Shown in pieces: positions 1 through 64,000 of a stretch of DNA of 64,000 nucleotides. This stretch comes from a virus (Duplodnaviria > Caudoviricetes). Within the stretch, counting starts at the first letter, position 1. The number at the start of each line of letters is the position of its first letter. A program made the translations under genes and the position numbers. The notes beneath the pieces are model-generated. The model did no database searches. It had not been told where the DNA came from and worked only from the letters and a program-made list of their open reading frames with translations. The DNA lies in IMG/VR virus record IMGVR_UViG_2654588123_000001, positions 8,932 through 72,931 of that record; one strand, 5' to 3'.

Positions 1-861
1 GGTTTCCCGGTCAACAATCCCGGCATGATGGTGTTTGACATAATACCGATCCCTCTGGCCGATATTATTGATAACCTTCTTGCTGATGCAATCTCTTACA
101 AACACTTTCTGAAGAAGCAGGTCGCCGGCATAAAGGGGGTTGGAAAGAATCCGGCGGACCGTGACAGTGCTGAACTGTTTCCCACGCACCGTCAGCCGGC
201 CCTCTTCCCGCAACCGTTTTGCAATGGCATAAACGGATTCCCCACGAAGAAGGCCTGCATACATTTGACGTATCACCTCTGCCTCTTCCGGCTCAATGAC
301 ATACTGTCTGTCAACCCAGCGGTATCCGTATACGAACGTGCCGCCGCTGGTTTCACCGCGCTGATATTTTCTCCGGATGGCCCACTTGACATTATTCGAA
401 ATGGACACGCTCTCCTGCTCGGCAACGGCGGCGGTGACGGTCAGCAGGAACTCACCGCCCATTCCCGAAGTGTTGATATTTTCCTTTTCGAACCGTACCT
501 CAATGCCGAGCCCTTTCAGTTCCCGGACGCTGTTGAGCAGGTCAACCGTGTTCCGTGCGAACCGGCTGATGGATTTCGTAAGGATGATATCGATCTTCTT
601 TGCCCGGCAGTCTTCCATCATCTGCAGGAACTGCTTCCGATGTTTTAAACTCGTCCCGGAAATCCCGTTGTCGGTGTAGATTCCTGCCAACTCCCATTCC
701 GGGTTGTTCATAATGAGTTTTTCAAAATGAGCTGCCTGGGCCTCATAGCTGGATTCCTGGTCTTTCTTATCGGTAGATACCCTGGCATAGGCAGCCACCT
801 TCTTTTTCTGTATTTGTGCCTCCAGCGGCTTGGTGGCTGGGATTATTTCAGCCCCGTTCAT
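1..861 (-). CDS. Large serine recombinase (integrase), N-terminal part; truncated by the window edge
   Basis: Manual translation from ATG at 861 (RBS GGGAGGTG): MNGAEIIPATKPLEAQIQKKKVAAYARVSTDKKDQESS...GIYTDNGISGT...KKIDIILTKSISRFARNTVD, which contains the serine recombinase YARVS and SRFAR motifs. Not in the ORF track. Confidence 0.93.
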   Translation of the reverse strand, partial: MNGAEIIPATKPLEAQIQKKKVAAYARVSTDKKDQESSYEAQAAHFEKLIMNNPEWELAGIYTDNGISGTSLKHRKQFLQMMEDCRAKKIDIILTKSISRFARNTVDLLNSVRELKGLGIEVRFEKENINTSGMGGEFLLTVTAAVAEQESVSISNNVKWAIRRKYQRGETSGGTFVYGYRWVDRQYVIEPEEAEVIRQMYAGLLRGESVYAIAKRLREEGRLTVRGKQFSTVTVRRILSNPLYAGDLLLQKVFVRDCISKKVINNIGQRDRYYVKHHHAGIVDRET

Positions 862-905
862 GATTTCACCTCCCATGGTATCTATCACTCTGAAGCCGCA
901 TATAG

Positions 906-1055
906 TCAAGTCATTACCGGAGTATACTTCTCGCGCATCAGCCTGTCCGCCGCATCGTACTCCTCCTGGGTGATGACGCCTTCTTTCAGCGATTTCCTGA
1001 CTATGGCCATGGTGACGCTGTACATCATCTGGCTGTGAAAGGTCTCACGTTCCAT
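906..1055 (-). CDS. Small SHOCT-like protein upstream of the recombinase
   Basis: MERETFHSQMMYSVTMAIVRKSLKEGVITQEEYDAADRLMREKY; RBS AAGGAGG; the G.IT.EEY motif is SHOCT-like. Confidence 0.7.
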   Translation of the reverse strand: MERETFHSQMMYSVTMAIVRKSLKEGVITQEEYDAADRLMREKYTPVMT

Positions 1056-1212
1056 ATGTCCGTCCTCCTTCAGAAAAATACCCCTCACTTAATAGCCGGG
1101 AAACAGGCCAAAAGTTAAGGTTATGTCGGAAATAATTCCGTTCTGTATTCCTATGCCCACATACAGCCAGTTTTTTTAGTGCCAGCCCATATTTTTTTGA
1201 GGAGTCCCAAAA

Positions 1213-1244
1213 TAAAAAAATCCCGCAGGCATTCCCGCGGGATG
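1213..1244 (-). terminator. Intrinsic terminator after the lysis module
   Basis: Minus strand CATCCCGCGGGAATGCCTGCGGGATTTTTTT: GC-rich stem followed by a U-tract. Confidence 0.75.
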
Positions 1245-1258
1245 TGTAGTACAGAATA

Positions 1259-1690
1259 TTATGTTTTCCTTACCGCAAAATATACAGCGGCAGCAGCTAT
1301 CACATATGCAATATTGCGCTGCCACCTACTGTGCCGGAGCCTTGACCGTTCCTCGGCTTCGTACTGCTGCAATAATCTGTTGGCATTCTGCAATGACTGC
1401 TCCTGCCCTTCCAGCGTCAGCTTCAATGCGCCCAGCTGCGCCTTGAGCATCTGTGACTGCTTTCCGGCTTCCGTCAATTGCGTCAGCGACGCCTCCAGTT
1501 GTTTTCTCAATGTCGCGGACTCTGTCCTCTGCCTGTCGTTGATATTCCTCAACTCGGTCAAGTTCCTGTCTAACCTCTCCAGCTCCGTTTCCGTGATCTG
1601 GTACAGTTGCTCTGCCGAACATAAAGCCGGAATAAAAGATAAGCAGGCAACCAATAATGTGCAACACAATACCCTTACAATCCTGAACAT
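1259..1690 (-). CDS. Signal peptide (possible lipobox) + coiled coil + C-terminal hydrophobic anchor; spanin-like
   Basis: MFRIVRVLCCTLLVAC..., long heptad region, C-terminal IAYVIAAAAVYFAVRKT; lies directly after the endolysin. Confidence 0.65.
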   Translation of the reverse strand: MFRIVRVLCCTLLVACLSFIPALCSAEQLYQITETELERLDRNLTELRNINDRQRTESATLRKQLEASLTQLTEAGKQSQMLKAQLGALKLTLEGQEQSLQNANRLLQQYEAEERSRLRHSRWQRNIAYVIAAAAVYFAVRKT

Positions 1691-1694
1691 TCAT
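1326..1694 (-). CDS. N-terminal TM + coiled-coil protein overlapping the previous ORF; i-spanin-like
   Basis: MNVQDCKGIVLHIIGCLLIFYSGFMFGRA then a helical region; RBS GGGAGG...GGTGA upstream. Confidence 0.65.
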   Translation of the reverse strand: MNVQDCKGIVLHIIGCLLIFYSGFMFGRATVPDHGNGAGEVRQELDRVEEYQRQAEDRVRDIEKTTGGVADAIDGSRKAVTDAQGAAGRIEADAGRAGAVIAECQQIIAAVRSRGTVKAPAQ

Positions 1695-1708
1695 TTCACC
1701 GCCCTCCC

Positions 1709-2299
1709 TCACTCAAGCAACCAATTGCCGTCGAACCACCGGTTTCCGACCTTCAGCCTGTCGGTGAACTGCCACATCTTGGCACCGGGCCAGTCACAGG
1801 AATGCGCCCATTGCGCGCACCAGATGGGAGCGTACTCCGGCAGCAGGTTCGTGTAGATGCGGTTCTCCAACCAGTCCAGACTTGCGTAGAGACCGCTGTT
1901 ATATCCGTGGCGGTTGCATTCGGTGATGAACTCGTTGCACATGGCGGTGATGGTCTGTGCCGATGGCATTCCATTGCGCTCCTTGTATCCGTCACCGTCT
2001 TCCATATCAAACCACACGCCCATCTCCAGCCGGCCCGGTGTCAGGCCGCTGGATTCCAGGATATGCATCATGTAAGATGCCTCCTCCCAGGCGCCCACCC
2101 TGTTCAGCGCATAACTGTAATAGTAGACGCCAATCTTCAGCCCCGCCTCCAGCGCCTCATTGACATTCTTGTAGAACAGGGTATCCAGATGCCCGCGCCC
2201 GTAACCAAGCCGGATGATGGCAAACTCTATCCCGTTCTCCTTCACGGCCTTCCAGTCGATCCAGCCGTTGTTTTCCGATACATCAATTCCTTTTATCAT
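1709..2299 (-). CDS. Endolysin, glycoside hydrolase family 25 (no cell-wall-binding domain)
   Basis: GIDVSENNGWIDW, AIIRLGYG, GVYYYSYA, VWFDMED, WQFTD: GH25 muramidase motifs. Confidence 0.92.
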   Translation of the reverse strand: MIKGIDVSENNGWIDWKAVKENGIEFAIIRLGYGRGHLDTLFYKNVNEALEAGLKIGVYYYSYALNRVGAWEEASYMMHILESSGLTPGRLEMGVWFDMEDGDGYKERNGMPSAQTITAMCNEFITECNRHGYNSGLYASLDWLENRIYTNLLPEYAPIWCAQWAHSCDWPGAKMWQFTDRLKVGNRWFDGNWLLE

Positions 2300-2799
2300 T
2301 ATTTTCCCCTCCGTTGTAATAACTCATACAGCCGGGCCATGCTCTTCACCCCGGCATCTCCCAGGTTCTCGATGATGGACAGCGCCTCGTTCATAGCAAG
2401 GTAGCCGCAAACAATCTGGACGATCTGGGACGAACCCCCAGCGGCCATGCTCATCAGATCAAAGATGGCAGCCATCAGGAAGCAGATACAGTAAACGAAC
2501 AGCTTGCTGACACCGCGTGTGCGCATCTCCGTGCTGTTTATCTTCCGTGCCTTCCGGGCGCTGTTGATGCCCTTCACGGCATCAAAAAAAGCAGGGGCCT
2601 CATTCCCCTGCTCCACCAGGTATGCGTAACTGATCGCTATCCATTTTGTCAGAATGTCCAGGTACAGCAGTACCCCGAACCCGATCATAAGGATGGAATA
2701 TTTGTGCGTCACCAGACCCAGCACCGCTCCGGCAATCACCTTGATGTTTAGCATATCCCCCATCTTATCCAACACAGCGTGGACGATTTCCTTATCCAT
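2299..2799 (-). CDS. Phage holin (holin family 4-like)
   Basis: Several TM segments; DILTKW...INSTEMRTRGVSK...NEALSIIENL pattern; adjacent to the endolysin. Confidence 0.85.
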   Translation of the reverse strand: MDKEIVHAVLDKMGDMLNIKVIAGAVLGLVTHKYSILMIGFGVLLYLDILTKWIAISYAYLVEQGNEAPAFFDAVKGINSARKARKINSTEMRTRGVSKLFVYCICFLMAAIFDLMSMAAGGSSQIVQIVCGYLAMNEALSIIENLGDAGVKSMARLYELLQRRGK

Positions 2800-2800
2800 A

Positions 2801-3931
2801 CTATCCTTCTCCTTTCCGGGCTTCTGCCCTTAAATCCCTGTATTCCGGTATCTCGCACTCCGTCAGTTTCTTCCGGTTCCGTAAGACGGATCCGTAAATC
2901 CGGCGGAGAACTTCACAATGCACATATTCCGTCCCATCTTCCGTAAACAGCCCTATCGGGCAGCGGTTCCTGCAGATGGATACCACAGGACAGCTGAAGC
3001 ATTTCCGTGGTATCAGATCTTCCCACACCATTCGGTGCTTCTCCAACATCTCCTCGCAGGAATCATCAATAGAGGAAATGACCCTGCTGTCGTTATGGCA
3101 CCGGACGATGCTCCCGTCGAATTTGAATGACAGTGATATAACCCCGGGCGCACAGGGCGGAAACGGGGATGTTGTAAAATGTTCCCGCCTGAACAGGTCA
3201 TCGCTGATAAACTTTTCCACGAAAAAGTTGTACCGGTTCCCATACGGGTCGTTTCCTGCGATGATGTCGTCCGCCAGGGCATCAATCGCCCGTTCTATCT
3301 GCCCTTCCCGGAAGGTATAGATGTCTTTTGGGATATCGGACAGCACATTGATAAGCCCCATATCCACGATGGTCTCCGGAAACAGTTCTTCGAGCATGGC
3401 AAACGCCCTGACCGGATCATCGTTCAGGGCGTTGAACACAAAATTCACGGAACGCTTCTTGCATTCCAACAAGGCCTCAATGTTTTCTTTTGATGGGACT
3501 GCGTTCCGTACCGCCACCGGATTTGGCGCATCGTAGGACATCGTGAACAGTACCCTGTGCCTGTTGCAGAAATCTGCAATCTCCTTTGTCAGAAGCAGCC
3601 CGTTCGAAAAGATTCGGTACTGGCGTGGAAATATACCACGGGACTCAAACATCAATATGTATCGCTTAATCGTCTCCCAATACAAGAGCGGCTCCCCGCC
3701 CCAGAAGTAAATCCGGGAAAAGAAGCCGTTTTTCACAGACAGCCATTTCTTCAGGAACAGTATCACCTTCTCCGGCAGTTCGGAATCCGGCTGCTGGCAG
3801 AACGTGTTTTTTATGGGCGTCTGGGAACAGTGCCGGCATGTCATATTGCAGGCAGGGCCTAACAACAAAAAGACCGCAGACAAACCGTGCAGATATTCTG
3901 TTTCCCCAGTCCAAGGTTTATTCACCGCCAC
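2801..3931 (-). CDS. Radical SAM protein with SPASM domain
   Basis: CNMTCRHC (CxxxCxxC), GGEPLL, FSNGLLL; C-terminal CAPG...C...CFSCPVVSICRNRCP...C. Probable GTG start at 3931, with GGAGGT 7 nt upstream. Confidence 0.9.
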   Translation of the reverse strand: MAVNKPWTGETEYLHGLSAVFLLLGPACNMTCRHCSQTPIKNTFCQQPDSELPEKVILFLKKWLSVKNGFFSRIYFWGGEPLLYWETIKRYILMFESRGIFPRQYRIFSNGLLLTKEIADFCNRHRVLFTMSYDAPNPVAVRNAVPSKENIEALLECKKRSVNFVFNALNDDPVRAFAMLEELFPETIVDMGLINVLSDIPKDIYTFREGQIERAIDALADDIIAGNDPYGNRYNFFVEKFISDDLFRREHFTTSPFPPCAPGVISLSFKFDGSIVRCHNDSRVISSIDDSCEEMLEKHRMVWEDLIPRKCFSCPVVSICRNRCPIGLFTEDGTEYVHCEVLRRIYGSVLRNRKKLTECEIPEYRDLRAEARKGEG

Positions 3932-5243
3932 TGCCTTCACCTCCGGAACCTTCACCGCTTGAGCCTTCATACTCATCATAATACCCGACAATCTTGAATG
4001 TGGTATTGGCCGTCAATGCGCCTGAAGTCCAAGACTCTTTACTATGGATAGCCGTTTTATATGTGCTTCCCTGCGTGATTTTCAAATAGTATCTGTAACT
4101 GTTCTTGGTATCCGTAATCTTTATTGTGGTGTTGTACTTGATGGTCACGGAAGACGGCTTGGTCGCTGTTGCAGAAGAACCGGATGTGTTGGTATATGTA
4201 ATGGTCGCTGTCGGTGTCCACCCGTCAGCCGTCCATGTGAACGTAATCTTCGGTGTGATAGCCGTAGCCGCCGTTGCGCTGACAGTCGTGGCTGCAGTCA
4301 CCGTTCCGCTGGAGCCGGACAATGTACCCTTTGTATATCCCGTCGCAGCCGCCAGGCTTGCTGTCCAGGTCGTGCCGTATCCGACAGTAAAACTCTGTGC
4401 CGAAGAGGTAGACGTCTTCGTAACTTCCGAAGCAAACGTGCCGTCGGACTTTTTGTTTTTGTACTTCAGCGTTATGGTCTGATGGGAAGTGGCATTCAGT
4501 TTCAGCGTAAACGTCTTGTATGTGGCAGAACCTGCAGATACCGTTGTAGCCGCTGTCACGGTACCGGAAGACCCGGGGGTTAACGCGCCTGCCGTCCACC
4601 CCGTCGCGCCGGCTATCGTAGCCGTCCATGTGGTCCCATGCCGGACTGTAAAGGACTGTGCGGAAGATGTGGAAGTCTTTGTGACCTCTGCCTCAAATCC
4701 GGTGTTGGCGGCGTTCCGGTTCTTGTATTTCAGCGTGATGGTCTGGTGGGTTGTCGCATTCAGTTTCAGCGTGTAGGTCTTCAGGCTTGCTGCACCTGCG
4801 GTAACTGTCACGTTTGCATTAGTCAGCGTACCACTGCTGCTGGGTGTCAATGAACCGGCGTTATACCCGGTAGCCCCAGCCACCGTTGCCGTCCAGGTAG
4901 TACCGTAAGGAAAATACTTGTTGCCGCTCGTCCAGGACGCCCCACCCGCCGTGACCGTGATTGTCTCGTTGGAAACAGCAGTAATGCCAAGCCGGATGAG
5001 GGATTTTGTCGCCAGCACATATTCCGTTCCGCCTTTTTCTATATGAACCGGGGTCCCGTAATCGTCATAAAACACTTGGGAATAGGTTGTCGGATATAAA
5101 GCAGCATACAGGTTCGTTCCATCTACGGTCACCGGCAGATATGCAGAATTGTATACTTTCGCTTCCGCCGTGGTCGTATACAAATCACAGGTGTATGTGG
5201 TGCTTCCCTTTGTGACTTTCAGGGTGTGTGATGATTTGCTCAT
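3918..5243 (-). CDS. Thr/Ser-rich tail fibre/adhesin with internal repeats
   Basis: Position after the tail tip; 88-aa repeat (TLKLNAT.HQTITLKYKN...GTTWTA); acidic Gly/Ser C-terminus. Confidence 0.7.
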   Translation of the reverse strand: MSKSSHTLKVTKGSTTYTCDLYTTTAEAKVYNSAYLPVTVDGTNLYAALYPTTYSQVFYDDYGTPVHIEKGGTEYVLATKSLIRLGITAVSNETITVTAGGASWTSGNKYFPYGTTWTATVAGATGYNAGSLTPSSSGTLTNANVTVTAGAASLKTYTLKLNATTHQTITLKYKNRNAANTGFEAEVTKTSTSSAQSFTVRHGTTWTATIAGATGWTAGALTPGSSGTVTAATTVSAGSATYKTFTLKLNATSHQTITLKYKNKKSDGTFASEVTKTSTSSAQSFTVGYGTTWTASLAAATGYTKGTLSGSSGTVTAATTVSATAATAITPKITFTWTADGWTPTATITYTNTSGSSATATKPSSVTIKYNTTIKITDTKNSYRYYLKITQGSTYKTAIHSKESWTSGALTANTTFKIVGYYDEYEGSSGEGSGGEGSGGE

Positions 5244-5254
5244 AATCCATCACC

Positions 5255-6178
5255 TCAGACAATCCATATCTTGCTCCCGTCGGGGAACTGAATTTTGCCG
5301 TCCGTTGTAAAAACAAAACTTTTACGGTTCGCAATCGTTCCGGCGTTTGTATGAATGTAGACCGTGCTGTCTGCCGTCAAGTGCAGATTTTCCGTATCGC
5401 CATTTAAGGTAATTGCTGACACCAGGCTCTTCGGGGATTCACCGGCGCCTATCACAACCGCACCACTGCTCTGGATGCCGAATCCGGTCCCATTGTTCGT
5501 GGTGGAGCTTGAAGGGAACACAAAAAACGGGTTCGTCGTATGCACCGTTGCGTCTGCATCCGTTGCCTTTAACTGATACCGGAACGGAAGATTGATGCCG
5601 GTTCCCTGTGTACTCGCTGTCCCGCTCACATTTAATGTGAAGTTGGATGCCGTCGTTACCGCACCGCTGAATGTACCGCCGGCCAGGGGCATATAGGTGC
5701 TCCCGGTCACTGCGATGGTAACCTTGTCGTTGGTTGCATCCGGTGTCAGCGTAATCGCATTGCCGGCTGCAAACGTAAGCGTGTCCTGTTTCGCATCTGC
5801 CTGAATGGTCGTACTCCCCACCGTGACATTAGCAAAGGTGTTCTGGTTCACCTCCGCCCCTGTCGCAATACCATTCAGCTTCGTCTTATCCGTGTTGCTC
5901 ATGAATCCGTTGCTGCTGGTGGTCGCGGCATCATGTACATGCCCGTCGATGGAAAAATATGTGGAGTCATGCCCATCCAGCTTATCTGCGTTCAGGTTAA
6001 CGCACTTTGTCCCATTGGATTTCGGTATGTTGCCGCTGGCATTTCCCGGTGACAGACCGCACAGCTTCAGGGCATTCACGATTTGGTCCTCGATGACCGC
6101 GCGTAGCTGTTCCCGCTGTTTCGCAGGAAACTCCGACAAATACTCGTCATCTGCCGGAAATGTGGAATCGTATGCCAT
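5255..6178 (-). CDS. Tail fibre protein
   Basis: NADKLDGHDSTYF, AATTSSNGFMSNTDKTKLNGIA and YMPLAGGT motifs typical of phage fibres. Confidence 0.75.
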   Translation of the reverse strand: MAYDSTFPADDEYLSEFPAKQREQLRAVIEDQIVNALKLCGLSPGNASGNIPKSNGTKCVNLNADKLDGHDSTYFSIDGHVHDAATTSSNGFMSNTDKTKLNGIATGAEVNQNTFANVTVGSTTIQADAKQDTLTFAAGNAITLTPDATNDKVTIAVTGSTYMPLAGGTFSGAVTTASNFTLNVSGTASTQGTGINLPFRYQLKATDADATVHTTNPFFVFPSSSTTNNGTGFGIQSSGAVVIGAGESPKSLVSAITLNGDTENLHLTADSTVYIHTNAGTIANRKSFVFTTDGKIQFPDGSKIWIV

Positions 6179-6220
6179 TGTTATCCCTCCAAATAAAAAA
6201 GGGACGCCATAAAACGCCCC

Positions 6221-9200
6221 TTAATACCCCTTTATTTTTATGTCTACCGTTCCCGCCACTGCGGTATTGCTTGTGTTGAACACCTTGATAACGCACTCGG
6301 TCTTCGTCCTGCTTATCACCCTGGCGTGAACCGTTTCACCGATGGCATTGGCCGTCACATTTGGGACGGCATAGAAAGTATGCCCGTACGGAACGGTAGT
6401 GCCAGCCGCCGCTATCGAAGCAGTGATGGCGATATCCGTGTCCGGCACATCGATGCTGATGAGCAGGTGGTTGACCTCCGGTGTCTTATTGGTATTTTTC
6501 GTAGCCAGTTTCACCCGGAACTGAACGTACCTAAAACGCCGCTGCACCGGTTTGAACTCCGTCCAGTCCATCCAAATGCTGTTGTCAAGGGATGTACGGA
6601 ACTCCAAAACCGCAGACACATCCCCCGCATACATAACAGTCGAAACAAAGTACACGGAAATCTTCGCGGTAATGATGCTTCCGACATTGATCTTTGCCAG
6701 CGTGTAGGTGCCGCTTGCCGGATACTTCCCGGTCGAAGTGTTCAGTTTCAGTTTCAGTACCTGTGACCCGCCCAGGTCGGCAAACTTGGTCGTGGTATAG
6801 TCACTGAACCGGCCTCCCACAGTCTGGAAGTTGATACTTGATTCGCCGAACTCCGTGTTGCTGTGCGTACCGCTCTGCCGGGCAAGTTCGTCAAAGGTCT
6901 GAATGACGTTCTTCGGCGGCAGGTTCTCCACGTTGACCCGCGAGGTCCGTGCGGCAGAACTTTTGAAACCGGCCTTGTTGATGGCCACGATATGGTACTG
7001 ATAAAGCCTTTCAATATCCACCGGGACGGTAAAGAAGTTGTTCGTCACCCCGGTCGCCACCAAGGCGCCGGTATCAAAACTGGAACCTTCCCGTATCTCG
7101 TACCCGGTCACATCGATGTCCGTGCTGACCGTCCAGTACAGTTCAACCATCTCGCCGTCCTGGTACGCCACAAAATTCGTGCAGTTCGTGGGTTCCACCG
7201 TACACCGCAGGCTGGCCGACGTCTCATCCGAATAGAACCCCGCGCTGTTCAGCGTCCGGATCATGACATGGACGCTCTCCGTCTCTGTCAGGGTGTAGGT
7301 CGCATACAGTTCGTTGGTCAGCGGGATCTCCTCGGCGCTGTCCCAGTTATCCCCGACCTTCACCTGGTAACCCACAAGGTCACCGTCCGGGACGGCGTTC
7401 CATTGAATGTTCAGCTGGCTTCTATCCTTCGGGTTCTGCCGCAGCTGGATGACAGATACGGGCGTGGGCTCAAGGCCGAAGATGGCAGACACCTCCGCCG
7501 GGTACTGTGACTCGTTGCCCGCAATCGTCACCGCCTTAATCATCCACGAATACTGATGTTCCTCTTCAATCATCACTTCAAAAGTCGTACCGCTGACGCG
7601 CGGGGCGACCATACTCGCCGTGTTCCAGCTTGTGCCCTGCTTGATGATATAATAAGCAACATCGGTCTGGTTCACCGCATCCCAGGACAGCAGTACCGTG
7701 GTCTTGTTCACCGTGCTTTGCGCCGCCCGGAAATTGGTAACGTCCATCGGTTCTATCGTGATGGTAATGCTCGTGTTGGTTACGGCGGATTCAAACCCCG
7801 CCACCGTGACAGCCTTGACCATGACATTGTATGTACCGGAGGCCGGCACCTGCCACTCAAAACGATTATCCTTGATATCCACTATCTCCGTCCCATTCGC
7901 CCAGGTATTGCCATACCGTATCGAATAGTGGTCGATATCCTTGCCGGGGGAACGGGTGAACTTGATGACAGCCTTGCTCCGGTCCTTGGTACTCTGGGTT
8001 ACCGTCAGATCCGTCACGGCATCCGGTATCAGGTTCACTACCTTGGTCAGTCCCGTTGGGGCCTGTGAATAGACGTCAGCATTATTGATGGCGGAAATCC
8101 AGAATTTATAGGTTCCGCTCGATGCTACCTGGTAGGTGGTCTTCCGGGTCTTGGTCCTTGCGAACTGTGTGCCTGCCGCCCACGAGTTTCCCGCCCGCAG
8201 TTCATACTGGGAAAGGTCACTGTCCGTTACGGCATCCCAGGTGAATTCCAGTACGCTCCGGTCCGTGGTCTGCTGTGTGACCGCAAAGCCTGTCACGTTC
8301 GACGGATACGGATAGATGGGAATCTGGCAGCTTGCCCCAGCTGACTGGTTGCCTGCATTGTCTACGGCAAACACCGTCACCGTGGGATTTGCTGTATTGG
8401 ATACAATCGTGATGATATTGCTTGCCGTGGTATAGGTCTTGCCACCGGCAACAGAAACTTTATAGTTGCGGAAGTCGATGTCCGTATTCTCGTTCCAGGT
8501 CACCTCCGCCTTGGTACGGTCTGCCGGGTCAACCTTGTATGACAATCCCGTCACGGCCTTTGGCGGGACGTCCTGTCCGCAGGAAATAAGGCCGGTGGTA
8601 ACACCCGTGCTTTGGGATACCCCAAGAATCGTGACCACCTTGACATAGTAATCTGTCTTTGCCTTTACATTGAATTCGGCAAACGTGTTGGATGTCTCCG
8701 TAGCGTTGGTCCATTTTTTCTTGTCCGTAGAAATAAGTACCGTGTACCTGCCTCCGCCGCTGGCGCGTTTCCAGGAAACGCTCATCATGCCGTGCCGGAC
8801 GCGGTTCTCGTCGGTATACTGGAACTGCTTTGCTGACAGCCCGGTAACATTTTTCGCATTCCCCACAGCCTTTGTTGCATACTGGATGGGCGGTATCTCG
8901 TAGTTCTCCTCGAACAGGGCCTCCGCATACTCGATGCAGGTGATCCTCCGCGTGAAGTCCTGCGCACGGGTAATCGATTTCACAACGAACGGCTTTGAAC
9001 CGATGTTGGCAATAGCCAAATCGAAAACATCCCCTGCCTGGGGCGGGTCGCTCTCTGAATAGTCCGATTCCAGACCGATGGTAGTCCACCCATTTGAACT
9101 CGTCTCGATGATGGTACACGGAATCGTGTACAGGTTGTCCTTTACCGTCCTGAACTGGATGCGGTAGCTTTTGGTCGTATCACTGATATAAACCGGCAGG

Positions 9201-11476
9201 ACCATGGTCAGGTCATCCACGCTTTCGATGCGTCCGCTGTTCGCCCACTTCGGTACGTCGTGCGACACAAGGATGACGTCCCCCACCGTACAGGCGATGG
9301 CATCGATACCGGCCTCGAACGATACCGTCCGGAGCTGGTAGCGGTTACACATAAGATGATACTTGCCTTCCCGGTATGCCTGCTTATAGTCTGTTATGCC
9401 GTCCATGGTCAACTGGGCAGTCTTGGCATACCCGTCGCTGTCAAACGTGCTTCCGTAGATGGTCAGCACATCCCTTTGGTAATCAGCGTCGGCGTTGGTG
9501 AACGTGACCTCCACGCAGTTCGCCCGGTCGGCCACCTTCAGGAACTCCTCACTGAAAGAACCGGCGAGGATGTTGCCCATGTTGAACATCTGCACCGGTT
9601 GCTGCACATGGTCATAGATACAGCCGTAGCGTGTCCCGAACCGCACCACCATGCCGCGCCCGATCGGCGCTATCCGCTGGTTGATGACCTCCAGCACCTC
9701 ACCGCTGGTATTGATTTCAATATTGACCGTCAGATCCTTTTCATTGCACCAGTTCGCCCAGGCAGCAAAATCCGAATAGCGGATGCGGTCTGCCGGAGCG
9801 CCCCGCACCTCATATTCCCAGTTCCCGGTGTTGATGTTCTTCAGCCGCCTTGCCTGATGCAACAGGTCGTAAGAGGCCCATGCCGGGTTGTCAGCCCGTT
9901 TCTTGACATAACTGCTCCCGTTCCACACATACACATAGGTGCGTTCCTTGAGGAACGACAGTGACGGGCTCCCGTTCAGCTGGTCGGTCGCCACCGCAGA
10001 GATGCCCAGAAGCGCTGTGCAAGGATAGGTAAAATCATCGTAGATAATGGAAGTGATGGCTGTAAGGTAGCAGGTAGAAGACGCCTGCGTATTCGTTTCC
10101 GCATACTGCCGGTAGGAAACCTTTACACGCACTTCATATTCTCCGCTGGGAATATGGTTGACCGTGAACTGTTTCCGAAGGGCAGAATTCCGGGCAGCCG
10201 TGATAATACCGTTGCCGCTGCCGTTGCTTACGGTCAGAGTCGCCGTCTTATCGTTGCCGTTCTTAACGCTGCTGACCAGGCTGTCACTCCATTTGTCCGT
10301 GTCAACACGGAACGCCCCCACGGTCACTACTTTGGAACCGATATCCTTTTTCCGTATCGTGCCGGAATAGGAACCTATGCTGATCCTAACGTTATAAAAC
10401 CAGCTGCGGTACCCGTCCTCATCGTCATCCCACAGGCATTGTATCTTCATAGTATATGAACCGGCGGCCACATTCTTCGCCAGCGTCACTCCATAGCTGT
10501 TGCTGGCCAGTTCCTTGAACAGGTTAGTCCATGCGCCATAGGTAACATTGTCGTTTGCATCCGTGGTAACTTTCCGGTATTCGATGTCCAAGTTCACTGT
10601 AGCATTTTCCACTTTACCGCTGTCCGAAATGTGGCATAAGCCGTTCGGGAATTCTATCTCAAACCGCAATCCCCTTGTGTCTGTCCCGTTTGCCGTGTCA
10701 GTCACCCAGGTATTGTCCAGCTTGTAAGAAACATTCTTGGTAAAATATGTGTTGTTGAAATTGGTGATGACGCTCTGGTCATTCGTTCCCTTGCGAAGTT
10801 CAAAGTCCGCGTCATCAAAATTCTCGATATCATTATCGTTCAGCTTGATGTCCGTGATGACAAGTTCCCCTTCCCCACAGGCCACAAGCCAGTTCAGGCA
10901 TTCATCGTTGTCGTCGATATCGACAAACTTGGCGATGGTCTGTCCGCCGCTTTTCACCTTGCCGTAGGTCAGGGCAATCGGGTTGTTCTGGCCTTCCATG
11001 GTCTGGACGCCAGCCCAGGAATATGTAGCCTTGCTGTTCTCGGATTCATACCCGCCCAGGTCTGTCTTCTGACCGGAAAGCCTGCCGATAAGGGCAGAAC
11101 CCAAAAACATGACAGCCGTAGCGGCTGCGTATGCACCCCAGGCACCTGCAGCAAACGCCTTGCCTAATCCGGCAAGCCAGCCACCGCTGGCGATGCCGAA
11201 GGACACCACGGACAGGGCGATGGCTGCCACGATGCCGAGGATGGACTTGCCACCCTTTCCGCCTTTTTCGATGACCGGATATATCACCACGAAATCTTCA
11301 TCCTTGATAACTGTGTTTTCATCCACACTGTACCCGTTCACCGTGGCCTGCAGGTCAACGCCCTCTATTCTGTTTTCTGCCAGCAAATCCGCCAACGTGC
11401 CGCCAGCTTCGATATGCCGGATTTCCCTTCCGTCCTGCGGCGAGAAAGGATTTTTAACGAGTACCAGAGTTACCAT
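6221..11476 (-). CDS. Tail tip/host-specificity protein (lambda gpJ-like) with gpI-like N-terminus and FN3-like repeats
   Basis: GQNNPIALTYG, DNPAW, RGMVVRFG, FEAGIDAIACTVGDVI; about 6 P..VT.(L/F) FN3-like repeats. Start re-assigned to MVTLVLVKNP (RBS AGGTGA). Confidence 0.88.
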   Translation of the reverse strand: MVTLVLVKNPFSPQDGREIRHIEAGGTLADLLAENRIEGVDLQATVNGYSVDENTVIKDEDFVVIYPVIEKGGKGGKSILGIVAAIALSVVSFGIASGGWLAGLGKAFAAGAWGAYAAATAVMFLGSALIGRLSGQKTDLGGYESENSKATYSWAGVQTMEGQNNPIALTYGKVKSGGQTIAKFVDIDDNDECLNWLVACGEGELVITDIKLNDNDIENFDDADFELRKGTNDQSVITNFNNTYFTKNVSYKLDNTWVTDTANGTDTRGLRFEIEFPNGLCHISDSGKVENATVNLDIEYRKVTTDANDNVTYGAWTNLFKELASNSYGVTLAKNVAAGSYTMKIQCLWDDDEDGYRSWFYNVRISIGSYSGTIRKKDIGSKVVTVGAFRVDTDKWSDSLVSSVKNGNDKTATLTVSNGSGNGIITAARNSALRKQFTVNHIPSGEYEVRVKVSYRQYAETNTQASSTCYLTAITSIIYDDFTYPCTALLGISAVATDQLNGSPSLSFLKERTYVYVWNGSSYVKKRADNPAWASYDLLHQARRLKNINTGNWEYEVRGAPADRIRYSDFAAWANWCNEKDLTVNIEINTSGEVLEVINQRIAPIGRGMVVRFGTRYGCIYDHVQQPVQMFNMGNILAGSFSEEFLKVADRANCVEVTFTNADADYQRDVLTIYGSTFDSDGYAKTAQLTMDGITDYKQAYREGKYHLMCNRYQLRTVSFEAGIDAIACTVGDVILVSHDVPKWANSGRIESVDDLTMVLPVYISDTTKSYRIQFRTVKDNLYTIPCTIIETSSNGWTTIGLESDYSESDPPQAGDVFDLAIANIGSKPFVVKSITRAQDFTRRITCIEYAEALFEENYEIPPIQYATKAVGNAKNVTGLSAKQFQYTDENRVRHGMMSVSWKRASGGGRYTVLISTDKKKWTNATETSNTFAEFNVKAKTDYYVKVVTILGVSQSTGVTTGLISCGQDVPPKAVTGLSYKVDPADRTKAEVTWNENTDIDFRNYKVSVAGGKTYTTASNIITIVSNTANPTVTVFAVDNAGNQSAGASCQIPIYPYPSNVTGFAVTQQTTDRSVLEFTWDAVTDSDLSQYELRAGNSWAAGTQFARTKTRKTTYQVASSGTYKFWISAINNADVYSQAPTGLTKVVNLIPDAVTDLTVTQSTKDRSKAVIKFTRSPGKDIDHYSIRYGNTWANGTEIVDIKDNRFEWQVPASGTYNVMVKAVTVAGFESAVTNTSITITIEPMDVTNFRAAQSTVNKTTVLLSWDAVNQTDVAYYIIKQGTSWNTASMVAPRVSGTTFEVMIEEEHQYSWMIKAVTIAGNESQYPAEVSAIFGLEPTPVSVIQLRQNPKDRSQLNIQWNAVPDGDLVGYQVKVGDNWDSAEEIPLTNELYATYTLTETESVHVMIRTLNSAGFYSDETSASLRCTVEPTNCTNFVAYQDGEMVELYWTVSTDIDVTGYEIREGSSFDTGALVATGVTNNFFTVPVDIERLYQYHIVAINKAGFKSSAARTSRVNVENLPPKNVIQTFDELARQSGTHSNTEFGESSINFQTVGGRFSDYTTTKFADLGGSQVLKLKLNTSTGKYPASGTYTLAKINVGSIITAKISVYFVSTVMYAGDVSAVLEFRTSLDNSIWMDWTEFKPVQRRFRYVQFRVKLATKNTNKTPEVNHLLISIDVPDTDIAITASIAAAGTTVPYGHTFYAVPNVTANAIGETVHARVISRTKTECVIKVFNTSNTAVAGTVDIKIKGY

Positions 11477-11879
11477 GTGCATCACCTGTATATTGATAAA
11501 ACCCGACAATCACCCTGCGCCAGGCCGGGGATGATATCCTGTCTATGCAGACACCTATCCGTTCCCTTGCGTGGATGAACATCCCCCCGCCGATATAGAC
11601 AGCCGTATGGTTGACGACCCCGTCCGGGCTGCCGAACCGGATGGCTACCAGGCAGGGCGCTGCCGGTTCCTTGATTTCTTTCCACGGATAGCCCCGGGTA
11701 TTTCCTGTTATGAGTTGGTCTATCTTTTCCATATCTTTGTAATCCGCATCGTATTCCGGCACGTCGTATCCGTAGCGCCGGTACACTTCCCGGACGACGC
11801 CGTAGCAGTCCAGCCCTTGTTTTACATCCCGTCCGTGGTTGGCAAAGGGTGTCCCGATAAGGTCCGTAAAATCCATCAT
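11454..11879 (-). CDS. NlpC/P60 tail assembly protein (gpK-like)
   Basis: GLDCYGVV (catalytic Cys), NHTAVYIGGGMFIHA; ATGA overlap with the upstream gene. Confidence 0.88.
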   Translation of the reverse strand: MMDFTDLIGTPFANHGRDVKQGLDCYGVVREVYRRYGYDVPEYDADYKDMEKIDQLITGNTRGYPWKEIKEPAAPCLVAIRFGSPDGVVNHTAVYIGGGMFIHARERIGVCIDRISSPAWRRVIVGFYQYTGDAHGNSGTR

Positions 11880-12475
11880 GCATATACCCCTTTCTGGTCG
11901 ATGCCCGGAAAACCTCCGAAGCGTGTACTGTTGCCATGCGACCGGCAATCCGCCAGCGTATGCTTGCAGGAACTCTTGCTGCCGTTATACCCACACCGGA
12001 TTCCCTTGTAGGCGAACGGACAGTTGTTCTTCATATACCGGTCCAATGGACGACGGGTGCGTGCGGAATAATCGTTGCCCAGCGTGAACTCGATCCACTG
12101 CTCGTTGACCTTGCAGGACAGCACCGTATAGTACTCCTCCAAGTCAGCGTTGCCGTTCAGGTTCTTGGAATTGACCACGCGGAGTATCACGAGCGTACCG
12201 ACACCGCCGCCGCTGGCCTCCACATACCACTGCAGCCCCTGGGCCACGTTGTCGATCTTGAGGGTGACGTTCGGGTCGGATCCGTCACTGTCTTCGGATG
12301 TTTCCCCGATGTTGAACGGAAATGCCTGGTACAGCTGACCCTTCCAGGTCACGTCCTCGTTGTTGTAGCAGATATACACAGTGTTCTGCAGCCGGATCTC
12401 CAACAGGATAAGGAAACAACTGTCAGTCGACAGTTTATTTTTTTCTGCCTTTGAAATCGCAGAGATGGAAAGCAT
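11876..12475 (-). CDS. Minor tail protein (gpL-like, Cys cluster)
   Basis: YQAFPF, CPFAYKGIRCGY...CKHTLADC...RFGGFPG. Confidence 0.8.
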   Translation of the reverse strand: MLSISAISKAEKNKLSTDSCFLILLEIRLQNTVYICYNNEDVTWKGQLYQAFPFNIGETSEDSDGSDPNVTLKIDNVAQGLQWYVEASGGGVGTLVILRVVNSKNLNGNADLEEYYTVLSCKVNEQWIEFTLGNDYSARTRRPLDRYMKNNCPFAYKGIRCGYNGSKSSCKHTLADCRSHGNSTRFGGFPGIDQKGVYA

Positions 12476-12478
12476 GTC

Positions 12479-12844
12479 TCACACCTCCGTCAGTTCAATC
12501 GACCCGGACCAGTAGTGCAGCGCCTCGTTCGTCCACTTGCCCACGTTCGTGATACGCACCTCCACCACTTCCGCGCCGCCCTGGTCATCCACGGAATCCG
12601 TGTTCGTCCAATTAAAAGACCGTGCCGAGAACGACACGGTCTGTGATATAAAATTCATCAGGGTTATATACTGTTCCCTGGGAATATGGTGCCATTTCAG
12701 CGTCCACTTCCGCCGGCTCTTCGTGAATTTCCGTCTGGACTGCTGGGAACCGTCCTCGAACTTGCTGATGATGGAATTGTTCTCATATTCGCATTCAAAC
12801 GGCCAGGCCGGTGGGTCTATGGATGCCGGAAAATTAACTGCCAT
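12479..12844 (-). CDS. Distal tail protein (gpM-like)
   Basis: SKFEDGSQQSR...RKWTLKW...SFNWT; follows the tape measure gene. Confidence 0.7.
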   Translation of the reverse strand: MAVNFPASIDPPAWPFECEYENNSIISKFEDGSQQSRRKFTKSRRKWTLKWHHIPREQYITLMNFISQTVSFSARSFNWTNTDSVDDQGGAEVVEVRITNVGKWTNEALHYWSGSIELTEV

Positions 12845-15756
12845 CAGCTCATCGCCCCTTTCATCGTCGTCCGGATGCCCATCTTGTTCGTTGCAAAGGC
12901 ATTCATCACGACGCTTACAATGTAATTCTCTCCGTCAAAATTGGTCTCGGTCTGCTGTGCATCCATCTGCATCCCGCTCTCGTTGTAAAGATTGACGATG
13001 ACATTCGGGATACCACCCACAGCAGTCCCTCCGGCAGTTCCCGGGGAAACATATCCCCCCTGGGCAAAGCGTGATACCGCGCCGGTATTGATTGCGTTCA
13101 GCGTGGGAACACCGATTCTCCGTACCGCGTCCGCATTGATGACAAACTCCCCGTTGGAGAGCATTGCCGGAATGCTATCGCTTGTCGCTGTGCCGGGGCC
13201 GGTGATGAAACCGCCCTCTGCTTTTCCGGGTACCCTTGGGAACATCACGTTATGTCCCCCTATCGGGGTATTGACCATATTCCCGCCGCCCATCGGGAGT
13301 ATCCAGCTAAGGAACTGGTTCACCACCTGCGCCGCCATGGTCTCCGCGATGCTCTTCACGATGGAATCCAGGAGGCCGTTCAACAGGTCCATGAACGCAT
13401 CACCGAAGGATTTCTGGCCTGTCAGCACGTTCTTAAAGAAACTCTCGAAACTGCTTTGCGTATCCAGCACGATATCCGCCATGAGTTCCTTCGTGGTTTT
13501 GTGGGTCTGCAGCCAGTTGTCATAATACCGTTTCATGATGCCCTGCCGGGTGTTGTATGCGTTCAGCACTGCCGTGTTCTCTTCCGACAATGACTCCTGC
13601 AACCTTTCCATGGAATTGGCCTTGAACGCATCATCGATCTCCGCCAGGATGTCCTTGCACTGCGCATGGTACTGTACGATTTCATCTTCATACTGTTTCT
13701 CTGCCGCCGCAATATCCATGGCAGTCTGCTTCGCCAAAGAGAGTCTGCCGTCTGCGGTGATCTCATAGGCAGCACCGGTCTCCTCCAGGTTCTTGATGAA
13801 CCGGGCGCGTTCCTCATCGGACATCCCGATGTATTCCGTCTCGAACTGGAACCACCGTTTCCGTATCTCCTCGACCGCTTTCTCATGTTCTTTCTGCATC
13901 CCGTACACAGCCTTTTCCGCAGAAGTCATGTAGGCCGTCTGCAGGGAGTTGCTTTCCCTCACGGCCTCGTTTATCGTCTTCCGCATGGAGAACTCGTGTT
14001 CCAGGCTGTTCTGCAGTTTCTGCCTGCGTTTCAGTTCCTCTTTCTCCGAATCTTCTGCTTTTCCGGACGACCCCTTGCTTCCACCACCGCCTCCGCCACC
14101 GCCGGTATTGGCAAACATGTCCTTGAATTTGTCGGTATCTGTTTTATTTGATTCCGGTTTCGGGGTCGCCGGGTGTTTCCGTTCATAGGCGGCCTGCAGC
14201 ATGGATATCTCGTCATCTTCCAGCACCTGCGTTTCCGTATAGGTATCGAAGGCGTCCTCGGCATCCATGTTGATGTCCCGCCGGTAAAACTTCCCGTCGT
14301 CGGCACGGCGGTACTGCTGGCCGTCGATGGAATAGATGTCACCGCCCGTGAGCCCCTGTTCCTGTGCCTGCTGCTGCTTGAACGCCACCAGCTTCTCAAA
14401 GGCGAACGCGATGGCAGCCGCCACGGCATACCATCCTCCTACCAGGGCCCACACGCTTTTGGTCAGTGAACCGACCGCCCCTTTGGCTGCAGCCGATGCC
14501 GTCACCATCTGTACCCCGGCAGCCTTTGCCGCCGCCCCGGTCGTGGCGATGGCCTGCACCTGTCCTGCCGCCGACATCTTTGCCTCGGCGTTCATCTTCC
14601 GGTACGCGGCCCGCATCTCCGCCTCGATCCTCGCAGAGGTCTCCGCGTACTTCATCTGGATTCGCATACAGGACTCGGTGATGGCTTTTTCCTTCTCCGC
14701 TTCCGTGATCTTACGGGCAGCCACTTCCTTGGCCATCAGCTGCTCTTCCTTTTTCTGTGCAGCCTTTAACATATTAAGCCGCCGGGTGATGGCAGCCTCC
14801 TGTGCCCTGGAGAGTGCCTCTACCTCTGCCGCAGCGGTCGCCGCCAAACCGGTCAGTCCTCCGGCTTTTGCTATGGCCTGAAGCACCTTGTAGGTCACGG
14901 CAAGCTGTGCAAGGCTCGTCCCAAGGGAAACGATTTCTTCCCTGTTCCCGGCGATAAGGCCGGCGGTATCCGCCAGCCCCTGTGTGATGGCCGGAAGATA
15001 CTCCCCAACGATCGGGGCAAGAAGTGCACCGCCTGCCATGGTCAGTTGTTCCAACTGTGCTTCGGTCAGCTTCAACTGCCGGTTGATGTCCGACATCTGC
15101 TCCGGGTCAAGCCCGATACCCTTTATCTTCGCTGCATCCTCCGCCGCCTCGTTGTATTTCATCAGGGTCTCTGTCAGCGCCATGCCACGGACACCCAGGG
15201 TGTTCATGATGAACTCCTGCCCGTACCCGGCTTCCGATGCCGCCTGGTATCCCTGTGCCAGGTTCTTCAGCTGTTCGTTCAGGGGAAGGAGTTTTCCGTT
15301 CTGGTCGGTCAGCGACACCCCGAGGGAATCCAGAATGGCACGGGTCTTCTCTGCCTTCTCCCCGCTCCCGGTGATGGTGCTGTCCAGACGCATCATGGCG
15401 CCGGAAGCCGTGTCCACATCCCCTCCGGCCAGCTTCACCGTCCGGGAGAACATCTCTGCCTCGGCTGTAGATATCCGCAATTTCTCCGACAGGTCTTTTA
15501 TACTGTCACCAGCAGAAACCGCACTTGAGATAAGGGCGGTCAGGCCGAAACCACCCCCGGCCAGCACCGCCGCCGTATTGAATTTTGTGATAAGAGAACT
15601 GACCTTGGAGGCCGTACCGGTAAGCGCCTCTTCAAACCCGGATACCGGGTCCCTGGAAAAGGTACGGTCGATATCCCTTTTCGCGGTTTTCAGTTCCTTG
15701 CGGAGACCGGAGCTGTCCGCCCCGATCTTCACCATCAATGCGGTCAATACTGACAT
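12844..15756 (-). CDS. Tail tape measure protein
   Basis: 970 aa, Ala-rich and helical; C-terminal GGFITGPGTATSDSIPAMLSNGEFVINA motif. Confidence 0.92.
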   Translation of the reverse strand: MSVLTALMVKIGADSSGLRKELKTAKRDIDRTFSRDPVSGFEEALTGTASKVSSLITKFNTAAVLAGGGFGLTALISSAVSAGDSIKDLSEKLRISTAEAEMFSRTVKLAGGDVDTASGAMMRLDSTITGSGEKAEKTRAILDSLGVSLTDQNGKLLPLNEQLKNLAQGYQAASEAGYGQEFIMNTLGVRGMALTETLMKYNEAAEDAAKIKGIGLDPEQMSDINRQLKLTEAQLEQLTMAGGALLAPIVGEYLPAITQGLADTAGLIAGNREEIVSLGTSLAQLAVTYKVLQAIAKAGGLTGLAATAAAEVEALSRAQEAAITRRLNMLKAAQKKEEQLMAKEVAARKITEAEKEKAITESCMRIQMKYAETSARIEAEMRAAYRKMNAEAKMSAAGQVQAIATTGAAAKAAGVQMVTASAAAKGAVGSLTKSVWALVGGWYAVAAAIAFAFEKLVAFKQQQAQEQGLTGGDIYSIDGQQYRRADDGKFYRRDINMDAEDAFDTYTETQVLEDDEISMLQAAYERKHPATPKPESNKTDTDKFKDMFANTGGGGGGGGSKGSSGKAEDSEKEELKRRQKLQNSLEHEFSMRKTINEAVRESNSLQTAYMTSAEKAVYGMQKEHEKAVEEIRKRWFQFETEYIGMSDEERARFIKNLEETGAAYEITADGRLSLAKQTAMDIAAAEKQYEDEIVQYHAQCKDILAEIDDAFKANSMERLQESLSEENTAVLNAYNTRQGIMKRYYDNWLQTHKTTKELMADIVLDTQSSFESFFKNVLTGQKSFGDAFMDLLNGLLDSIVKSIAETMAAQVVNQFLSWILPMGGGNMVNTPIGGHNVMFPRVPGKAEGGFITGPGTATSDSIPAMLSNGEFVINADAVRRIGVPTLNAINTGAVSRFAQGGYVSPGTAGGTAVGGIPNVIVNLYNESGMQMDAQQTETNFDGENYIVSVVMNAFATNKMGIRTTMKGAMS

Positions 15757-15757
15757 G

Positions 15758-16078
15758 TCATTCTCTCCTTAATGCCCAGGCGAATTCCTGTTCCAACACC
15801 GCCCGGTCATGTTCCTTTTCCTGCCGGGCCTTCTCCTCTTTCTTTGCTTTCAGTTCTTCTTCCGTCATCCACAACGGGTCCACGATATCTTCCAGCGTAA
15901 GTTTTGAATCCCTTTTCAGATACGGGGCAATCACAAACGACAAAAAATATGCAGTCCGGTAATCCTCCTCACGCCGCTGCCGGTTCACGGCTTCCAGCAT
16001 GAGCAGGAATTCCCCGGGCTGCATCTCCTCGAACTCACGCGGTTTCAGTCCGATGGCGTAAGCCACCGGCTCTGCCAT
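15758..16078 (-). CDS. Tail assembly chaperone, second (gpT-like) ORF
   Basis: GLKPREFEEMQPGEF; lies between the chaperone and tape measure genes, in the -1 frame relative to the upstream ORF. Confidence 0.75.
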   Translation of the reverse strand: MAEPVAYAIGLKPREFEEMQPGEFLLMLEAVNRQRREEDYRTAYFLSFVIAPYLKRDSKLTLEDIVDPLWMTEEELKAKKEEKARQEKEHDRAVLEQEFAWALRRE

Positions 16079-16101
16079 CCGCGCCCATTCCGCAAAACTC
16101 G

Positions 16102-16467
16102 TCAGGCCTTTTCCAGTACCTTCCGGATCTCTTCCCTTTTTGCCGCCGGCCCCTCCGTAAAAAGGTTGGTCGCATCGATCGCCGCCAGGATATGCGCGTT
16201 CAGCGTGTCCAGCGTCCCGCCGCTGTCGCAGTACCTCTCGATGAACCCGTAGGGGTCCTTGTCCTCCGGCTGCTTATCCTGCAGGCCGTACTTCACGCCA
16301 AGCTGTGTAAAGTGGATGGTCATCAGCCGGAGCCCCAGCGCCACGTTCGGTGTGAAAAGAAGGTTCAGCGAGAACCCCAGTTCCTGTTCCATCTCCTTCA
16401 GGCTGCGGATGTTGAACAGGAACTCACACTCACGGGCGCCGTTGTTGAACTTGATTGATTCCTTCAT
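16102..16467 (-). CDS. Tail assembly chaperone (gpG-like)
   Basis: Position directly after the major tail protein gene; 121 aa. Confidence 0.75.
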   Translation of the reverse strand: MKESIKFNNGARECEFLFNIRSLKEMEQELGFSLNLLFTPNVALGLRLMTIHFTQLGVKYGLQDKQPEDKDPYGFIERYCDSGGTLDTLNAHILAAIDATNLFTEGPAAKREEIRKVLEKA

Positions 16468-16470
16468 GTG

Positions 16471-16953
16471 TTAGTTGCCTCCTGCCGCCGTGATCTCGGA
16501 AATCTCACCGACGCCCTCCATGGTCGCCTTAATGGTGGCGATGCCGTCATGGGGATTGTCGCGGGTGAACTCCGTGATATATGCCCAGCCAATCTGGTAC
16601 GAGGCATCCGGATACACGAACTTGGCGTGTACCTGCTTTCCTTCACGGAAACAGTGTTCCATAACCTGCGCCCCTTCGTCACTCATGATCTGCAGGCCGT
16701 CAAAGCTGGACTTCCAGCTCTTGAGTCCCGGCTTGTTGGCTGTCCATCCGCCGGAGCCCTTATGGGATGCGTCCAGGGAATTGGCGCTCATCTCGATGGT
16801 AGAGTTCCGCTGGCCGCCCACCAGGGCGAACGCCTCTGTCGTTCCCGAGCCGCTCTTTCCGATATACAACAACACATCCTTGCCGGCTTCTGCGATATTG
16901 GTATCGGGATTCTCCGGCAGGTTCTGTAACTCTTGTGCCGTTAATCTGCTCAT
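16471..16953 (-). CDS. Major tail (tube) protein, TP901-1-like
   Basis: VGGQRNSTIEMSANSLDASHK...GLKSWKSSFDG. Confidence 0.88.
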   Translation of the reverse strand: MSRLTAQELQNLPENPDTNIAEAGKDVLLYIGKSGSGTTEAFALVGGQRNSTIEMSANSLDASHKGSGGWTANKPGLKSWKSSFDGLQIMSDEGAQVMEHCFREGKQVHAKFVYPDASYQIGWAYITEFTRDNPHDGIATIKATMEGVGEISEITAAGGN

Positions 16954-17363
16954 TGCTGCACCTTACCTTTCTGTAATGTAAAAATGACAGTCACCGTCCC
17001 GTGGTAGCCCGTCACGGATTCCGGCCAGGTCTCCACGGATTCCAGTTCCGTCCCGATTATGTGGTATCCCCCGATTTCCAAATCTGCCCCGTAGTAAGAA
17101 AACAGGACGCAGATGTCGTTCAGGATATCGTTCATCTCCTGTTTCTGGTTCCCGTCCGCCCAGACTTCAATCCCGGCGGTCGCCTGCCAGATGACTGCAG
17201 TCTTGTTTCCCACCGGCCGGAAGGTCATCGCGCCAAGGGTGATATACGGAAGTGCCGCCCTTTCCGGCACATCCCCATAAACATCACAGGTCTGGCCGTC
17301 TTTCAGCAGGGCGAACAGGGCTGTCCGCAGGGCGACCTGCGGTATGTCTTTTATCCGTATCAT
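16950..17363 (-). CDS. Tail terminator/completion protein (DUF3168-like)
   Basis: VYGDVPERAALPYITLG; gene position; RBS GGAGG before MIRIKD. Confidence 0.75.
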   Translation of the reverse strand: MIRIKDIPQVALRTALFALLKDGQTCDVYGDVPERAALPYITLGAMTFRPVGNKTAVIWQATAGIEVWADGNQKQEMNDILNDICVLFSYYGADLEIGGYHIIGTELESVETWPESVTGYHGTVTVIFTLQKGKVQQ

Positions 17364-17812
17364 TTCAATGCATCCTCCATGTTCCTTACGATGTTCGGCC
17401 ATTCATTGTCCGCCGCTTTCTTTAAAAACGGCTTCGGTTTCATCTTCCCTGACTTCAGGACGCCACGGTAATACCGTACCTTCCCTTTCCAGGTGAACTT
17501 CAGCACCTTCCCTTTCCGGGAGTAGGTCAGCCTGTTGTCCGTGCCATATTCCACCAGGGCGGAATGGGGAGCCGTGGAGGTGACAAGACCTTCCCGGCCA
17601 TCCCCCACCACCGAACTTTTGATGCCCTTACGCAGTTTCCCCGTAGGACCTTTCGGGGCGGCCTGCACCGCCCTGTCCCTGACGGCTTTTGTTCCATCGG
17701 CGATGACCTTGCGGATCTTCTTCTGCTTTTCGGCATCATATTTATCGATGTCACGGATGGCAGTGGAGATGACCGAACCCATGTTGACCTTGATCGTGAA
17801 CATCCCGCTCAT
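17360..17812 (-). CDS. HK97 gp10-like tail-completion protein
   Basis: APKGPTGKLRKGI, ALVEYGT, MKPKPFLKKA. Confidence 0.85.
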   Translation of the reverse strand: MSGMFTIKVNMGSVISTAIRDIDKYDAEKQKKIRKVIADGTKAVRDRAVQAAPKGPTGKLRKGIKSSVVGDGREGLVTSTAPHSALVEYGTDNRLTYSRKGKVLKFTWKGKVRYYRGVLKSGKMKPKPFLKKAADNEWPNIVRNMEDALK

Positions 17813-18123
17813 GGCCTGACCTCCTGTGTGGTAAGCACATAGACGGAAGGGTTCCCACGATCTACATCGATGACCTCATAGGTATGGTCTCCATCCTGAA
17901 CCCTCCAGCCTTTTTCAACCGCACGGGGACGGATGCGGATGCCCTGGGTGACCAGCACCGCCGCCCCGTCGTCCGCCACCACCCCGGTGGAGACACGTTG
18001 CTGCAGGAACTCCGCCCATACCTTTCCGTCATCCGTGAAGGTAACCGGCGCGCCCAGCCCGATATCCGTGCCGAGGGTCTTTTTCAGCACCGTGACCCGG
18101 TGCCGGAATTTGGAAATGTCCAT
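17809..18123 (-). CDS. Head-closure (head-tail joining) protein
   Basis: SKFRHRVTV...KVWAEF; gene order. Confidence 0.75.
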   Translation of the reverse strand: MDISKFRHRVTVLKKTLGTDIGLGAPVTFTDDGKVWAEFLQQRVSTGVVADDGAAVLVTQGIRIRPRAVEKGWRVQDGDHTYEVIDVDRGNPSVYVLTTQEVRP

Positions 18124-18126
18124 ATC

Positions 18127-18405
18127 TTAAAACCCCTCCTTCCGCACTCCGAACAACAGGGAGCGGAGGGTCAGGGTCAGGGCGTGATGGTCCGCTTCCT
18201 CCCGGTGTTCGTACAGATAAGCTGTCGCATACAGAACTGCGGTCTTCGCCGTATCCCCAAGAGACGCAAAATCTTCTGCATCTTCTATCCGGGCCACATC
18301 CATGCACAGTTTTTCTGCCGACTGGGACAGGCCTGTAATCAGGCCGTCCTCCTCGTCAGTATCTACCCGCAGGTAGTTCTTCGCTTCTTCCAGTTCCAGA
18401 AGCAT
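18127..18405 (-). CDS. Head-tail connector (gp6-like)
   Basis: LEEAKNYLRVDTDEED...AVLYATAYLYEHRE. Confidence 0.88.
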   Translation of the reverse strand: MLLELEEAKNYLRVDTDEEDGLITGLSQSAEKLCMDVARIEDAEDFASLGDTAKTAVLYATAYLYEHREEADHHALTLTLRSLLFGVRKEGF

Positions 18406-18422
18406 GACCATCACCCTTTCCA

Positions 18423-19595
18423 TCAGGCCTGGACCTTCAATACCTGTACAGCTTCCGGAAGGATCAACAGGCCGTCCACACGTTCCTTCATCACATAGCC
18501 GACCATGCCGTTACCGGCGAACAGTTCCTTCAACACCTGCAGGCTGCGCTGGCCACGGTCACCGATGTTGTAGTAGCTGAAATCACCGAATGCCAGCGCC
18601 ACATTACCCGCCGCCAGCTTCGGTGCGTACTGGGAGGTACGGATGGCATACCCAAGGATACGGTCCGGCTCCCCGCCCTGAAGGGAAGGCTGCCACAGGT
18701 AGTTCCCATTCTCGTCCTTCAGCTTGCGAAGCACTGCCAGGGTGCTGTCGTTGGTGATGAAGGATGCTTTTTTGCGGTACGGGCGTTTCAGCTTGTAAAT
18801 CAGGTCGATGACATCATCGGCTTCGATTTCCACCGTGTCGATGGTCACGCCGACCTGGGCATCCGCAAAGAGACCGGTCGGTTTGCCATCGCCATCCCCG
18901 TTCAGGAAGGCATCTTCCTCCGCGTTGGCAATTGCCTTGCCAAACTGCGCGATGATATAGTCTTCCAACTGGAAAGCATTGTCCGCCAACAGTTCCTCTG
19001 TAATCTTGATGGCCACATGCAACTTGTGGGCGTCAAGCAGTTTCTGGTCGAAGGTCGCATCGCCGAAGGTCAGCGCGCCACCCTCTTCGACCCATAATGC
19101 TGCTGGCTTGGTTGCCGCGATGTTAATCTTGCGCTCCCCGCTGGTACGGATGGTTGTCGCCAGCCCGCGCAGGACATTTTCCTCATCCAGCACATCCACC
19201 AAGCGCTTGTCATATTCGTCAGGCACCAGGTAGCCGCCCGCTTCATCGATGCCCTCCTGCAGTACGTTTGATACTTCGCGGAACTTGGTACGGATTGCCG
19301 TAAACATCGCCTTGCGATATTCATCGGAAGCCGTGCCGGTCTTTGCAGGCTGTCCCGGATTTCCTACCAAGGGTTTGCCGGAAGGCATGGCCAGCTTCTT
19401 TTCCATCTCGCCCTGCTTTTCCAGACGGTCGATGGTCTTGCCCATCTCGGCGATGTCGGCCTCCATCTTTTCATAGGTCTCCGCGTCAGCGGCAGTCATT
19501 TTGCCGTCCTTATCGGTGTGGTCTTCCAAAAACTTCTTCGTAGCTTCCCACAGTTTCGCACGTTTTTCCATCAGTTCAGTAACATTCATAGCCAT
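18423..19595 (-). CDS. Major capsid protein, HK97 fold
   Basis: GGYLVP, AEEDAFLNGDG..KPTG, YLWQPSL, FGDFSYY. Confidence 0.95.
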   Translation of the reverse strand: MAMNVTELMEKRAKLWEATKKFLEDHTDKDGKMTAADAETYEKMEADIAEMGKTIDRLEKQGEMEKKLAMPSGKPLVGNPGQPAKTGTASDEYRKAMFTAIRTKFREVSNVLQEGIDEAGGYLVPDEYDKRLVDVLDEENVLRGLATTIRTSGERKINIAATKPAALWVEEGGALTFGDATFDQKLLDAHKLHVAIKITEELLADNAFQLEDYIIAQFGKAIANAEEDAFLNGDGDGKPTGLFADAQVGVTIDTVEIEADDVIDLIYKLKRPYRKKASFITNDSTLAVLRKLKDENGNYLWQPSLQGGEPDRILGYAIRTSQYAPKLAAGNVALAFGDFSYYNIGDRGQRSLQVLKELFAGNGMVGYVMKERVDGLLILPEAVQVLKVQA

Positions 19596-19608
19596 TGTTT
19601 CTTCCTCC

Positions 19609-20310
19609 TTAATGACTCAATAAAAAAAGCCGCTTCTTCAGCGGTTCCACGGAAACCCGCGTATCGGGTTCCGATTCAGGTTTGTTAAACTTGCACAGAA
19701 ATGAATTCATCACCATGATCTTGGAAAACAGCACCGCAGCCGGCGCCTCCTGTTTCCCTTCCCCGTCCGTGTACAGGATGTCGTCCGCAAATCCTAATTC
19801 CACCGCCTTTTTGGCATTGAACCAGGTTTCTGCATCCATCATGTGGGCAATCTTCGTCCGGGGCTGGCCCGTCTTCAGCTCGTAGGCATTGATGATGCTT
19901 TCCTTGATCTCATCCAGCATATCTATGGCCTGCTGCATGACCTTCTTGTCGCCCATGGCAACGGTAATGGGGTTGTGGATCATCATCATGGCCACCGGGG
20001 ACATGGAAACCTTGTTCCCTGCCATGGCGATGACCGATGCGGCAGAAGCCGCGATGCCGTCGATACGGACATCCACATTGCCGGGATACTCCATCAGCAT
20101 ATTATAAATTTGCGCTGCGGCGAACACATCCCCGCCCGGCGAATTGATCCATACCGTGATGTCCCCTTCGCAGCTTTGCAACTCCTCACGAAAAAGACCC
20201 GGTGTGACTTCATCGCCAAACCAGGTCTCATCGGAAATCTGCCCGTTCAGTACAAGGGTGCGGCTGCCGGTATCCTCGTTCCTCACCCAGTTCCAGAATT
20301 TCTTTTTCAA
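19609..20310 (-). CDS. ClpP-type prohead protease
   Basis: INSPGGDVF, DGIAASAASVIAMAG, MMIHNP, ETWF. Confidence 0.93.
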   Translation of the reverse strand: MKKKFWNWVRNEDTGSRTLVLNGQISDETWFGDEVTPGLFREELQSCEGDITVWINSPGGDVFAAAQIYNMLMEYPGNVDVRIDGIAASAASVIAMAGNKVSMSPVAMMMIHNPITVAMGDKKVMQQAIDMLDEIKESIINAYELKTGQPRTKIAHMMDAETWFNAKKAVELGFADDILYTDGEGKQEAPAAVLFSKIMVMNSFLCKFNKPESEPDTRVSVEPLKKRLFLLSH

Positions 20311-21575
20311 TCGTTGTTACCTCCGTTCTGTATCGCTTGCTGTTTATTGGCAAACAGCCCCGCGTCTTTCAGCTTGGTCATGTTGCCATTGATTAGGTAC
20401 AGGTTTCCGCCTTCCTCCTCGGATATCGGGTTCAAATTTTCCATTTCCCGGATGTCGTTGGCGGAAAGCCAGCCGTTCTGCCGGCCTATCGCATAACCGT
20501 TCATCCGGCTCTGGTAATCACCGCGCAAGAGGCCGTCCACATTAAACTTGATAAAGTAATGCTGCTTTTCACCGGGGAGCAGTAACGCTTTGTGCATCGC
20601 CTGTTCCCAGCGGATGACCCAGGGGTTCAGCGTGTACTTCACAAATTCCAGGGACTGCTGCTCGATGTTGGAGAAGCTGGATTTGTCCAAATCGCCCACC
20701 ATGTGAGGAGGCACCCGGAAGATTCGGGCAATCTCATCGATCTGGAATTTCCGTGTCTCCAGGAACTGCGCGTCGTTGGGCGGAACCGACATGGGTTTGT
20801 AGGTCATGCCCTCTTCCAGCACCGCCACGTTGTGGCTGTTCTTTCCGCTAAATTGTGCGTGCCAGCTTTGCCGTAACTTTTCCGGGTCTTTCACCACACC
20901 GGGATGTTCCAACAACCCGCTGGGCGTCGCCCCGTTGGCGAAGAACGTGGACCCGAACTCCTCCGCCGCCATGGAAACGCCGATGGCGTTCTTTGCCATA
21001 GCGATAGGGGAATAGCCTATAAGGCCGTCATATCCCAGGCCGGGAATATGCAGCACCTGGTCTGGCCGGAGCTTCACTTCCTCATACCGCTGCTTGCCAC
21101 CGAACTCGTCCAGGTAGCGGGTGTAGGTGTAGACAAGCTGTTCTCCCTCGTCCCGCTGGACGTCCATCCGGTCGGGCATCAGCGGATACAGCCATTTCAC
21201 CCTGCCATATCCGTCCCGGATGATCTGGGCATAGGCATTGCCGTATAAAAGCAAATGCCCCATGAGGGTCTCCCGGAAGATGAAGCTGGTCATCTCTGGG
21301 TTCGGCTCGTCATGGAGCAGCGGGTATAATGGATGGTCGGCGACCATCTCTTTTCCTTTGTCTTTGTAGCGGTACACATGCAGTGGCAGCCCCGCGATGG
21401 ATTCCGCCAGGATGCGGACACAGGCATACACCGCCGTGACTTGCATGGCGGTTCGCTGGTTCACCGTCTGCCCTGCCGCGCTCCGTCCAAAGTAGTACTG
21501 CAGGGTGCCGGATAATTCGTTTTTAGGTTTATCACGGGAATGGATAAACTTTTCAAAAAAGCGGAGTATTTTCAT
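20307..21575 (-). CDS. Portal protein, HK97 family
   Basis: AVYACVRILAESIA, PNPEMT, LYGNAY, QFLETRKFQIDEIARIFRVPP. Confidence 0.95.
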   Translation of the reverse strand: MKILRFFEKFIHSRDKPKNELSGTLQYYFGRSAAGQTVNQRTAMQVTAVYACVRILAESIAGLPLHVYRYKDKGKEMVADHPLYPLLHDEPNPEMTSFIFRETLMGHLLLYGNAYAQIIRDGYGRVKWLYPLMPDRMDVQRDEGEQLVYTYTRYLDEFGGKQRYEEVKLRPDQVLHIPGLGYDGLIGYSPIAMAKNAIGVSMAAEEFGSTFFANGATPSGLLEHPGVVKDPEKLRQSWHAQFSGKNSHNVAVLEEGMTYKPMSVPPNDAQFLETRKFQIDEIARIFRVPPHMVGDLDKSSFSNIEQQSLEFVKYTLNPWVIRWEQAMHKALLLPGEKQHYFIKFNVDGLLRGDYQSRMNGYAIGRQNGWLSANDIREMENLNPISEEEGGNLYLINGNMTKLKDAGLFANKQQAIQNGGNND

Positions 21576-21591
21576 GATTCCTCCTTAACCC

Positions 21592-22059
21592 TTACAAAGC
21601 AACCTTAAGATATTTACTTAAGGCGTTCAGATAAAAATCATATGCTGTCCTACTGTGAACCCCAATAGTCTGTTCAAACCATCCGCTACTTCCAAAATTA
21701 GCCGATGACAGCCAAACGGTCTGAGGTTCAATCAATACAATTTTTGCGTGTACATCCGGTTTTAAGTAAATTTTCAATGACGGATATATCGCTTTAAGTT
21801 GCATCGCTTTCTTTCTAAATTTTTCATGAGCGATAATGGTTACATTTTCGGAACGCTTGTCCAGTATCTTTTGGATATAATCAATGTCAGGCAAAGTGTA
21901 TGTGCAAATGATTACTTTGCCGGATATGTTACCAATTTGGCTGAGTCTTGTATTCCAAGTCGATGCAGATTCGGAAACATACAACTTTGCATCATTCAGC
22001 CTGACAGCTAGTCCACCGCCATCTGTTTTAAAGGGCATTTTCATCCTCCTCTTATCCAA
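21592..22059 (-). CDS. Single-domain phospholipase D-like (HKD) nuclease-type protein; AT-rich insertion
   Basis: VHAKIVLIE...LSSANFG; markedly lower GC than terL and portal. Confidence 0.7.
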   Translation of the reverse strand: MDKRRMKMPFKTDGGGLAVRLNDAKLYVSESASTWNTRLSQIGNISGKVIICTYTLPDIDYIQKILDKRSENVTIIAHEKFRKKAMQLKAIYPSLKIYLKPDVHAKIVLIEPQTVWLSSANFGSSGWFEQTIGVHSRTAYDFYLNALSKYLKVAL

Positions 22060-22072
22060 TAAACTGTATTGT

Positions 22073-23722
22073 TTACAACATCAGTATCCCCCTGCCATCA
22101 TACACACTCTCGCCGCTTTCATTTCCGCAACGGATCGCCCGGTCCAAAGCCATGACCGTGGCCACCACCCCGTCAATCTTTTCCGTAGATTTTTCCTTGT
22201 CCGGCTTGATGTTCCCGGCCGGGTCCGTCTTGATGAAGATGTTGTCCATCATCCACCGCAGAACTGGTTGCCCGCCATGGGCGATTCTCTGCTCCAGCGT
22301 CAGCTTCATCAGTTCCTTGGTCGGCGGGCTCATATCCTTAAAACCCTGCCCGAAAGGAACCACGGTGAAGCCCATTCCCTCCAGGTTCTGCACCATCTGC
22401 ACAGCGCCCCAGCGGTCAAATGCGATTTCCCGTATGTGATACCTCTCACCCAGGCTTTCTATGAATTTTTCTATATAGCCGTAATGCACCACATTACCTT
22501 CCGTGGTCTTCAGGAATCCCTGCCGTTCCCACACATCGTAGGGAACATGGTCACGGCGCACCCGAAGTTCCAGGTTCTCTTCCGGTATCCAGAAGAAGGA
22601 AAGAACCTGGAATTTGTCATCTTCGTCCAATGGCGGAAATACCAGCACGAAGGCCGTGATGTCCGTGGTACTGGACAGGTCCAAGCCGCCGTAACAGATG
22701 CGCCCCTCCAGCTCATCCGCATCCACCGGGAACGAGCAGGCATCCCACTTGTCCATAGGCATCCAGCGGATGCTCTGCTTCACCCATTGGTTCAGCCGGA
22801 GCTGGCGGAATGCGTTCTCCTCTCCGGGGTTCTGCCTTGCGGAGTTGAACGCATCCTTCACCTTGTCGATGGACACCGTGATGCCCAGAGACGGGTTCGC
22901 TTTCTTCCACACCTTCGGGTCTGACCAGTCCTCGCTTTCATCCGCACCATAGATGACAGGATAGAAGGTCTGGTCTATCTTCCGGCCTTCCAATATGTCC
23001 TTCGCTTTTTGGTGCGTCTCGTAACAGATGCTGTGTGTGTCAGTGCCGGCCGTGGTAATCAAAAAGTACAAAGGCTGCATCCGGGCATCGCCGGAGCCCT
23101 TCGTCATAACGTCAAACAGTTTCCGGTTCGGCTGGGTATGCAGCTCATCGAAGATGACCCCGCTCACGTTGAACCCATGCTTGGAATAAGCATCTGCCGA
23201 CAGGACCTGATAAAAACTGTTAGTAGGAAGATAAATCAGCCGCTTCTGCGATGCCAGTATCTTCACCCGTTTGTTCAATGACGGACACATCCGTACCATA
23301 TCGGCGGCGACCTCAAACACGATGGAGGCCTGCTGGCGGTCAGCCGCGCAGCCGTAGACCTCTGCCCGTTCTTCCCCATCACCGCAGCATAACAGCAGTG
23401 CGACCGCTGCAGCCAGTTCGCTCTTGCCCTGTTTCTTGGGTATCTCAATATAGGCAGTCGTGAACTGGCGGTAGCCGTCCTGTTTCAGAATACCAAAGAT
23501 GTCGCGGATGATGCGTTCCTGCCAGTCGATGAGTTCAAACGGCTTGCCGGCCCATGTGCCCTTGGTGTGTTTCAGGCACTGTATGAACTGCACCGCATAA
23601 TCCGCGTGGGCCTTGCTGTACTTCGACCCCTTCGCCATGAACTTTGTCGGTTTGTATCCCCTCAGCTTCCGCATCATCCCCAACTCCCAACTAAAAAAGG
23701 ACCTCCTTCCGGAAGTCCTCAT
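22073..23722 (-). CDS. Terminase large subunit
   Basis: EIPKKQGKSEL (Walker A), IFDELH, GGLDLSSTTD, KIDGVVA; exact start uncertain. Confidence 0.95.
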   Translation of the reverse strand: MRTSGRRSFFSWELGMMRKLRGYKPTKFMAKGSKYSKAHADYAVQFIQCLKHTKGTWAGKPFELIDWQERIIRDIFGILKQDGYRQFTTAYIEIPKKQGKSELAAAVALLLCCGDGEERAEVYGCAADRQQASIVFEVAADMVRMCPSLNKRVKILASQKRLIYLPTNSFYQVLSADAYSKHGFNVSGVIFDELHTQPNRKLFDVMTKGSGDARMQPLYFLITTAGTDTHSICYETHQKAKDILEGRKIDQTFYPVIYGADESEDWSDPKVWKKANPSLGITVSIDKVKDAFNSARQNPGEENAFRQLRLNQWVKQSIRWMPMDKWDACSFPVDADELEGRICYGGLDLSSTTDITAFVLVFPPLDEDDKFQVLSFFWIPEENLELRVRRDHVPYDVWERQGFLKTTEGNVVHYGYIEKFIESLGERYHIREIAFDRWGAVQMVQNLEGMGFTVVPFGQGFKDMSPPTKELMKLTLEQRIAHGGQPVLRWMMDNIFIKTDPAGNIKPDKEKSTEKIDGVVATVMALDRAIRCGNESGESVYDGRGILML

Positions 23723-23731
23723 TTTTATTTT

Positions 23732-24127
23732 TTACAGCAAATCTATCAGAATTTCCAATTCGTGTTCTAACCGTTCCAGCTCCTGTTGAATGCATTTCAT
23801 CCGGAATCCGTTCCGGCACTGACGTCCTTCCCGCTGCAGGCTGGTGATTTCCGCCTTCCGGCGGAGGATGATGCTTTCCACATCGTCCTCGCCTTCCATC
23901 ACGATGGCGTAGTCCTTTTCAAACCGGGTCTTCGCGGCTTCCCGCCTGGACTTCTCATCCCCGTGCAGGATGAAGTTCACATATTCGCCCTTGTTCTCTT
24001 CGATGAAGATCACCATCTCGTAGAATCCCATCTTCAGCCCGATGCGCTGCACCATACAGGTGTCGAACATATTTGTCTTGCCCGTATCCCGGACCTTCAG
24101 AATCTGCTCCCGTACCTTATCTGTCAT
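23732..24127 (-). CDS. DUF5049-like phage protein with C-terminal extension
   Basis: VREQILKVRDTGKTNMFD. Confidence 0.7.
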   Translation of the reverse strand: MTDKVREQILKVRDTGKTNMFDTCMVQRIGLKMGFYEMVIFIEENKGEYVNFILHGDEKSRREAAKTRFEKDYAIVMEGEDDVESIILRRKAEITSLQREGRQCRNGFRMKCIQQELERLEHELEILIDLL

Positions 24128-24506
24128 CGCTGCACACCTCCCAGCCCATCAGAAGTTTCATGTACACGTTAGTGTACCGCTGTTTCTCGCTGCCGTCGCT
24201 CCCTATCATCGCGTCGAAGAAAAAATCCATCGCGGCTTTCCGGCTGTCCCAGATCTTCTCCTCACCGTAGCAGATGGTCTTGACCGTCTTCAGCTTCTGC
24301 ACCACATCCTCACCGTACACTACGTTGAGGCCGGAACCGTTGTCCCACCGCATCAGCAGGCTGCCCGTATCGTCAACCCCGATGACCGTGCCTTTGGTGC
24401 CCGGAGGCGGGGCCTGCCGGTCATCCATGCTGACCAGCTCGACCCGCGTCCCTTTCGGAAATTCGTTTCTGATCTGCTTTACTGTCTCTCTGCTCGGGAA
24501 CATCAT
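24117..24506 (-). CDS. DUF4314-like phage protein
   Basis: PKGTRVELVSMDD..APPPGTKGTV..VDD.GS..M.WDNGSGL. Confidence 0.8.
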   Translation of the reverse strand: MMFPSRETVKQIRNEFPKGTRVELVSMDDRQAPPPGTKGTVIGVDDTGSLLMRWDNGSGLNVVYGEDVVQKLKTVKTICYGEEKIWDSRKAAMDFFFDAMIGSDGSEKQRYTNVYMKLLMGWEVCSDDR

Positions 24507-24507
24507 C

Positions 24508-25212
24508 TTAAGCCTCCTGTTCTGCCGTTTCGGCCTTTTCTTCTTCCGGCGTGCGGAATGCGGAGGAACCTTCCAGCCTCTCTAAAAGCCGTTTGCGGGT
24601 CTCCTTGTATTCCGCTCCGATGAATCCCAAACGAAGAAGGAAGCACCGGAATGCGTATTTCTCATTCGGTACTTCCTTCTCTTTTGCCGTTATCCGTTTT
24701 GCGTTTTTTGCCATCCGGCAGAGCGCCGTGATGAAGTGCATGACCGCCAAGCTCTCCCCGCTCCCAAGCATTCGCTTGAACCAGGGGAACACCACCCTGT
24801 CTTCCGTGAGAACCACGATGGGGTCTTCGCAATCCAGCGCCTTCCTGATCAGGCCTGCCTTGCTGGCGATAATCTTTTCGAGGTTGTCGACCTGCGTTTC
24901 CGTGAAGTCTTCCCTCGGCATCGTCAGCGTCCAGGAATCCGTGGTCATCTCTTCCTCTGCTTCGCTTTCTTTTTCTTCCGCCGGCTCCGGCATCTCGATT
25001 TCGAATCCCTGTTCCCAGAGGGCTGCCGCCAGGGTCTTCATCCCGGCTTCGTCTTCCGTTGTGATGCTGCCGTCGCGTTCCACCGCGTAATTCCCCACCG
25101 TGTAGGTGAAGGCCGGTGCGCCGTTGTACTTCGCAGCCTGCCCGGTAACCCCGGCGATGGCCTTTACCAAGTTCTTTCTGTCCTTGCCCTGTGCGTTTGT
25201 CTTTGCGTTCAT
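24508..25212 (-). CDS. Conserved prophage protein (often labelled 'virulence-related')
   Basis: RKNLVKAI...Y.GAPAFTY, NEKYAFRCFLLRLGFIGAEYKETRK. Confidence 0.75.
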   Translation of the reverse strand: MNAKTNAQGKDRKNLVKAIAGVTGQAAKYNGAPAFTYTVGNYAVERDGSITTEDEAGMKTLAAALWEQGFEIEMPEPAEEKESEAEEEMTTDSWTLTMPREDFTETQVDNLEKIIASKAGLIRKALDCEDPIVVLTEDRVVFPWFKRMLGSGESLAVMHFITALCRMAKNAKRITAKEKEVPNEKYAFRCFLLRLGFIGAEYKETRKRLLERLEGSSAFRTPEEEKAETAEQEA

Positions 25213-25235
25213 CTCTGTGAACCTCCTTCTTTTTA

Positions 25236-25275
25236 GGTTACTGTATATATCACTCTAAACGCACATAAAGTCAAG
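25236..25275 (-). promoter_or_regulatory. Sigma-A-like promoter, copy 1 of a 40-bp duplicated element
   Basis: Minus strand TTGACT ... GATATA/TATATA; 36 of 40 nt identical to 25831-25870. Confidence 0.65.
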
Positions 25276-25467
25276 TTATATTTTGTGATTATTAGATATA
25301 TTTTTAATGTTATTTGAGATAAATAATAGGAGTGATTTGTATCTCAGAATTTTGTAAAAGTCAACTCATTTTTTAAGGATCTACGCTGATTTTTGACGGG
25401 AATCCGTATCTCTGATTCCAGAAATAGTCAAGTTGTATTTTTAGATTTCTTAAAAAATAATTGCACT

Positions 25468-25494
25468 AAAAAAGGAGCCTTTCGGCTCCTCTGT
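25468..25494 (-). terminator. Intrinsic terminator
   Basis: GAGGAGCC GAAA GGCTCCTTTTTT. Confidence 0.8.
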
Positions 25495-25508
25495 GTTTTC
25501 TGTTCTGC

Positions 25509-25802
25509 TTATGCGTTCATCGCCCATGCAATCGCATGTCCGCCATCCTCGAAAACCTCCTGGCTCATGGCGACCAGGTTCAGACGGCATTCGATTTCGT
25601 CCAGCCCGGTCTCTTCCGGAGTATCAACGAACTCGTAAACGCCTGCGATAAATCCTTTCCATCCCCGGTCGGTGACCAAAACCCTGTCACCCATCTTCAA
25701 CACCGCACCAACCAGGGCGCTGACCTTCATGCCAAGGTCTTCCAGCGTGGTGGTTTTCGGCAGGCGGTAGTGGGCCGCCTTGTTTTCTTTGTATTCGTTC
25801 AT
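25509..25802 (-). CDS. Hypothetical phage protein
   Basis: 97-aa ORF with RBS GGGAGG, its own promoter and a terminator. Confidence 0.7.
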   Translation of the reverse strand: MNEYKENKAAHYRLPKTTTLEDLGMKVSALVGAVLKMGDRVLVTDRGWKGFIAGVYEFVDTPEETGLDEIECRLNLVAMSQEVFEDGGHAIAWAMNA

Positions 25803-25830
25803 GTTCCTTACCTCCCTGTGCGTTTTCTTT

Positions 25831-25870
25831 GGTTAGTGTATATATCACTCTGAAGGCACAGAAAGTCAAG
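25831..25870 (-). promoter_or_regulatory. Sigma-A-like promoter, copy 2 of the 40-bp duplicated element
   Basis: GGTTAGTGTATATATCACTCTGAAGGCACAGAAAGTCAAG on the plus strand. Confidence 0.65.
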
Positions 25871-26137
25871 TCATTTCTTCAAAATATTATTACTATCGTC
25901 AATCATCTTCAGTTTTTCATTCCGGCTCATAGTGTGCTTAATATGCCACTCCCGGCTCAAGGCTTCATGTTTAGTATCAAAGGCTTCCGCATAAACCAAT
26001 CGGCAGGGCCCCCGGGAACGCGTGTACTTCGCCCCCTCCCCTGCGTTATGGGACGCCAGCCGTTTTTCCAGATCATCAGTGAAACCCGTATATAAAGATT
26101 TATCCGCACACTCTAACATATATACGTAAAAAGCCAT
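25871..26137 (-). CDS. GIY-YIG nuclease family protein (UPF0213-like)
   Basis: FYVYMLEC..SLYTGFT.DL.KRL..HN.G.GAKYTR. Confidence 0.9.
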   Translation of the reverse strand: MAFYVYMLECADKSLYTGFTDDLEKRLASHNAGEGAKYTRSRGPCRLVYAEAFDTKHEALSREWHIKHTMSRNEKLKMIDDSNNILKK

Positions 26138-26193
26138 TGCACAGTTCCCCTGTTCTGTTTTGGTGATATTATACCACCCGGCTGGAATAAGTA

Positions 26194-26220
26194 AAAGGGC
26201 AGCCTGAACTGCCCTTTTAC
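26194..26220. terminator. Bidirectional-looking terminator after the C5 MTase gene
   Basis: AAAAGGGCAG CCTGAA CTGCCCTTTT. Confidence 0.7.
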
Positions 26221-26239
26221 ACAGTTTCCTTATTTCCCG

Positions 26240-27985
26240 TTAAGTCTCTCCGCAATAATACGCAATGCCCGCCAGCACGAAGAACACGCATGGCAGCGCC
26301 ACTCCGTTACCCCACATCTTGTATTCCGCCGAATCGGTATGCGGGTTCTTCAACCATTTGATGACCTGGTTCCGGGTACGTGCCTTCTTGGCAGTTCCCA
26401 TCACTCGCCTATGCGTCTCGAACACATCCATCCAGAAGCGGATTTCCTCATCGGTCGGCTCCGGTGTTTCCAAATTAGCACACCACCAGTCCGGAAATCC
26501 CTGGAGCCTGGCGCATTCCGTCGGCGTCAGTCTGCGGACTGCATACCTGAAGTTTATCAATGGGGGATCCTTGTAATCGGTAGCCACCAGCGACCCCACC
26601 TTCTCCTTTGCTGCATTTGTGAAGAACGATGCCTTCGTGGAACAGTAAGTCACCTTTTCCGAGGAGCCCTGGATAGCGACTACTGCTATACCGCCCTGGT
26701 TGCTCCCCGGCATGTTCCCGCCTCTGTCAACGGTCCGGCAGGTGTCGCTTTCATAGGCATGGTTCCGCATGTTCTGCGTCCCGTCTGATGATTGGCGCAC
26801 GTCAAAGGTCTTCACGGTCTCCACTACAGCAATTCCACCCTGGTTGCAGGTCGGATTGCCACCGTTGGCATCCAGCGTCCGGGAAGTTTCCGCGTCATAA
26901 AACCCGGATTTTGGGTTGTCCGATTTCATGGAGTTACTGTCCTTGGAACAGATACCGAAAGTGTCATGCTCCACCACAAAAGGCTGGTTGTTCCCTCCAG
27001 TTCCGTAAGTGGACAGCACGGTAGGCGCTGTTTCCACAGGTCCGGTATATCGGGTATCCTGGCTGTGGTTCTCGTACACAGCGGCAGGAACCACCCCGGC
27101 ACGGAGCGTAGGAGCCGTTTCAGCCTCATAGCCGATGTTCCCGGCTTTCGCAGAGTGTTCCGTACAGAATCCCGCCGACATCACAACCGGCGGGTGATGT
27201 GCTTCAGCGCGGAGTGTGCAGGTGACGTCCTCCGTCACGCTCATGACCACACCGCCCTGGTCGTTCAGGCAGATAGTTCCGCCTGTCTCTCCAGCGCTGC
27301 CTTCAACACGGCAGGTAGTTCTTTGCCACGCGCGGAAGCCCTCTGCAGAATACCCAGACAAGCCTTCCGACTCAAATAATATTTTTCCGGCACAGTGGCC
27401 AGTAAGATGTCCGACAAGATAGATGCGTTTTCTGCGCTGGGGCACGCCCCAAGCGTCTGCGTCGAGGACGCGCCAGGCAACGGAGAACCCATCACCCAGG
27501 ATGCACCCTGCCGGCTCCCATTTCGCAGATCCAGGTACTGAAACCGAACCGCCGCAGATGCCGCAGATTTCCTCGAGGACTTTCTGGAAGTCGTCCCCTC
27601 CGTGGCTGGAAAAGGCTCCGGGTACATTTTCCCAAACAATGAACCTTGGATATATTCCATTGGTCTTCTCCCTCATTTCCTTAATGATACGAATGGCCTG
27701 ATGGAACAGGCCGGACTGACTGCCTTCCAGTCCTGCCCGTTTTCCGGCGATAGAAAGGTCGGTGCAAGGGCTGCCGAAGGTGATGATGTCCACCGGTTCC
27801 AGTTCACCGCCATCCAATGTATTTACATCGCCATAGTGCTTGACGAACGGCAGGCGTTTGGTTGTAACCCGTATCGGGAAAGGTTCAATTTCACTTTGCC
27901 ACACGGGCTTGATTCCCGCCAGGATTCCACCCAGCGGAAAGCCTCCGCTCCCGTCAAACAGACTCCCCAGCGTCAGTGTTCCCAT
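26240..27985 (-). CDS. Phage DNA (cytosine-5)-methyltransferase
   Basis: SLFDGSGG (motif I), GSPCTD (IV), ENVPG (VI), QRRKRIYL (VIII), RLQGFP (IX), GNGV (X). Confidence 0.93.
   Translation of the reverse strand: MGTLTLGSLFDGSGGFPLGGILAGIKPVWQSEIEPFPIRVTTKRLPFVKHYGDVNTLDGGELEPVDIITFGSPCTDLSIAGKRAGLEGSQSGLFHQAIRIIKEMREKTNGIYPRFIVWENVPGAFSSHGGDDFQKVLEEICGICGGSVSVPGSAKWEPAGCILGDGFSVAWRVLDADAWGVPQRRKRIYLVGHLTGHCAGKILFESEGLSGYSAEGFRAWQRTTCRVEGSAGETGGTICLNDQGGVVMSVTEDVTCTLRAEAHHPPVVMSAGFCTEHSAKAGNIGYEAETAPTLRAGVVPAAVYENHSQDTRYTGPVETAPTVLSTYGTGGNNQPFVVEHDTFGICSKDSNSMKSDNPKSGFYDAETSRTLDANGGNPTCNQGGIAVVETVKTFDVRQSSDGTQNMRNHAYESDTCRTVDRGGNMPGSNQGGIAVVAIQGSSEKVTYCSTKASFFTNAAKEKVGSLVATDYKDPPLINFRYAVRRLTPTECARLQGFPDWWCANLETPEPTDEEIRFWMDVFETHRRVMGTAKKARTRNQVIKWLKNPHTDSAEYKMWGNGVALPCVFFVLAGIAYYCGET
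27265..27660 (-). CDS. Nested out-of-frame ORF; C5-MTase beta-like polypeptide
   Basis: LSDILLATVPEKYYLSRKACLGILQRA...GKELP; own RBS (GAGGGAG) 8-9 nt before the ATG. Confidence 0.7.
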   Translation of the reverse strand: MEYIQGSLFGKMYPEPFPATEGTTSRKSSRKSAASAAVRFQYLDLRNGSRQGASWVMGSPLPGASSTQTLGACPSAENASILSDILLATVPEKYYLSRKACLGILQRASARGKELPAVLKAALERQAELSA

Positions 27986-29213
27986 CCTTAACCTCCAATT
28001 CGTCATACCGGTAGGTCAAGCCATCCCGGACGACTTCTACATTTTCGGAACTGCCCACCTGCTCGATGTACCGTTTCACTATCACATCGCAGAATTTTTC
28101 GTCCAGCTCTATGGTGTAGCAAATCCGGTCGGTCTGCTCACAGGCAATGAGCGTAGAACCGCTGCCACCGAACGGATCCAAGACATTAAAGTTGGACATG
28201 CTGGAATTCAGGATCGGATACGCCAACAGCGGCACCGGCTTCATGGTCGGATGATCCGCATTCTTCTTCGGTTTGTCAAACTCCCAAATTGTTGATTCTT
28301 TTCGTCCTGTGTACCATTCATGTTTGCCGGTTTTCTTCCAGCCGAACAGGATGGGTTCGTGCTTCCACTGATACGGAGACCTGCCCAAAACGAGGCTTTG
28401 CTTGACCCAGATGCAGGTTCCGGACAAATAAAAACCCGCATCGCTAAAAGCTTTGCGGAAGTTGAGTCCCTCTGTATCTGCGTGGAACACATAGATGCTG
28501 GCATTGTCCGTCATCACCTGTTCCATATTTGTAAAGGCCGCCAACAGGAACTGATAAAAGTCATCGTTGTTCATGTTGTCGTTCTTGATTTTTCCGGCGG
28601 TGCCTTCGTAGTTGACGTTGTACGGAGGGTCGGTCACCACCAGGTTCGCCCTGTGACCACACATCAATGCGTCATAAGATTTCTCGTCCGTGCTGTCCCC
28701 GCAGTACAGCCGGTGCCGGCCTAATTTCCACAGGTCGCCACGCCGGGTCATGCAGGGTTTCTTCAGTTCTGCGTCAACATCAAAATCATCATCCTTGACG
28801 CCATTTTTTATATCGTCTTTAAACAGATCATCCAATTCCGCTGCCTCAAAGCCGGTAAGCGACACATCAAAGTCCGCTGCCTGCAAATCGTAAATCAGTG
28901 CCTGCAACTTTCCTTTGTCCCAATCGCCGCTGATTTTGTTCAACGCTACGTTGAGCGCCTTTTCCTTTTCCGGTGGGAAGTCCACTACTACACAGTCCAA
29001 TTCAGTAATGCCCAAGTCGCGCAGCACTTTCCAGCGTTGGTGGCCTCCAACGATGTTCCCTGTCTGTTTGTTCCAAATCACCGGCTCCACGTAACCGAAT
29101 TCCTGAATACTGCGTTTCAGCTTTTCATACTCCGGGTCACCCGGCTGCAAGTCCTTCCTTGGGTTATAGTCCGCCGGGATAAGCTCGTCCAGCTTTTTTG
29201 TGATGATTTCCAT
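27954..29213 (-). CDS. ParB-like domain + amino (N6A/N4C) DNA methyltransferase
   Basis: YNPRKDL...GYVEPVI...VGGHQR (ParB); TDPPYN; DPFGGSGST. Confidence 0.92.
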   Translation of the reverse strand: MEIITKKLDELIPADYNPRKDLQPGDPEYEKLKRSIQEFGYVEPVIWNKQTGNIVGGHQRWKVLRDLGITELDCVVVDFPPEKEKALNVALNKISGDWDKGKLQALIYDLQAADFDVSLTGFEAAELDDLFKDDIKNGVKDDDFDVDAELKKPCMTRRGDLWKLGRHRLYCGDSTDEKSYDALMCGHRANLVVTDPPYNVNYEGTAGKIKNDNMNNDDFYQFLLAAFTNMEQVMTDNASIYVFHADTEGLNFRKAFSDAGFYLSGTCIWVKQSLVLGRSPYQWKHEPILFGWKKTGKHEWYTGRKESTIWEFDKPKKNADHPTMKPVPLLAYPILNSSMSNFNVLDPFGGSGSTLIACEQTDRICYTIELDEKFCDVIVKRYIEQVGSSENVEVVRDGLTYRYDELEVKDGNTDAGESV

Positions 29214-29249
29214 CCTGCCTCCTTCTCGGCAGGAGTGGTCACCCGCCGA

Positions 29250-29642
29250 CTAATATGTAATAGTTTTAATTCGCAATCCGTACTTTTCCGCAAGCCGAAC
29301 CATCGATGCCGTTCCCCGGCTTTTCCCGTCCCAGAATGCAACGAGCATCCCGTCACGTTCTGTGGCATATTCCGCCATCTTCCGGTTGCGGATAGGCCCC
29401 GCGGCCTTCCCGTATGCCAACCAGTCAGCCGGAAACCGTTTCACCGGAATCCCATGCTCCGTTGCGTAATGTTCGCCCAGGGCATCCGCCCCACGGCAGC
29501 ATCCCGATACGATTTGCACTTCGGAAAATGTGTATTTTTCCAGAACCGCGTCCAGGGTTTGCGACAGGAGTGCATAGTCTGTGAAATCCCGTCCTCCCGC
29601 CACGATGATCCTGACCTGTTTACCAAATAATGTAGTAGTCAT
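29250..29642 (-). CDS. SLOG/YspA-family protein (DUF2493-like)
   Basis: IIVAGGRDF.DY, IVSGCCRGADALG, AAGPIRNRKM, AFWDGKSRGT. Confidence 0.85.
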   Translation of the reverse strand: MTTTLFGKQVRIIVAGGRDFTDYALLSQTLDAVLEKYTFSEVQIVSGCCRGADALGEHYATEHGIPVKRFPADWLAYGKAAGPIRNRKMAEYATERDGMLVAFWDGKSRGTASMVRLAEKYGLRIKTITY

Positions 29643-29727
29643 GTGTATGCCCTCCTTTTCCGGGTCAGACACATATTCCCGTACTATCCGGTAAATAGCA
29701 AGTCAGTTTTCAAGTATACTTTCTGTG

Positions 29728-30621
29728 TCACTGGTTCCGTATGGCTACCACAACAAGCACCGTGTGGCCTTTCTCGAGCAAAAGCTGCCGCGTCTCCCGG
29801 ATGGTGATGCCTGTCGTGATGATGTCATCAAACAGGATGACGTTCGGTTCCACGGGGTCGCGGTTCAGGATGAACTCCGGCTCGATGCGGCTCCGGTTCT
29901 TTGTCAGTACCACATCCTCATAAAACTGGATGCCCAGTTCCTCTTCCGCCAACTTGCATATCTCGGTAGCGAAGTGGAAACCCGTCTGGTGCCGTCTCCG
30001 TGGGGTTGTACATAAACACCAGCGATTTCGGGCAAGGTTGTCACCCAGGCTGCGTTCCAGGTAGTCCGCAAGGTTGAAGGCGAACGGCCGTACCGCACTC
30101 GGGTCAGCCTTGATCTCTTCCAGCGGCCTGCCTTTCTTCCCCGTCGCGAAAAACGTGGTATAAAAAAAGCCGGCCTTTTCCCGCGTCACTATGTGCTGTT
30201 TCATGTCGCACAGCTTTGCGGAAACTTTCCAGCTTTCCCGTTTCGTGTATTCATTTGGATTTTCGAAGCCGAATTGGCTCATATCAAGACTGATGTCATC
30301 CAGTTCTGCCGCCAACAGGTCGTTCAGCCACAGGGAATCTTCCCCGGCTTTGTTGTCTGCCAGCCGATACGCCTTCGCCTGTTCCGGCGTCAGGTTCCTT
30401 GCGTAGATGACCGGGACTGTCGGAAGCCCCAGCTTCTTTGCCGCCCGATAACGGGTGTGGCCGGCAAGGATGATGCCGTGGTCGTCACAGACGATAGGCT
30501 GGAGGAAACCGAACTCCCGGATACTCTCCGCCACCTTATCCACCGATTTGGTGTTGTCCCTGGGATTGTTCCCATACGGATATATCGTCCCTATTGGCAC
30601 CTGTTGCATCTGCTGTGCCAT
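29728..30621 (-). CDS. ParB-like domain fused to a phosphoribosyltransferase-like domain
   Basis: N-terminal PYGNNPR..SIREFGFLQPIV..ILAGHTR; C-terminal VILFDDIITTGIT (PRPP-binding loop). Confidence 0.8.
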   Translation of the reverse strand: MAQQMQQVPIGTIYPYGNNPRDNTKSVDKVAESIREFGFLQPIVCDDHGIILAGHTRYRAAKKLGLPTVPVIYARNLTPEQAKAYRLADNKAGEDSLWLNDLLAAELDDISLDMSQFGFENPNEYTKRESWKVSAKLCDMKQHIVTREKAGFFYTTFFATGKKGRPLEEIKADPSAVRPFAFNLADYLERSLGDNLARNRWCLCTTPRRRHQTGFHFATEICKLAEEELGIQFYEDVVLTKNRSRIEPEFILNRDPVEPNVILFDDIITTGITIRETRQLLLEKGHTVLVVVAIRNQ

Positions 30622-30782
30622 GTGTGTACCTCTCTTTGTTCTTTTCGAAGCAGCCGCTGCAGCCCTTTTTCCGCTTCAGCCACATTGCCTTTGACGGCCT
30701 GCCCTTTCAAAGTTCTGTACTGTTGTGGCGTCAGATATTTTTTGCACAGCTTCAGCTGATGCATAAACTCATACACGTTCAT
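30591..30782 (-). CDS. Small hypothetical phage protein
   Basis: MNVYEFMHQLK...LTPQQYRTLKGQAVKGNV; ATGA overlap with terS. Confidence 0.65.
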   Translation of the reverse strand: MNVYEFMHQLKLCKKYLTPQQYRTLKGQAVKGNVAEAEKGLQRLLRKEQREVHTWHSRCNRCQ

Positions 30783-31336
30783 CCCATACGCCCCTTCCTG
30801 GCCATCAGCAGTTTTTCCATCAAATCGTCCTGTGGACTTTCCCCGCCATACTCGCTGGCGCAGTTCTCTTTCACGATTTGGAATATCTCCATCCAAATCC
30901 GGTTCGCCTGGGATTTGTAGTCCTCCCCCATGGCCACGAACGGGCTTCTCTGCGCCTTGCCCGTTGTGGGATGCTTCGCAAGGTGACCAAATTCCGTCAC
31001 CGCTGCCTCACACTGCATCCACCGGGCATAACTCATGGAATACATTTCTAAAAGCTGCTTTGAAATTAAAGAGGAGCAACCCCTTTCATGGAGCCACTCC
31101 CACGCTTCTTTATATATTTCATCCGCCTGCAGCGGTTTTCCGTCTTTTTGTACCGCCGACAACATTTCGGAAGGCTTCGGCATCTCCTGCCCTTCCAGCT
31201 CGGCTGCGTTATCAAAATTTATGACCGTGATGGTGCGTTTACCAGGGTTGCCTTCCATAATCTTGTCCGCCAGCGGCTTTTTCTTCGCCCCGGCACCTGG
31301 CCTGGCACCTCCACGGTTCGTTCCGTCCTTCGCCAA
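30779..31336 (-). CDS. Terminase small subunit (P27-like)
   Basis: MAKDGTNRGGARPGAG.KKKP...GNPG; lies between HNH and terL. Confidence 0.88.
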   Translation of the reverse strand: MAKDGTNRGGARPGAGAKKKPLADKIMEGNPGKRTITVINFDNAAELEGQEMPKPSEMLSAVQKDGKPLQADEIYKEAWEWLHERGCSSLISKQLLEMYSMSYARWMQCEAAVTEFGHLAKHPTTGKAQRSPFVAMGEDYKSQANRIWMEIFQIVKENCASEYGGESPQDDLMEKLLMARKGRMG

Positions 31337-31364
31337 ATTTCATCAACTCCTGTTCCTGGGACCT

Positions 31365-31455
31365 ATTACCCTGTTTGATTCTGCGTTTTTGTTTACGCGA
31401 CCCCCCGCCCGGTCTGATTTCCAGCCTCCCTTGAGGTCAGGAACCCCCCTGGGGT
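31365..31455 (-). other. Candidate cos/packaging initiation site
   Basis: G-rich ACCGGGCGGGGGGTCGCG...AAAACGCAGAATCAAACAGGG between HNH and terS, the usual location in HNH/HK97-type phages (inference). Confidence 0.5.
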
Positions 31456-31459
31456 GCGT

Positions 31460-31840
31460 TTAAATGCCCGAGCATTTGCCCCGGTACTTACGGAACCTGT
31501 CTCCCATCTCCACGCTTATCCTGGAGTGGCAGGGTTTGCACAGCGCCATAAGGTTCTCCTCGTCGTTCGTACCACCGTGACCCAGGGGAAGGATGTGGTG
31601 GACCTCCGTCGCCACGGTCAGCCTGCCTTCCTTCCTGCACTGCTCACACAGAGGGTGTGCGGCAAGGAACCTGGCACGGATCTTCTGCCATGCGCTGCCG
31701 TACCTCCTCTTCGCCACAGGGTCACGGCCATACTTCTCGTAGCGCCTGCTCTCCAGCTTCCTGTGCTCCTCGCAGTACCGTTCATCCGTCAGTCGCGGGC
31801 AGCCTGGGTACCGGCACGGGTGCTTCGGCTTCCTCGGCAT
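31460..31840 (-). CDS. HNH endonuclease (packaging-associated)
   Basis: PCRYPGCP, PLCEQC...EVHHILPL..GGTND..NL.ALC..CH. Confidence 0.92.
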   Translation of the reverse strand: MPRKPKHPCRYPGCPRLTDERYCEEHRKLESRRYEKYGRDPVAKRRYGSAWQKIRARFLAAHPLCEQCRKEGRLTVATEVHHILPLGHGGTNDEENLMALCKPCHSRISVEMGDRFRKYRGKCSGI

Positions 31841-32059
31841 CCCCATCACCTCCGGGCATAGAAAAAGCCCACGGAAGATTCGCTCTCCCGCGGGCCGCTC
31901 CATATTCTCATACTTTTGTCATTATAATTATATCACAAACCCTGTGTGCAAATCTCTGCAAAAAGGTGAAAGGTTTCATTTTTTTCTAAAACTCATCACC
32001 ATTTTGCACCTTTTTGCACACTGCGAAACATGGTCTGTTTCCCATCACCAACTGTGCCA

Positions 32060-32295
32060 GGAACTGTCAGAAGCAAAAGTGCTTCAAACCCAGTAACCAC
32101 GGGCTTATGTCATACTTTGACAGTGCTATCCTTAACTTTTACTATAGGGATTTTTTATTTTTCCCCTATAAAAGTTATATATAAGAGTGTCAGACAGTGA
32201 CATAAGTAGTGCCAAACCCTAGATGGTTACTGGCTTTGACACAGTTTCATAAATTGATTCGTGCGACATATTATGACAGTCTATGCTGTCATACT
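32060..32295. repeat. Ori-like region: clustered TGACA/TGTCA pentamers and an inverted repeat around an AT-rich core
   Basis: At least 8 TGACA/TGTCA in about 230 bp; CCAGTAACC (32090-32098) and GGTTACTGG (32225-32233). Confidence 0.45.
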
Positions 32296-32335
32296 TAAAT
32301 ATAGTGTTTTAGCCTGCCTGTTTCTTGTAGCAACA

Positions 32336-32368
32336 AAAAACGCCCGCCTCGTTTCCGGAGCGGGCATC
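32336..32368 (-). terminator. Intrinsic terminator of the cargo operon
   Basis: ATGCCCGCTCCGGAAACGAGGCGGGCGTTTTTT. Confidence 0.75.
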
Positions 32369-32430
32369 TTGTCACCTATTATTTTTTCGCTTTCCTCGCG
32401 GCTTTCTTTGTGAATTACTCTTGTGTTATA

Positions 32431-32589
32431 TCACCTGAATAAGAAGGTCATATTTAACCGCAAAGGTTTGAATGTATTTAAGAAAAGACTCCCCACACTA
32501 GAAAGGAACATTAAACACCAAACTCTCAGGCAAATCACCAACAAAATCTTACACAACATCCACAAATTATGGAAAATCCTGTCCAACAT
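32431..32589 (-). CDS. Small hydrophobic (membrane) protein, 52 aa; not in the ORF track
   Basis: MLDRIFHNLWMLCKILLVICLRVWCLMFLSSVGSLFLNTFKPLRLNMTFLFR; AAGGAG 7 nt upstream. Confidence 0.5.
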   Translation of the reverse strand: MLDRIFHNLWMLCKILLVICLRVWCLMFLSSVGSLFLNTFKPLRLNMTFLFR

Positions 32590-32600
32590 TTTGATTCTCC

Positions 32601-33209
32601 TTACACGCTTTTAAATGTATCAAAAAATTTATTGTTTTCTTCCATCATCTGCCTGTATTCGGTTATCAAATTATAGAAGGTAGCCCGTTTCAGTCCTGTT
32701 TTTTCCAAGAAATCCTTGGATGCTATCTTTCCATTTTCCCACTGTTCATATAACTCTGCCCAGTTTTCGGGGAACTCTATGCGGCTTCTCCCCGCGTTTG
32801 ATTTCCTGTTTTCAGGCATCTTCACAATCCGTTTCCCAGCCTGCGCCAGGATCGATTGCTGTATCGTCTGCAGGATTGCCTGATTTAACGGTTCTGATAC
32901 ACCCCATATGTATGTCGTCTTAAAATCATATATGAGCAGGATACGGGGCTTCTTTATAAACCAATCCAACTGCGTGACAACCTCGGCTTCATTCAGACCT
33001 AACGACGCGGGATTGGTTATGATGCACACATCATCTTCCTGCAGCATGTCCTTCAACTTTTCCAACTCTGCAAAACTCCGCCGTGGCTCACGACTGATAT
33101 AAATCTCGCGATGCTTATAAAACACGCCTATGCTCTGCAACACATACTGCAGTTCTTCTATCCTGTCTTCCTGTTTCGCGTAAAGATATATATTTCCTAT
33201 CCTGTTCAT
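32601..33209 (-). CDS. Degenerate resolvase-like protein with C-terminal HTH
   Basis: Resolvase-like layout (ELEKLKDMLQEDDVCIIT...SLG; GRSRIEFPENW...GLKRATFYNLI) but no YxRVS catalytic motif. Confidence 0.6.
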   Translation of the reverse strand: MNRIGNIYLYAKQEDRIEELQYVLQSIGVFYKHREIYISREPRRSFAELEKLKDMLQEDDVCIITNPASLGLNEAEVVTQLDWFIKKPRILLIYDFKTTYIWGVSEPLNQAILQTIQQSILAQAGKRIVKMPENRKSNAGRSRIEFPENWAELYEQWENGKIASKDFLEKTGLKRATFYNLITEYRQMMEENNKFFDTFKSV

Positions 33210-33222
33210 CAAATCACCACCT

Positions 33223-36200
33223 TTATGAAAGCAGGTTCTTGATTTTGGCACGCAAGCCCGTATCAAACTTAAAGCCTAAAAAATACTCCAGTTCCATACG
33301 GTCAAACCGTATCTTTGCACAATTCGTATCCGGTATTATGGTCGCACAAAGCTCGTTGGGAAGGGAATTTGCCCACTTCGTGCACAGTTTTTCACCTATG
33401 TTTTTATCCAGACAAATTATAACAAATTTTTCCTCAACCTTAAACATCTTTCTATTAGACCGATAAAGATCCTTTATTTCGTCCAATGCCTCTTCATAAG
33501 TAGGACGCGAATTATCACCATAATCCTCATCCCATGATAACACCTTCATATATTTTGGAACTTCATACCCATACTGACGAATAATATCCAAAATAATTTC
33601 CGAAGACCGTTTCATCAGTTCCGGAGAATATGTATCAGACAAATCTTTGCTTGTGTCAATCTTATCTAGTTCGTCAATCACATAAGGAAGCATCATAGAC
33701 AGATATTTCCGATAAAACGCGTTTCCCATCCTATGAATGATATGACCGCCTAATGTCTCATATTCCCTGCGAATCTGTTTACTGGGGAACTTAATATTAT
33801 AAGTCAGGAAAATCATCCGTTTACGGAGTTCTTTTTTAGGAGACGGATTATCATTACTGGCAAAGATAACCAACGGCTGGTTTTCGCGCATATGTTCTTC
33901 GCAACTTTGCGGGGACTTAATCATTTTACCAAATGAACTGACAAAATATTTATCTACTTCGTCAACAAAAATAGGAATACATTGATGAGACTCCTGGTAA
34001 GCAGCTAAATGGTCTCCTTTTGATACCGTTTTAGTACCCAATTGCTCATATTTATATCCGTTAACTTCTTTTCCCGTCATCATCTTTAATCCCAGTCTTA
34101 CCATAAATGTTTTCCCGCCGTCAGCTTTTGAATTTAAAAGCATGTACAGCGGAAGGGCTGATAATCCTTCAATTTTCTTGACTTTAGCCCTGCAACGGAA
34201 TATGGCATTAAAAACAGAAGAAAACATGGCGTTCAATAGTTTAAAATGATTGTGCTGTGCCGGCAAGATATTTCTAACCGGAACAAAACTCTTATAGTTT
34301 TCAAATGCCCCCAGCAAAAGCGATATATCCGTTTTCACTTCGTCATCAGAAGGGGACAAGTCTAATTCCTCATTACCAATGAAAACTTTATGAGCGCCGT
34401 AATCTATATTCATTCGGGGATAACCTTCAGATATCTGTTCCACTGTAACTTTTTTCAAACGGCACGTTTCTTCATTTACAAGAATTTTGTTTATCGTTTT
34501 AGCCGTAATTACTACATAGCCGTCTTTATTTTCCTTTAGCCTGGTGTTCTTTAAACATTCCTTGTACAGCGGTTCAAACTCTTCCATATCCTTATTGTAA
34601 TTTACAATAGTTAACTTTGTTTCTGGATTATCAACTTTTTGAACAACAATCGCAGTATCCACATATTTCGTTGCCTCTTCAATAATGGGATTCTCTTTAA
34701 GAGAAACTGGATCATTTTCATTCATAACCGCAGTATCTTCCTGTACGTTGGCATCTAAAACCACAGAAGAAGATAAGCTCTGTATTGTCTTAAAATCCTG
34801 TAAAACCATCTCATAAAATTCGTTATCGTCACAGAACGGATAATCTTCAATATGATGGTTCACATTCCATGCCGAGCCGGACAAATTAGCAGAAGGAAAA
34901 ATAACGCGGGTGCGACCATCATCTGCTTTCAATAAATAAATCTTCCTGTGGTCACACAGAAATTTAGGACATTTAATGTTTACCTCGCCTTCGATAACAC
35001 GTTTCGCAAATTCCTGATTATTACAAGCCAGTCGTTTCACGTTATGAGCGGACGCCAATATATATGCCATTTGTTCTGTAAGGGATTTATTAATCTTTTC
35101 ACTCAAAAATTCGGCACCGACCACGATATCCACAGTTTTAAATTTACTGCTCAATCTGGCTGCAAAGTTAAAATCAAACGAAAATGTAATTACCTTCAAA
35201 TCTGTGTATTCGCCTTCAAATAGATCCAAAGGATCTTGAAACAGCATCTCTTTAAAGTTCATGGAATAACATCTTGCCTTAAATCTATCTGTTCCTGCGC
35301 ACACAAATAAAATTTTCTCACACGTAAACGTGTGCGGAAATTTTTCTTTTATTACTTCAGCAACCTCAGTCAGATTTTTACAATTTTCAAACTCAACAAC
35401 TTCCGTAAGATGAATATCCTTATTGTAATCCGTGACCACGAAGTCTGTATCCTGGTTAGAAATATTTGGTAACGCATTCCAGTTCCAAACCCCAATCGCA
35501 GAATCAACATCTGGACCGTTCTTCCAGAACAAGCTTTTACGGTTTTCGAAGTATTTAGGTTTATTAGGGTCAAACATAAAAATCCTGATTTCCCCATTAA
35601 CTATATCAGCAATGCGATTAATCCATCTTTTTTCAGCAAAATGGTCTTGTTTCACCTGCCCAATAGATATATGCTGAAATTTGTTTTCGACAATATTTTC
35701 TTCATCGTCAGCGTAATTCGCCAAATCTCTATAGTGGTCTAACTCGGACTGTATTGCTGTAATGTTTTTGTCTTTACTTTCTAATTCTGCTTGTAATTGA
35801 ACAATCTCATCATTAGTTGCATTATATTTTGTTTCTACAGCAGTCAAGGTTTGTTCTTTTTCTCTAATGACTTCTTCTAATTCATTTATTCTATTATTTG
35901 CCTTAACTAATTCCTCCTTAATTTCACTAATAGCGTTAGTTGTATTCGAAAACTTCACTTTTGGCTGTATCAAAAGCACGTCTTTAAAAAGTTTAATATA
36001 ATCCTTGCTCCTAGTATCATTGGTAAGTTTAAAATACAAATCTACATTCTCGTTAAAAACACTTATCGGAATTGTTTTTAAAAGGGCTTCGTTTTTTGAC
36101 AACCCTTCATCTTCAAGTTTTTTACTATATACATTAATCTCTCTTAACCATTTCCGAACCACCTCTGTCATAAAACGATTGATGAAAGGTTTTTCTATGT

Positions 36201-36375
36201 TATTTATTACTAGTGTAATCGTATCCTTATCCGATAACTTTGCAGCACGGAATCCTGGTCGTATATGAGCAAACTCTTTAGAGTTTTGTTCAAAACATTT
36301 ACGTATCTCAGAAAGATCTATTTGCTTGCATAAATATTTGATTTCCTCTTTTGTTAAACTAGTAAGTACTATCAT
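33223..36375 (-). CDS. 1050-aa protein: coiled coil + PLD-like (HxK...SAN) domain + P-loop ATPase
   Basis: DHRKIYLL...FPSANLSG; SKADGGKTF; IFVDEVD; helical segment at about aa 150-215; low GC. Confidence 0.7.
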   Translation of the reverse strand: MIVLTSLTKEEIKYLCKQIDLSEIRKCFEQNSKEFAHIRPGFRAAKLSDKDTITLVINNIEKPFINRFMTEVVRKWLREINVYSKKLEDEGLSKNEALLKTIPISVFNENVDLYFKLTNDTRSKDYIKLFKDVLLIQPKVKFSNTTNAISEIKEELVKANNRINELEEVIREKEQTLTAVETKYNATNDEIVQLQAELESKDKNITAIQSELDHYRDLANYADDEENIVENKFQHISIGQVKQDHFAEKRWINRIADIVNGEIRIFMFDPNKPKYFENRKSLFWKNGPDVDSAIGVWNWNALPNISNQDTDFVVTDYNKDIHLTEVVEFENCKNLTEVAEVIKEKFPHTFTCEKILFVCAGTDRFKARCYSMNFKEMLFQDPLDLFEGEYTDLKVITFSFDFNFAARLSSKFKTVDIVVGAEFLSEKINKSLTEQMAYILASAHNVKRLACNNQEFAKRVIEGEVNIKCPKFLCDHRKIYLLKADDGRTRVIFPSANLSGSAWNVNHHIEDYPFCDDNEFYEMVLQDFKTIQSLSSSVVLDANVQEDTAVMNENDPVSLKENPIIEEATKYVDTAIVVQKVDNPETKLTIVNYNKDMEEFEPLYKECLKNTRLKENKDGYVVITAKTINKILVNEETCRLKKVTVEQISEGYPRMNIDYGAHKVFIGNEELDLSPSDDEVKTDISLLLGAFENYKSFVPVRNILPAQHNHFKLLNAMFSSVFNAIFRCRAKVKKIEGLSALPLYMLLNSKADGGKTFMVRLGLKMMTGKEVNGYKYEQLGTKTVSKGDHLAAYQESHQCIPIFVDEVDKYFVSSFGKMIKSPQSCEEHMRENQPLVIFASNDNPSPKKELRKRMIFLTYNIKFPSKQIRREYETLGGHIIHRMGNAFYRKYLSMMLPYVIDELDKIDTSKDLSDTYSPELMKRSSEIILDIIRQYGYEVPKYMKVLSWDEDYGDNSRPTYEEALDEIKDLYRSNRKMFKVEEKFVIICLDKNIGEKLCTKWANSLPNELCATIIPDTNCAKIRFDRMELEYFLGFKFDTGLRAKIKNLLS

Positions 36376-36423
36376 TTATTAAACCCCTTTCGATTCATTT
36401 TTAGAAAAGAAAAAAAGTAAAAC

Positions 36424-38046
36424 TCATTTTATCAACTTATTTAAATTAGTAATTCTCATGAATTCTGGTTTTCGCATTTGTTTTAACAATGCAATACTGA
36501 TTTCTTGATTGTTAATCAAAGCCATAATTTTATGATATGTTTGAAGGTAACCGTTCCTCTTTAACAGTCTTATGCCGTAATACGCCCACATAGGAATAGG
36601 AACCATCTGCCCACAAATACAATTCGTTAACGACTTTGCTAACTCTTTATCTTCAATTTCAATTCTTTGCCCCTTAACGTGTGCTTTGATATGAAAAGCA
36701 ATTCCCGATTCAATGATTAAATACATCTCATTTGTGTTAGTTTTGTAAGGAATTGCGGTTAACGCACTTCTAATCGGTTCATAACGAAACGTCCGGTTTA
36801 AACTCCCAATATATAACTCCATTTTGCTGTTCGCAATTACTGAAAAATCGGACTTAAAGATATCCTCTGTTACTTTATCCCATGGGGTTATTACATGATT
36901 TGGCCGTTCAATTTGTATTTCGTATGAAAAGTTTGGCCTAATAATAAACCTATCCTGAAAAACGGCTTCCCTTCCAACATATTTCCTGTCAACAGAAAGA
37001 ATTGATGGCGTTTTCCCAACATAAATCTCAGTAGTATAACCACCTGAACGGTTTCTATGCAAGTCAACAGGTGCTGTCGCAAATTCTTTATACAGATACA
37101 CATTTGGGCTGCTATTGCCGCTTGAAACAGAACAAACAACAGAAGAATTATTTTTAACAGGAATAAAAAATTCTTGAACCACTACCGGTGGCCATAACGG
37201 AATTAACTCAGGTTGTTTTTCTAATAACACTACCCCAAAAAACCTGTTAAAATAGTCGCTAACGGCCAAAAAACGAGCTTTGTTATCTAAATCTACGTTG
37301 ATTTCAAATACATACACCTTGTAAGCGTTATTTTTTAAGTACAGTTTTCCTATCTCTGTACATTTTATTTCTTTATGAGGCGGAATGCCAATCTTTGTCA
37401 CAAGATAGTAGGTGCGTTGTGTCGAAATACAGTCCCCTCTGCGGATTTTTTTCCCGCCGGTTTCTTCAAAAGAAAATATAGCGCCACCAACGCCAAAACC
37501 ATCCGCAAAACCTGCCCATTGTTTTGAAAACAATCGCATTGAAGAAGTACCGCTAATTTCAATACTATAGTTTCTAGTATTTTTAGGAACAAAATTTACA
37601 GGTATCAGTGTGAGCCGGTCTTCAAAAAAGTTGCTCGAATCTATTCTTTTGGCGATTTTAGTATTGTTATCACCAATAATATTAACTATCAACTTTTGCG
37701 TTTCCGCTTGCATGAGAAGATGTCTGCCTATGGCAGGGAACCCTATATTTAATTGCAGGTTACCGCTGACAACACCAGTTAAATATAACGACAGTCCAAC
37801 CCGTTGGTACAGGCTTAATTTAGCATGACCGTCTACCCTTTTGTCACATTCAGGCGTTTGATCTGTTTTGACTTTATGATAAAAGTGATTAGGTTGGTTA
37901 CCACCTTTTGATCTAAAATAAACAATCTCGCCGCATTCAGGACAGCGAAAACGTGACAATTTATTAGGAATGTACTTTCCATAAAAATCATCAGCACAAA
38001 CCTCTATTTCTGTCCCAATCGCATACCTGTCAACTGCGTATCTCAC
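36424..38046 (-). CDS. Hypothetical protein with N-terminal Zn-finger-like (CoiA-type) module
   Basis: FRCPECGE...FYH...PEC; GTG start with GGAGG RBS. Confidence 0.7.
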   Translation of the reverse strand: MRYAVDRYAIGTEIEVCADDFYGKYIPNKLSRFRCPECGEIVYFRSKGGNQPNHFYHKVKTDQTPECDKRVDGHAKLSLYQRVGLSLYLTGVVSGNLQLNIGFPAIGRHLLMQAETQKLIVNIIGDNNTKIAKRIDSSNFFEDRLTLIPVNFVPKNTRNYSIEISGTSSMRLFSKQWAGFADGFGVGGAIFSFEETGGKKIRRGDCISTQRTYYLVTKIGIPPHKEIKCTEIGKLYLKNNAYKVYVFEINVDLDNKARFLAVSDYFNRFFGVVLLEKQPELIPLWPPVVVQEFFIPVKNNSSVVCSVSSGNSSPNVYLYKEFATAPVDLHRNRSGGYTTEIYVGKTPSILSVDRKYVGREAVFQDRFIIRPNFSYEIQIERPNHVITPWDKVTEDIFKSDFSVIANSKMELYIGSLNRTFRYEPIRSALTAIPYKTNTNEMYLIIESGIAFHIKAHVKGQRIEIEDKELAKSLTNCICGQMVPIPMWAYYGIRLLKRNGYLQTYHKIMALINNQEISIALLKQMRKPEFMRITNLNKLIK

Positions 38047-38171
38047 GTTCCGATCCTCCGGTATTGGATTATCTTTATGCTTATATTTGAATATAAAGCG
38101 TTATAACATTTTATCAAATTGGTTCCGACATTTTTGCTTAAACATGACTTTTTCTATTCGCAAGTATTTAT

Positions 38172-38438
38172 CTAATCTTTAACAGCTGTATCTCTCTTCT
38201 TCCGTCGGCTCCAACGCCGGTATTCCAACATTACGCAGAAATACAAAAACGCAATGATGGACACCATCGCCACCAGGAATGCCAGCTCATCCAGTTCCTT
38301 GAACACGACGGCGGCCTGCATCAGTACATTGCTCCTGTCCGAGAATTCGTAGATATACACTTGTCCCGCCATACCTGTTATCATGCCTATCAGGCCGGCA
38401 ACCAATCCTGTCTTGCAATAACGCAATTTACGAAACAT
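38172..38438 (-). CDS. Small two-TM membrane protein (moron)
   Basis: Two hydrophobic segments; own extended -10 (TGGTATAAT) and RBS AGGAG. Confidence 0.7.
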   Translation of the reverse strand: MFRKLRYCKTGLVAGLIGMITGMAGQVYIYEFSDRSNVLMQAAVVFKELDELAFLVAMVSIIAFLYFCVMLEYRRWSRRKKRDTAVKD

Positions 38439-38494
38439 GATGAATCTCCTGTCCTTATATTGCTATTATACCAAAAAACGCTATCACAAAAAAG

Positions 38495-38525
38495 AAAAAT
38501 GCCCGGGGCAATAACCCGGGCATGA
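38495..38525 (-). terminator. Intrinsic terminator after the late activator
   Basis: ATGCCCGGGTTATTGCCCCGGGCATTTTTCTTTT. Confidence 0.75.
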
Positions 38526-38535
38526 CTCAATACTT

Positions 38536-38946
38536 TTATTCCTTTTCCCCGTCCAAATACTCTATCGCCTTGTCATGGATGTAATGCACGTTCCGGAGCC
38601 TGTACCCCATGGTGACAGCGATTTCTTCCCATTTGCGGAAATTCAGGTACCGTAGTTCAAGTACTGTGCGGTAATCAACATTAGGAATGGATTCTATCGT
38701 TTTCCTCAATTCCCGCTTCAGATCGACCAAGCTGTCGATGTCTGCATTGATCTCGTTTTGCAGGTCCACTATTTTGCAGATGGTTTCTTCCCTTTTATGG
38801 ACATCACGGGTACCGCTGACAGGCTCGTTCCCGAACGTCGTGGTAGCCTTTGTGGCCAATGCGTTCAGGGCTTCCATCTGTTCCAGTTTGTTATCAATGC
38901 GCACATCTATGTAATAGGCCTGCTTCAATAATTCTACTGCTCCCAT
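38536..38946 (-). CDS. Late transcriptional activator (DUF1492/RinA-ArpU-like)
   Basis: YRTVLELRYLNFRKWEEIAVTMGY...HDKAI. Confidence 0.85.
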   Translation of the reverse strand: MGAVELLKQAYYIDVRIDNKLEQMEALNALATKATTTFGNEPVSGTRDVHKREETICKIVDLQNEINADIDSLVDLKRELRKTIESIPNVDYRTVLELRYLNFRKWEEIAVTMGYRLRNVHYIHDKAIEYLDGEKE

Positions 38947-39146
38947 ATTCTCTCATCCTCCTTCTGCAATGCCGCTGCCAACACCTCCGGCTTCAAGTCT
39001 GTGATGGCGGAAAAGTCACCGGACAGTATCCAGGCTATGATCTTTGCCTTTTCCGGGTTTGTTTTAGCCGTCCCCGTTTCCTTCCGGTAATCCTGCACAG
39101 CTTGTATGATGATGGCATTCGCCAGTCTTTCATAGGGGTCTAACAT
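38934..39146 (-). CDS. Small hypothetical phage protein
   Basis: DPYERLANAIIIQAVQDYRK, a common phage motif. Confidence 0.75.
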   Translation of the reverse strand: MLDPYERLANAIIIQAVQDYRKETGTAKTNPEKAKIIAWILSGDFSAITDLKPEVLAAALQKEDERIWEQ

Positions 39147-39147
39147 A

Positions 39148-40500
39148 TCATACCTCCAGCACCGCTTTCACGGCGTCAATCAGTGCGGCCTGCGTCTCAT
39201 CCTTCCGGTTCAATGCAGCCATCACTTGTTCATCCATGGTATCTTCCGTCAGGATATGGTGGATGACCACCGGTTCCTTCTGCCCCTGCCGCCACAGGCG
39301 TGCGTTGGTCTGCTGGTAGAGTTCCAGGCTCCAGGTCAGCCCAAACCAGATAAGCGTGCAGCCACCATACTGAAGGTTCAACCCATGCCCGGCAGATGCA
39401 GGATGGATGACTGCCACGGGAATCTTCCCTCCGTTCCAGTCAGTAATATCCCGCGCGGTCTTCAGTTCACGGACATCGAACCGCTTACGGATCCGAGCCA
39501 GGTCATGCCGGAACCAGTAACACACCAGGATGGGTTTTCCGTTTGCGGCTTCTATCAGATCTTCCAACGCATCCAGTTTCCGGTCATGTATGTGATGCTC
39601 ATTATGCTCTGCGTCATAGATTGCACCGTTTGCCATCTGCAGCAGCTTGTTGGTCAGCGCTGCTGCGTTCATGGCATCAATCTCTTCATCGCCCAGGGAA
39701 AGCACCATCTGTTTGCGGAACTCTTCATACATCCCCCGTTCCCTGTCGGACAGTTTCACCTTCACCTCGTTATGGATGCAGGCAGGGAGGTCCAGGTAAT
39801 CCTCCGCTTTCATGGAGATGGTGATGTCCGAGATGGCGTTATAGATCTGTTCCTCTGCGCCCGGGCGGAGTTTGTAAGTGAACACCACCTGGGCATTCCG
39901 CTTATCCGGCAAAAAATACCGGTCACGGTAACGGCTGATATATCTTCCCAGCCGGGCTCCGTAGTCCAGTATCTTAAATTCTGCAAACAAATCCATGAGG
40001 CCGTTGCTAGACGGGGTACCGGTAAGGCCGACAATCCTTGACACCAGGCTCCTTACCGACATAAGGCTGCGGAAGCGTTTTGCCTGATGGTTCTTGAACG
40101 ATGACAGTTCATCGATTACAACCATGTCAAAGTCAAAGGGTATCCCGCTTTCCTCCACCAGCCACTGCACGTTCTCCCGGTTGATGATGTAAATATCAGC
40201 CTTTGCCCGTAATGCGGCCAGCCTCTCATCCTTAGAACCAATAGCCACAGCATACGTCAGCCCTTCCAGATGATCCCACTTCTCTATCTCCGCAGGCCAG
40301 GTGTCCCTGCCGACACGCAACGGGGCTATGACAAGAACCCTGCCCACTTCAAAACGTTCATATATAAGTTCCTTAATGGCTGTCAGGGTGATAACAGTCT
40401 TGCCTCAACCCAAGCCCATATCCAGAAATACCGCCGCAATAGCGCGGTTCACAATATAATCAATCGCATACTGCTGGTAACCATGTGGTACGAACTTCAT
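39148..40500 (-). CDS. SNF2-family helicase with an in-frame TGA (40405-40407) inside Walker A; recoded gene or pseudogene
   Basis: From ATG 40500: MKFVPHGYQQYAID...FLDMGLG*GKTVITLTAI...VVIDELS...GLTGTPSSNG...GHGLNLQ...QTNARLWRQGQ. Confidence 0.85.
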
Positions 40501-40784
40501 CAGGCATCACCTCCAATCTTCTGTAACACTTCTTCTATCTGATCTGTTCCGTCCACCACAAACACCTGGAAACCCAGCCGCCGGAGCTGGCTGATACGCC
40601 TTATCTGCAGCGGCCTTGGCTTCCTTCCGGGCGCCTTTACTTCCACAAACGCAGCCTTGCCCCCAGGCATCAGTACCAGGCGGTCGGGTACACCGGCACA
40701 GCCGGGAGAGATGAACTTCAGCGCCACCCCTCCCAATCGTGACGTCATTCTGACTAACTTCTGTTCAATCCGCTTCTCTTCCAT
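40500..40784 (-). CDS. VRR-NUC domain nuclease
   Basis: GVPDRLVL..GKAAFVEVKAPGRKPRPLQ. Confidence 0.92.
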   Translation of the reverse strand: MEEKRIEQKLVRMTSRLGGVALKFISPGCAGVPDRLVLMPGGKAAFVEVKAPGRKPRPLQIRRISQLRRLGFQVFVVDGTDQIEEVLQKIGGDA

Positions 40785-43005
40785 CAAGGAACTCCTCCAC
40801 ACGCAGGCGTAGTCCCAGGATGAACCGCCCTTTCATGTTCCGGTACTTCTCGAACCCGGCGTTCTGCAGCGCCGCATAGAAATCGGAAGTGCTTCGGGCG
40901 TATTCACCCATGCGCATACAGTAATTCCGGTACTGCGTATACAGGTTACCGGACCGTTCCTGGTACCTCTTGTCCACATCACAGCAGTCTTCAATGAAAT
41001 GTCCCAGCCAGTTGTTGCTGTCGCGGTACTCGTGGATAGCATCCTCAACAATCCGGGGTCGGGCTATGTGGAACTTGTCCTTTATGATGGCCTGCGCGCC
41101 TTCGATGATCCATGCAAGGATGGCGGGACCGGCCTTTTCAACCAGGTAGTCCCCGTAGTTCTTGATGTCATCCCTGCCCTCTATCTTTGCCAGGAACGGT
41201 ATCACTATAAGCCGCCGCCATGTGCCGGGGTCGTTCGCACCCACCCTGGGAAGGTAGTTACTGTACAGCACCAGCGTATGGGTCGGTGTGAAGTAAAACG
41301 GATCCTTGTATTTCTTCTCTGCGTAGATGTCATCGGTACTGCAAAGCTGTTTGATGTTGCTGGTATTGAGCCTCTGCCCTTCTTCCAGCTCGGCTGCAAT
41401 CAGCAACCGCTTCCCCTTTGCCTCCGCAAGCTCCGGTTTCACGTTCCGCTTGCAGCCGACCGTCAGCGTATCCGCCGACATCTTCCCGGCATAGGTGCCA
41501 AGGACATAGGCGATGGTGTTCCAAAAGGTTGACTTCCCGTTCCTCCCGTCGCCGTAGGCGATGATGAAGGCCTCCACATACACCTTTCCGATAGCCGCAA
41601 GTCCTGCGATGCGCTGGACGTAATCTACCAGTTCCCGGTCCCCACGGAAGAAGATGTCCAAGGCTTCCATCCAGGTATCCATCCCATCATAACCGGGTGA
41701 TACATTGGTAATCTTGGTGATATAGTCCCCCGCCTGGTGTTCCCGGATGCCGTCCAGCCCGTCCGGCAGATAATAGGTGCCTTCCGGTGTATTCAGAAGG
41801 AAGCCGTCCCTGTCCAGTTCTCTCTCACTGATAGTGAGCATCGGCGTCGCGGCGACCAGGCAGGACTTGAGATACTTCGTGTCCCTGCGGGTGATGACGA
41901 ACTGATGATACTGGACGGCATTCCTGTATGCGTCATAGGCCTTGCGCTGGTTATCGTCCATCAGCTGCATGGCCTTCGTCTTGCTGTTGGTCAGGAGGAT
42001 GGTGGCGGCACCCTGGTCGGCGATGACCGTCCACGCCTTTGCCATCATGTCCTCCGCTTCCTTCATCTGCCTGTCCGTCAGTTCCTGGCAGGCGCCCAAT
42101 GCAAGTTCCCTGGATTCGTCCCAGTTCTTACCGTTATAGCGGATGAAACCGGTCGCCGGGGAATATCGCAGTTCATCCCGGAACTCCCTTGCCAGCACAC
42201 GCGCCTGCCCCACATCGGAGTAATCAGCGGGTTTCAGCGTGAACTCCGCGTTGAACACTTCCGGCGGGATGTACCCCGGCTGGCTTGTCACCTTCCTGCC
42301 GAACTTCACGGCGCTCTTCCATATCTTGTTCAGTTCCTCATCGTCCAACGGAGGGTTGCATTTTGATGCCTGCTCCATAAAGGCCTGATACGCCTCCGGT
42401 GTGTCACCCAGCCGTTTGATGATGCGTCCGGCAAAATGTGACATGGTGGCATTACGCCTGCCTTCCGGGATGCCTGACTCCACAGGTTGCATCAGCTGGT
42501 CGATGGTCTTTTCCCCATCGACCCAGACCACTTCCGTCTGGTCTGAACCATAGATGAACCGTGCGGCATCCATGGCATTATCGTCAAAGAAGGGGTACTG
42601 GAACAGTATCTCCTGCTTGATGCGTACATACTCTTCCGGATCGGTGCATTCCGTTATCGGGAAATACACATGGAACCTGGGCCGGGCTGATTTGCCTTCC
42701 TTCGGTTTCCCATGGTTCCTGGAAAAGAAGAACGCCATCTGCACATCCGGGAATGCCTTCTTCACTTTGGCAGGCGTCACCCATTCCGTGGGTTCCTCGG
42801 TATGGTCGTTATCGCAGTCCATGACGAGGCAGTCCGCAACCAGGAAATTGTCGTTGCTGCGGTAGCTGTTCTTAAAGGCGGCGCAGACATGGTCTTTCTG
42901 CACGGCCTGCCGGAAACCGTCAGCATCCGTGATTTCGTGCCTGTGCGGGTACAGGCAGTTCTTCTCCCTGCCTGTGCAGTCCGCTGAATAAATCGTTAAC
43001 TTCAT
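40765..43005 (-). CDS. Primase/helicase, P4/D5 family (primase-PriCT-SF3 helicase)
   Basis: DCDNDH, PRFHVYFP, GRRNATM, YGDGRNGKSTF, KYKDPF. Confidence 0.93.
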   Translation of the reverse strand: MKLTIYSADCTGREKNCLYPHRHEITDADGFRQAVQKDHVCAAFKNSYRSNDNFLVADCLVMDCDNDHTEEPTEWVTPAKVKKAFPDVQMAFFFSRNHGKPKEGKSARPRFHVYFPITECTDPEEYVRIKQEILFQYPFFDDNAMDAARFIYGSDQTEVVWVDGEKTIDQLMQPVESGIPEGRRNATMSHFAGRIIKRLGDTPEAYQAFMEQASKCNPPLDDEELNKIWKSAVKFGRKVTSQPGYIPPEVFNAEFTLKPADYSDVGQARVLAREFRDELRYSPATGFIRYNGKNWDESRELALGACQELTDRQMKEAEDMMAKAWTVIADQGAATILLTNSKTKAMQLMDDNQRKAYDAYRNAVQYHQFVITRRDTKYLKSCLVAATPMLTISERELDRDGFLLNTPEGTYYLPDGLDGIREHQAGDYITKITNVSPGYDGMDTWMEALDIFFRGDRELVDYVQRIAGLAAIGKVYVEAFIIAYGDGRNGKSTFWNTIAYVLGTYAGKMSADTLTVGCKRNVKPELAEAKGKRLLIAAELEEGQRLNTSNIKQLCSTDDIYAEKKYKDPFYFTPTHTLVLYSNYLPRVGANDPGTWRRLIVIPFLAKIEGRDDIKNYGDYLVEKAGPAILAWIIEGAQAIIKDKFHIARPRIVEDAIHEYRDSNNWLGHFIEDCCDVDKRYQERSGNLYTQYRNYCMRMGEYARSTSDFYAALQNAGFEKYRNMKGRFILGLRLRVEEFLDGREAD

Positions 43006-43108
43006 AACTTCCTCCGTTTCATATAACCGGTAACCGTTTCGTGGCTGTGATGGGAATGAAATCATCCCCTACTTAACAACCACGAAAGGGCTTAATAATT
43101 AAGGGTGT

Positions 43109-45049
43109 CTAATCTTTTTTATAGAAGTTGCATTCGTAACCGTCAGCATTCAGAATCAGGCCTTCCGCCCATACCGGCGTCTCTGCCATAATGGCGCAGA
43201 CCTCTGCCACGGAAGAAACTTCGTCCGGCACTTCCAGCACCACCTCGTCGTGAATATGCATAACAATCTTGTACCCTTTATGGGACAGCCGCCGCATCGC
43301 TTCCACCAGCAGATCGCGTGCCGTGGCCTGCACGATGTTCTCCACGAACTTCGGGCCATATGATTCCAGGCGCATCCATTTCCTTTGTTCACCGATGCCT
43401 TCATAGGTGATGGAATCCCCACCGAATTTGTTTACACCGATACGGGGTTTCACGTATGCCAGCCTGCGGCCGGACGGCAGCCGGATAAAGAGTATCCCTT
43501 TCTCATAGGTAATCTTCACCCTGCCGCACTGTTGTGGTTCACGGGTGATGACACACTGTTTCACCGCCCGGTCTACTTCCCACCAGAACCGGTAGATGTG
43601 GGGACTGGCCTTCCGCCATTTTTCTACGATGACGGGCAGTTCTTCTTCGGTCAGTCCCATGTTCAGCGCCCCCATATTGGTCAGGGCTCCGACCGACCCA
43701 CCATAGCCAAGCGCCAGTTCGGCAATCTTTCCCTTCTGCCGGAGATGGCTGTTGACCCCGTGCTTTTCCACGGGTACATGGAACATGGCAGACGCGCTGG
43801 CGCAGTAAATGTCGCCATTATTGGCAAACACTTTCTGCCGCCAGGTTTCCCCTGCCAGCCAGGCGATGACCCTTGCCTCGATAGCGGAAAAGTCAGCAAC
43901 AATGAAACGGCATCCCGGTTTAGGTACAAATGCGGTACGGATCAACTGTTTCAACACATCCGACGGTGAATCGTACAAAACTTCCAGGGCCTCAAAATTA
44001 CCAGTACGTACCAGTCCCCTTGCCTCCGCCAAATCTGACAGATGGTTCTGGGGCAGGTTCTGCACCTGTATCAGCCGGCCTGCAAACCGCCCTGTCCGGT
44101 TGGCCCCATAAAACTGGATCAACCCCCTTGCCCTGTTATCCTTGCCGACAACTTTTTCCATAGCTTCATATTTCTTCACGCTTGACCGCGCCAGTTCCAA
44201 CCGCAGGCACAAAGCTTCACGAACACCCCCGGCCGTTTCCTTTATCTTTACCGCTACCTCTTCCTTGGCCAGCGACTCCATCTCTACGCCCTGCGAAGCC
44301 AGCCATTCCTTCATCTGTATCGGCGAGTTTGGGTTTTCCAGGCCGGTGATGGCCTGTGCCCGCTGCAGGGCATATTTTTTGAACTGTTCGTTGCACAGGA
44401 TAGCGTTCTTAACCAGCACCATATCCAGTTCGATGCCGGTATCGTTAATCCGCTGATCCAGCCAGTAGTTCCGCCATTCATCTGCAGAAACCAGGAAAGC
44501 AGACATCCGCTTCTTGATTGCGAGTTCCACCTCCACATCGCGCAGATTATATGACTTAAACCTCTCCCACTTATCAGGTGCATTAATGGGGAGATTACGG
44601 GTACGGAGACCGTTCGCCTGTGTCGGAGCGCACGGCCTGCAGAAATATTTAATCAGTTCCTTGCCTTCCTGCAGTTTCTGCTTCTCCAGCCCCAGTACGG
44701 CACCAACACCTTCCAAAGACAGCGGCAGCCCTAGGGTCGCCGCCCACACCATGGAGCAGCACCAGCCTACCGGTGACAGGTAGATACCCAGGTACCGGGA
44801 CAGGCAGACACGCTCAAAGGCAGCATTGAACGCCCATTTGATGACATCTGGGTCTGACAGGGCGGTAATGACTTCCTTTGGGATTGTTTCACCGGTGGCC
44901 AGATCAACCACTTGCGGCTCTTCCCCATCCACGGAATAGCCGAAGAGCAGGATGGTGAAATCCGGGTCCTCCGTGTAGCGGTAAACGCCACAGTCGGCAA
45001 GGTCCGTGCCGCTGTACGTTTCAATATCAATACTGATTGATTTCATCAT
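43109..45049 (-). CDS. Phage DNA polymerase, family A
   Basis: SIDIETYS, FNAAFER, DFSAIEARV, RQKGKIAELALGYGG, HIHDEVV. Confidence 0.95.
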   Translation of the reverse strand: MMKSISIDIETYSGTDLADCGVYRYTEDPDFTILLFGYSVDGEEPQVVDLATGETIPKEVITALSDPDVIKWAFNAAFERVCLSRYLGIYLSPVGWCCSMVWAATLGLPLSLEGVGAVLGLEKQKLQEGKELIKYFCRPCAPTQANGLRTRNLPINAPDKWERFKSYNLRDVEVELAIKKRMSAFLVSADEWRNYWLDQRINDTGIELDMVLVKNAILCNEQFKKYALQRAQAITGLENPNSPIQMKEWLASQGVEMESLAKEEVAVKIKETAGGVREALCLRLELARSSVKKYEAMEKVVGKDNRARGLIQFYGANRTGRFAGRLIQVQNLPQNHLSDLAEARGLVRTGNFEALEVLYDSPSDVLKQLIRTAFVPKPGCRFIVADFSAIEARVIAWLAGETWRQKVFANNGDIYCASASAMFHVPVEKHGVNSHLRQKGKIAELALGYGGSVGALTNMGALNMGLTEEELPVIVEKWRKASPHIYRFWWEVDRAVKQCVITREPQQCGRVKITYEKGILFIRLPSGRRLAYVKPRIGVNKFGGDSITYEGIGEQRKWMRLESYGPKFVENIVQATARDLLVEAMRRLSHKGYKIVMHIHDEVVLEVPDEVSSVAEVCAIMAETPVWAEGLILNADGYECNFYKKD

Positions 45050-45099
45050 TCCTCCGAATACAAAAGGGCGACGGCCATTGCCGCCGCCCCGTTTATGTG

Positions 45100-45639
45100 T
45101 TAATTCAGGAAGTCATCATCGTCCAGGGAACTGAAGTCGTCTTTCGCATTGGAACGGCCGCCCAGCGGCTCACCATCTGCAATCTTCTGGATATTGCCCA
45201 ACCCACAGGCGATGCCCTTGTTGCCGTTCGTGTTGTATGCGTAGAAATTGATGCTGACGCGGGCATAGCAACCGGAATAAACTTCTTCCCGGTCCAGGAT
45301 GGGGTTCACTGCACGGTCAACGATTTGCGGTGCGGTTGTGCTGTTGGCGTTGACGAAGTAAGCGTTTTTGTACACTTCGTCATCTCGTTCGGTATCGCCG
45401 TCACGCAAGGGCAGTTTCAGAGCGGCCTTGTTGGGCTTCTTCCCGCCGAACTTGGCGATGCCTTCCTCGATGGCTGCGTCCACAGCTGCATTGATTTTCT
45501 TAACAGTTTCCTTATCACTCTTCGGGATAATCAGGGAGACAGAGTATTTCGGTTTCGAATCATTGATGGAAACAGAATCCCACACATGTGCGTAGCTTAA
45601 ACGAACTTTACCGGTTACAACTTTGGTAGTATTTGCCAT
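45100..45639 (-). CDS. DUF2815 family ssDNA-binding protein
   Basis: VRLSYAHVW, KYSVSLIIPK, LPLRDGD, YSGCYARVSINFYAYN, GEPLGG. Confidence 0.92.
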   Translation of the reverse strand: MANTTKVVTGKVRLSYAHVWDSVSINDSKPKYSVSLIIPKSDKETVKKINAAVDAAIEEGIAKFGGKKPNKAALKLPLRDGDTERDDEVYKNAYFVNANSTTAPQIVDRAVNPILDREEVYSGCYARVSINFYAYNTNGNKGIACGLGNIQKIADGEPLGGRSNAKDDFSSLDDDDFLN

Positions 45640-46770
45640 TTATTTTTCCTCCTTAAAATCAGCTTTAACGTTATTTACAGTAATCGCCGGACGCTTGTCC
45701 CCGACCGGTACCAGCGTCGGTTTGCCGGGCGGTTTTACAATGTATGCGCCCAGAATCTCACTAAATTTCTTTTTGCCCATCAGGCGTTCCATTTCGCCCA
45801 GATTGATCAGGGCCTTGCGATAGATGTCGCGGTAGCCGTTTTCTTCAGCGGCCTTTGCCACTGCTTCTTCGTCCGCATACCTTCGGATAGACCTGCCTTC
45901 TACCAGCTTAAAACCGTCCCAATGTTTCCCGTGGTTGACCGCCGCGTCCAGAGCATAGGCCTGAAGGTCGTTCGCCCACTTAACCAAGTCCGACAGCCGT
46001 GGCAGCAGGGTTTCAATCTCCTCGTCCGTCAACAGCGGAGGCAGGCCGAACTCTTCACGTGCCAGCTTAAGGTTCTCTTCCGCCCTGGCACGGCAACGGT
46101 CTGCGGCTTTGCAGAACAAGCACCAGGAACCGGGATGGTACTTGCCTTCCCCGGCAAAGGCCAATTCCGCTTTGGGCCGGAGTTCCGTCTCCGCCCAGGC
46201 CATAAGCTCCTCCACCGTCATGGTCGCCGTGGAAACGTTGTCCCGCCTGGGCTGAAAGATTGTCATATGGACGGTTTTTACATCATACAGACAGCCGAAC
46301 TGCTGGATTGCACCCAATGCGTAGAGGCGCATCTGGCTATTTCCTTCGGCTTCCACCAGCACCCCTGCCCCATATTTCAGATCCATGATATGCAAGGTGT
46401 CGCCGCCGATGATGATGCAGTCACCGGTGCCGAAGCCATCAGGCACCCAGTTGGAAAAGTCCAGCCTGGTCTCCACCATCACCGTCGGCTCTGCCCCGGC
46501 TTTCCTCATCTCCGACATCTGCTCCAGGATGAATGCGGCGTAGTCATCGGTCGCCTGATTCATGACCTCATCTTCAAACTCGGACACAGGGCGTTTGCAG
46601 AAGTACCGGAGCGCCCGTTTGATCTTGTATTCAGCCAACGCATGCGCCGCCGTTCCCTCTGCCGCTGCCGTAGTCTCCTTATCGGCAAAGGTCGCTTCCA
46701 GCCGTGCGGACGGCGGACATGACAGCCAGCGTTTGGATCCGGATGCCGTCAATAAAGCGTGTCTGCTCAT
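45640..46770 (-). CDS. DUF2800 family Cas4-like exonuclease
   Basis: HALL.AS...WL.CPPS, AAAEGTAAH, GFGTGD, DLKYG.G, WC.FCKA..RC. Confidence 0.92.
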   Translation of the reverse strand: MSRHALLTASGSKRWLSCPPSARLEATFADKETTAAAEGTAAHALAEYKIKRALRYFCKRPVSEFEDEVMNQATDDYAAFILEQMSEMRKAGAEPTVMVETRLDFSNWVPDGFGTGDCIIIGGDTLHIMDLKYGAGVLVEAEGNSQMRLYALGAIQQFGCLYDVKTVHMTIFQPRRDNVSTATMTVEELMAWAETELRPKAELAFAGEGKYHPGSWCLFCKAADRCRARAEENLKLAREEFGLPPLLTDEEIETLLPRLSDLVKWANDLQAYALDAAVNHGKHWDGFKLVEGRSIRRYADEEAVAKAAEENGYRDIYRKALINLGEMERLMGKKKFSEILGAYIVKPPGKPTLVPVGDKRPAITVNNVKADFKEEK

Positions 46771-47045
46771 TTCAGCACCTCGGCTTCCGCCAGCAGGGCC
46801 GCATATTCCGTCGGGTCAACTTCTGACAGCTTTGCCGCACCATGTTTCTGCAACAGCGCTTTCACCTCTGCCGTGTGCCCCAGACGAGATTTGTCTGCCA
46901 GTACCGCCCGAACCTTTTCCAACGGAACCGCTTCAGCCGGTACCGTCGTTTCCGGTTTTCCGCCGGATACCGCTTTGGATAAGGCGAGCAGTGCGTTTCC
47001 GCACCTGGCCAGTTCTGCCGCCAGTTCTTTCATATCAGCCTCCAT
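46767..47045 (-). CDS. Conserved phage hypothetical protein
   Basis: LEKVRAVLADKSRLG...VKALLQKHGAAKLSEVDPTEYAALL. Confidence 0.85.
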   Translation of the reverse strand: MEADMKELAAELARCGNALLALSKAVSGGKPETTVPAEAVPLEKVRAVLADKSRLGHTAEVKALLQKHGAAKLSEVDPTEYAALLAEAEVLK

Positions 47046-47229
47046 CCTGCGTTCCCCCTTTCACAATCTCAACCTGTTCAACCTCGTCCGCTGGGGCCAG
47101 AACCAGGATCTTCTGCTCTACCCCGAACAGCCACCGGAGTACCTTCTCCCGCAGGCAGACCGGCTTCATGTTGATGATGCTGTCTGCCGGCGGGGTCTTG
47201 GCGATGGTAATCTTCAAATTTCCATTCAT
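47035..47229 (-). CDS. Conserved small phage protein
   Basis: LREKVLRWLFG...ILVLAP. Confidence 0.75.
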   Translation of the reverse strand: MNGNLKITIAKTPPADSIINMKPVCLREKVLRWLFGVEQKILVLAPADEVEQVEIVKGGTQDGG

Positions 47230-47310
47230 CGTGGCTACCTCACTTTCCGGAAACCATTATGTTTCAGTCTCCTACTAGGTAGCCTTTAGAAGGGTCAAAA
47301 GTTTAGGTTC

Positions 47311-47796
47311 TCAGAAAATATTTTTTATTTTTTTCTTTGCCGTTTCCAACCGCTGGCTGATTGCGCTCTTGGTAACGCCCTGGGCAGCTGCGTATTCGGT
47401 TACGCTGACACCGTCCAGGTAGACGGCAATCACCGCATCCGCCTGTAACGGGGGAAGCATTGTCCTTACCTTCTCCCTGACTTCTTCCTCTTCCCAGCGC
47501 TTTTCTTCCTCGGCGAAATGGTCATAGCCGTCGTTGATGCCCAGTCCGTTGTTGTAATCCTTCTCCCCCGGATCGTCCCTGGTTTCCGGATTGCCCCAAT
47601 GGCGATGGTGCTTGTGCCAGCTGTTGTAGTCCGGTCTGTTGAACTGTACGTCGAAGGCTTCCTGCACCTTCTTTTCCTTTTCTTCCTGCATCGCGCCGAT
47701 TACACTAATACCGAGACTTACCGTCAGCTGCGCCATTTCTTCTTCGTTGATTTCCAGATACTGCGCCTTGTTTTCGTACACAACTTTTAATCTCAT
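47311..47796 (-). CDS. Sigma-70 region 4-type regulator
   Basis: LPPLQADAVIAVYLDGVSVTEYAAAQGVTKSAISQRLETAKKK (HTH); start MRLKVV with GGAGG RBS. Confidence 0.8.
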   Translation of the reverse strand: MRLKVVYENKAQYLEINEEEMAQLTVSLGISVIGAMQEEKEKKVQEAFDVQFNRPDYNSWHKHHRHWGNPETRDDPGEKDYNNGLGINDGYDHFAEEEKRWEEEEVREKVRTMLPPLQADAVIAVYLDGVSVTEYAAAQGVTKSAISQRLETAKKKIKNIF

Positions 47797-47802
47797 TAAA
47801 AC

Positions 47803-47829
47803 GTCCTCCGTTCGTTTGGAACGGAGGAC
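47803..47829 (-). promoter_or_regulatory. RBS-sequestering hairpin of the sigma-like gene
   Basis: Perfect 11-bp stem GTCCTCCGTTC/GAACGGAGGAC containing the GGAGG Shine-Dalgarno. Confidence 0.65.
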
Positions 47830-48202
47830 TCTCGTCTGTACAGCGATAAATGGCATTAGTAACCTAACCGCAGTCCTGTCGGGGAACCCCCCGTTCCAGA
47901 AATGCAGCGTTTCTGCTCAACGAATCGCTGTTACGATATGTTTTTGTGACCGCTACCAGGTGTGAGCCATCGTTGATCAGGTGATGCACCTTGTAGCGGG
48001 TTCCCTGCGTAGGGATGTGTTTTGCTGTTCAGCTTAAATCATTGGGTCTTTAGTAATATCTGCCGTCCTGCTTAACCCGGGAACTTTCACAGGGCGGTAT
48101 GCTTTATCCGAAGGATTAACCTTCTTCACTCATAGAATACGACATAAATTAGTATTGCCATCCTACTCTTGGAGTCGGGTCAAAAACGGCTGAAAACAGG
48201 CA

Positions 48203-48243
48203 AAAAAATAACCGTACCGAGGTTTTTAGCCTCGATACGGTAA
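48203..48243 (-). terminator. Terminator after the HExxH-HTH regulator
   Basis: ACCGTATCGAGGCTAAAAACCTCGGTACGGTTATTTTTTT. Confidence 0.65.
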
Positions 48244-48276
48244 AAAATCCGACTCGCTGGGTAGGATTGGTCAATA

Positions 48277-50160
48277 TTAAATTATAAAAACATTATGGTT
48301 ATTGAGAAATTTTTTAATGGAAGCCATTGATTGTCCTGACATAGTCTGCAATGCCACGTCTATCCAGATATGGTCTTTATTTCTATACAACAGCTCACAG
48401 GGTGAATATTGAAAGATATGGCTACTCAATTTATATGGTAGTTTCATTCCCAAACAGATAAGCGCCAGGGATTCAACCGCAGGGTCGTTTTTGCCGTTGA
48501 TAATGCGGCTGACTACGTCAGGGTGCATTCCAATATTTATTGCCAGCTCTTTATAACTCAACCCGCTGTCCTTATATGCTTTCTGAAGGCAATCTACATA
48601 ATCAGTTGAAAAAGATTTATACAGATTGGCATACCGATACACCTGCTCTTCCAGGATTTTCTTCTGACGTTCCGGTGGTGAAAACTGCAGTCCATCCGTA
48701 TACGCAATGTTAAGGATGACTCTCGCATCTTTGTCTTTGTTCAGGTAACAGACGGTGTAATATTCATTATCGTCACAGCCTTCAACGGTCATATCAAACG
48801 CAAGACAGCATTCGTCCATATGGTTCCGGGCATAATCCGTAAGGACGGTCATGCCCGTTTCATCGATGCAAACATATTTACCAAATGCCAGTACAAGATG
48901 GGAATCAACATAAAGATACGTGCCGTCCGATACTATTTCCTTTAGTTTCGGATTGCTTACTAACTGCCGCGCCAGGTCTTCTGCTCCGATGGTGAATGTC
49001 TGGTTTGGTTTCAGGGAACCTTTTTTAAAGCGATGCGTTGCCACATAATGGTCATCAACCCAGTTAAAGGCACCTATCGCTTCTTCACAACCTGCATCCA
49101 CCATACGGATTTTAGCAGCAAGCCTGGATACATGAAAATCAATGGCAAGGGCGTCAATGACAGGCTGAATAATATCAATGAGGTCTGTCTTGCCGGTTCT
49201 TTCCCGGTACTCCCGAATCCATTTTATGGCCCTTGTCTTAAACGCGCCCATCGGCATCTGAATTCTTGGGGTCAGGGAATTTGCCTGCCGTTCCATTATG
49301 TCGACCGCATGGCTGTCACGTCCTTTAACACCACCGACAACCCTGCAGCCAATCATACTGACATCATTATTACAGAGCCGGTCCAGTTCAAATGCTTTCC
49401 TGTGAAAATCCCAATGAACGCACTCATGAATAATAGTGTTGTTGACCTTACCAAGATTATAGAGGAAATATGTCTGCGGATCCACAAGAATTGTCCGTGC
49501 CGGAACATGAATCGTTTCCATTTCACCGGTATCATCATTATACAATTCGGCATCGCAGTCCCGGAAATAAACCTGCCCGAATATGCTGCAGTCTTCGGTA
49601 ATGGATCTTTGGACAACGGTCAGTCCCATGCTTTTGGCGACTTCTATAGGATCAATATATCCGGGCTGGGCAAGTCCTTTCGGATAATGCCGTTTCAGAA
49701 AATCCATTGCTGCCTGTTCACATTCGTCCCTGTAAATTACCGGAACTAGACTATCATACAGTTTCCTCTTGTATTTATCCTTTGAATTATAAATGTCGAT
49801 ACCATTAACAGAGAAATCGGCCAAGTCCTTATCCAAATCACCCGTACAGCGAAGTACAAACCATTGCTGCGGAAATTCAACATTATCGTAATGGTGGTCA
49901 CCTTCGCAGACTTTGACATGCGCTTCAACACGGATATCAAAGCCAACCTTGCTGCCCGGAAGGTCATAGGCATCAACACGCAATACCTTCGTATCATAAA
50001 GTTCAACATCGCCTACTCTTCGTATTCTGCGTAACCGCAGGCGAAGGCGGTCAAAATCGTTATTTCTTGCATTTTCAACATGGGCTGCCAAAGAGTTGAA
50101 AATTGCATTGTCAAACCGTTTGGAAACGTATTCTTGAAATGAAAGATTACTTTTTGTCAT
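48277..50160 (-). CDS. ImmA/IrrE-like HExxH metallopeptidase fused to a C-terminal XRE HTH
   Basis: NTIIHECVHW...MERQANSL; C-terminal SGLSYKELAINIGMHPDVVSRIING. Confidence 0.8.
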   Translation of the reverse strand: MTKSNLSFQEYVSKRFDNAIFNSLAAHVENARNNDFDRLRLRLRRIRRVGDVELYDTKVLRVDAYDLPGSKVGFDIRVEAHVKVCEGDHHYDNVEFPQQWFVLRCTGDLDKDLADFSVNGIDIYNSKDKYKRKLYDSLVPVIYRDECEQAAMDFLKRHYPKGLAQPGYIDPIEVAKSMGLTVVQRSITEDCSIFGQVYFRDCDAELYNDDTGEMETIHVPARTILVDPQTYFLYNLGKVNNTIIHECVHWDFHRKAFELDRLCNNDVSMIGCRVVGGVKGRDSHAVDIMERQANSLTPRIQMPMGAFKTRAIKWIREYRERTGKTDLIDIIQPVIDALAIDFHVSRLAAKIRMVDAGCEEAIGAFNWVDDHYVATHRFKKGSLKPNQTFTIGAEDLARQLVSNPKLKEIVSDGTYLYVDSHLVLAFGKYVCIDETGMTVLTDYARNHMDECCLAFDMTVEGCDDNEYYTVCYLNKDKDARVILNIAYTDGLQFSPPERQKKILEEQVYRYANLYKSFSTDYVDCLQKAYKDSGLSYKELAINIGMHPDVVSRIINGKNDPAVESLALICLGMKLPYKLSSHIFQYSPCELLYRNKDHIWIDVALQTMSGQSMASIKKFLNNHNVFII

Positions 50161-50344
50161 CCATACCTCCCATCAAAAAAGAAAATTGTAATAGAACAAA
50201 CATTCTACTATAATTATATCATATTGGCTATTCAGATGAAAGTTATCCACAGAAAACAGAAGAATGTAAATGTAATAAGAACTTGTAGTTTTGATAGGCC
50301 ATTTTTTGTTATAATGTAAAAAAGTGCGACAGGAGAACACCACT

Positions 50345-50992
50345 ATGGCAGAAGTGCAAATCCTTAATTCCCAGCACCCCGCCATCCAGTATCTCTGCAA
50401 AAAGGACAAGAGGCTGGCAAAGCTGATAGATATGGTTGGCGAAATTGAATACAGAACCCAGCCTGACTGCTTCGCCCGGTTGGTACGCTCCATCATCAAT
50501 CAAATGCTGTCCAACAAAGCCGCCCATGTCATCGGCGGCAGGGTTGCCGCTCTTTGTGGTGGATCCATAACGCCGGAGAATCTTTTGAAACTTGACAGGG
50601 AACAATTACGGGGTGCCGGTCTTTCATATGCGAAAGCCGATAATGTTTTGGGCATAGCAAAAGCCGCTACAGACGGCAGCCTCGACTTCTCCAACTTCCC
50701 TACAATGTCGGATGATGAAGTGATGAAGGAACTGACGCACCTGCGCGGCATCGGTACCTGGTCAGCAAAGATGTTTTTAATTTTTACACTGAATCGGATG
50801 GATGTCCTTCCCTACGAGGATGTGGCCTTTCTGCAGACATACGCATGGTTATACAAAACGAAAGATTTGCAGCCGGCGTCCATTATAAAACGATGCAAAA
50901 AATGGAAACCATACAGCTCCATCGCTGCCCGGTATTTCTACTACGCTTTGGATATGGGATTTACCAAGAAAGCGTTTCATTTTATGAAGTAA
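50345..50992 (+). CDS. alkA: DNA-3-methyladenine glycosylase II (AlkA-like, HhH-GPD)
   Basis: IINQMLS.KAA, GAGLSYAKA, LTHLRGIGTWSAKMFLIFTLNRMDVLP.ED, WKPYSSIAARY. Confidence 0.85.
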   Translation: MAEVQILNSQHPAIQYLCKKDKRLAKLIDMVGEIEYRTQPDCFARLVRSIINQMLSNKAAHVIGGRVAALCGGSITPENLLKLDREQLRGAGLSYAKADNVLGIAKAATDGSLDFSNFPTMSDDEVMKELTHLRGIGTWSAKMFLIFTLNRMDVLPYEDVAFLQTYAWLYKTKDLQPASIIKRCKKWKPYSSIAARYFYYALDMGFTKKAFHFMK

Positions 50993-51023
50993 GTTGCTCC
51001 CCCCAGAATCAGTTGTGTCATAG

Positions 51024-52469
51024 TTACAAATCAAGGCCTTCAGGATTCAGTTTCATTTCAGCTAAATATAATCGGAATGCCATCTGAGCAGGAATCAGTC
51101 TGACCTGAATTCTTTGTAGGTCTAAATTGTCTAACATTTGTAAAGACACTGCACCCTTATTAATCACCCTATCTCCATCGGTAGGCATTAGAAAGCAGTT
51201 CCTAACGTACGCAAACTGATGATCCTTTATGAACTTTTGATAGGCAAGTTGATATAAATACTGTTTTGTGACTGATTCAATACCAGGGTGTGCCCTTGGT
51301 TGAACGCCTGGCTCAAGCAAAGCATTATAATACTTTGCGTCAAATATAACGAAAATCTTCTTGTCGTCCTTTTCCACAATAGTTATCAAGTCTGGTATAA
51401 GTGTATCTACAGAAGTCTTTCCCGTTATAGTCCATAAAGGCCTCTCTATTAAATCTATTAGTTTCGAGCTTGGATAATATTCTGGTCTTAAGGGAACCGG
51501 TAACCGCAAAGATGATAAGGGAGCATCTAGTTTGTTGTCCAATATATCCGCACATACCCTCTCCCAAACAAGGCTAAAACTATTAGTGCCAAACATAGAC
51601 AAACAATCTGTATCATACAAACTCCCACTATGAGCAATGTAAGCATAAATAGTTTTAAGCAGGATTTGTTTTCGTGTATTGAACTGAATGTTCAGCTCTT
51701 TTTCGATTCTGCTTAAAATATAGTCTCTATCGCCAAAATCATCTAAGAGCTCATCCGAAAGATTAACTTCTGTAATTTCAAATATTTCCAACAAATCAGC
51801 TTGACGAAGTTCTTTTGATGCAGTAGTCAAAATGCATTCATGCAGTCGCTTAAAGTAATCGTAATTATCTTCAATACGCTTTTTTGTCTGCAGATCAATA
51901 TAATATGGTCGATTATCACTCAAAAACATAAACGTCTCGTTTATGGTTTTATCCCAAAGTATTTCTCCTGATCCATTGTGTTGTACAATATCTTCAGTAT
52001 TTGTATAGGAACCATTTTCATAGTAATCGGTCAGAAAAAACAAAAGCACCGCCAAAAGATTAAATGCATGATCCACGCTTGAGTTATTAAACACTCTAAC
52101 GATTTGTTCTTTTTTATTAAACTTTTGAAGAACCTTTATAATCTGGTGAAGCTCTTTCTTCGGTTCGGAATTATGAAGCAAATACTTGGGATAACACTTT
52201 AAAACACGACCAGCCACTGTAATAACCCCAACAAAGGTTAATACATACAAGTATTCGTCTTCACCGGTTTCAACATCAGCAACCTCAATATCTTCTTCAA
52301 GAAGTTCCGACATACTTCTTTGCGTGTCGGTAGCTCTTACAGCTTTAAAAACACCAAATTCTTTTAGCTTTCGGATTATAGGGACAACCTTTTCTTCAGA
52401 ACATTCAAATATTGCACAAAGTTCCCTTTGCGAATATCTTTTTTGCTCACGTAGAAACTTAGAAATCAT
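51024..52469 (-). CDS. LlaJI-family (McrC-like) restriction endonuclease subunit
   Basis: GEILWDKTINE, FSLVWERVC, TLIPDL...IFDAKYY, VTKQYLYQLAY. Confidence 0.88.
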   Translation of the reverse strand: MISKFLREQKRYSQRELCAIFECSEEKVVPIIRKLKEFGVFKAVRATDTQRSMSELLEEDIEVADVETGEDEYLYVLTFVGVITVAGRVLKCYPKYLLHNSEPKKELHQIIKVLQKFNKKEQIVRVFNNSSVDHAFNLLAVLLFFLTDYYENGSYTNTEDIVQHNGSGEILWDKTINETFMFLSDNRPYYIDLQTKKRIEDNYDYFKRLHECILTTASKELRQADLLEIFEITEVNLSDELLDDFGDRDYILSRIEKELNIQFNTRKQILLKTIYAYIAHSGSLYDTDCLSMFGTNSFSLVWERVCADILDNKLDAPLSSLRLPVPLRPEYYPSSKLIDLIERPLWTITGKTSVDTLIPDLITIVEKDDKKIFVIFDAKYYNALLEPGVQPRAHPGIESVTKQYLYQLAYQKFIKDHQFAYVRNCFLMPTDGDRVINKGAVSLQMLDNLDLQRIQVRLIPAQMAFRLYLAEMKLNPEGLDL

Positions 52470-54694
52470 TGTTTCTCCCTTTCATCAGGTATAGTCGCAT
52501 TGACAGCAGAACTAATTTCTGTGCAGAAAGCAAATATACCCTTTGTTTCAAATGCCCTGCAAACTTCTGAGTATTTAGTCGAATCCACATCTTCAGCAAA
52601 CAAGGAGGAACGCTTTTGCTTTCCTGCATCATCAAACAAATACATTAGAACTTTGTTTTTGAAAGCATTGATAAAAATCTCTGGTATTATTTCAGAATCC
52701 TGTGGAACAACTTTACGCGAGAGGAAGTACGGCCCGAGTAGTTTGTCTTCATTGATTCTAAAACTACTTAGGCATTCATTAATTGCCCTTCTAAAACTAT
52801 TCCATTCAACAATACGAGCATTGTCGTTTTTCCCTAGGGTTACTGTCTTACCGGCAATCCCGCCCTCTCCATCATTGATTCCTATATAAGTAAAATCCCA
52901 TCTCCGCTTGAATGCTGTATCCATAGGGAATACACCCTGATCCGCACTATTCATCGTTGCCCACAAAAACATATTGTTTGGAATGCGTATTTTACTGAAA
53001 TCTTCTTTATCACCCCCGAGTTCTTTCGCGAGGTATTTTTTCATATCTTCTGTCGCCTGAATCGGATACTCACTGACATTATCGTCATCTCTATCGAGTA
53101 ACTGAAAAATATCACCAAAAACCGCTGCAACATTCGCACGATTGATTTCTTCAATAATGAGCAGAAATGGACGAACGTTAGCCGTTCTGCCATTTCTCAG
53201 GGCGTTTACATAAACACGCATGAAGGGACCGGGTACATACTCATAAGTAATCACATCACCAGCAGGTACCGGTTTATATGTGCCAACAAAATTTGCATAT
53301 GCATAATCCGGATGGAACGTTACACGCTCATAATCAGCCTCATTATTTTCACCTAACAATTTTATTCGCTCAGAATTTAGCAAATAACTCTTTCCAGTGC
53401 CAGGAGCGCCAAACAAAATCCTGTTAAGCTCGAAGTCCGTTTTTAGATTTGTCTTATAAACTACAGTACTTTGATCCGTCATACTGTTTTGGATTCCTTC
53501 TGTTGATAAAGCATCAAAATATTTTTTATATAAAAACAGACGATTTGCCCCTTTTGTCAATTCATAGCAGGTAGTCAACTGACCCTCCGACTCTGGCAGT
53601 TTTTCTCCATCAGTAAACTTCATTTTCCAAGAGCCCCGCCTACAATGCGCCATGTGTTCAGAATCATCATAGAAATATGGACTTATAGCGTCTACCATAG
53701 CTATAAGTTTTTCACCATCCATAACGACAAATATATCGGTATTAGCTGCTTCATAGAATCTTTTCATTTCACCCGCTTTTCGAGAAGCGGTTTTTTTATC
53801 CATGCTTGGGTATAGAGAAGCAAGCTTCGTGGCTAATTCTTTTTTGTCAATAGAACCATTCTTAAGGTACTCAACTAAATCATCCGTTTCGTTCCATCCA
53901 ATAGCCACAAGTCCTTTGCTACGCCATTCATCAGCATAATTTCCTGAATCATCCGAGGAGCCTAACCTATAGAAATGTCTAACATTGCCAAACATTTTAT
54001 AACACACCTCACCAAAATGAGGAGCTGGCAATTCTGTATGTTTACGAATGAGATTTAGCTGACCGTTCTTGACGTATTGTTTGTCTTCAGGCTTTATACC
54101 AAAGGCAAGGAGGTAATGATCAATCCAGGAGGAAACATACCAACTGACAAATTTGTCTGGGAAAATCATATGAAAATATTTTTGAACCCACGCAAAACCA
54201 GAAATTTTTCCCATTATTTCGTTCAGAGATTTGTCCAAGGCAGCATATTCCTCAATAGATACAAGATTACTTTTACCAATTAAATCGCATCCAGCAATCA
54301 CTGAATCTCTAATCTGCTTGCCTAGCCTCAGAGCATCCTCCTCCGAAAGCACTTCTGGACTAGAGGGAGCACCAGTTACCCACTGATTGTCTTCCTGTCG
54401 CTGAAATAGTCCATATTTAAAAGAGGACCCTCCTGATATACTGCCAAAATAACTTTTAATCTTAGAATCGAATTCAAGATAATAGCAGAGGCTTGTATTA
54501 TCTCCTTCTACAGACAGAAACATACTTCTCAAAAGCTCTGCATCAGGCAATGCTTTCAATTGCTCAGGACCAAATCTTTCTTGAAATGACTTGTACGCCT
54601 GTTGTATATCTTCTATTGATGCCGAAAAGGAAAAGTGAGTTAATTTTATATAATTTCTTACTGTTTCTGCTGCTTTTACATACAAGTCTTCCAT
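52466..54694 (-). CDS. McrB-like AAA+ GTPase restriction subunit
   Basis: ILFGAPGTGKSY, VTFHPDY.Y..FVG, IIEEINRAN, TMNSAD, DTAFKRRW. Confidence 0.92.
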   Translation of the reverse strand: MEDLYVKAAETVRNYIKLTHFSFSASIEDIQQAYKSFQERFGPEQLKALPDAELLRSMFLSVEGDNTSLCYYLEFDSKIKSYFGSISGGSSFKYGLFQRQEDNQWVTGAPSSPEVLSEEDALRLGKQIRDSVIAGCDLIGKSNLVSIEEYAALDKSLNEIMGKISGFAWVQKYFHMIFPDKFVSWYVSSWIDHYLLAFGIKPEDKQYVKNGQLNLIRKHTELPAPHFGEVCYKMFGNVRHFYRLGSSDDSGNYADEWRSKGLVAIGWNETDDLVEYLKNGSIDKKELATKLASLYPSMDKKTASRKAGEMKRFYEAANTDIFVVMDGEKLIAMVDAISPYFYDDSEHMAHCRRGSWKMKFTDGEKLPESEGQLTTCYELTKGANRLFLYKKYFDALSTEGIQNSMTDQSTVVYKTNLKTDFELNRILFGAPGTGKSYLLNSERIKLLGENNEADYERVTFHPDYAYANFVGTYKPVPAGDVITYEYVPGPFMRVYVNALRNGRTANVRPFLLIIEEINRANVAAVFGDIFQLLDRDDDNVSEYPIQATEDMKKYLAKELGGDKEDFSKIRIPNNMFLWATMNSADQGVFPMDTAFKRRWDFTYIGINDGEGGIAGKTVTLGKNDNARIVEWNSFRRAINECLSSFRINEDKLLGPYFLSRKVVPQDSEIIPEIFINAFKNKVLMYLFDDAGKQKRSSLFAEDVDSTKYSEVCRAFETKGIFAFCTEISSAVNATIPDEREKQ

Positions 54695-54710
54695 AAATAA
54701 TTCCCCTCTC

Positions 54711-55616
54711 TTATAATTTGATAATCCAGTCTGTGTTATGATCAAAGTCCCCATAGAAATCAAACCAATCCTTTTTAAAGCTATCCTTTTTAAAGAACCA
54801 GAATGTCTGCGAATTACACATCTGTTTGCATATATCACCAATTAGACTGGCACTTCTAATAGAAACGCTTGATAGAGTAATAACATTGCCATTAGTATTA
54901 AGTTTAAATAAAGGAGTTTGATTCATTATTTTAAGCCAATCAGACATATTCCTTCTCGCCCGGGTAAGCGCAGGAAGATCTTCTCCTGCATGACGACTTT
55001 GTAGTATACATGCACAGCAAGCTTTTAAATCCGTATGCTTCAAGCAGCGCACGACGTACCTCTGCATTTCATCGAGAGACAATACCGCTTGTTCACCTCT
55101 CTGCCACAGCTCATACAATATTTGCCAAACCATCACAGCCGGTCTAATAAGAATTCCACACTCTTCCTGCATCTCAGTAAATGTATCAAAATTGAATTCG
55201 CGCCCGTAGCTTTCTTTCAATGACGGGCTTAACTGCGACTTGTGACCATTAGGATACTGGTATCTCAAAACCTGTAAAGCAATCATCTCTTCGTAAGATA
55301 TTCGATGCGACAAATAAGCCATTGCAACAGGAGTTAATCTGATAACCTTCGAGATACGCGTGGAGTAAATCATGCCAAATTCACTCAAGATTTGCTGATA
55401 ATCTCTCCAAGCATCAACTTGGTTGCTGTCAGCCCGTACATTCATAGTTAGAATCCCATTTTGAACCAAATATTCGTTGATGATTTCTGCTTTAACCTCT
55501 TCACTATTGCAAAGAAGGCAAGCATTTAGCAAACCATCCACAACATCTTTGGAAAGTACCCCTGCGTGTTGTGTTATCGGCCAAGAGAGGCCATCATAAG
55601 GAATATCAGGATACAT
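54711..55616 (-). CDS. Third RM subunit (probable DNA-recognition protein)
   Basis: In-operon between the MTases and McrB; LRYQYPN...GILIRP resembles winged-helix recognition domains of type IIS enzymes; no clear catalytic motif. Confidence 0.55.
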   Translation of the reverse strand: MYPDIPYDGLSWPITQHAGVLSKDVVDGLLNACLLCNSEEVKAEIINEYLVQNGILTMNVRADSNQVDAWRDYQQILSEFGMIYSTRISKVIRLTPVAMAYLSHRISYEEMIALQVLRYQYPNGHKSQLSPSLKESYGREFNFDTFTEMQEECGILIRPAVMVWQILYELWQRGEQAVLSLDEMQRYVVRCLKHTDLKACCACILQSRHAGEDLPALTRARRNMSDWLKIMNQTPLFKLNTNGNVITLSSVSIRSASLIGDICKQMCNSQTFWFFKKDSFKKDWFDFYGDFDHNTDWIIKL

Positions 55617-56655
55617 TTTGCTCCTCCAAAACTTTTCCTATTGCAGTCAGAATTTCGTAAGCTAACAACGGTGGAACTGCATTTCCCACTTGACGATACT
55701 GCTCTGTCCTCGACCCCAAAAAAACATACCAATCAGGAAAACTTTGCAAACGAGCAGTTTCTCTCACAGTTAAAGCTCTTGGCTCATATGGATGAATAAA
55801 CGGTCTTGCTCCACCAGCTGATGATCCAATCATAACTGTACCAGACGGCATTTCCGGCCTTAATTTATCTGAATAAGAGCCCCTATCTCTTCCACCTTGC
55901 GGAACTGCAGCAAACCGTTTCTTAACAGTTTCTGTATGAACTCTTATCACCTGGTTCGGTAATTCCTTTATGTTTTCTAAGGCATACTTGCTTGGCATTT
56001 TATCTGTCAGTTGATTTTGATATACACCCGTCGCTTTTTCCGGAAAAGCAAAAGAATCGCAATACACATCAGGCCTAAAACCCACTATGAAGATTCTTTC
56101 TCTTTCTTGTGGGATGCCAAAGTCGGCAGCATTTAGTTTGGTCTTAAAAATCTGGTATCCCGTTTCTTTTTCAATAAACGCAAGCAGGTTGCTAAAATCC
56201 TTTCCATGATTCACGGTCATTAAGCCCGGAACATTTTCAAACAAAAACGCTTTTGGTCTTAAGCCAGAAACAAGCTGAAAATATTTAATTGTCAATCTTC
56301 CTCTCGGGTCGTCCAAAGATTTCCGTTTCCCCATGATGCTGAATGCCTGACAGGGAGGACCCGCAATAATTAAATCTATATCCCCATCAATATTTGATAA
56401 AGACCTGATTTTTTCTGGTGTCAACTCCATCGCATCATCGTTATAAGCAAAAACATGAGGTAAGTTCGCTTTTATAGTATCTGTATACGCCGGAATAATA
56501 TCACTTACCAAATGTGTCTTAAATCCAGCAAAGTGGGCACCAAGATCCAACCCCCCGCCCCCGCTGAATAAGCTGATACAGTTAAATTTATACTGTACCT
56601 TTTTACCAAATGAATTTAATCTTTGAAGATATATGTTTGTCTTATCCGTAGCCAA
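55606..56655 (-). CDS. DNA (cytosine-5)-methyltransferase M2
   Basis: LFSGGGG, GPPCQAFS, ENVPG, QERERIF, RLQSFP, GNAVP. Confidence 0.95.
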   Translation of the reverse strand: MATDKTNIYLQRLNSFGKKVQYKFNCISLFSGGGGLDLGAHFAGFKTHLVSDIIPAYTDTIKANLPHVFAYNDDAMELTPEKIRSLSNIDGDIDLIIAGPPCQAFSIMGKRKSLDDPRGRLTIKYFQLVSGLRPKAFLFENVPGLMTVNHGKDFSNLLAFIEKETGYQIFKTKLNAADFGIPQERERIFIVGFRPDVYCDSFAFPEKATGVYQNQLTDKMPSKYALENIKELPNQVIRVHTETVKKRFAAVPQGGRDRGSYSDKLRPEMPSGTVMIGSSAGGARPFIHPYEPRALTVRETARLQSFPDWYVFLGSRTEQYRQVGNAVPPLLAYEILTAIGKVLEEQNVS

Positions 56656-56674
56656 AATACTCTCTCCTTAATTA

Positions 56675-57682
56675 TTAGTTAATTGCCTTATCAATATCCT
56701 GAATTATTGATGAAATCACAGGTGGACATACGGCATTAGCTAATTGTTTAGCAGCATCAGTTCTGGAAACTGCTGTAAAATCAAATGAATCCGGAAAGCC
56801 CATAATCCGTTTCATTTCGTTGATACTTAAATGGCGGCGTTCTTTAGATAATACCGGAATATGGGCTCCACCTCCTGAATTCAAAACTGTAAGCGTTGGT
56901 AGCGGAGCATCAATAGAGAGCGCTCTTACTCCACTAGACCTAACTTGAAACACACAATCTTCTAAATCACAATTAGTTGCAATCCGTTCTAAGCTTCTTC
57001 TACTTTTAGGGACTTCAAATGACATTTCTTCTATTGGCTTTTTGCCTAGATAGTAGTCAATATATTCTTCCCATCTCTTTGTGATTGGAATTGAATAATC
57101 TCCTTGTATGATAAACGGTCTGAAAGCAGTTCTTCCAGTCCGCTTTTCAGTAAAATCAATTGTTTTATTTCCATAAGCATCAGACCTTAGTGCGACAATA
57201 TATATCCTAGATCTGCTTTGTGGGACGCCAAAGTATGAGCTGTCAAGTATTTTGGCAGACAAAGTATATCCTCGCATTCTAAGGCTATCAGTGATTACTT
57301 TATAAGTGTTTCCCTTATCATGCCGAATCAGATTGGGAACATTTTCCAAAAAAACAACCTTTGGCTTTTTTACTTCAATAAGAGACAAGAGCTTGAAAAA
57401 TACTGTTCCACGTTCATCATTAAACCCAAGTTCTTTTCCTGCAGCCGAAAAAGGCTGACAAGGAAAACCGGAACAGAACATATCGAAATCAGGAAGTCTG
57501 TCTGGCTGAATATCAAATATGTCCTTTGAGTCAAATTTCCTTCCAAAATTTGCAATATATGTTTTCTCGCAGTTATTATCTATTTCATTGGCGTATACGA
57601 GTTCAGCCTCTACTCCAGATTGTTCTATTCCAAGTCTAAACCCACCGACACCGGTACAAAACTCGGCATACTTCAACGGCAT
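56675..57682 (-). CDS. DNA (cytosine-5)-methyltransferase M1
   Basis: FCTGVGG, GFPCQPFS, ENVPN, QSRSRIY, MGFP, NAVCP. Confidence 0.95.
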   Translation of the reverse strand: MPLKYAEFCTGVGGFRLGIEQSGVEAELVYANEIDNNCEKTYIANFGRKFDSKDIFDIQPDRLPDFDMFCSGFPCQPFSAAGKELGFNDERGTVFFKLLSLIEVKKPKVVFLENVPNLIRHDKGNTYKVITDSLRMRGYTLSAKILDSSYFGVPQSRSRIYIVALRSDAYGNKTIDFTEKRTGRTAFRPFIIQGDYSIPITKRWEEYIDYYLGKKPIEEMSFEVPKSRRSLERIATNCDLEDCVFQVRSSGVRALSIDAPLPTLTVLNSGGGAHIPVLSKERRHLSINEMKRIMGFPDSFDFTAVSRTDAAKQLANAVCPPVISSIIQDIDKAIN

Positions 57683-57737
57683 TATTATGACTCCTCCTTA
57701 TTGATAATGCCAATAAAAACAAGAATGTTAAGTTCGG

Positions 57738-58136
57738 TCATCTCTGCTTTCGTATTGTTTCAATCACAGTTGCTACGCATCCATCTAAGTCATCTCGGAT
57801 TTCGCTTTCCCAAAACCGCAGAACAGTCCAACCTTCATCACGCAACCGAATTGTATATTCTAAATCGCGCTCCTGATTCCTCTTAATCTTCTCGTTCCAG
57901 AAACGCTCATGGCTTTTAACACCATGATAACTTTTGCCGTGCCAAAAGTCGCCGTCGCAGAATATTACAAGGCGATACTTTTTTATTGCGACGTCTGGAG
58001 AACCTAGTATGGATTTAACATTCTTCCTAAAACGTATATTCTTGCGCCACAACGCTTTGCGAAACATTATTTCAATAGATGTATCTGACCTGGTATTTCC
58101 TTGCATTGTTTTTCGTATCGCTTCAGTCCTATCCAA
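57738..58136 (-). CDS. vsr: Very short patch repair endonuclease
   Basis: DTSIE..FRKALW, GSPD, IFCDGDFWHG, NQERD, GWTVLRFWE. Confidence 0.93.
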   Translation of the reverse strand: MDRTEAIRKTMQGNTRSDTSIEIMFRKALWRKNIRFRKNVKSILGSPDVAIKKYRLVIFCDGDFWHGKSYHGVKSHERFWNEKIKRNQERDLEYTIRLRDEGWTVLRFWESEIRDDLDGCVATVIETIRKQR

Positions 58137-59262
58137 TCGGAGCCACTTCCTCTAATGTTAATTCCCCGTCATAGCTGCGGTACTGTACCAGACGGAGGTT
58201 TGTCCATGTTGAGTGCTTTACGGGGCGTAGACCGGTGATGTATTGCCGGACCGCCCATTTGTTGCGTTCCTCAATCACATCATCTGGGAACCCGTATGCG
58301 ATTATGAACGCTTCTATCATTCCGTAGTCATCATTGGCATACTCTTTCCGAACCCAGTCCACATATTTCATAACTTGCCAAATGACTTCCTTCGTAGCAT
58401 TGTCCTTCTTCAGTTCTATAATCAGGAATTTTGATTTTGTCTTATACCCCTTGATGTACCGGTAGCCAAAAACGTCGATTTTATCCATATAATCAACCGG
58501 CTTAAACGGGGATGCTATAACCTGGTGGGAGATATAGTCCCATTCTCCTAAAACAGTATTGCCGTTAGTCGCCAACGTATCTACAACGGCAGCCTCCAAC
58601 GCCATCTCATGCCGAACCCATCCCTCTGCGGTATCAACGGATTTAAGGATGTTTTTGCAGTGAAAATGATAAGGGCTTAAATCTGTGCATTCAAGTTTCT
58701 CAATAAAAGACGGGTCATGAGGAAGATAGTTGTTCTGTTTAACAAGATTATCTTCATTCCTTTTCAGTATGATATCGTATAAGGCTTTGTTTTCTTCATC
58801 GCCCATCTTGATAAACGATACTTTCCACATCGCCCGGAGAATACGAAAGGCCTGGGGATTGCTGTTCAGGGCCTCATCCATGTCCACCCCTTCGGTGAAG
58901 AACAGGGGTGACGGCTTGAACACACAGAAACAACGGCTATATTCCTGATCGTAAGGCAACAAAGGTCGTGCTTCTTCAAGATCCGCCCCAGACAAGTTCT
59001 TTGGTAAGTCAGCGCCGATATGCGAAAGGAACTTACAATCACCCTGGATATCCACCAACTCGCCAATTCCGTAGATGATTCGGTCATTGAAAAAATAAAT
59101 GTTGTCGCCCGGTTTCATCGAAAGGTAATCAGCGAATGTAGCTTCCTTTGCGATGCCAAAATAGGAACCTCTCAACTTTGGAAACCATGTACTATAAATC
59201 CCATCTTTTACGCACGATTCAATGGATCCCCAATTGCTCATATTCATCAAATAGCCGGCCAT
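58129..59262 (-). CDS. EVE/PUA-like domain + PD-(D/E)xK (NucS/Mrr-like) nuclease
   Basis: N-terminal MKPGDNIYFF...IYGIGE; C-terminal KIDVFG...IIELKK...QVMKYVDW. Confidence 0.65.
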   Translation of the reverse strand: MAGYLMNMSNWGSIESCVKDGIYSTWFPKLRGSYFGIAKEATFADYLSMKPGDNIYFFNDRIIYGIGELVDIQGDCKFLSHIGADLPKNLSGADLEEARPLLPYDQEYSRCFCVFKPSPLFFTEGVDMDEALNSNPQAFRILRAMWKVSFIKMGDEENKALYDIILKRNEDNLVKQNNYLPHDPSFIEKLECTDLSPYHFHCKNILKSVDTAEGWVRHEMALEAAVVDTLATNGNTVLGEWDYISHQVIASPFKPVDYMDKIDVFGYRYIKGYKTKSKFLIIELKKDNATKEVIWQVMKYVDWVRKEYANDDYGMIEAFIIAYGFPDDVIEERNKWAVRQYITGLRPVKHSTWTNLRLVQYRSYDGELTLEEVAPIG

Positions 59263-59318
59263 GATACTCTCCTTGATTTAAGAATAACAACGGTTTATTG
59301 CAACACAAGCAAAGAATT

Positions 59319-59750
59319 CTACCCGTTATAATCACTTAATACAATTTCATCTTCTGTTTTGGGAGCATTAACTCTATGACAAAAACAACCATGCTTATTA
59401 GTTGCCAAAGCTTGAAGTTCCGTTTTAGGGATAAGTATATTTACAGGACCTTCTCTTAAATTTTTATAACTATATGTAAACCAATAACCGTTCTTTTCGT
59501 CAGTTGTGCATTTCTTTTCTCTCATCATCTTAGCCTGTTCATAAAGACAGGTTTTATCTAATCCCTTATTTTCCAAATACTTAATCAGCCTTTCTTTTTG
59601 TATAAAGCAGCAAGTTATGTATTCAACATCTTCAATTTGAGCCGTTTCATAATACCTAGTCCAGCCCTTTTCTTGCGGCGGATACTTCTTCTCGTTAGCA
59701 TGAACCCATATTAATATATAATAATCTGTCAACATACCATCTTTAATCAA
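59319..59750 (-). CDS. Hypothetical protein
   Basis: 143-aa AT-rich ORF co-oriented with the RM operon; start uncertain. Confidence 0.65.
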   Translation of the reverse strand: MIKDGMLTDYYILIWVHANEKKYPPQEKGWTRYYETAQIEDVEYITCCFIQKERLIKYLENKGLDKTCLYEQAKMMREKKCTTDEKNGYWFTYSYKNLREGPVNILIPKTELQALATNKHGCFCHRVNAPKTEDEIVLSDYNG

Positions 59751-59897
59751 CCAGCCTGGATTTCCGTCCGTCCCTGTAATCTCAAACGCAAAAGTATTGA
59801 GTTTAGAATTAATATAATGAGCCGCACACTTCTCATCAATATAAAATAATTATATAACATTTACACATAATTGAAAATAAATAAGGAACAAGAAATA

Positions 59898-61127
59898 ATG
59901 AAAGATATCACTGTAGCAGAACTGTTCGCCGGTGTAGGAGGGTTCCGCATCGGGCTTGAAAAAGCTTCTACCTGCTTCCGAACAATCTGGGCGAACCAAT
60001 GGGAACCAGGAAAAAAGGTTCAGTATGCATTTGACTGTTATGACAAGCACTTCGGCCCGTCATTGACGAACAGCAACGAAGATATAGCTATAGCAAAAAA
60101 GGACTGTCCTGCCGTAGACCTGCTGGTAGGCGGCTTCCCTTGCCAAGATTACTCCGTGGCACATTCAGGCGGAGCCAAAGGCATCGAAGGGAAAAAAGGT
60201 GTGCTGTGGTGGTACATCAACGATATCATCAGCGAACGTAAACCGGATTATGTCCTGCTTGAGAATGTCGATAGGCTCCTAAAATCACCTGCAAAACAAC
60301 GCGGCAGAGACTTTGCCATCATCCTGCGCTGCCTATACGACCAAGGATATTATGCAGAATGGCGTGTTATCAACGCTGCTGAATATGGCTATCCCCAACG
60401 TCGGCGACGTATATTCATCTTTGCAGCAAGGAAGACCACCAAATGGTACTCGGCCGTCATCAAATCAGCGGATGAGAGCGTCAGAAGCGTGATGTACAAG
60501 ACCGGTTTCTTCGCCGACCAGTTCAAAGTCAGGGGCAATGACATCGTCCATGAATTTGACTTGAAAACGAAGGCCGACGGAAACGACTACATCGACCTTG
60601 TTGATATTTCCAATAATTTCAAAGCAGAATTTGAAAACACGGGCCTTATGTTGAACGGCAGGGTCTACACATCCACGACCACTCCATACCCGCATAAACA
60701 AAAGACCCTGGCGGATATAGTGGAATCCGATGGTGTGGATGATAAGTATTTCTTAGGCGACAATCTTGCCAAATGGGAATACATGAAAGGTGCGAAGAAA
60801 ATCGAGCGCACCGCCGCCAACGGCCACAGCTATACGTTCTCTGAAGGACCCATCGCCTTCCCGGATCCGTTGGACAGGCCGAGCCGTACCATGCTCACCA
60901 GTGAATCCAGCACCAACCGTTCTACGCATATCATTGCTGACCCCAAGACAGGCAAGTTCCGCTTCCTCACCCCGGTGGAATGCGAACGTCTAAACGGATT
61001 CCCCGATAACTGGACGGATACAGGTATGCCAGAAAAGTTCCGGTACTTTTGTATGGGTAACGCATTGGTAGTACCGTTGATAACCCGTATGGGTAAACAA
61101 CTTCTTAAAATTACAAAAGAAAAATAG
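59898..61127 (+). CDS. DNA (cytosine-5)-methyltransferase (Dcm-like)
   Basis: ELFAGVGG, GFPCQDYS, ENVDR, QRRRRIF, RLNGFP, GNALV. Confidence 0.95.
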   Translation: MKDITVAELFAGVGGFRIGLEKASTCFRTIWANQWEPGKKVQYAFDCYDKHFGPSLTNSNEDIAIAKKDCPAVDLLVGGFPCQDYSVAHSGGAKGIEGKKGVLWWYINDIISERKPDYVLLENVDRLLKSPAKQRGRDFAIILRCLYDQGYYAEWRVINAAEYGYPQRRRRIFIFAARKTTKWYSAVIKSADESVRSVMYKTGFFADQFKVRGNDIVHEFDLKTKADGNDYIDLVDISNNFKAEFENTGLMLNGRVYTSTTTPYPHKQKTLADIVESDGVDDKYFLGDNLAKWEYMKGAKKIERTAANGHSYTFSEGPIAFPDPLDRPSRTMLTSESSTNRSTHIIADPKTGKFRFLTPVECERLNGFPDNWTDTGMPEKFRYFCMGNALVVPLITRMGKQLLKITKEK

Positions 61128-61239
61128 TCGTAAAAATAGTTTTATAATATGTTTTTATCACAGAGTCAAAATAATAATCCCTGCCAATCCATCATTAACG
61201 CGGTTGGCAGGGATTTACTGTTTTTAGGCGTACCGGCTG

Positions 61240-62190
61240 CTATTTTTCAGTTAAAGTGTTATACCAATTGTCAAAATCTGATTTATGGGATCCAGAAATA
61301 TTATCTTTATACCATTGGGAAAACATCAAAAATCTATATTCCCCAGACTGAAACACCTTTGCCCAATAGCGATCAGTTATCGTTTTGTCTAAATCAGCTC
61401 TTTTTTCACCGTTTTTTAATACCCAAAACATGGGATTATTTCTATGAGTAAAATCTTTGCTCCCCTCAATAGAACCATATCGTTTCATCTGTGCTTCTGA
61501 AAAAGTATATCCGCTATTTAAAAGGTTCTCTAGACCAGTTTTTGCATACTCACACGGCCCCAATTCTTTGCTTGGAAGTGGTGGCAAATCAACAATTTTG
61601 CCCTGCTTCTTTTTGGGTTTTGGCTGTGGTTGTACCTTGGGTGGCTTAACTGAATCACTCTTTGCAGTAAAAACATCATAGCCAGTAGTCGGAAGAATAA
61701 GTTTTGCCTTCTTAATCAAATTTTCCATAGCATTTATGTTTTGCTTTGATAATTGTGATATTTTTGGTGTATTCCCGTTTTTTACAACAAATCGTTTAGC
61801 TTCTGAAGCAATCTCATAAAATCTTCCCTCAAGGTATTTTATCTTTGCCTTATCAAGATCACCAGCACTTAAAGCCACAAGTATAATAGCATCATCCCAG
61901 ACCTCTTTATTTGCACCCTTTTCAAAAGTATGCTTTTGATTTAATCTAACATAAATATCTTCAGCCTCTCCAACATATACAAACGGGGCACCTTCCGTCG
62001 TTTCCTCACCAAATAACAAGTAAACTCCCGGAGTGTGCAACACCTTATAGTTATCCGATTCCTTCAACAATTTATGTGGAATCTTATAGACGTCAATATT
62101 CCATGAATCAAGACGGTATTCATAACGACCATCTATAGTTCCATCAAGAAGTGTTACAGTAATTCCTATTGCTTCGCTTTCGCTGTGCAT
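61240..62190 (-). CDS. GIY-YIG nuclease domain protein (DUF4357-associated type)
   Basis: PGVYLLFG...VYVGEAEDI..RL, LDKAKIKYLE, NGNTP. Confidence 0.8.
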   Translation of the reverse strand: MHSESEAIGITVTLLDGTIDGRYEYRLDSWNIDVYKIPHKLLKESDNYKVLHTPGVYLLFGEETTEGAPFVYVGEAEDIYVRLNQKHTFEKGANKEVWDDAIILVALSAGDLDKAKIKYLEGRFYEIASEAKRFVVKNGNTPKISQLSKQNINAMENLIKKAKLILPTTGYDVFTAKSDSVKPPKVQPQPKPKKKQGKIVDLPPLPSKELGPCEYAKTGLENLLNSGYTFSEAQMKRYGSIEGSKDFTHRNNPMFWVLKNGEKRADLDKTITDRYWAKVFQSGEYRFLMFSQWYKDNISGSHKSDFDNWYNTLTEK

Positions 62191-62293
62191 AAGTCGCCCC
62201 CCTTTAGCATTTCTATACATAGGGATATATTATAATTATACCAGCAAATTGTGTTGCAATAAATACTTTTTTGAAAACTGCCATTAAACACAT

Positions 62294-62551
62294 TCAACAC
62301 CACTCTGAAAGATTCCAATCCCCCACCGGCAGCATACTGGCTACCAGCCTGATAAGCCACTGCAGCATGATTTCAACCAGGTAATCTCTCCCCGTCCTCT
62401 TTTGCCTTACAACATATGTATCGTAAACACTTTTACGCCGTCCTGGAAGCCGTTTCTCAACGATATGGTACTCCTGACCATACCCGTCCATTAAAACTCT
62501 TTCAGAAGCCATTTTACGCATTCGGCGCCGGCGTTTGCTTTTCATGTTCAT
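62294..62551 (-). CDS. Small hypothetical protein
   Basis: MNMKSKRRRR...; RBS GGAGG upstream. Confidence 0.5.
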   Translation of the reverse strand: MNMKSKRRRRMRKMASERVLMDGYGQEYHIVEKRLPGRRKSVYDTYVVRQKRTGRDYLVEIMLQWLIRLVASMLPVGDWNLSEWC

Positions 62552-62573
62552 CGCCCTCCCTGATAACCGTATT

Positions 62574-62735
62574 GGGGAATTCTCGTTCCCAATATAGTAA
62601 TCCGGCAAAAAATGAAAAAGCGGAACCTTTTTTTAAAAAATTTACAGATTACCATATTGCGGGAATTTCCATTCCCAATACAGTAAGTCAACAAAAATCG
62701 AAAAAGCGGAACCTGTTTTTAAAAAAAATTCAAAA
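62574..62735. repeat. Two imperfect ~86-bp tandem repeats
   Basis: GGGAAT....TTCCCAATA.AGTAA and GAAAAAGCGGAACCT.TTTTAAAAAA each occur twice (GAAAAAGCGGAACCT at 62614 and 62700). Confidence 0.75.
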
Positions 62736-62737
62736 AA

Positions 62738-63275
62738 AATAAAAGCCTTTCACTGCGGTGCGTACCTAATTGGCAATTAGGGGCTGCCATGAAAGGCTTT
62801 TATGACATAAAACCTGGTTTACTACAGCCCGGGCTTAGGTGCTGCCACTGTTACCAACTACAGTGCGGTATCTACTCAAGGCAACAATAACGTTGGCGCC
62901 ACACAAGAGAAGGTCCCTACATCCGATAAACCAAGTCAACAATGGTTTGTGCTGCCGGTGAAGGTTACGATTCATCCAACGCTACCGCCATCATGCCTAC
63001 ACGTTTTCGTCATAATGGGGAAACCACTGTTTTTAATGCTTTATGGTAAGTCCGCACGCTTACCTGTCACCGCTACTTATGACATGCTTCTTGACGATAC
63101 AAACAAAAGCAGTAGCGTTGCATCGCCGAACGTATATGCTAAAGCATTATTTGGAATATTCTTTACGATGGCTCCGCCCGCCCATCGACCGTTACCACCT
63201 GCGGTCTGCTTTCGACAGATACCAGTATCAAAGGTGGATCTGGTTCTGCGATCGTGCTTGCTAAAGAAGTGTTCC
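62738..63275 (-). ncRNA. Large structured non-coding RNA candidate (about 540 nt)
   Basis: Extended -10 promoter at 63282-63290; at least nine predicted helices; terminal stem plus U-tract at 62732-62800; no credible ORF. Confidence 0.7.
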
Positions 63276-63281
63276 TCATTC

Positions 63282-63309
63282 ATTATAACAGAATAGTACT
63301 GAAATGCAA
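63282..63309 (-). promoter_or_regulatory. Sigma-A promoter of the ncRNA candidate
   Basis: Minus strand TTGCAT-16 nt-TATAAT with extended TGn (TGTTATAAT). Confidence 0.7.
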
Positions 63310-63311
63310 AT

Positions 63312-63378
63312 AAAAATAGAACCTGCCGTGTACCGCATGCGCACCGGAAAACTGGGACGTACGCACGAACAGGTTCTG
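63312..63378 (-). terminator. Long stem-loop/terminator after the lipoprotein gene
   Basis: AGAACCTG...CAGGTTCT closing stem followed by ATTTTT on the minus strand. Confidence 0.5.
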
Positions 63379-63460
63379 TTAAAAATTCAGCTTACAACAG
63401 GGGGGCCCAATGGTGAAACCATCTTCAATTCTCTTACCTATGTGAGTACATTCTCAGTAT

Positions 63461-64000
63461 TTACTTACCCGCGCTTTCAATAGTTCCGTCTTTATAAACT
63501 ATTTTATTTACATAAAAATCAAACTTTAATTTTTCAGCAGGTGTCTCTGCCGCTTTCACTTCGTTATTCATAAATTGGTTGGTTTCCCAGCCACCCCGTT
63601 TATCTGCATTAAAAATCACATACCCATGTGCCGGGATATCTTTATCAATGTCACAATTTAATTTTCTTAGTTCATCACCGAATTGTGATTTAACAGTTAT
63701 GTGAAGTTGAACACCACTCAATATTTTATCGGTATTGTTGATGACTTTAAAGCTCAAGCCAAGGCCTGGCTGTTTCTGATACTGAAATTTAACCCCGAAT
63801 TTTTGTACATCTTCAATTTTAACTTTATCTTGAAGAGTCAAAGCTTTAGGCGCTTCAGTTTTCTTTTCAACTGTTTGTTCAATCTTTTTATCCCCAGATG
63901 TGGCTTTCACATCCTTTTTGTCGTTTGAACCTCCACATCCAGTTAAAAGTCCTACTGTAATGCCAGTTATCAATAAACTGCAAAGCATTTTTTTATACAT
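63461..64000 (-). CDS. Lipoprotein of unknown function (probably host chromosome)
   Basis: MYKKMLCSLLITGITVGLLTGC: signal peptide with lipobox LTGC, then a Lys-rich linker. Confidence 0.8.
   Translation of the reverse strand: MYKKMLCSLLITGITVGLLTGCGGSNDKKDVKATSGDKKIEQTVEKKTEAPKALTLQDKVKIEDVQKFGVKFQYQKQPGLGLSFKVINNTDKILSGVQLHITVKSQFGDELRKLNCDIDKDIPAHGYVIFNADKRGGWETNQFMNNEVKAAETPAEKLKFDFYVNKIVYKDGTIESAGK

Follow-up and report, generated by a model that had tools for sequence, protein, structure and literature searches.

A radical SAM/SPASM gene overlapping that of an adhesin-like protein with a Ser/Gly/Glu-rich C-terminal tail in the tail-fibre genes of a gut-bacterium prophage

The settings in which radical SAM/SPASM maturases are known are antibiotic-like peptides and a small number of cellular enzymes, such as sulfatases and amine dehydrogenase, and we know of no enzymatic side-chain maturation step of such a kind in virion assembly. 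QhpD, the maturase of the quinohemoprotein amine dehydrogenase gamma subunit, is a radical SAM/SPASM enzyme that makes Cys-to-Asp/Glu thioethers within a protein subunit, not within a RiPP. A bioinformatic pairing, Haft's GRRM (TIGR04260/TIGR04261), reportedly joins a SPASM enzyme to a protein with an extremely Gly-rich repeat as its C-terminal half. GRRM is cyanobacterial and not from phages, and to our knowledge no experiment on it exists.

Three other systems offer chemical precedents. The anaerobic sulfatase maturase anSME has a protein rather than a leader peptide as its substrate, and the residue that it targets can be either Ser or Cys (PMC8326336). Ranthipeptide maturases are SPASM enzymes that form repeated short rings, with Cys as the donor to a carbon of a nearby acidic side chain, and freyrasin carries six Cys-to-Asp bridges (PMC8326336). 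The TQQ-type streptococcal enzyme makes an ether between a Thr side chain and the alpha-carbon of Gln, a precedent for a hydroxyl donor (PMC8326336). In a literature search we found no paper describing a system of a phage tail protein and a radical SAM maturase; in a cyanophage paper a radical SAM "maturase" appears only as an entry for an antibiotic gene (PMC12801897).

Here we analysed a 64,000-nucleotide stretch of DNA (the window) holding a prophage of a gut bacterium, and we confirmed that a radical SAM/SPASM gene lies among its tail-fibre genes and overlaps the gene of a protein with an unusual C-terminal tail.

The enzyme, the tailed protein and their neighbours

The features on which the analysis rests are as follows.

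1709..2299, minus strand: GH25 endolysin (PF01183, 108.5 bits; phrog_291)
2299..2799, minus strand: holin, starting 1 nt past the radical SAM stop (PF05105, 48.6 bits; phrog_199)
2801..3931, minus strand: radical SAM/SPASM enzyme, 376 aa from the GTG at 3931
2915..3154, minus strand: SPASM region with seven Cys (C260, C278, C311, C314, C320, C324, C339), invariant in the alignment and across all clades
3827..3850, minus strand: CNMTCRHC in the translation, the CX3CX2C radical SAM cluster motif (C28, C32, C35), invariant in the alignment
3918..5243, minus strand: gene of the 441-aa adhesin-like protein (translation)
3921..3983, minus strand: C-terminal tail YYDEYEGSSGEGSGGEGSGGE, candidate recognition and modification site, common to unrelated protein bodies near homologous radical SAM enzymes
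3939..3944, minus strand: GGAGGT Shine-Dalgarno of the radical SAM gene, within the last codons of the upstream gene (sequence reading)
5255..6178, minus strand: 307-aa tail fibre protein ending in FPDGSKIWIV (phrog_7389, E=2.6e-14)
6221..11509, minus strand: 1762-aa central tail fibre / host-specificity protein J (phrog_31, E=1.7e-164; PF13550; PF24801)

That the gene encodes a complete radical SAM/SPASM protein, as the sequence-only reading had proposed, is borne out by CNMTCRHC, by GGEPLL within the SAM-binding FWGGEPLL and by the seven-Cys SPASM set, all invariant across 34 aligned homologues. The match to PF04055 (43.4 bits against a gathering threshold of 29.5) places it in the superfamily, and phrog_1802 matches with E=9e-27. 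The ten invariant Cys comprise three in the cluster motif and seven in the SPASM region, where the spacing (C260-x12-G273-x4-C278; C311-x2-C314-x5-C320-x3-C324; C339) fits CX9-15GX4C...CX2CX5CX3C...C. The SPASM profile TIGR04085 scored 26.2 bits against a cut-off of 27, and the Pfam SPASM model (PF13186) was not reported for the enzyme. The open frame runs from 2801 to 3991. Starting at the GTG, the protein has an N-terminus equal in length to that of ATG-started homologues such as the one in locus L004; the GGAGGT lies ahead of this codon with a 7-nt spacer, and the gene start overlaps the end of the 441-aa gene by 14 nt, so both signals fall where the sequence-only reading had put them.

The AF2 model of the enzyme (pLDDT 92.7) has a core of alternating strand and helix elements. 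No RRE domain is present in it: only about 20 residues, with one short helix, precede the cluster motif. The best folds in the fold search were ChlB, anSMEcpe, CteB, TigE, SkfB and SuiB, all of them peptide or protein modifiers; viperin-like radical SAM enzymes and sugar-modifying ones ranked lower. The best NCBIfam matches were RiPP maturases, PapB first, all scoring far below every equivalog cut-off, and a PDB sequence search returned core matches only, to TigE (8VPO) and CteB. As modelled, the fold class of the enzyme is that of the peptide- and protein-modifying SPASM enzymes.

The 441-aa protein had no Pfam or PHROG fibre match. Its AF2 model (pLDDT 91.8) is a chain of Ig-like beta-sandwich domains of the adhesin/pilin type, which folds like Gram-positive pilins and adhesins and like phage tail-collar/FdeC-like proteins; its BFVD structural matches include tail-collar and baseplate-J-like proteins, and it has 321 homologues. 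The earlier placement of the enzyme gene between a tail fibre and the holin thus held for its position in the fibre module, but the name "tail fibre" is loose for the 441-aa protein, an Ig-like adhesin-type chain of that module and not a classical fibre. It is a putative receptor-binding virion component. Its C-terminus reads ...VGYYDEYEGSSGEGSGGEGSGGE, of which residues 423-441, past the last beta-domain, have a pLDDT of 34-45 and are predicted to be disordered, which would make the tail accessible. The tail consists of an aromatic-acidic stretch followed by three S-x-G-E units; these are of the SGGE and SSGE kinds, without Cys, and Cys-tailed relatives have CGGE, CGAE and CSVD.

All genes of the module are on the minus strand, with the 441-aa gene between the tail-fibre genes and the holin and endolysin genes. 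The FPDGSKIWIV motif also ends the gene preceding the tailed protein in the translations of loci L001 and L004. The GC content here is 50-54%, and most of the prophage has 50-59%, which agrees with the earlier statement that the gene has the composition of the phage core. Nor did a consensus scan set the gene apart: between 6178 and 2300 we found no promoter-like site and no convincing terminator, only weak terminator-like hairpins, at 3468-3448 within the radical SAM ORF and at 2614-2588 within the holin ORF; a better hairpin stands at 6222-6199, directly past the J gene (the scan gave 15 sites in total, against 9.5 +/- 3.1 expected). A relative of the whole stretch, 95% identical, occurs in contigs of more than 10 kb from two mixed-culture metatranscriptome runs, and a 438-nt contig of one gut metatranscriptome spans the gene junction (3749-4186); as contigs from RNA libraries are no proof of transcription and may stem from carried-over DNA, we do not take them as evidence of it.

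When compared with the described systems, the enzyme resembles several and reaches the equivalog cut-off of none. It is like anSME (anSMEcpe, PDB 4K36-4K39; TIGR03942) in its length of about 370 aa, its N-terminal motif, its C-terminal SPASM region and its lack of an RRE, and anSMEcpe is its second-best structural match (TM 0.63-0.65). However, it scores 32.7 bits with TIGR03942 against a cut-off of 349, it has only seven conserved SPASM-region Cys, the tail lacks the target motif C/S-x-P/A-x-R, and the context is a phage tail module with no sulfatase gene among the neighbours. The best structural match is the triceptide (three-residue cyclophane) synthase ChlB (PDB 9GM3; E=8e-13, TM 0.61-0.65, about 375 aa), which many tails recall in the aromatic-acidic stretch (YYDEYE, PYDY, PWDD) directly ahead of their Ser/Cys units. 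ChlB differs in that sequence identity is 16% and not every tail has the aromatic residue: that of L021 lacks one and still keeps SGGE.

The best NCBIfam match is PapB, the freyrasin maturase (NF047865), CteB/SCIFF (PDB 5WGG) is among the top folds, and Cys-tailed relatives have C-x-x-E/D units. Here the differences are that NF047865 scores 45.1 bits against a cut-off of 340 and covers residues 17-135 only, that the N-terminal RRE is missing, that the candidate substrate is the end of a 441-aa structural protein with Ser in place of Cys, and that donor and acceptor are spaced by three instead of the four of ranthipeptides. The QhpD profile, TIGR03906, is also among the top matches (E=2.2e-9), but it scores 36.5 where the cut-off is 453, the enzyme falls about 90 residues short of the profile in length, there are no qhp genes, and the prophage tail is Cys-free. 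The likeness to TQQ is one of chemistry, in that Ser-only tails would need a hydroxyl donor as in TQQ; that system has a leader peptide and an RRE, and the residues involved differ. GRRM was not among the 25 best NCBIfam matches.

Tail and enzyme across related phages

The sequence-only reading had named a neighbourhood survey of homologues beforehand, and that survey found them linked to tail-fibre modules and following proteins with the same distinctive C-terminal peptide. Homologous enzymes (30-97% identity) occur in tail-fibre modules of several differing types, and this linkage was present in every long contig that we looked at. Among homologues of 30-60% identity the modules comprise J-like (Phage-tail_3) tail genes followed by a DGR Mtd/RT pair (L001), a DUF4815 module (L004), a P2-like baseplate followed by holin and amidase (L005) and a Collar protein with four tandem paralogues (L006). 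The closest relatives in the cultured-phage collection are remote, with 23-31% identity (Ralstonia RSP15/RP12/RP31 and Achromobacter JWF). Each homologous enzyme is preceded by a protein that ends in repeated [Ser/Cys]-Gly-Gly-Glu units, and the bodies of these proteins are unrelated: Ig-repeat proteins of 441-595 aa, glycine-rich-domain pieces of 62-75 aa and of 267 aa, and proteins of 172-206 aa. The Ser/Gly/Glu-rich sequence of the unusual low-complexity tail pointed out earlier is shared with unrelated bodies beside homologous enzymes.

We then counted tails and enzymes. The 156 loci screened contain 15,228 closed ORFs with a length of 50 aa or more, and the tail occurred in 27 of these; all 27 were on the same strand as a radical SAM gene scoring at least 378 bits, and 26 ended between 112 nt inside and 380 nt ahead of its open frame. 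Conversely, every locus with an enzyme of at least 379 bits and with upstream DNA present had such a tail; the loci are related to one another, so all these counts are of non-independent samples. In a reverse census we searched IMG/VR for the exact pattern EG[S/C/T/R]GGEGx-stop. This gave 31 stretches, of which eight had genuine Gly/Ser-rich tails and 23 were chance matches. The enzyme (469-514 bits) stood beside all seven genuine tails with enough downstream DNA, the eighth being on the contig of L028, which carries the enzyme, and beside none of the 23 chance matches. A looser DNA pattern for GEG[S/C]GGEG was uninformative: the matches listed were for the most part scaffold-like proteins and chance hits in GC-rich DNA.

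Homologues of the 441-aa protein gave the same picture. The enzyme was present in 8/8 of their loci with Ser/Cys-acid tails (these loci are related) and in 0/5 with no tail or a Gly/Asp-only tail, near-syntenic phages included. Three of these phages (L276, L277, L278) have near-identical gene orders and among them combine a tail-less fibre protein with no enzyme, a Cys tail with an enzyme of the 253-bit subfamily and an SGGE tail with one of the 486-bit subfamily. In the enzyme tree the [S/C]GGE group forms one clade (support 99), the Ser-only tails form one subclade within it (96), the Cys-GGE tails are sister or basal, and the Cys-repeat tails are the outgroup. Across the sequences compared, enzyme phylogeny tracks tail type. 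A comparison of clade residues between Ser-tail and Cys-tail enzymes found the same 3+7 Cys and no obvious ligand change. As judged from these genomes, tail and enzyme are one evolutionary unit, which sits on differing structural proteins, is lost as a whole and co-diversifies.

What the enzyme may do to the tail

That tail and enzyme were gained, lost and diversified together across many phages indicates that the enzyme very probably modifies the tail of the adhesin-like protein chemically. Our preferred reading, which we consider likely, is that it is a dedicated maturase of the disordered C-terminal tail of the protein encoded upstream. The earlier suggestion that the phage may modify its own fibre or C-terminal peptide is supported, on comparative grounds, by the neighbourhood linkage, the shared tail, the joint presence and absence and the fold class. 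As to its further description as RiPP-like virion maturation, a maturase-type enzyme and a candidate tail are present; the candidate substrate is a 441-aa multidomain protein and not the short leader/core precursor of a RiPP system, and no leader-removing protease gene was found in the prophage module or in the loci read.

Could the enzyme act on the tail and yet yield a small RiPP, a signal or toxin, cut from its carrier? The tail is on a 62-75-aa ORF in many loci, which looks like a leader-plus-core precursor, and RiPP maturases come first in both the NCBIfam and the PDB sequence search. However, we found no protease or exporter gene beside the pair in the prophage module or in any locus read, the tail is on 441-595-aa proteins among tail genes in the prophage, L004, L006 and L088, and the short ORFs look like the initial strands of a structural domain rich in glycine, the rest of which is encoded by the adjacent DNA. 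We regard a released product as quite improbable. It is somewhat easier to imagine, though still unlikely, that the enzyme targets another tail protein, the host envelope or a small molecule and that the tail is a flexible acidic linker or assembly signal. A few loci have lower-scoring, distant relatives of the enzyme with no such tail upstream, the viperin-like and sugar-modifying enzymes appear in the fold search, and homologues P0148 and P0227 have short Gly/Asp-rich tails with no radical SAM gene, so part of the tail may act independently of the enzyme. Against such a target, the presence of the enzyme follows the Ser/Cys content of the tail and not the remainder of the module, near-syntenic phages with different tail types have different subfamilies of it at one and the same place, the unit of tail and enzyme moves between unrelated bodies, and the top folds are peptide or protein modifiers.

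The tail might also be a by-product of overlapping translation signals, with GGAGGTGAAGG-type Shine-Dalgarno repeats read as Gly-Glu-Gly in the upstream frame. In the prophage the Shine-Dalgarno and start codon do fall inside tail codons, and several gene calls extend the enzyme N-terminus across the overlap. But third codon positions of E-G-S-G-G-E-G vary between loci, tail Ser codons swap between TCN and AGY, and Cys stands in for Ser at the equal position, a protein-level pattern. The tail persists in loci without gene overlap (L005, L006) and in those with an intervening gene (L001, L011, L012), and it is always in frame with, and at the end of, the upstream ORF. We rejected this explanation, which has next to no credibility given the synonymous codons and the non-overlapping and gene-separated loci; the tail motif is conserved at the level of the protein.

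If the enzyme is a tail maturase, it would act late in infection on the disordered tail with its repeated [Ser/Cys]-x-Gly-Glu units near the C-terminus. Because it has no RRE domain, it would presumably bind the tail directly, as anSME does its substrate. With SAM and three [4Fe-4S] clusters it would abstract a hydrogen atom within each unit; the SPASM region has seven rather than eight Cys, which bears on the ligation of one auxiliary cluster and counts against this explanation. The most likely chemistry, as yet unproven, is a short ring between side chains, with Ser/Cys as the donor and the bond formed at the beta or gamma carbon of the Glu/Asp that follows three residues later. In Cys-tailed relatives this bond would be a thioether; in the Ser-only clade, to which this prophage belongs, it would be an ether. 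The absence of Cys from the prophage tail counts against the ring, and we know of no radical SAM enzyme that cross-links Ser to Glu. Alternatively, Ser/Cys might be oxidised to formylglycine, or residues might be epimerised. PMC8326336 reviews precedents for each of the three candidate chemistries, among them the Cys-to-Asp thioethers of freyrasin, the conversion of Ser or Cys to formylglycine by anSME and the Thr-to-Gln ether of TQQ. The outcome would be a tail-associated adhesin whose tip is chemically stapled or reactive and resists proteases, made in anaerobic gut and rumen hosts, where radical SAM enzymes work. For the Ser-only clade we put forward, tentatively and as a possibility that we think doubtful, that Ser-oxygen-to-Glu ether rings on the tail of a virion adhesin give a stapled, redox-insensitive, protease-resistant fibre tip relevant to adsorption in the gut. 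Such a ring would be the oxygen analogue of the ranthipeptide thioethers and is not yet described for any enzyme.

The Cys-free Ser-Gly-Gly-Glu tails belong with an enzyme clade derived from Cys-tail relatives and may for this reason point to a new reaction of radical SAM enzymes, on serine or glutamate. The system is compact, with one enzyme and one short tail, and thus directly testable; if the enzyme also acts on fused tails, it might serve as a tool for stapling proteins. If our reading is true, a dedicated maturase of the phage tail module would add enzymatic side-chain chemistry to virion assembly and would open a way into host recognition or the stability of particles among phages of the anaerobic gut and rumen.

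Setting of the radical SAM gene

The genes of interest lie on the minus strand of the window:

6221-11509, minus strand: J-like central tail fibre, 1762 aa (phrog_31, E=1.7e-164)
5255-6178, minus strand: tail-fibre protein, 307 aa (phrog_7389)
3918-5243, minus strand: 441-aa protein, no Pfam or PHROG match
2801-3991, minus strand: radical SAM open frame
2299-2799, minus strand: holin, 166-aa ORF (PF05105)
1709-2299, minus strand: GH25 endolysin
1-909, minus strand: serine recombinase

They are read in this order, from the J-like fibre to the recombinase, and the enzyme thus lies between a fibre-module gene and the holin, as the sequence-only reading had placed it. Farther along are a tape measure, an HK97-type major head protein, the portal and the large terminase, and beyond these the methyltransferase/ParB genes and a replication module. 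Because tail, head, portal, terminase and replication genes are all present, the element is a siphovirus-type prophage of ~47 kb. At 50-54% GC, the radical SAM region is in line with the remainder of the phage, in agreement with that reading. The same reading saw neither promoter nor terminator separating the enzyme from the late operon, and this stood: a consensus scan, whose total sites were not above shuffled expectation, found nothing promoter-like from 6178 to 2300. Its terminator-like hairpins there were weak and inside ORFs only, with a better one at 6222-6199, immediately past the J gene.

We made several other observations in the window. A strong terminator-like hairpin (2588-2614, minus strand; 10 pairs and a T run) lies within the holin ORF, ahead of the part matching PF05105 (residues 71-162). 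This may mean a later start for the holin, or a small gene of its own in the first 60 codons. Three neighbouring genes occupy 26240-30621: the first (26240-28006) has a DNA methyltransferase domain, the second (27954-29213) joins a ParB-like N-terminal domain to a DNA methyltransferase domain, and the third (29728-30621) encodes a ParB-like protein. Between these and the replication module is a low-GC island (32601-38046; 39-40% versus 50-59% over most of the prophage) whose three ORFs on the minus strand (221, 1050 and 540 aa) match nothing in Pfam or PHROG; it may be a cargo or defence insert. A LlaJI-restriction-like pair at 51024-54841, a 791-aa AAA_5 (McrB-like) protein followed by a RE_LlaJI endonuclease (481 aa), appears to be situated past the replication module.

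The enzyme and its upstream neighbor

The radical SAM product is 376 aa long, with the motifs CNMTCRHC and FWGGEPLL and a seven-Cys SPASM pattern (C260-x12-G-x4-C278, C311xxC314x5C320x3C324, C339). The proposed GTG start at 3931 was borne out: GGAGGT (3939-3944) stands 7 nt ahead of it, and the N-terminus equals in length that of ATG-started homologues, such as the one at locus L004. Both motifs and all seven Cys were unchanged across 34 aligned homologues, the most distant at 23% identity, which confirms a complete radical SAM/SPASM protein, and the conserved Cys set is identical across all enzyme clades. Pfam returned a general model only (43 bits), and PHROG returned phrog_1802. The best NCBIfam matches were peptide maturases (PapB, CcpM, HxsB, lachnocin, QhpD, YhhB and anSME), all far under their cut-offs; with the SPASM domain model the score was 26.2, for a cut-off of 27. 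The AlphaFold model from the alignment was confident (pLDDT 92.7), and its nearest solved folds were ChlB (a triceptide synthase), anSMEcpe, CteB, TigE, SkfB and SuiB, matched along the full chain at TM 0.6-0.65. The protein is a SPASM enzyme of the peptide- or protein-modifying class; anSME, which acts on protein, is closest in size and layout. There is no RRE domain, because only ~20 residues precede the cluster motif. The genome carries one copy, and its other radical SAM paralogues are only remote.

The 441-aa protein ends in YYDEYEGSSGEGSGGEGSGGE, and its final 14 nt overlap the enzyme's start. Its predicted structure (pLDDT 91.8) is a string of Ig-like beta-sandwich domains with the last 19 residues disordered, so that the tail is modeled as an exposed, disordered C-terminal extension. 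In structure searches the domains resembled Gram-positive pilins and adhesins and, among predicted viral structures, tail-collar, FdeC-like and baseplate-J-like proteins. For this reason the earlier label of tail fibre is loose: the position in the fibre module stood, and the model points to an adhesin-type protein of that module.

In three cases (window 5255-6178; L001 6136-6741; L004 5682-6593) the fibre protein encoded immediately ahead of the tailed one ends in a shared motif of its own, ...(V/Q)FP(D/N)G(S/T)xxW(I/V)x-stop. This ending is kept although the adjoining tailed proteins differ, and it may be a docking site.

Pairing of tail and enzyme across phages

A large protein database held 122 clusters of enzyme homologues, all metagenomic and all unnamed except for one JGI record (generic radical SAM/SPASM protein). 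In phages of different types, homologues of 30-60% identity lay among the tail-fibre genes, and the proposed linkage to tail genes was borne out; at each of the four loci below, a protein just upstream ended in the same kind of tail.

Surroundings of the enzyme and tail of the upstream protein at four contig loci
L001: after Phage-tail_3 (J-like) tail genes, before a DGR Mtd/RT pair; ...GPSSGEGSGGEGA
L004: within a DUF4815 module; ...GSGGEGSGGEGADSGGDGGHGGGGGDF
L005: after a P2-like baseplate, before holin/amidase; 62-aa ORF, ...GGSAGEGSGGEGN
L006: four tandem paralogues after a Collar protein; ...GSGCGAEGCGGESSS

The bodies of the tailed proteins are not all related. Some share Ig-like repeats with the window protein, others amount to the opening strands of a glycine-rich domain, with the rest of that domain encoded alongside, and those of L024 and L031 (172-206 aa) end in ...DDSSCGSEGGCGGGEA or ...DDSCSVDSSGCGGEGG. 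What they have in common is a series of [Ser/Cys]-x-Gly-Glu units within a few residues of the C-terminus. Where close homologues have a named host, it is a gut anaerobe (Segatella copri, Phascolarctobacterium, Bacteroides sp. CAG:545 or a Tenericutes MAG), and metagenomes from bovine and other guts contain window-like DNA; this habitat fits an oxygen-sensitive enzyme.

Two loci have further features. In L001 (8001-12908) the enzyme is directly ahead of the DGR pair, a Mtd-like target (PF21916) and a reverse transcriptase, which puts two diversification or modification systems in one fibre module. In L006 (8001-12297 and 13184-15295; also L007) the four radical SAM paralogues occur with a Sel1-repeat protein, and on either side of the block stand Ig-repeat proteins with the endings ...SGCGAEGCGGESSS and ...SYGCGGEGAQ.

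We counted the pairing in both directions. Loci were fetched from IMG/VR (80) and from species-representative genomes (69). Across the two strands of L001-L156 we scanned 15,228 closed ORFs, each 50 aa or longer, for ends whose last 25 residues had two or more [CS]xx[ED] units and a Gly content of 30% or higher. Only 27 ORFs had such a tail, and all 27 shared a strand with a radical SAM gene of at least 378 bits (family profile). In 26 the ORF ended from 112 nt inside to 380 nt before the enzyme's open frame. The remaining one, an additional tailed protein, is at the opposite side of the four-enzyme block in L006. Conversely, all loci with an enzyme of at least 379 bits and upstream DNA showed this kind of tail. 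A reverse census of IMG/VR for exact E-G-[S/C/T/R]-G-G-E-G-x-stop gave 31 stretches, 8 of them real Gly/Ser-rich tails. The enzyme (469-514 bits) followed all seven with enough downstream sequence, and the eighth was on a contig already known to carry it, versus none of the 23 chance matches.

Homologues of the 441-aa protein (321) provide a natural experiment, since their ends are SGGE-type, Cys-acid (e.g., ...YYDDSDCSDGCGDGCGDD or ...YDDCNCGDDS), short Gly/Asp, or without a tail. L276, L277 and L278 are arranged almost identically: DUF4376 is followed by a 109-aa gene and the adhesin, and after these come genes of 444-458, 160-161 and 381 aa. L276 has neither tail nor enzyme, L277 has a Cys tail and an enzyme of 253 bits, and L278 has an SGGE tail and one of 486 bits; these differences match the tail-enzyme model exactly. 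No enzyme was found at the tail-less L275 and L279 or at the Gly/Asp-only L280 and L313, and L281 (CNCGDDS tail) has two within 3 kb. Among distinct loci, the enzyme was present at 8/8 with a Ser/Cys-acid tail versus 0/5 without (Fisher p ~8e-4, indicative only, as the loci are related).

The tail-less homologue of L275 lies within a SU10-like podovirus contig, and it matches its database protein only if TAG is read as Gln; therefore, this is a stop-codon-recoded phage. A second recurrent ending, ...GGDDGGHGGGGGDF (P0224, P0227, P0235, P0237; L004 6613-8001), comes after the SGGE units in L004 and occurs without Ser/Cys units or a radical SAM gene in L313.

A quick maximum-likelihood tree of 90 enzymes, with long branches and a tentative deeper order, put the [S/C]GGE group in one clade (SH-aLRT 99). 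All 22 Ser-only tails fell in one subclade within it (support 96), whose sole other member is a contig without upstream DNA; Cys-GGE tails were sister or basal. The outgroup was made up of enzymes whose partner tails are Cys repeats (NCNCNC..., CxC...); in the loci compared here, such tails go with more distant subfamilies. These distant phage enzymes (140-270 bits) are paired with Asn-Cys or Cys-x-Cys repeat endings such as ...NCNCNCDCDCGDDGGP, ...NCNCNCACNCNCACNCNC and ...CQSCQSCQWCQTCQ, often with another radical SAM-like gene in between (L032-L043, L049, L051, L060-L062, L079, L085, L087, L108, L125).

We also considered whether the tail was a by-product of overlapping start signals, as the 14-nt overlap in the window might suggest. 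This was rejected on codon use and gene spacing, because the E-G-S-G-G-E-G codons vary at nearly every third position among loci, Ser codons switch between TCN and AGY and Cys takes the position of Ser, tail gene and enzyme do not overlap in L005 and L006, and one whole gene separates them in L001, L011 and L012. Tail and enzyme are one evolutionary unit, and by comparative evidence the pairing is real and well supported.

Proposed chemistry

The tail is quite probably the substrate of the enzyme, which would bind it directly and abstract a hydrogen atom within each [S/C]-x-G-E unit. If so, we would favor side-chain rings from the donor Ser or Cys to the acidic residue, because the donor exchanges between Cys and Ser while the acidic residue three positions on stays, because the spacing resembles the donor-acceptor spacing of ranthipeptides, and because only seven SPASM-region Cys are kept. 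These would presumably leave a cluster site open to the substrate, as happens in enzymes of the CteB type.

There is precedent for several reactions. Freyrasin has six Cys-to-Asp thioethers, with a side-chain donor and an acidic acceptor, and the TQQ peptide has a Thr-to-Gln ether, so a hydroxyl donor is known; anSME oxidizes Ser or Cys to formylglycine, and epimerization is a third precedent (PMC8326336). Given that the tail is the substrate, rings would be a tentative choice, at roughly a third of the likelihood, formylglycine would be unlikely, at about a fifth, and epimerization or something else would take the rest.

No paper on a radical SAM enzyme that matures phage tail proteins turned up in full-text searches, and as far as searched, the tail-enzyme system is unpublished. 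Judged by sequence comparison, it would be a new form of radical SAM/SPASM protein maturation, encoded in a phage tail module and with a substrate motif free of Cys; its reaction and its role in the virion are putative.

Follow-up and report, generated by a model that had tools for sequence, protein, structure and literature searches.

To our knowledge, efficient natural translational bypassing is represented by essentially one well-studied bacterial example, gene 60 of phage T4. The gene 60 bypass lies within a MobA homing-endonuclease cassette (bioRxiv 10.1101/2022.08.31.505936; PMC5009743); the gap prevents self-cleavage by MobA, and many phages keep the gap after the endonuclease has been lost. 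Homologues of gene 60 are described as following a 'stop or hungry codon' rule after take-off. Shorter hops have been engineered. In synthetic stop-hops a codon, a stop and a synonymous codon follow one another, and the P-site tRNA re-pairs 6 nt downstream (PMC5009743); short hops in such constructs are described as low-level events, so the efficiency of the helicase hop proposed below may be poor. For natural in-frame stop hopping, the 2016 recoding review stated that 'no occurrences are known' (PMC5009743). In the mitochondria of Magnusiomyces capitatus many short inserts in coding genes (byps) are bypassed in translation (PMC5009743), and a candidate UUA-mediated short bypass in the Streptomyces phage Hau3 terminase gene has some mass-spectrometry and mutational support (PMC10732093).

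The locus analysed here lies in a 64 000-nt stretch of a Caudoviricetes genome (referred to as the window; positions 8,932 to 72,931 of IMG/VR record IMGVR_UViG_2654588123_000001), in which the motif I of a SNF2-type helicase gene is split by GGT TGA GGC. From comparison with homologous genes, we consider it probable that ribosomes hop from GGU to GGC over the UGA, restoring DMGLGKT, that the gap stems from an HNH_3 endonuclease cassette, and that the window carries an immune allele lacking the endonuclease. Literature searches, in which subscription journals were incompletely covered, found no published description of coding gaps in helicase genes.

The arrangement shares several features with T4 gene 60. 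In both, a Gly codon for take-off, with a stop or hungry codon after it, is matched by a Gly landing codon; the gap breaks into a strongly conserved region of a replication enzyme; a gene for a free-standing HNH-type endonuclease can lie just upstream; and there are alleles, such as that of the window, with the gap but without the endonuclease. The gap is much shorter, however, at 1–7 nt (4–10 extra nt with the duplicated Gly codon) compared with 50 nt, and neither a take-off stem-loop nor a conserved 3′ structure was found in the helicases. Gene 60 encodes a topoisomerase and uses GGA for take-off, whereas the genes described here encode SNF2 helicases of Clostridia, Bacilli and Fusobacteria phages, use GGU and are linked to HNH_3, and their hop is proposed from sequence comparison.

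The geometry of the synthetic stop-hops is identical to that of the window, but those were engineered, whereas the window arrangement is natural, conserved and under selection. The candidate Hau3 case also involves a short bypass in a phage gene at a slow-to-decode A-site codon; it differs in the gene affected, in using a rare sense codon tied to the host life cycle, in having no endonuclease link and in being proposed as regulatory. The Magnusiomyces byps resemble the helicase genes in having take-off/landing pairs that match at only two of three positions, but they are mitochondrial, with longer inserts in many genes, compared with one site in one bacterial-virus gene family. In the prfB (RF2) +1 frameshift, as proposed for the helicase, re-pairing of the P-site tRNA is elicited when the A site holds an in-frame UGA, and the level of RF2 could matter. 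In prfB the tRNA shifts by +1 to a codon that overlaps the first, and a Shine-Dalgarno element upstream acts as stimulator, whereas the re-pairing site in the helicase is non-overlapping and the frame change varies among homologues.

The window helicase gene is interrupted in motif I

The features of the window used in this analysis are as follows.

39148–40401, minus strand: helicase ORF part 2, the SNF2-type ATPase core, from the Lys of GKT to the stop codon at 39148–39150
39148–40347, minus strand: GTG-started ORF of 399 aa, from the ORF listing
40402–40404, minus strand: GGC, proposed as the landing codon; the next codons are AAG ACT (K T)
40405–40407, minus strand: TGA, the proposed untranslated gap and the A-site codon while GGT occupies the P site
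40410–40408, minus strand: GGT, the take-off Gly codon, preceded by GAT ATG GGC TTG
40408–40500, minus strand: helicase ORF part 1, ATG to take-off GGT, 31 codons, ending ...F L D M G L G
40500–40802, minus strand: VRR-NUC nuclease gene (Pfam PF08774, 4e-8)
31460–31903: the window's only HNH gene (PF01844), beside the small terminase gene

The minus strand reads GAT ATG GGC TTG GGT TGA GGC AAG ACT, which translates as D M G L G * G K T. The distance from the His of the HxYQ motif to the Gly codon of GKT is 81 nt, compared with 75 nt in uninterrupted homologues, and the helicase of the window therefore has exactly 6 extra nt. This spacing agrees with the first-pass annotation, which had reported 6 extra nt in the form GGT-TGA-GGC. 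Its placing of the start codon also proved accurate: the helicase ATG occupies 40500–40498, and its A doubles as the last base of the VRR-NUC stop codon (TGATG).

The rest of the gene is intact, as had been claimed. Downstream of the TGA the unchanged frame is open for 418 codons to 39148, and this part matches the Pfam SNF2-rel_dom family (PF00176) at 4e-17 (62.7 bits, cut-off 24.9) and also DEAD at 8.7e-7, while the helicase C-terminal domain PF00271 scores 17.2 bits against a cut-off of 23.5. The protein is colinear over its full length with 160 homologues at 62–84% identity. It is the sole copy in the genome, and the replication module around it is otherwise intact, comprising an exonuclease, a Gp2.5-like SSB, a DNA polymerase, a D5-type primase-helicase and the VRR-NUC nuclease. 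Under standard decoding, motif I (GxGKT) is not intact in one frame because the TGA splits it; it would be made whole only after a hop.

The TGA is present in an independent assembly and is a stop codon in the host

Two doubts raised by the first-pass annotation, that the TGA might be a sequencing error or unique to this genome, were checked by scanning metagenome contigs for a 30-nt exact match to the gap region. An independent contig, JAEEGG010183781.1, aligns to positions 40092–41709 of the window with 95.4% identity (74 mismatches in 1618 positions), has the same GGT TGA GGC and encodes an identical 31-residue N-terminal part. Its downstream frame is intact for 424 codons, with a C-terminal half that diverges from that of the window. 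When 60 related genomes were examined for the prophage itself, they yielded only helicases at most 69% identical to that of the window. The same TGA in an independent assembly, together with dozens of diverged loci sharing the feature (below), removes both doubts.

In the host genome, prfB itself contains an internal TGA frameshift site, and neither a suppressor nor a selenocysteine tRNA was found, so the TGA is a genuine stop in this host. No tRNA genes were found within the window. An alternative genetic code, selenocysteine insertion and a suppressor tRNA are ruled out by prfB and by the tRNA content of host and window. The host has tRNA-Gly genes with the anticodons GCC (three copies), UCC and CCC, and one tRNA-Trp(CCA). 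Both GGT and GGC are read by tRNA-Gly(GCC), which bears out the earlier suggestion that one tRNA can serve take-off and landing. Features expected for bypassing are present in the window: Gly codons for one tRNA flank the bases proposed to be untranslated, and a stop codon would occupy the A site.

Extra bases recur in related helicases and span all three frames

Homologous loci were collected from IMG/VR (80 loci) and from GTDB genomes (80 loci), being relatives at 62–84% identity. Extra bases between the motif Gly codon and AAR-ACN were found in 47 of the 160 loci (the window counted), or 39 after dereplication, so that helicases with the conserved gap make up about a third of the related phage helicases. 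The number of extra bases was 5 nt in 38 loci, 6 nt in four, 4 nt in three, and 7 nt and 8 nt in one each. A further search of IMG/VR for the pattern ATGGGCTTRGGT, then 4–12 nt, then AARAC, gave at least 79 further helicase matches (at least 65 dereplicated) with 4 to 10 extra nt. The gapped helicases come from phages of Clostridia, Bacilli and Fusobacteria. In four loci the insertion lies one Gly earlier in the motif (GAC ATG GGT TA GGT CTC GGT AAA).

The four 6-nt members of the 160-locus set read GGT TGA GGC (the window), GGT TGA GGA (L132), GGT TGA GGT (L159) and GGT TAA GGC (L152), and their sources are an uncultured Oscillospiraceae bacterium, Heliorestis and Anaerobacillus. The recurrence of GGN-stop-GGN with synonymous variation, which had been put forward as a check, is seen in diverged homologues as GGT TGA followed by GGA, GGT or GGC and as GGT TAA followed by GGC or GGA. 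The in-frame relation of the two ORFs is not conserved: across the 160 loci and the pattern-scan matches listed, gaps with 4, 5, 7, 8, 9 or 10 extra nt predominate and 6 nt is a minority. All 47 gapped genes have a complete downstream frame with K-T/S directly after the landing triplet.

An isolated phage carries the feature as well. Fusobacterium phage phiPaco (OR492274), with the source field 'rumen fluid enrichment' and listed in a review among six newly isolated F. necrophorum phages, reads GAT ATG GGC TTA GGT TGA GAA AAA CA..., that is, GGT-tg-AGA-AAA-ACA. Its gene is annotated as a 31-residue ORF plus a separate 'DNA helicase'. In Erysipelothrix phage phi1605 and in Ca. Heliusvirales gut phages the helicase is likewise annotated as split or truncated, that of phi1605 from an internal start.

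Codon usage around the gap is distinctive

The codons leading up to the gap are far more uniform in gapped than in uninterrupted genes. Among the dereplicated sequences, the take-off Gly codon is GGT in 39/39 gapped compared with 24/87 uninterrupted genes, and the Gly codon two positions before it is GGC in 37/39 compared with 3/87. The Leu of the motif is TTR in 36/39 (15/87 in uninterrupted genes) and the Asp is GAT in 36/39 (31/87). It is only in gapped genes that third-position entropy falls to approximately zero at GAT, GGC and GGT; in the same genes the neighbouring Leu codon two positions upstream varies freely. Shared ancestry of a cassette, as opposed to a recoding signal, could account for part of the uniformity of GGC-TTR-GGT. 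In the A site after GGT, 37/39 dereplicated gapped genes have a stop; TAG, TGA and TAA all occur among homologues, with TGG, CGG, AGG or TCG rarely in their place.

The landing side is looser. The triplet before AAR-ACN is GGA, GGC or GGT in ∼87% of the dereplicated gapped genes, and AGC, AGT, AGA or GAC in the remainder, each a two-of-three match to a Gly codon. The A-initial landing triplets arise where the stop overlaps the landing triplet (GGT TGA GCA...; GGT TAG CAA...). Since the gap lengths span all three frames, no single frameshift or readthrough rule decodes all of the gapped genes. Departure from GGT and re-pairing with the triplet before AAR-ACN yields DMGLGKT for every gapped gene, and a hop of this kind, with re-pairing of peptidyl-tRNA-Gly, is the sole reading that would give DMGLGKT in every length class. 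The comparison thereby strengthens the hop proposed from the window alone, in that gaps of 4, 5, 7, 8, 9 and 10 nt, which are beyond readthrough, all restore the motif on re-pairing. Classical −1/+1 programmed frameshifting was considered and rejected. No slippery heptamer is present, and either the length of the P-loop would vary or the invariant Gly of GK[TS] would be replaced, frameshift decoding of AGC, AGT, AGA or GAC giving Ser, Arg or Asp at this position.

For the window, the events would be as follows. Once GGU occupies the P site and UGA the A site, the pairing of peptidyl-tRNA-Gly(GCC) is most likely lost; after a slide of the mRNA by 6 nt, the tRNA would re-pair with GGC and decoding would restart at AAG. 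The product of this +6 stop-hop would carry the normal motif I, DMGLGKT, and its junction tryptic peptide would end ...AIAAVFLDMGLGK. Ribosomes that do not hop would terminate after 31 residues.

Both parts of the gapped genes are under purifying selection

Over the 24 codons before the motif, the gapped genes have pS = 0.60 and pN = 0.17, a ratio of 0.29 in the 0 frame, compared with pN/pS of 1.2 and 1.5 in the other two frames; the corresponding codons of uninterrupted genes give 0.275. For the first 20 codons counted from the landing triplet, pN/pS is 0.26 in the landing frame and 1.1 and 2.6 in the others. Low ratios confined to these frames indicate that both pieces of the gapped genes are translated, each in its own frame. 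Synonymous divergence among the gapped homologues is near saturation (pS 0.6–0.7). The gapped gene appears still to be under selection, which would require recoding. The 31-residue N-terminal part has a mean identity of 70% among gapped genes, perhaps through common descent.

RNA structure around the gap

The first-pass annotation had drawn a 6-bp hairpin at 40380–40397 as a possible downstream stimulator. The hairpin can be drawn but does not exceed chance (fold z-score −0.86 against shuffled sequences), and over the 60 nt after the landing codon gapped genes have less structure than uninterrupted ones (median −5.6 compared with −8.9 kcal/mol), so this part of the earlier proposal is not upheld. 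Just before take-off, a 5′ stem formed by AAGCC (Lys-Pro codons) and GGCUU shows a weak excess (median −7.3 compared with −6.0 kcal/mol, p = 0.018). It was rejected as a general element, being confined to a subset of lineages and absent from the window (−4.1). Neither folding of the window nor the comparison of gapped with uninterrupted homologues revealed a conserved stimulatory RNA structure.

The gap is associated with a probably mobile 5′ end and, in some relatives, an HNH_3 endonuclease gene

Gapped genes are dispersed over a tree built from the 418 C-terminal residues, on which at least 12 changes of state are forced by well-supported branches and 17 by parsimony. The window helicase groups with one uninterrupted homologue (L002) and with one that has 8 extra nt (L003). 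Those gapped genes that reach 94–97% identity to an uninterrupted neighbour after the motif are just 29–67% identical to it before the motif. In the window, the N-terminal part is 71% identical to L003 and 67% identical to members of the 4- and 5-nt classes, but only 46% identical to L002, the nearest relative downstream of the motif.

A boundary is also seen between a gapped locus (L067) and an uninterrupted one (L080). Identity is ∼90% over their VRR-NUC regions, after which L067 has ∼470 nt inserted; it is 63–72% over the first ∼130 nt of the helicase and jumps to 91–98% right after the motif. A mosaic boundary at the gap is present both here and in the comparison of the window N-terminal part with L002. 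The gene inserted in L067, between VRR-NUC and the helicase, encodes an HNH_3 endonuclease (PF13392, 6.7e-16). In 7 of the 47 gapped loci of the 160-locus set, and in 17 of 79 gapped loci among the pattern-scan matches listed, the helicase ATG is immediately preceded by an HNH_3 gene. The cassette HNH family (over 50% identity) is confined to gapped loci among the loci compared; Fisher's test gives p = 1.3e-4, a value that overstates the association because the loci are related. The motif DCGLGKT occurs together with a distant HNH (28% identity) in three uninterrupted loci.

On these comparisons the gap travels with the 5′ end of the helicase gene, and the extra bases are probably part of a mobile cassette in which an HNH_3 gene is joined to a distinctive helicase 5′ end and the gap. 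Protein and family searches found no HNH_3 gene or cassette-HNH homologue in the window's genome, which is 98% complete. The PF01844 HNH gene of the window was rejected as the cassette endonuclease, being of another family and adjoining the small terminase gene. With the gap and the cassette-type 5′ end present and the HNH_3 gene absent, the window most likely represents an endonuclease-free allele, which is presumably immune. By analogy with T4, the probable target of the HNH_3 endonuclease is the conserved Walker-A DNA of helicase genes that have no gap, and carriers of the gap are probably immune, as the 50-nt gap confers immunity to MobA. The HNH_3 gene is found, however, in only 15–20% of gapped loci and is absent from the genome of the window, so the case for this homing target and this immunity is indirect.

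An insertion scar and recoding had earlier been set against each other. Both appear to hold, the scar through the HNH cassette link at family level and the recoding through purifying selection on the interrupted gene.

Alternative explanations

One alternative is that a near-cognate tRNA, for example tRNA-Trp, decodes the UGA. Reading the frame through the TGA gives GLGxGKT, so that two residues would be added to the P-loop (DMGLG-x-GKT), as the first-pass annotation had pointed out; the frame is preserved in the window and in the other 6-nt members, and through the Gly-x-Gly periodicity the extended sequence still contains a GxGKT P-loop. Most members of the gapped family, however, have 4, 5, 7, 8, 9 or 10 extra nt and are beyond rescue by readthrough, while the 6-nt genes have the same GAT ATG GGC TTR GGT take-off context as the other length classes. 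TAA, which is poorly read through, stands in place of TGA in several 6-nt members, and suppressor and selenocysteine tRNAs are absent from both window and genome. Readthrough is unlikely, and would be a minority alternative for the in-frame member found in the window.

It is also distinctly unlikely that the gene is dead, the 6 nt being a scar of a cassette or of imprecise repair that inactivated a dispensable helicase, with no full-length protein made. Such a view would suit the interruption under standard decoding and the treatment of these genes as truncated or split by GenBank annotators, and a selfish cassette can spread despite a cost to its carrier. It does not sit well with purifying selection on both halves at near-saturated synonymous divergence, with the retention in all 47 gapped genes of the downstream frame and of K-T/S after the landing triplet, or with the conservation of the gap context at synonymous sites; in addition, the rest of the replication module of the window is intact and an isolated phage carries a gap. 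The 399-aa ORF starting at GTG 40347, and the annotation of phi1605 from such an internal start, would allow a two-piece product, in which a 31-residue peptide is accompanied by a separately started C-terminal protein without Walker A. An SF2 ATPase without the P-loop lysine is not expected to hydrolyse ATP. Purifying selection in the landing frame (pN/pS 0.26) acts on the 20 codons that separate landing from such starts, Lys-Thr/Ser of the GKT type is kept in every gapped gene, and the first in-frame start after landing ranges from codon 3 to codon 52, all of which make separate initiation very improbable. A sequencing or assembly error, or a private mutation, can be dismissed with near certainty, as the identical 30-nt stretch occurs in a contig differing at 74 of 1618 positions and dozens of diverged loci share the feature.

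Implications for recoding and for phage helicases

If the gapped genes are decoded by the proposed hop, several consequences follow. Gapped helicases are now deposited as truncated or split genes, and the hop reading would correct a systematic mis-annotation. The family comprises well over a hundred gapped helicase genes, in which every length from 4 to 10 extra nt is represented, the take-off context is sharply conserved and the landing triplets are relaxed; it would offer a natural mutational series for learning what a ribosome needs for a short hop. A bolder proposal, which we advance only tentatively, is that GAU AUG GGC UUR GGU plus a stop, the only conserved signal, acts as a portable element with which ribosomes of diverse bacteria hop over 4–10 nt efficiently enough for phage replication, maintained as an allele that confers immunity to a Walker-A-targeting HNH endonuclease. 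If true, this ∼15-nt signal with its stop would be a minimal bypass element and the first natural in-frame stop-hop, and the diversity of gap lengths would reflect an ongoing contest between endonuclease and target. The family would also mean that coupling a homing endonuclease to a protective coding gap is a general strategy and not an oddity of T4.

Gap sequence and neighbouring endonucleases

At many loci of the class with 5 extra nucleotides (e.g. L035, 1985–2005), TTAGG is exactly duplicated in tandem (TTAGG TTAGG) in the context GGC TTA GGT TAG GAA; this is the commonest gap in motif I of the gapped helicases (those carrying 4–10 extra nucleotides there). With a +5 shift at this repeat, the Leu codon in the E site (UUA) and the Gly codon in the P site each meet a matching triplet. 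Fill-in repair after a staggered cut could also have left this duplication behind.

Three IMG/VR loci (L063, L066 and L074) encode helicases without extra nucleotides, and in all three a 202-aa HNH gene lies directly upstream, its product being a distant relative (28% identity) of the HNH_3 endonuclease encoded upstream of some gapped helicases. The N-terminus of these helicases is unusual and the motif reads DCGLGKT (GAT TGC GGT TTA GGA). This arrangement may represent a second cassette type, in which self-cleavage is avoided by substitutions rather than by a gap.

The window has an HNH gene and two large ORFs near its packaging genes:

30779–31336, minus strand, small-terminase gene (Terminase_4)
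31460–31903, minus strand, HNH endonuclease, 147 aa (PF01844)
33223–36375, minus strand, large ORF, 1050 aa
36424–38046, minus strand, large ORF, 540 aa

The HNH gene lies directly upstream of the small-terminase gene, the usual packaging-associated pairing, and is unrelated to the HNH_3 endonuclease of gapped helicases in other phages. The two ORFs, flanked by a DUF1492 sigma-like gene on one side and the packaging genes on the other, had no PHROG match; Pfam gave only zinc-ribbon matches for the 540-aa ORF, all sub-threshold.

Recombination, annotation and host context

Metagenome contig JAEEGG010183781.1 (L314), compared with window positions 39148–41709, shares 95% identity with the window over a stretch that begins at the 3′ end of the primase gene and runs ∼310 nt into the helicase gene. 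Beyond this point the helicase frame remains intact but nucleotide similarity is absent, which marks a recombination breakpoint inside the gene.

Gapped helicases occur in three public records:

L162, MF172979, phi1605
L315, OR492274, phiPaco
L316, PV036419

In these annotations the helicase either begins at an internal start and so lacks Walker A, or is split into a 31-residue 'hypothetical protein' and a helicase, an artefact of annotation that is systematic.

The genome of the host carrying the prophage (G000) contains:

contig 27, 18626–19669, prfB (L312)

This gene has the classical internal TGA that forms its +1 frameshift site. RF2 autoregulation is therefore present in the host and could, in principle, influence any hop that depends on UGA.

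What the first reader, a model, noticed from the sequence alone, without database searches (positions are those of the whole stretch)
62738..63275. Unannotated ~540-nt ornate structured RNA with its own promoter and terminator at the prophage edge
Seen in sequence: the minus strand has a consensus promoter (TTGCAT-16-TGnTATAAT, 63282-63309) and a stem plus U-tract about 540 nt downstream, with no convincing ORF between them. Complementary segments are dense and nested: a perfect 10-bp TAATGCTTTA/TAAAGCATTA (63034-43/63140-49); GUAGCGUUGG/CCAACGUUAU (62976-85/62887-96); GCUACU/AGUAGC (63072-77/63111-16) enclosing UGCUUUU/AGAAGCA; GGUAAG/CUUACC (63045-64); CGAUGG/CCAUCG (63166-87); ACCAG/CUGGU (63221-44); a GAAA-tetraloop hairpin (63205-19); AAACCA/UGGUUU (62928-48); and CACUGU/ACAGUG (62846-65). 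Established: large ornate bacterial RNAs of unknown function (ROOL, GOLLD, OLE) fall in this size class and some occur in Firmicute prophages. Inference: this is either a ROOL-like RNA or a new class, next to a defence-rich prophage end.
Basis: partly seen in the sequence, partly recalled or inferred. Interest (0 to 1): 0.85.

Follow-up and report, generated by a model that had tools for sequence, protein, structure and literature searches.

The report
New structured phage RNA, ~540 nt
A prophage in a ruminant-gut bacterium carries a separately transcribed, non-coding, highly folded RNA of about 540 nt from a family not in Rfam; two of its folded modules mirror linker segments of giant "polyvalent" proteins of rival phages and conjugative elements.

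Summary
On the minus strand, a promoter (63309-63282) and a long hairpin with a U-tract (62803-62732) bracket about 540 nt with no coding signal. It matches no Rfam 15 family, so it is not ROOL, GOLLD, OLE or YrlA.

- Homologues occur in 16 metagenomic or viral contigs and in 3 other genera.
- Base-pair covariation is far above controls: 15 pairs changed on both sides against 3.3±1.6 in shuffles. For the 98-nt three-way-junction core it is 25 of 30 pairs.
- G·U outnumbers A·C 100 to 6, which points to the minus strand.
- Short contigs in metatranscriptomes from four ruminant-gut studies cover only 62809-63259.

The RNA is modular: 5' domain, middle domain with a kissing loop, core, 125-nt stem-closed unit, terminator. 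The core and the unit are antisense copies of structured linker segments inside giant polyvalent-protein genes; the core follows a PBECR1 RNase domain. In relatives the RNA lies beside Ro60, RtcB or Macro genes. This genome has none of these, and no target gene.

Best reading: a real trans-acting structured phage RNA of a new family. An antisense or decoy role against polyvalent-protein genes is inferred, not shown.

The parts
63311..63377 (-). Terminator hairpin of the upstream lipoprotein gene (AGAACCUG...CAGGUUCU plus a U-run). In L016, L025 and L031 the same hairpin type serves as the 3' terminator of the RNA.
63282..63309 (-). Sigma-70-type promoter: TTGCAT, 16 nt, TGnTATAAT. The predicted transcription start is near 63275.
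   Evidence: 10 of 12 plus TG. The boxes are conserved and the spacer diverged in L020 and L023. RNA-library contigs end at 63238-63259.
63150..63275 (-). 5' domain (module A), closed by GGAA/UUCC and UUCUUUA/UAAAGAA. It holds the hairpins ACCAG/CUGGU and CGAUGG/CCAUCG and a loop-to-downstream pairing CCACC/GGUGG. A second copy with its promoter lies at C23:151482-151732.
   Evidence: Compensatory changes: 63187/63166 (C-G to U-A in L019, U.G in L017) and 63233/63199 in L016.
63034..63149 (-). Middle domain. P4 (63149-40 with 63043-34) encloses hairpins 63127-18/63102-93, 63084-79/63070-65 and 63064-59/63050-45. A 6-bp kissing loop joins 63116-11 to 63077-72.
   Evidence: helices 2-6: 7 pairs changed on both sides and 97-100% of cells paired.
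62936..63033 (-). Three-way-junction core: P1 63029-21/62948-40; P2 63020-11/62995-85; P3 62982-71/62962-51. Loop sequences are conserved. On the plus strand it is the antisense of the linker that follows a PBECR1 domain in polyvalent proteins.
   Evidence: Covariance model R1. Hits in 3 other genera. 25 of 30 pairs covary. PBECR1 context.
62811..62937 (-). 125-nt 'unit' closed by a 12-bp stem (62937-26 with 62822-11), with inner hairpins 62865-60/62851-46 and 62845-38/62830-24. Relatives have 1-3 tandem copies. The plus strand is 88% identical over 119 nt to a linker-coding segment of a 2546-aa LPD1 polyvalent protein.
62732..62803 (-). Intrinsic terminator: a long hairpin with an inner hairpin, then U8. 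It belongs to a terminator family also found at C23:117486, C33:16545, C39:11693 and C26:73669.
62562..62726 (-). Two tandem ~80-nt repeats, each with the palindrome GGGAAU-N4-AUUCCC. They are a likely promoter and operator region for the downstream small basic protein gene (62548-62294). This is context, not part of the RNA.

Best explanation
This is an independent, non-coding transcription unit of the prophage (a 'moron'). It makes a stable, heavily folded RNA of about 540 nt from the minus strand, starting near 63275 and ending at the terminator 62803-62732. It belongs to an undescribed, modular family of phage RNAs from ruminant-gut bacteria.

Shown:
- own conserved promoter and terminator;
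- no coding signal;
- at least 12 helices, one a kissing loop, kept by compensatory changes;
- a 98-nt three-way-junction core conserved across genera;
- presence in RNA libraries as short contigs confined to the element.

Also shown: the core and the 125-nt unit are antisense counterparts of structured linker segments inside giant polyvalent-protein genes of phages and conjugative elements. The core follows a PBECR1 RNase domain.

Inferred mechanism: the RNA acts in trans in conflicts between mobile elements. Its folded modules would meet the mirror-image stem-loops of incoming polyvalent-protein mRNAs through loop-loop contacts and silence them, or act as decoys for their RNase domains. Related phages place the RNA beside RNA-repair genes (Ro60, RtcB, Macro), which would counter the same RNases.

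I put about 0.8 on 'real functional structured RNA of a new family' and about 0.25-0.3 on the antisense or decoy mechanism in particular.
For: - Promoter and terminator, and their conservation pattern.
- Non-coding.
- Selection on the transcript body: only 2 substitutions in ~480 nt against viral contig L020, while the flanks have diverged.
- Covariation on 63150-62805: 98% of cells paired; 15 pairs changed on both sides against 3.3±1.6 in shuffles (0 of 500 reach it); slid controls give 0-4.
- Strand: 100 G.U cells against 6 A.C cells.
- Core model R1 finds full-length matches of 67-87 bits in three other genera. On that alignment 25 of 30 pairs change on both sides against 11.3±2.2 in shuffles.
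- RNA libraries: six metatranscriptome runs from five studies hold 54-61% of the sampled words, against 75-98% in DNA runs. Contigs of 235-612 nt from four studies cover 62809-63259 (one reaches 63367) and not the flanking genes.
- Antisense relation: the unit is 88% identical over 119 nt, with a 34-nt exact run, to L040:4687-4805 inside a 2546-aa LPD1 protein. The core lies inside ORFs on the opposite strand in L051, L050 and L049, directly after PBECR1.
- The unit's closing stem differs in sequence but stays complementary in the window, L040 and L015.
- RNA-repair neighbours in relatives: TROVE/Ro60 (L031), RtcB (L026), Macro plus a gene that reads as Ro60 by similarity to the L031 protein but was not scanned against Pfam (L025).
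Against: - The strand of the transcript is not shown directly. The runs were contigs, and one RNA contig crosses the promoter (62956-63367).
- Only about 6-8 independent lineages carry the covariation. The structure was partly derived from the window sequence, and alignment A6 is fitted to the model.
- No polyvalent or PBECR gene, and no Ro60 or RtcB, exists in this genome. A target or partner would have to come from outside.
- The mosaic make-up and the similarity to gene fragments also fit a decayed gene remnant.
- Core complementarity to the known gene copies is only 74-80%, which is low for simple antisense pairing.
Confidence: 0.5

Rival explanations
1. Relic reading. The region is a decayed fragment of a polyvalent-protein gene on the plus strand (linker, linker, and so on), now transcribed antisense from a chance or moron promoter. 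The secondary structure is inherited from the gene's linkers, where it serves the gene itself, for example as boundaries for shuffling domain cassettes or as mRNA or ssDNA structure. The RNA would have no function of its own.
For: - Plus-strand frames still read linker-like peptides: 82% amino-acid identity to P0007 for the unit, and 58% (23 of 40) to the second L049 copy for the core.
- The frames are broken by stops and shifts.
- The region is a mosaic of segments with separate histories.
- In G113 two core copies flank a PBECR-like gene as direct repeats.
- Iyer et al. 2017 (PMC5512222) describe extensive shuffling of PBECR domains.
Against: - All non-coding lineages keep a promoter and a terminator in the same orientation, although these are of two different types.
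- The middle domain, not found in any polyvalent gene examined, also shows compensatory changes between the window-type and L031-type RNAs.
- Loops stay invariant in loci where no frame is under protein selection.
- The transcript body is far better conserved than its flanks.
- The RNA is recovered from RNA libraries of several studies.
Confidence: 0.22
2. Y-RNA-like reading. The RNA, or processed modules of it such as the 125-nt stem-closed unit, is a scaffold that binds Ro60 and works with RtcB in RNA quality control and repair, as bacterial Y RNAs (YrlA, YrlB) do. In this prophage it is an orphan, or it uses another partner.
For: - Homologues lie directly downstream of a TROVE/Ro60 gene (L031) and of RtcB (L026), and near Macro plus a gene that reads as Ro60 by similarity only (L025).
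- Bacterial Y RNAs are encoded next to Ro60, measure 80-130 nt with a long terminal stem, and can be cut from one precursor (PMC4201824). The unit has that size and form.
- No Rfam Y RNA is detected beside those Ro60 genes, so their partner RNA is unassigned.
Against: - There is no TROVE or RtcB gene anywhere in this 98%-complete genome.
- No match to any Rfam Y-RNA model, and no tRNA-like element by ARAGORN.
- Window-type loci (L020-L024) have no Ro60 or RtcB nearby.
Confidence: 0.15
3. ROOL/GOLLD-like reading. The RNA works as a protein-free self-assembling particle, as ROOL, GOLLD and OLE do, without belonging to those families.
For: - Similar size class, prophage location and rumen origin.
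- It has kissing-loop and conserved-loop features.
- ROOL and GOLLD form RNA-only cages held by kissing loops and A-minor contacts (bioRxiv 10.1101/2024.12.08.627333).
Against: - No similarity to those families in sequence or structure models.
- No tRNA island nearby.
- No palindromic loop pointing to self-pairing was looked for or seen.
- The modular, variable architecture is unlike a fixed cage subunit.
Confidence: 0.06
4. Coding reading. The unit is an mRNA for the 68-aa ORF 63283-63077, or for another small peptide.
For: The ORF stays open in L016, L017, L019-L024 and in the C23 copy.
Against: - The ATG lies inside the -10 box, upstream of the predicted start, with no Shine-Dalgarno sequence.
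- About 16 amino-acid changes to 3 silent ones against L016, counted by hand, with no codon periodicity.
- The C-terminus is unrelated in the C23 copy.
- The ORF is absent from the L031-, L026-, L030- and L018-type RNAs, which share the rest.
- No Pfam match.
Confidence: 0.03

Closest known systems
ROOL and GOLLD RNAs (large ornate phage and prophage RNAs)
   Same: A large (~540 nt), multi-helix, pseudoknotted non-coding RNA. It is encoded in a prophage, recovered from rumen samples and found in RNA libraries. Its function is unknown.
   Different: No match to the Rfam models and no tRNA island nearby. The architecture is modular and variable. Some modules are antisense to protein-coding linkers, which is not reported for ROOL or GOLLD as far as I know.
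Bacterial and phage Y RNAs (YrlA, YrlB, Yrn1) with Ro60 (Rsr) and RtcB
   Same: Relatives of this RNA are encoded directly beside Ro60 and RtcB genes. There are several stem-closed modules of Y-RNA size on one transcript.
   Different: No T-arm or D-arm mimic and no Rfam hit. This genome has no Ro60 or RtcB. At ~540 nt the RNA is four to five times longer than a Y RNA.
Antisense RNAs that act through loop-loop kissing (CopA/CopT, RNAI/RNAII, type I antitoxins such as RatA and SR4)
   Same: Folded stem-loops are complementary to folded stem-loops of an mRNA. The RNA has its own promoter and terminator and is carried by a mobile element.
   Different: The complementary gene is not in the same locus or even the same genome, so any action would be in trans on foreign elements. 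The RNA is much larger and carries extra domains with no known target.
Modular repeated elements that fold as RNA and can sit inside genes (pneumococcal BOX, enterobacterial ERIC, Rickettsia palindromic elements). This comparison is from my own knowledge.
   Same: Modules are shuffled between loci, the number of units varies, each unit has stem-closed ends, and copies occur in frame inside ORFs.
   Different: There is one core copy in this genome and at most two in the relatives searched, with hits in 6 of 140 genomes. That is not a proliferating repeat. The loops are strongly conserved.

Membership tests
ROOL RNA | Match to the family's covariance model in Rfam | tested here: not met
   cmscan of 55000-64000 at E<=1 gave nothing. 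On 62650-63420 at E<=10 it gave only chance hits, the best being mir-980 at 18.8 bits against a gathering score of 47. That ROOL is in Rfam 15 is my own knowledge.
ROOL RNA | Encoded in phages or prophages, often near tRNA islands | tested here: inconclusive
   Prophage location: yes. No tRNA gene in C26:70180-73880.
GOLLD and OLE RNAs | Match to the family's covariance model in Rfam | tested here: not met
Bacterial Y RNA (YrlA, YrlB) | Encoded next to a Ro60 (TROVE) gene | tested here: not met
   No TROVE match in the whole genome. It is met in relative L031 (Pfam TROVE). In L025 a gene about 1.5 kb downstream of the RNA reads as Ro60 only by similarity to the L031 protein.
Bacterial Y RNA (YrlA, YrlB) | tRNA-like domain (T- and D-arm mimics), or a match to the Rfam model | tested here: not met
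   No Rfam hit in the window or in L016, L018, L025, L026, L030, L031. ARAGORN finds nothing.
Bacterial Y RNA (YrlA, YrlB) | 80-130 nt with a long stem formed by the 5' and 3' ends that binds Ro60 | tested here: inconclusive
   The 125-nt unit is closed by a 12-bp stem, 99% paired across homologues (helix 10). Ro60 binding cannot be tested here.
Cis- or trans-antisense regulatory RNA | Extended complementarity to a target mRNA | tested here: met
   The unit is 88% identical over 119 nt, with a 34-nt exact run, to L040:4687-4805 on the opposite strand. The core is 74-80% identical to L049, L050 and L051.
Cis- or trans-antisense regulatory RNA | Target gene present in the same locus or cell | tested here: not met
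   tblastn of the polyvalent-protein segments finds only the unit itself in this genome.
Dispersed palindromic repeat elements (BOX, ERIC or RPE-like) | Many copies per genome | tested here: not met
   The core and unit are single-copy in G000. Only the terminator and module A recur, 5 and 2 times.

The most novel reading that the evidence does not exclude
Giant polyvalent-protein genes of phages and conjugative elements carry conserved folded RNA elements in the linkers after their nuclease domains. Resident prophages express free-standing RNAs built from the mirror images of these elements. These RNAs would recognise and silence, or decoy, incoming polyvalent-protein messages by loop-loop pairing. 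That would be an RNA-based immunity between mobile elements, found in some phages together with Ro60/RtcB RNA repair.
Probability: 0.2. Interest if true: 0.9.

Novelty: new variant of a known kind. Interest (0 to 1): 0.72.

Why it matters
Large structured bacterial and phage RNAs of unknown function are rare, and each new class has so far revealed new RNA biology. This one has a clear transcription unit, expression evidence in natural samples and covariation-supported domains.

Unusually, it also offers a concrete lead to function. Two of its modules are antisense twins of structured linkers in polyvalent-protein genes, next to a predicted RNase domain. Relatives travel with Ro60 and RtcB. That makes three things directly testable:
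- what such RNAs do in phage-phage and phage-plasmid conflict;
- why polyvalent-protein linkers are folded at the nucleic-acid level;
- what RNA partners phage Ro60 proteins have.

Tried and rejected
- DNA searches with the 700-nt region found no homologue in 60 relatives, in INPHARED phages or in PLSDB plasmids. Only terminator-like pieces matched.
- Pfam gave nothing on any ORF or open frame of the region.
- Three IMG/VR pattern scans found only L020 or nothing. A looser pattern gave 8 unrelated chance hits.
- DGR template/variable repeat idea for the 125-nt unit: rejected, because the differences between unit copies are not confined to adenines (by eye).
- Hammerhead or other small ribozymes, tmRNA, RNase P, 6S: no Rfam hit.
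- Module A as a fragment of a PBECR domain ('KGGSGSAIVLAK' against 'KGGYGISHI..K'): BLASTP gives no alignment and Pfam no hit, so I dropped it.
- RNAalifold on the gap-masked full alignment recovered only part of the structure, so helices were set by hand and then counted.
- The plus-strand 161-codon open frame as a gene: rejected. Its metagenomic 'protein' homologues P0002 and P0003 need TGA read as Trp, and its substitutions are non-periodic.
- Promoter-like sites directly 5' of the core in the window, L050 and L051 score 9 of 12, which is at chance level. I draw no conclusion from them.
- RNA-library contigs do not cover the flanking genes. That is only a weak hint, because contigs cannot show absence, strand or RNA ends.

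Full report
**Setting**

The window is G000:C26:8981-72980, in a 2.54-Mb genome that is 98% complete. Most of it is a prophage read on the minus strand. Positions 51024-61127 hold a restriction-modification island: a LlaJI-type endonuclease, an AAA_5 protein, three C5 methyltransferases, Vsr, and a protein with a weak, sub-threshold NucS_C match that may be a nuclease.

Beyond the window come a HIRAN gene, an XRE regulator, and then a truncated host T2SSE ATPase gene and a secretin gene. So the prophage ends about 1.3 kb past position 64000, which is about 2 kb from the finding. The secretin suggests the host is a diderm Firmicute. Runs that hold this DNA are bovine, sheep and other gut metagenomes.

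**The observation**

On the minus strand, TTGCAT (63309-63304), a 16-nt spacer and TGnTATAAT (63290-63282) form a near-consensus extended -10 promoter. About 540 nt downstream lies a long hairpin (62803-62739) followed by U8.

Between them no frame is open on the minus strand. The plus strand has one 161-codon open frame without a usable start. Pfam finds nothing in any frame.

Rfam 15 gives no hit at E<=1 over 55000-64000, and only chance-level hits at E<=10 over the region itself. The fold z-score is modest and nearly the same on both strands, -2.47 and -2.37. Thermodynamics alone therefore proves nothing.

**Mosaic make-up**

Within the genome the region falls into three kinds of segment.
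- 63128-63377 (upstream terminator, promoter and the first ~150 transcribed nt) recurs at 94% identity on contig C23, where it is followed by unrelated DNA.
- The terminator 62733-62801 recurs at four places. There it ends ~190-nt promoter-plus-RNA units that also have no Rfam match.
- 62802-63127 is unique in the genome.

**Homologues**

A HMMER search with the open plus frame found metagenomic 'proteins'. Two of them need TGA read as Trp, so they are frame artefacts, but their contigs carry the same DNA. I found further homologues from:
- one IMG/VR viral contig, L020;
- 11 metagenome loci;
- covariance-model hits in three other genera of the same family.

The core is present in 6 of 140 genomes searched in the family. 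No homologue was found in the 60 relatives searched by DNA similarity.

Against L020 the transcript body differs at 2 positions in about 480 nt. Meanwhile the promoter spacer, the first transcribed bases, the upstream region and the terminator's inner hairpin have diverged, yet the -35 and extended -10 boxes and the hairpin shape are kept.

Against L016 (90% identity, no indels) substitutions fall 12/15/12 on the three codon positions. In the most conserved 130 nt no frame on either strand shows an excess of silent changes, and every frame has stops in some homologue. The element evolves as non-coding DNA under selection.

**Architecture**

Alignment of all homologues shows a modular RNA.
- A variable 5' domain. 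Module A is found here; other 5' modules occur in L026, L030, L031 and L018.
- A middle domain (63149-63034).
- A universally conserved core (63033-62936).
- One to three tandem 125-nt units (62937-62811 here).
- One of two terminator types.

In L016, L025, L026 and L031 the promoter carries an operator-like palindrome (GUCGCCAUGAUGGCGAC) that is absent here.

**Covariation**

I set a structure of 93 pairs in 12 helices on alignment A4 (13 distinct sequences, 63150-62805) and counted it.
- 98.0% of cells form standard pairs.
- 15 pairs have changes on both sides, against 3.3±1.6 in shuffles (0 of 500 reach it) and 0-4 when partners are slid.

Examples:
- GGUAAG/CUUACC becomes GACAAG/CUUGUC in L031.
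- Hairpin 63084-79/63070-65 changes at three pairs.
- A 6-bp loop-loop pairing (63116-11 with 63077-72) switches U-A to C-G.
- The unit hairpin CACUGU/ACAGUG becomes AACUAC/GUAGUU.

G.U cells outnumber A.C cells 100 to 6, so the fold fits the minus strand.

In module A, two compensatory events support CGAUGG/CCAUCG (C-G to U-A in L019, with U.G intermediates) and CCACC/GGUGG.

A covariance model of the core (R1) found full-length matches of 67-87 bits in genomes G113 (two copies), G071 and G080. On the resulting alignment 25 of 30 pairs change on both sides, against 11.3±2.2 in shuffles and 5-10 when slid. The loops stay conserved: GACGAG.AAG.GUAGG and AUCGUAAAC.

Caveats: there are few independent lineages, part of the structure came from the window sequence, and A6 is fitted to the model.

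**Expression**

Six metatranscriptome runs from five studies hold 54-61% of the sampled words of 62700-63400. DNA runs hold 75-98%.

I laid four RNA runs from four studies on 61800-64000. Contigs of 235-612 nt cover 62809-63259. Three of them end at 63238-63259, that is 16-37 nt from the predicted start. None covers the neighbouring genes.

One contig is an L031-type variant, at the highest word depth of any contig laid. One contig (62956-63367) crosses the promoter.

Contigs cannot give strand or true ends, so this is supporting evidence, not proof.

**The link to polyvalent proteins**

The plus strand of the unit reads a peptide 82% identical to residues 1398-1436 of a 2546-aa LPD1 polyvalent protein. 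At the DNA level this is 88% over 119 nt with a 34-nt exact run.

The covariance-model hits in L051, L050 and L049 (copy 1) lie inside long ORFs on the opposite strand. In L051 the core is codons 501-533, directly after a PBECR1 nuclease domain at residues 399-497. The window's plus frame still reads the same linker motif.

In these genes the fold is kept by compensation. The unit's closing stem is CUGGUUUA/UAAACCAG here, GAACACUUGA/UCAAGUGUUC in L040 and CACUCGUG/CAACGAGUG in L015.

In G113 two core copies flank a PBECR-like gene. This genome has no such gene.

Polyvalent proteins are multi-domain proteins that phages and conjugative elements are proposed to deliver into cells along with their DNA; for some this has been shown. 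Their PBECR domains are predicted RNases that shuffle extensively (PMC5512222).

**RNA-repair neighbours**

- In L031 the RNA follows a TROVE/Ro60 gene.
- In L026 it follows RtcB.
- In L025 it lies between a Macro gene and a gene that reads as Ro60 by similarity to the L031 protein but was not scanned against Pfam.

No Rfam Y RNA is found there. This genome has neither a TROVE gene nor RtcB.

**Interpretation**

The weight of evidence is for a genuine, independently transcribed, structured RNA of a family not yet described. How it works is inferred.

Because two modules are mirror images of folded linkers in polyvalent-protein messages, and because relatives carry enzymes that mend RNase damage, I favour a trans-acting role against incoming polyvalent-protein genes or their RNase domains.

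The main rivals are a transcribed gene relic whose fold belongs to the parent gene, and a Y-RNA-like partner of Ro60. A ROOL-like self-assembling particle and a 68-aa peptide are less likely.

Noticed in passing
L041:679-884 (= C26:73659-73864, about 0.7 kb beyond the window end); also C39:11687-11892, C33:16411-16608, C23:117423-117549: Four ~190-nt units made of a promoter, a small RNA and a terminator, with no Rfam match. The 5' module (GAGUCGUUUCGGACGUU...) is the same as the 5' end of the RtcB-linked RNA in L026. The 3' module (ACGCCCGGGUCAAUAACCCGGAAACGACCGGGAG) recurs in L018 with compensatory changes. In relatives of the genus the modules occur separately.
   Followed up: partly
L011 (C23:151482-151732): A second copy of the upstream terminator, promoter and first ~150 nt of the RNA (94% identity). 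It runs into the 3' end of a convergent 142-aa gene, so it may give an antisense or truncated transcript.
   Followed up: partly
L016, L025, L026, L031 (for example L031:775-800 on the minus strand): An operator-like perfect palindrome, GTCGCCATGATGGCGAC, overlaps the -35 region of the RNA promoter in the Ro60/RtcB-type loci. It recurs downstream in L016, which suggests a shared repressor.
   Followed up: no
L051:1501-1598, L050:1501-1598, L049:730-827, L040:4687-4805: Intact giant polyvalent-protein genes contain nucleic-acid folds kept by compensatory changes in the linkers after their domains. The core follows a Pfam-confirmed PBECR1 domain in L051. The unit follows an uncharacterised domain in L040 that gave no Pfam hit. 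In G113 two core copies flank a PBECR-like gene like cassette borders.
   Followed up: partly
window 62562-62726: Two tandem ~80-nt repeats, each with the palindrome GGGAAT-N4-ATTCCC, lie upstream of a small, very basic 84-aa ORF (62548-62294). That ORF is conserved downstream of the RNA in L020, L022, L023 and L028. A similar repeat lies at C27:427917.
   Followed up: no
C23:117556-117592, C33:16607-16666, C28:1113-1162, C24:132-168, C38:20558-20606, C26:421-465: A short dispersed inverted-repeat element, TATACGATACGGCGAAAATGGAGnnnCGTATA, occurs on at least six contigs, often right after the shared terminator.
   Followed up: no
L041:1332-2102: The T2SSE (PilB/GspE-like) ATPase ORF at the prophage junction covers only positions 3-211 of the 370-position Pfam profile. 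It looks truncated, perhaps because the prophage integrated into it.
   Followed up: no
window 50324-50992 and L020:19-668: The HhH-GPD glycosylase gene and the RNA are conserved anchors in the related viral contig L020. The cargo between them differs: 11 kb of restriction-modification genes here, about 7 kb of other genes there. The stretch behaves as a swappable defence island.
   Followed up: partly
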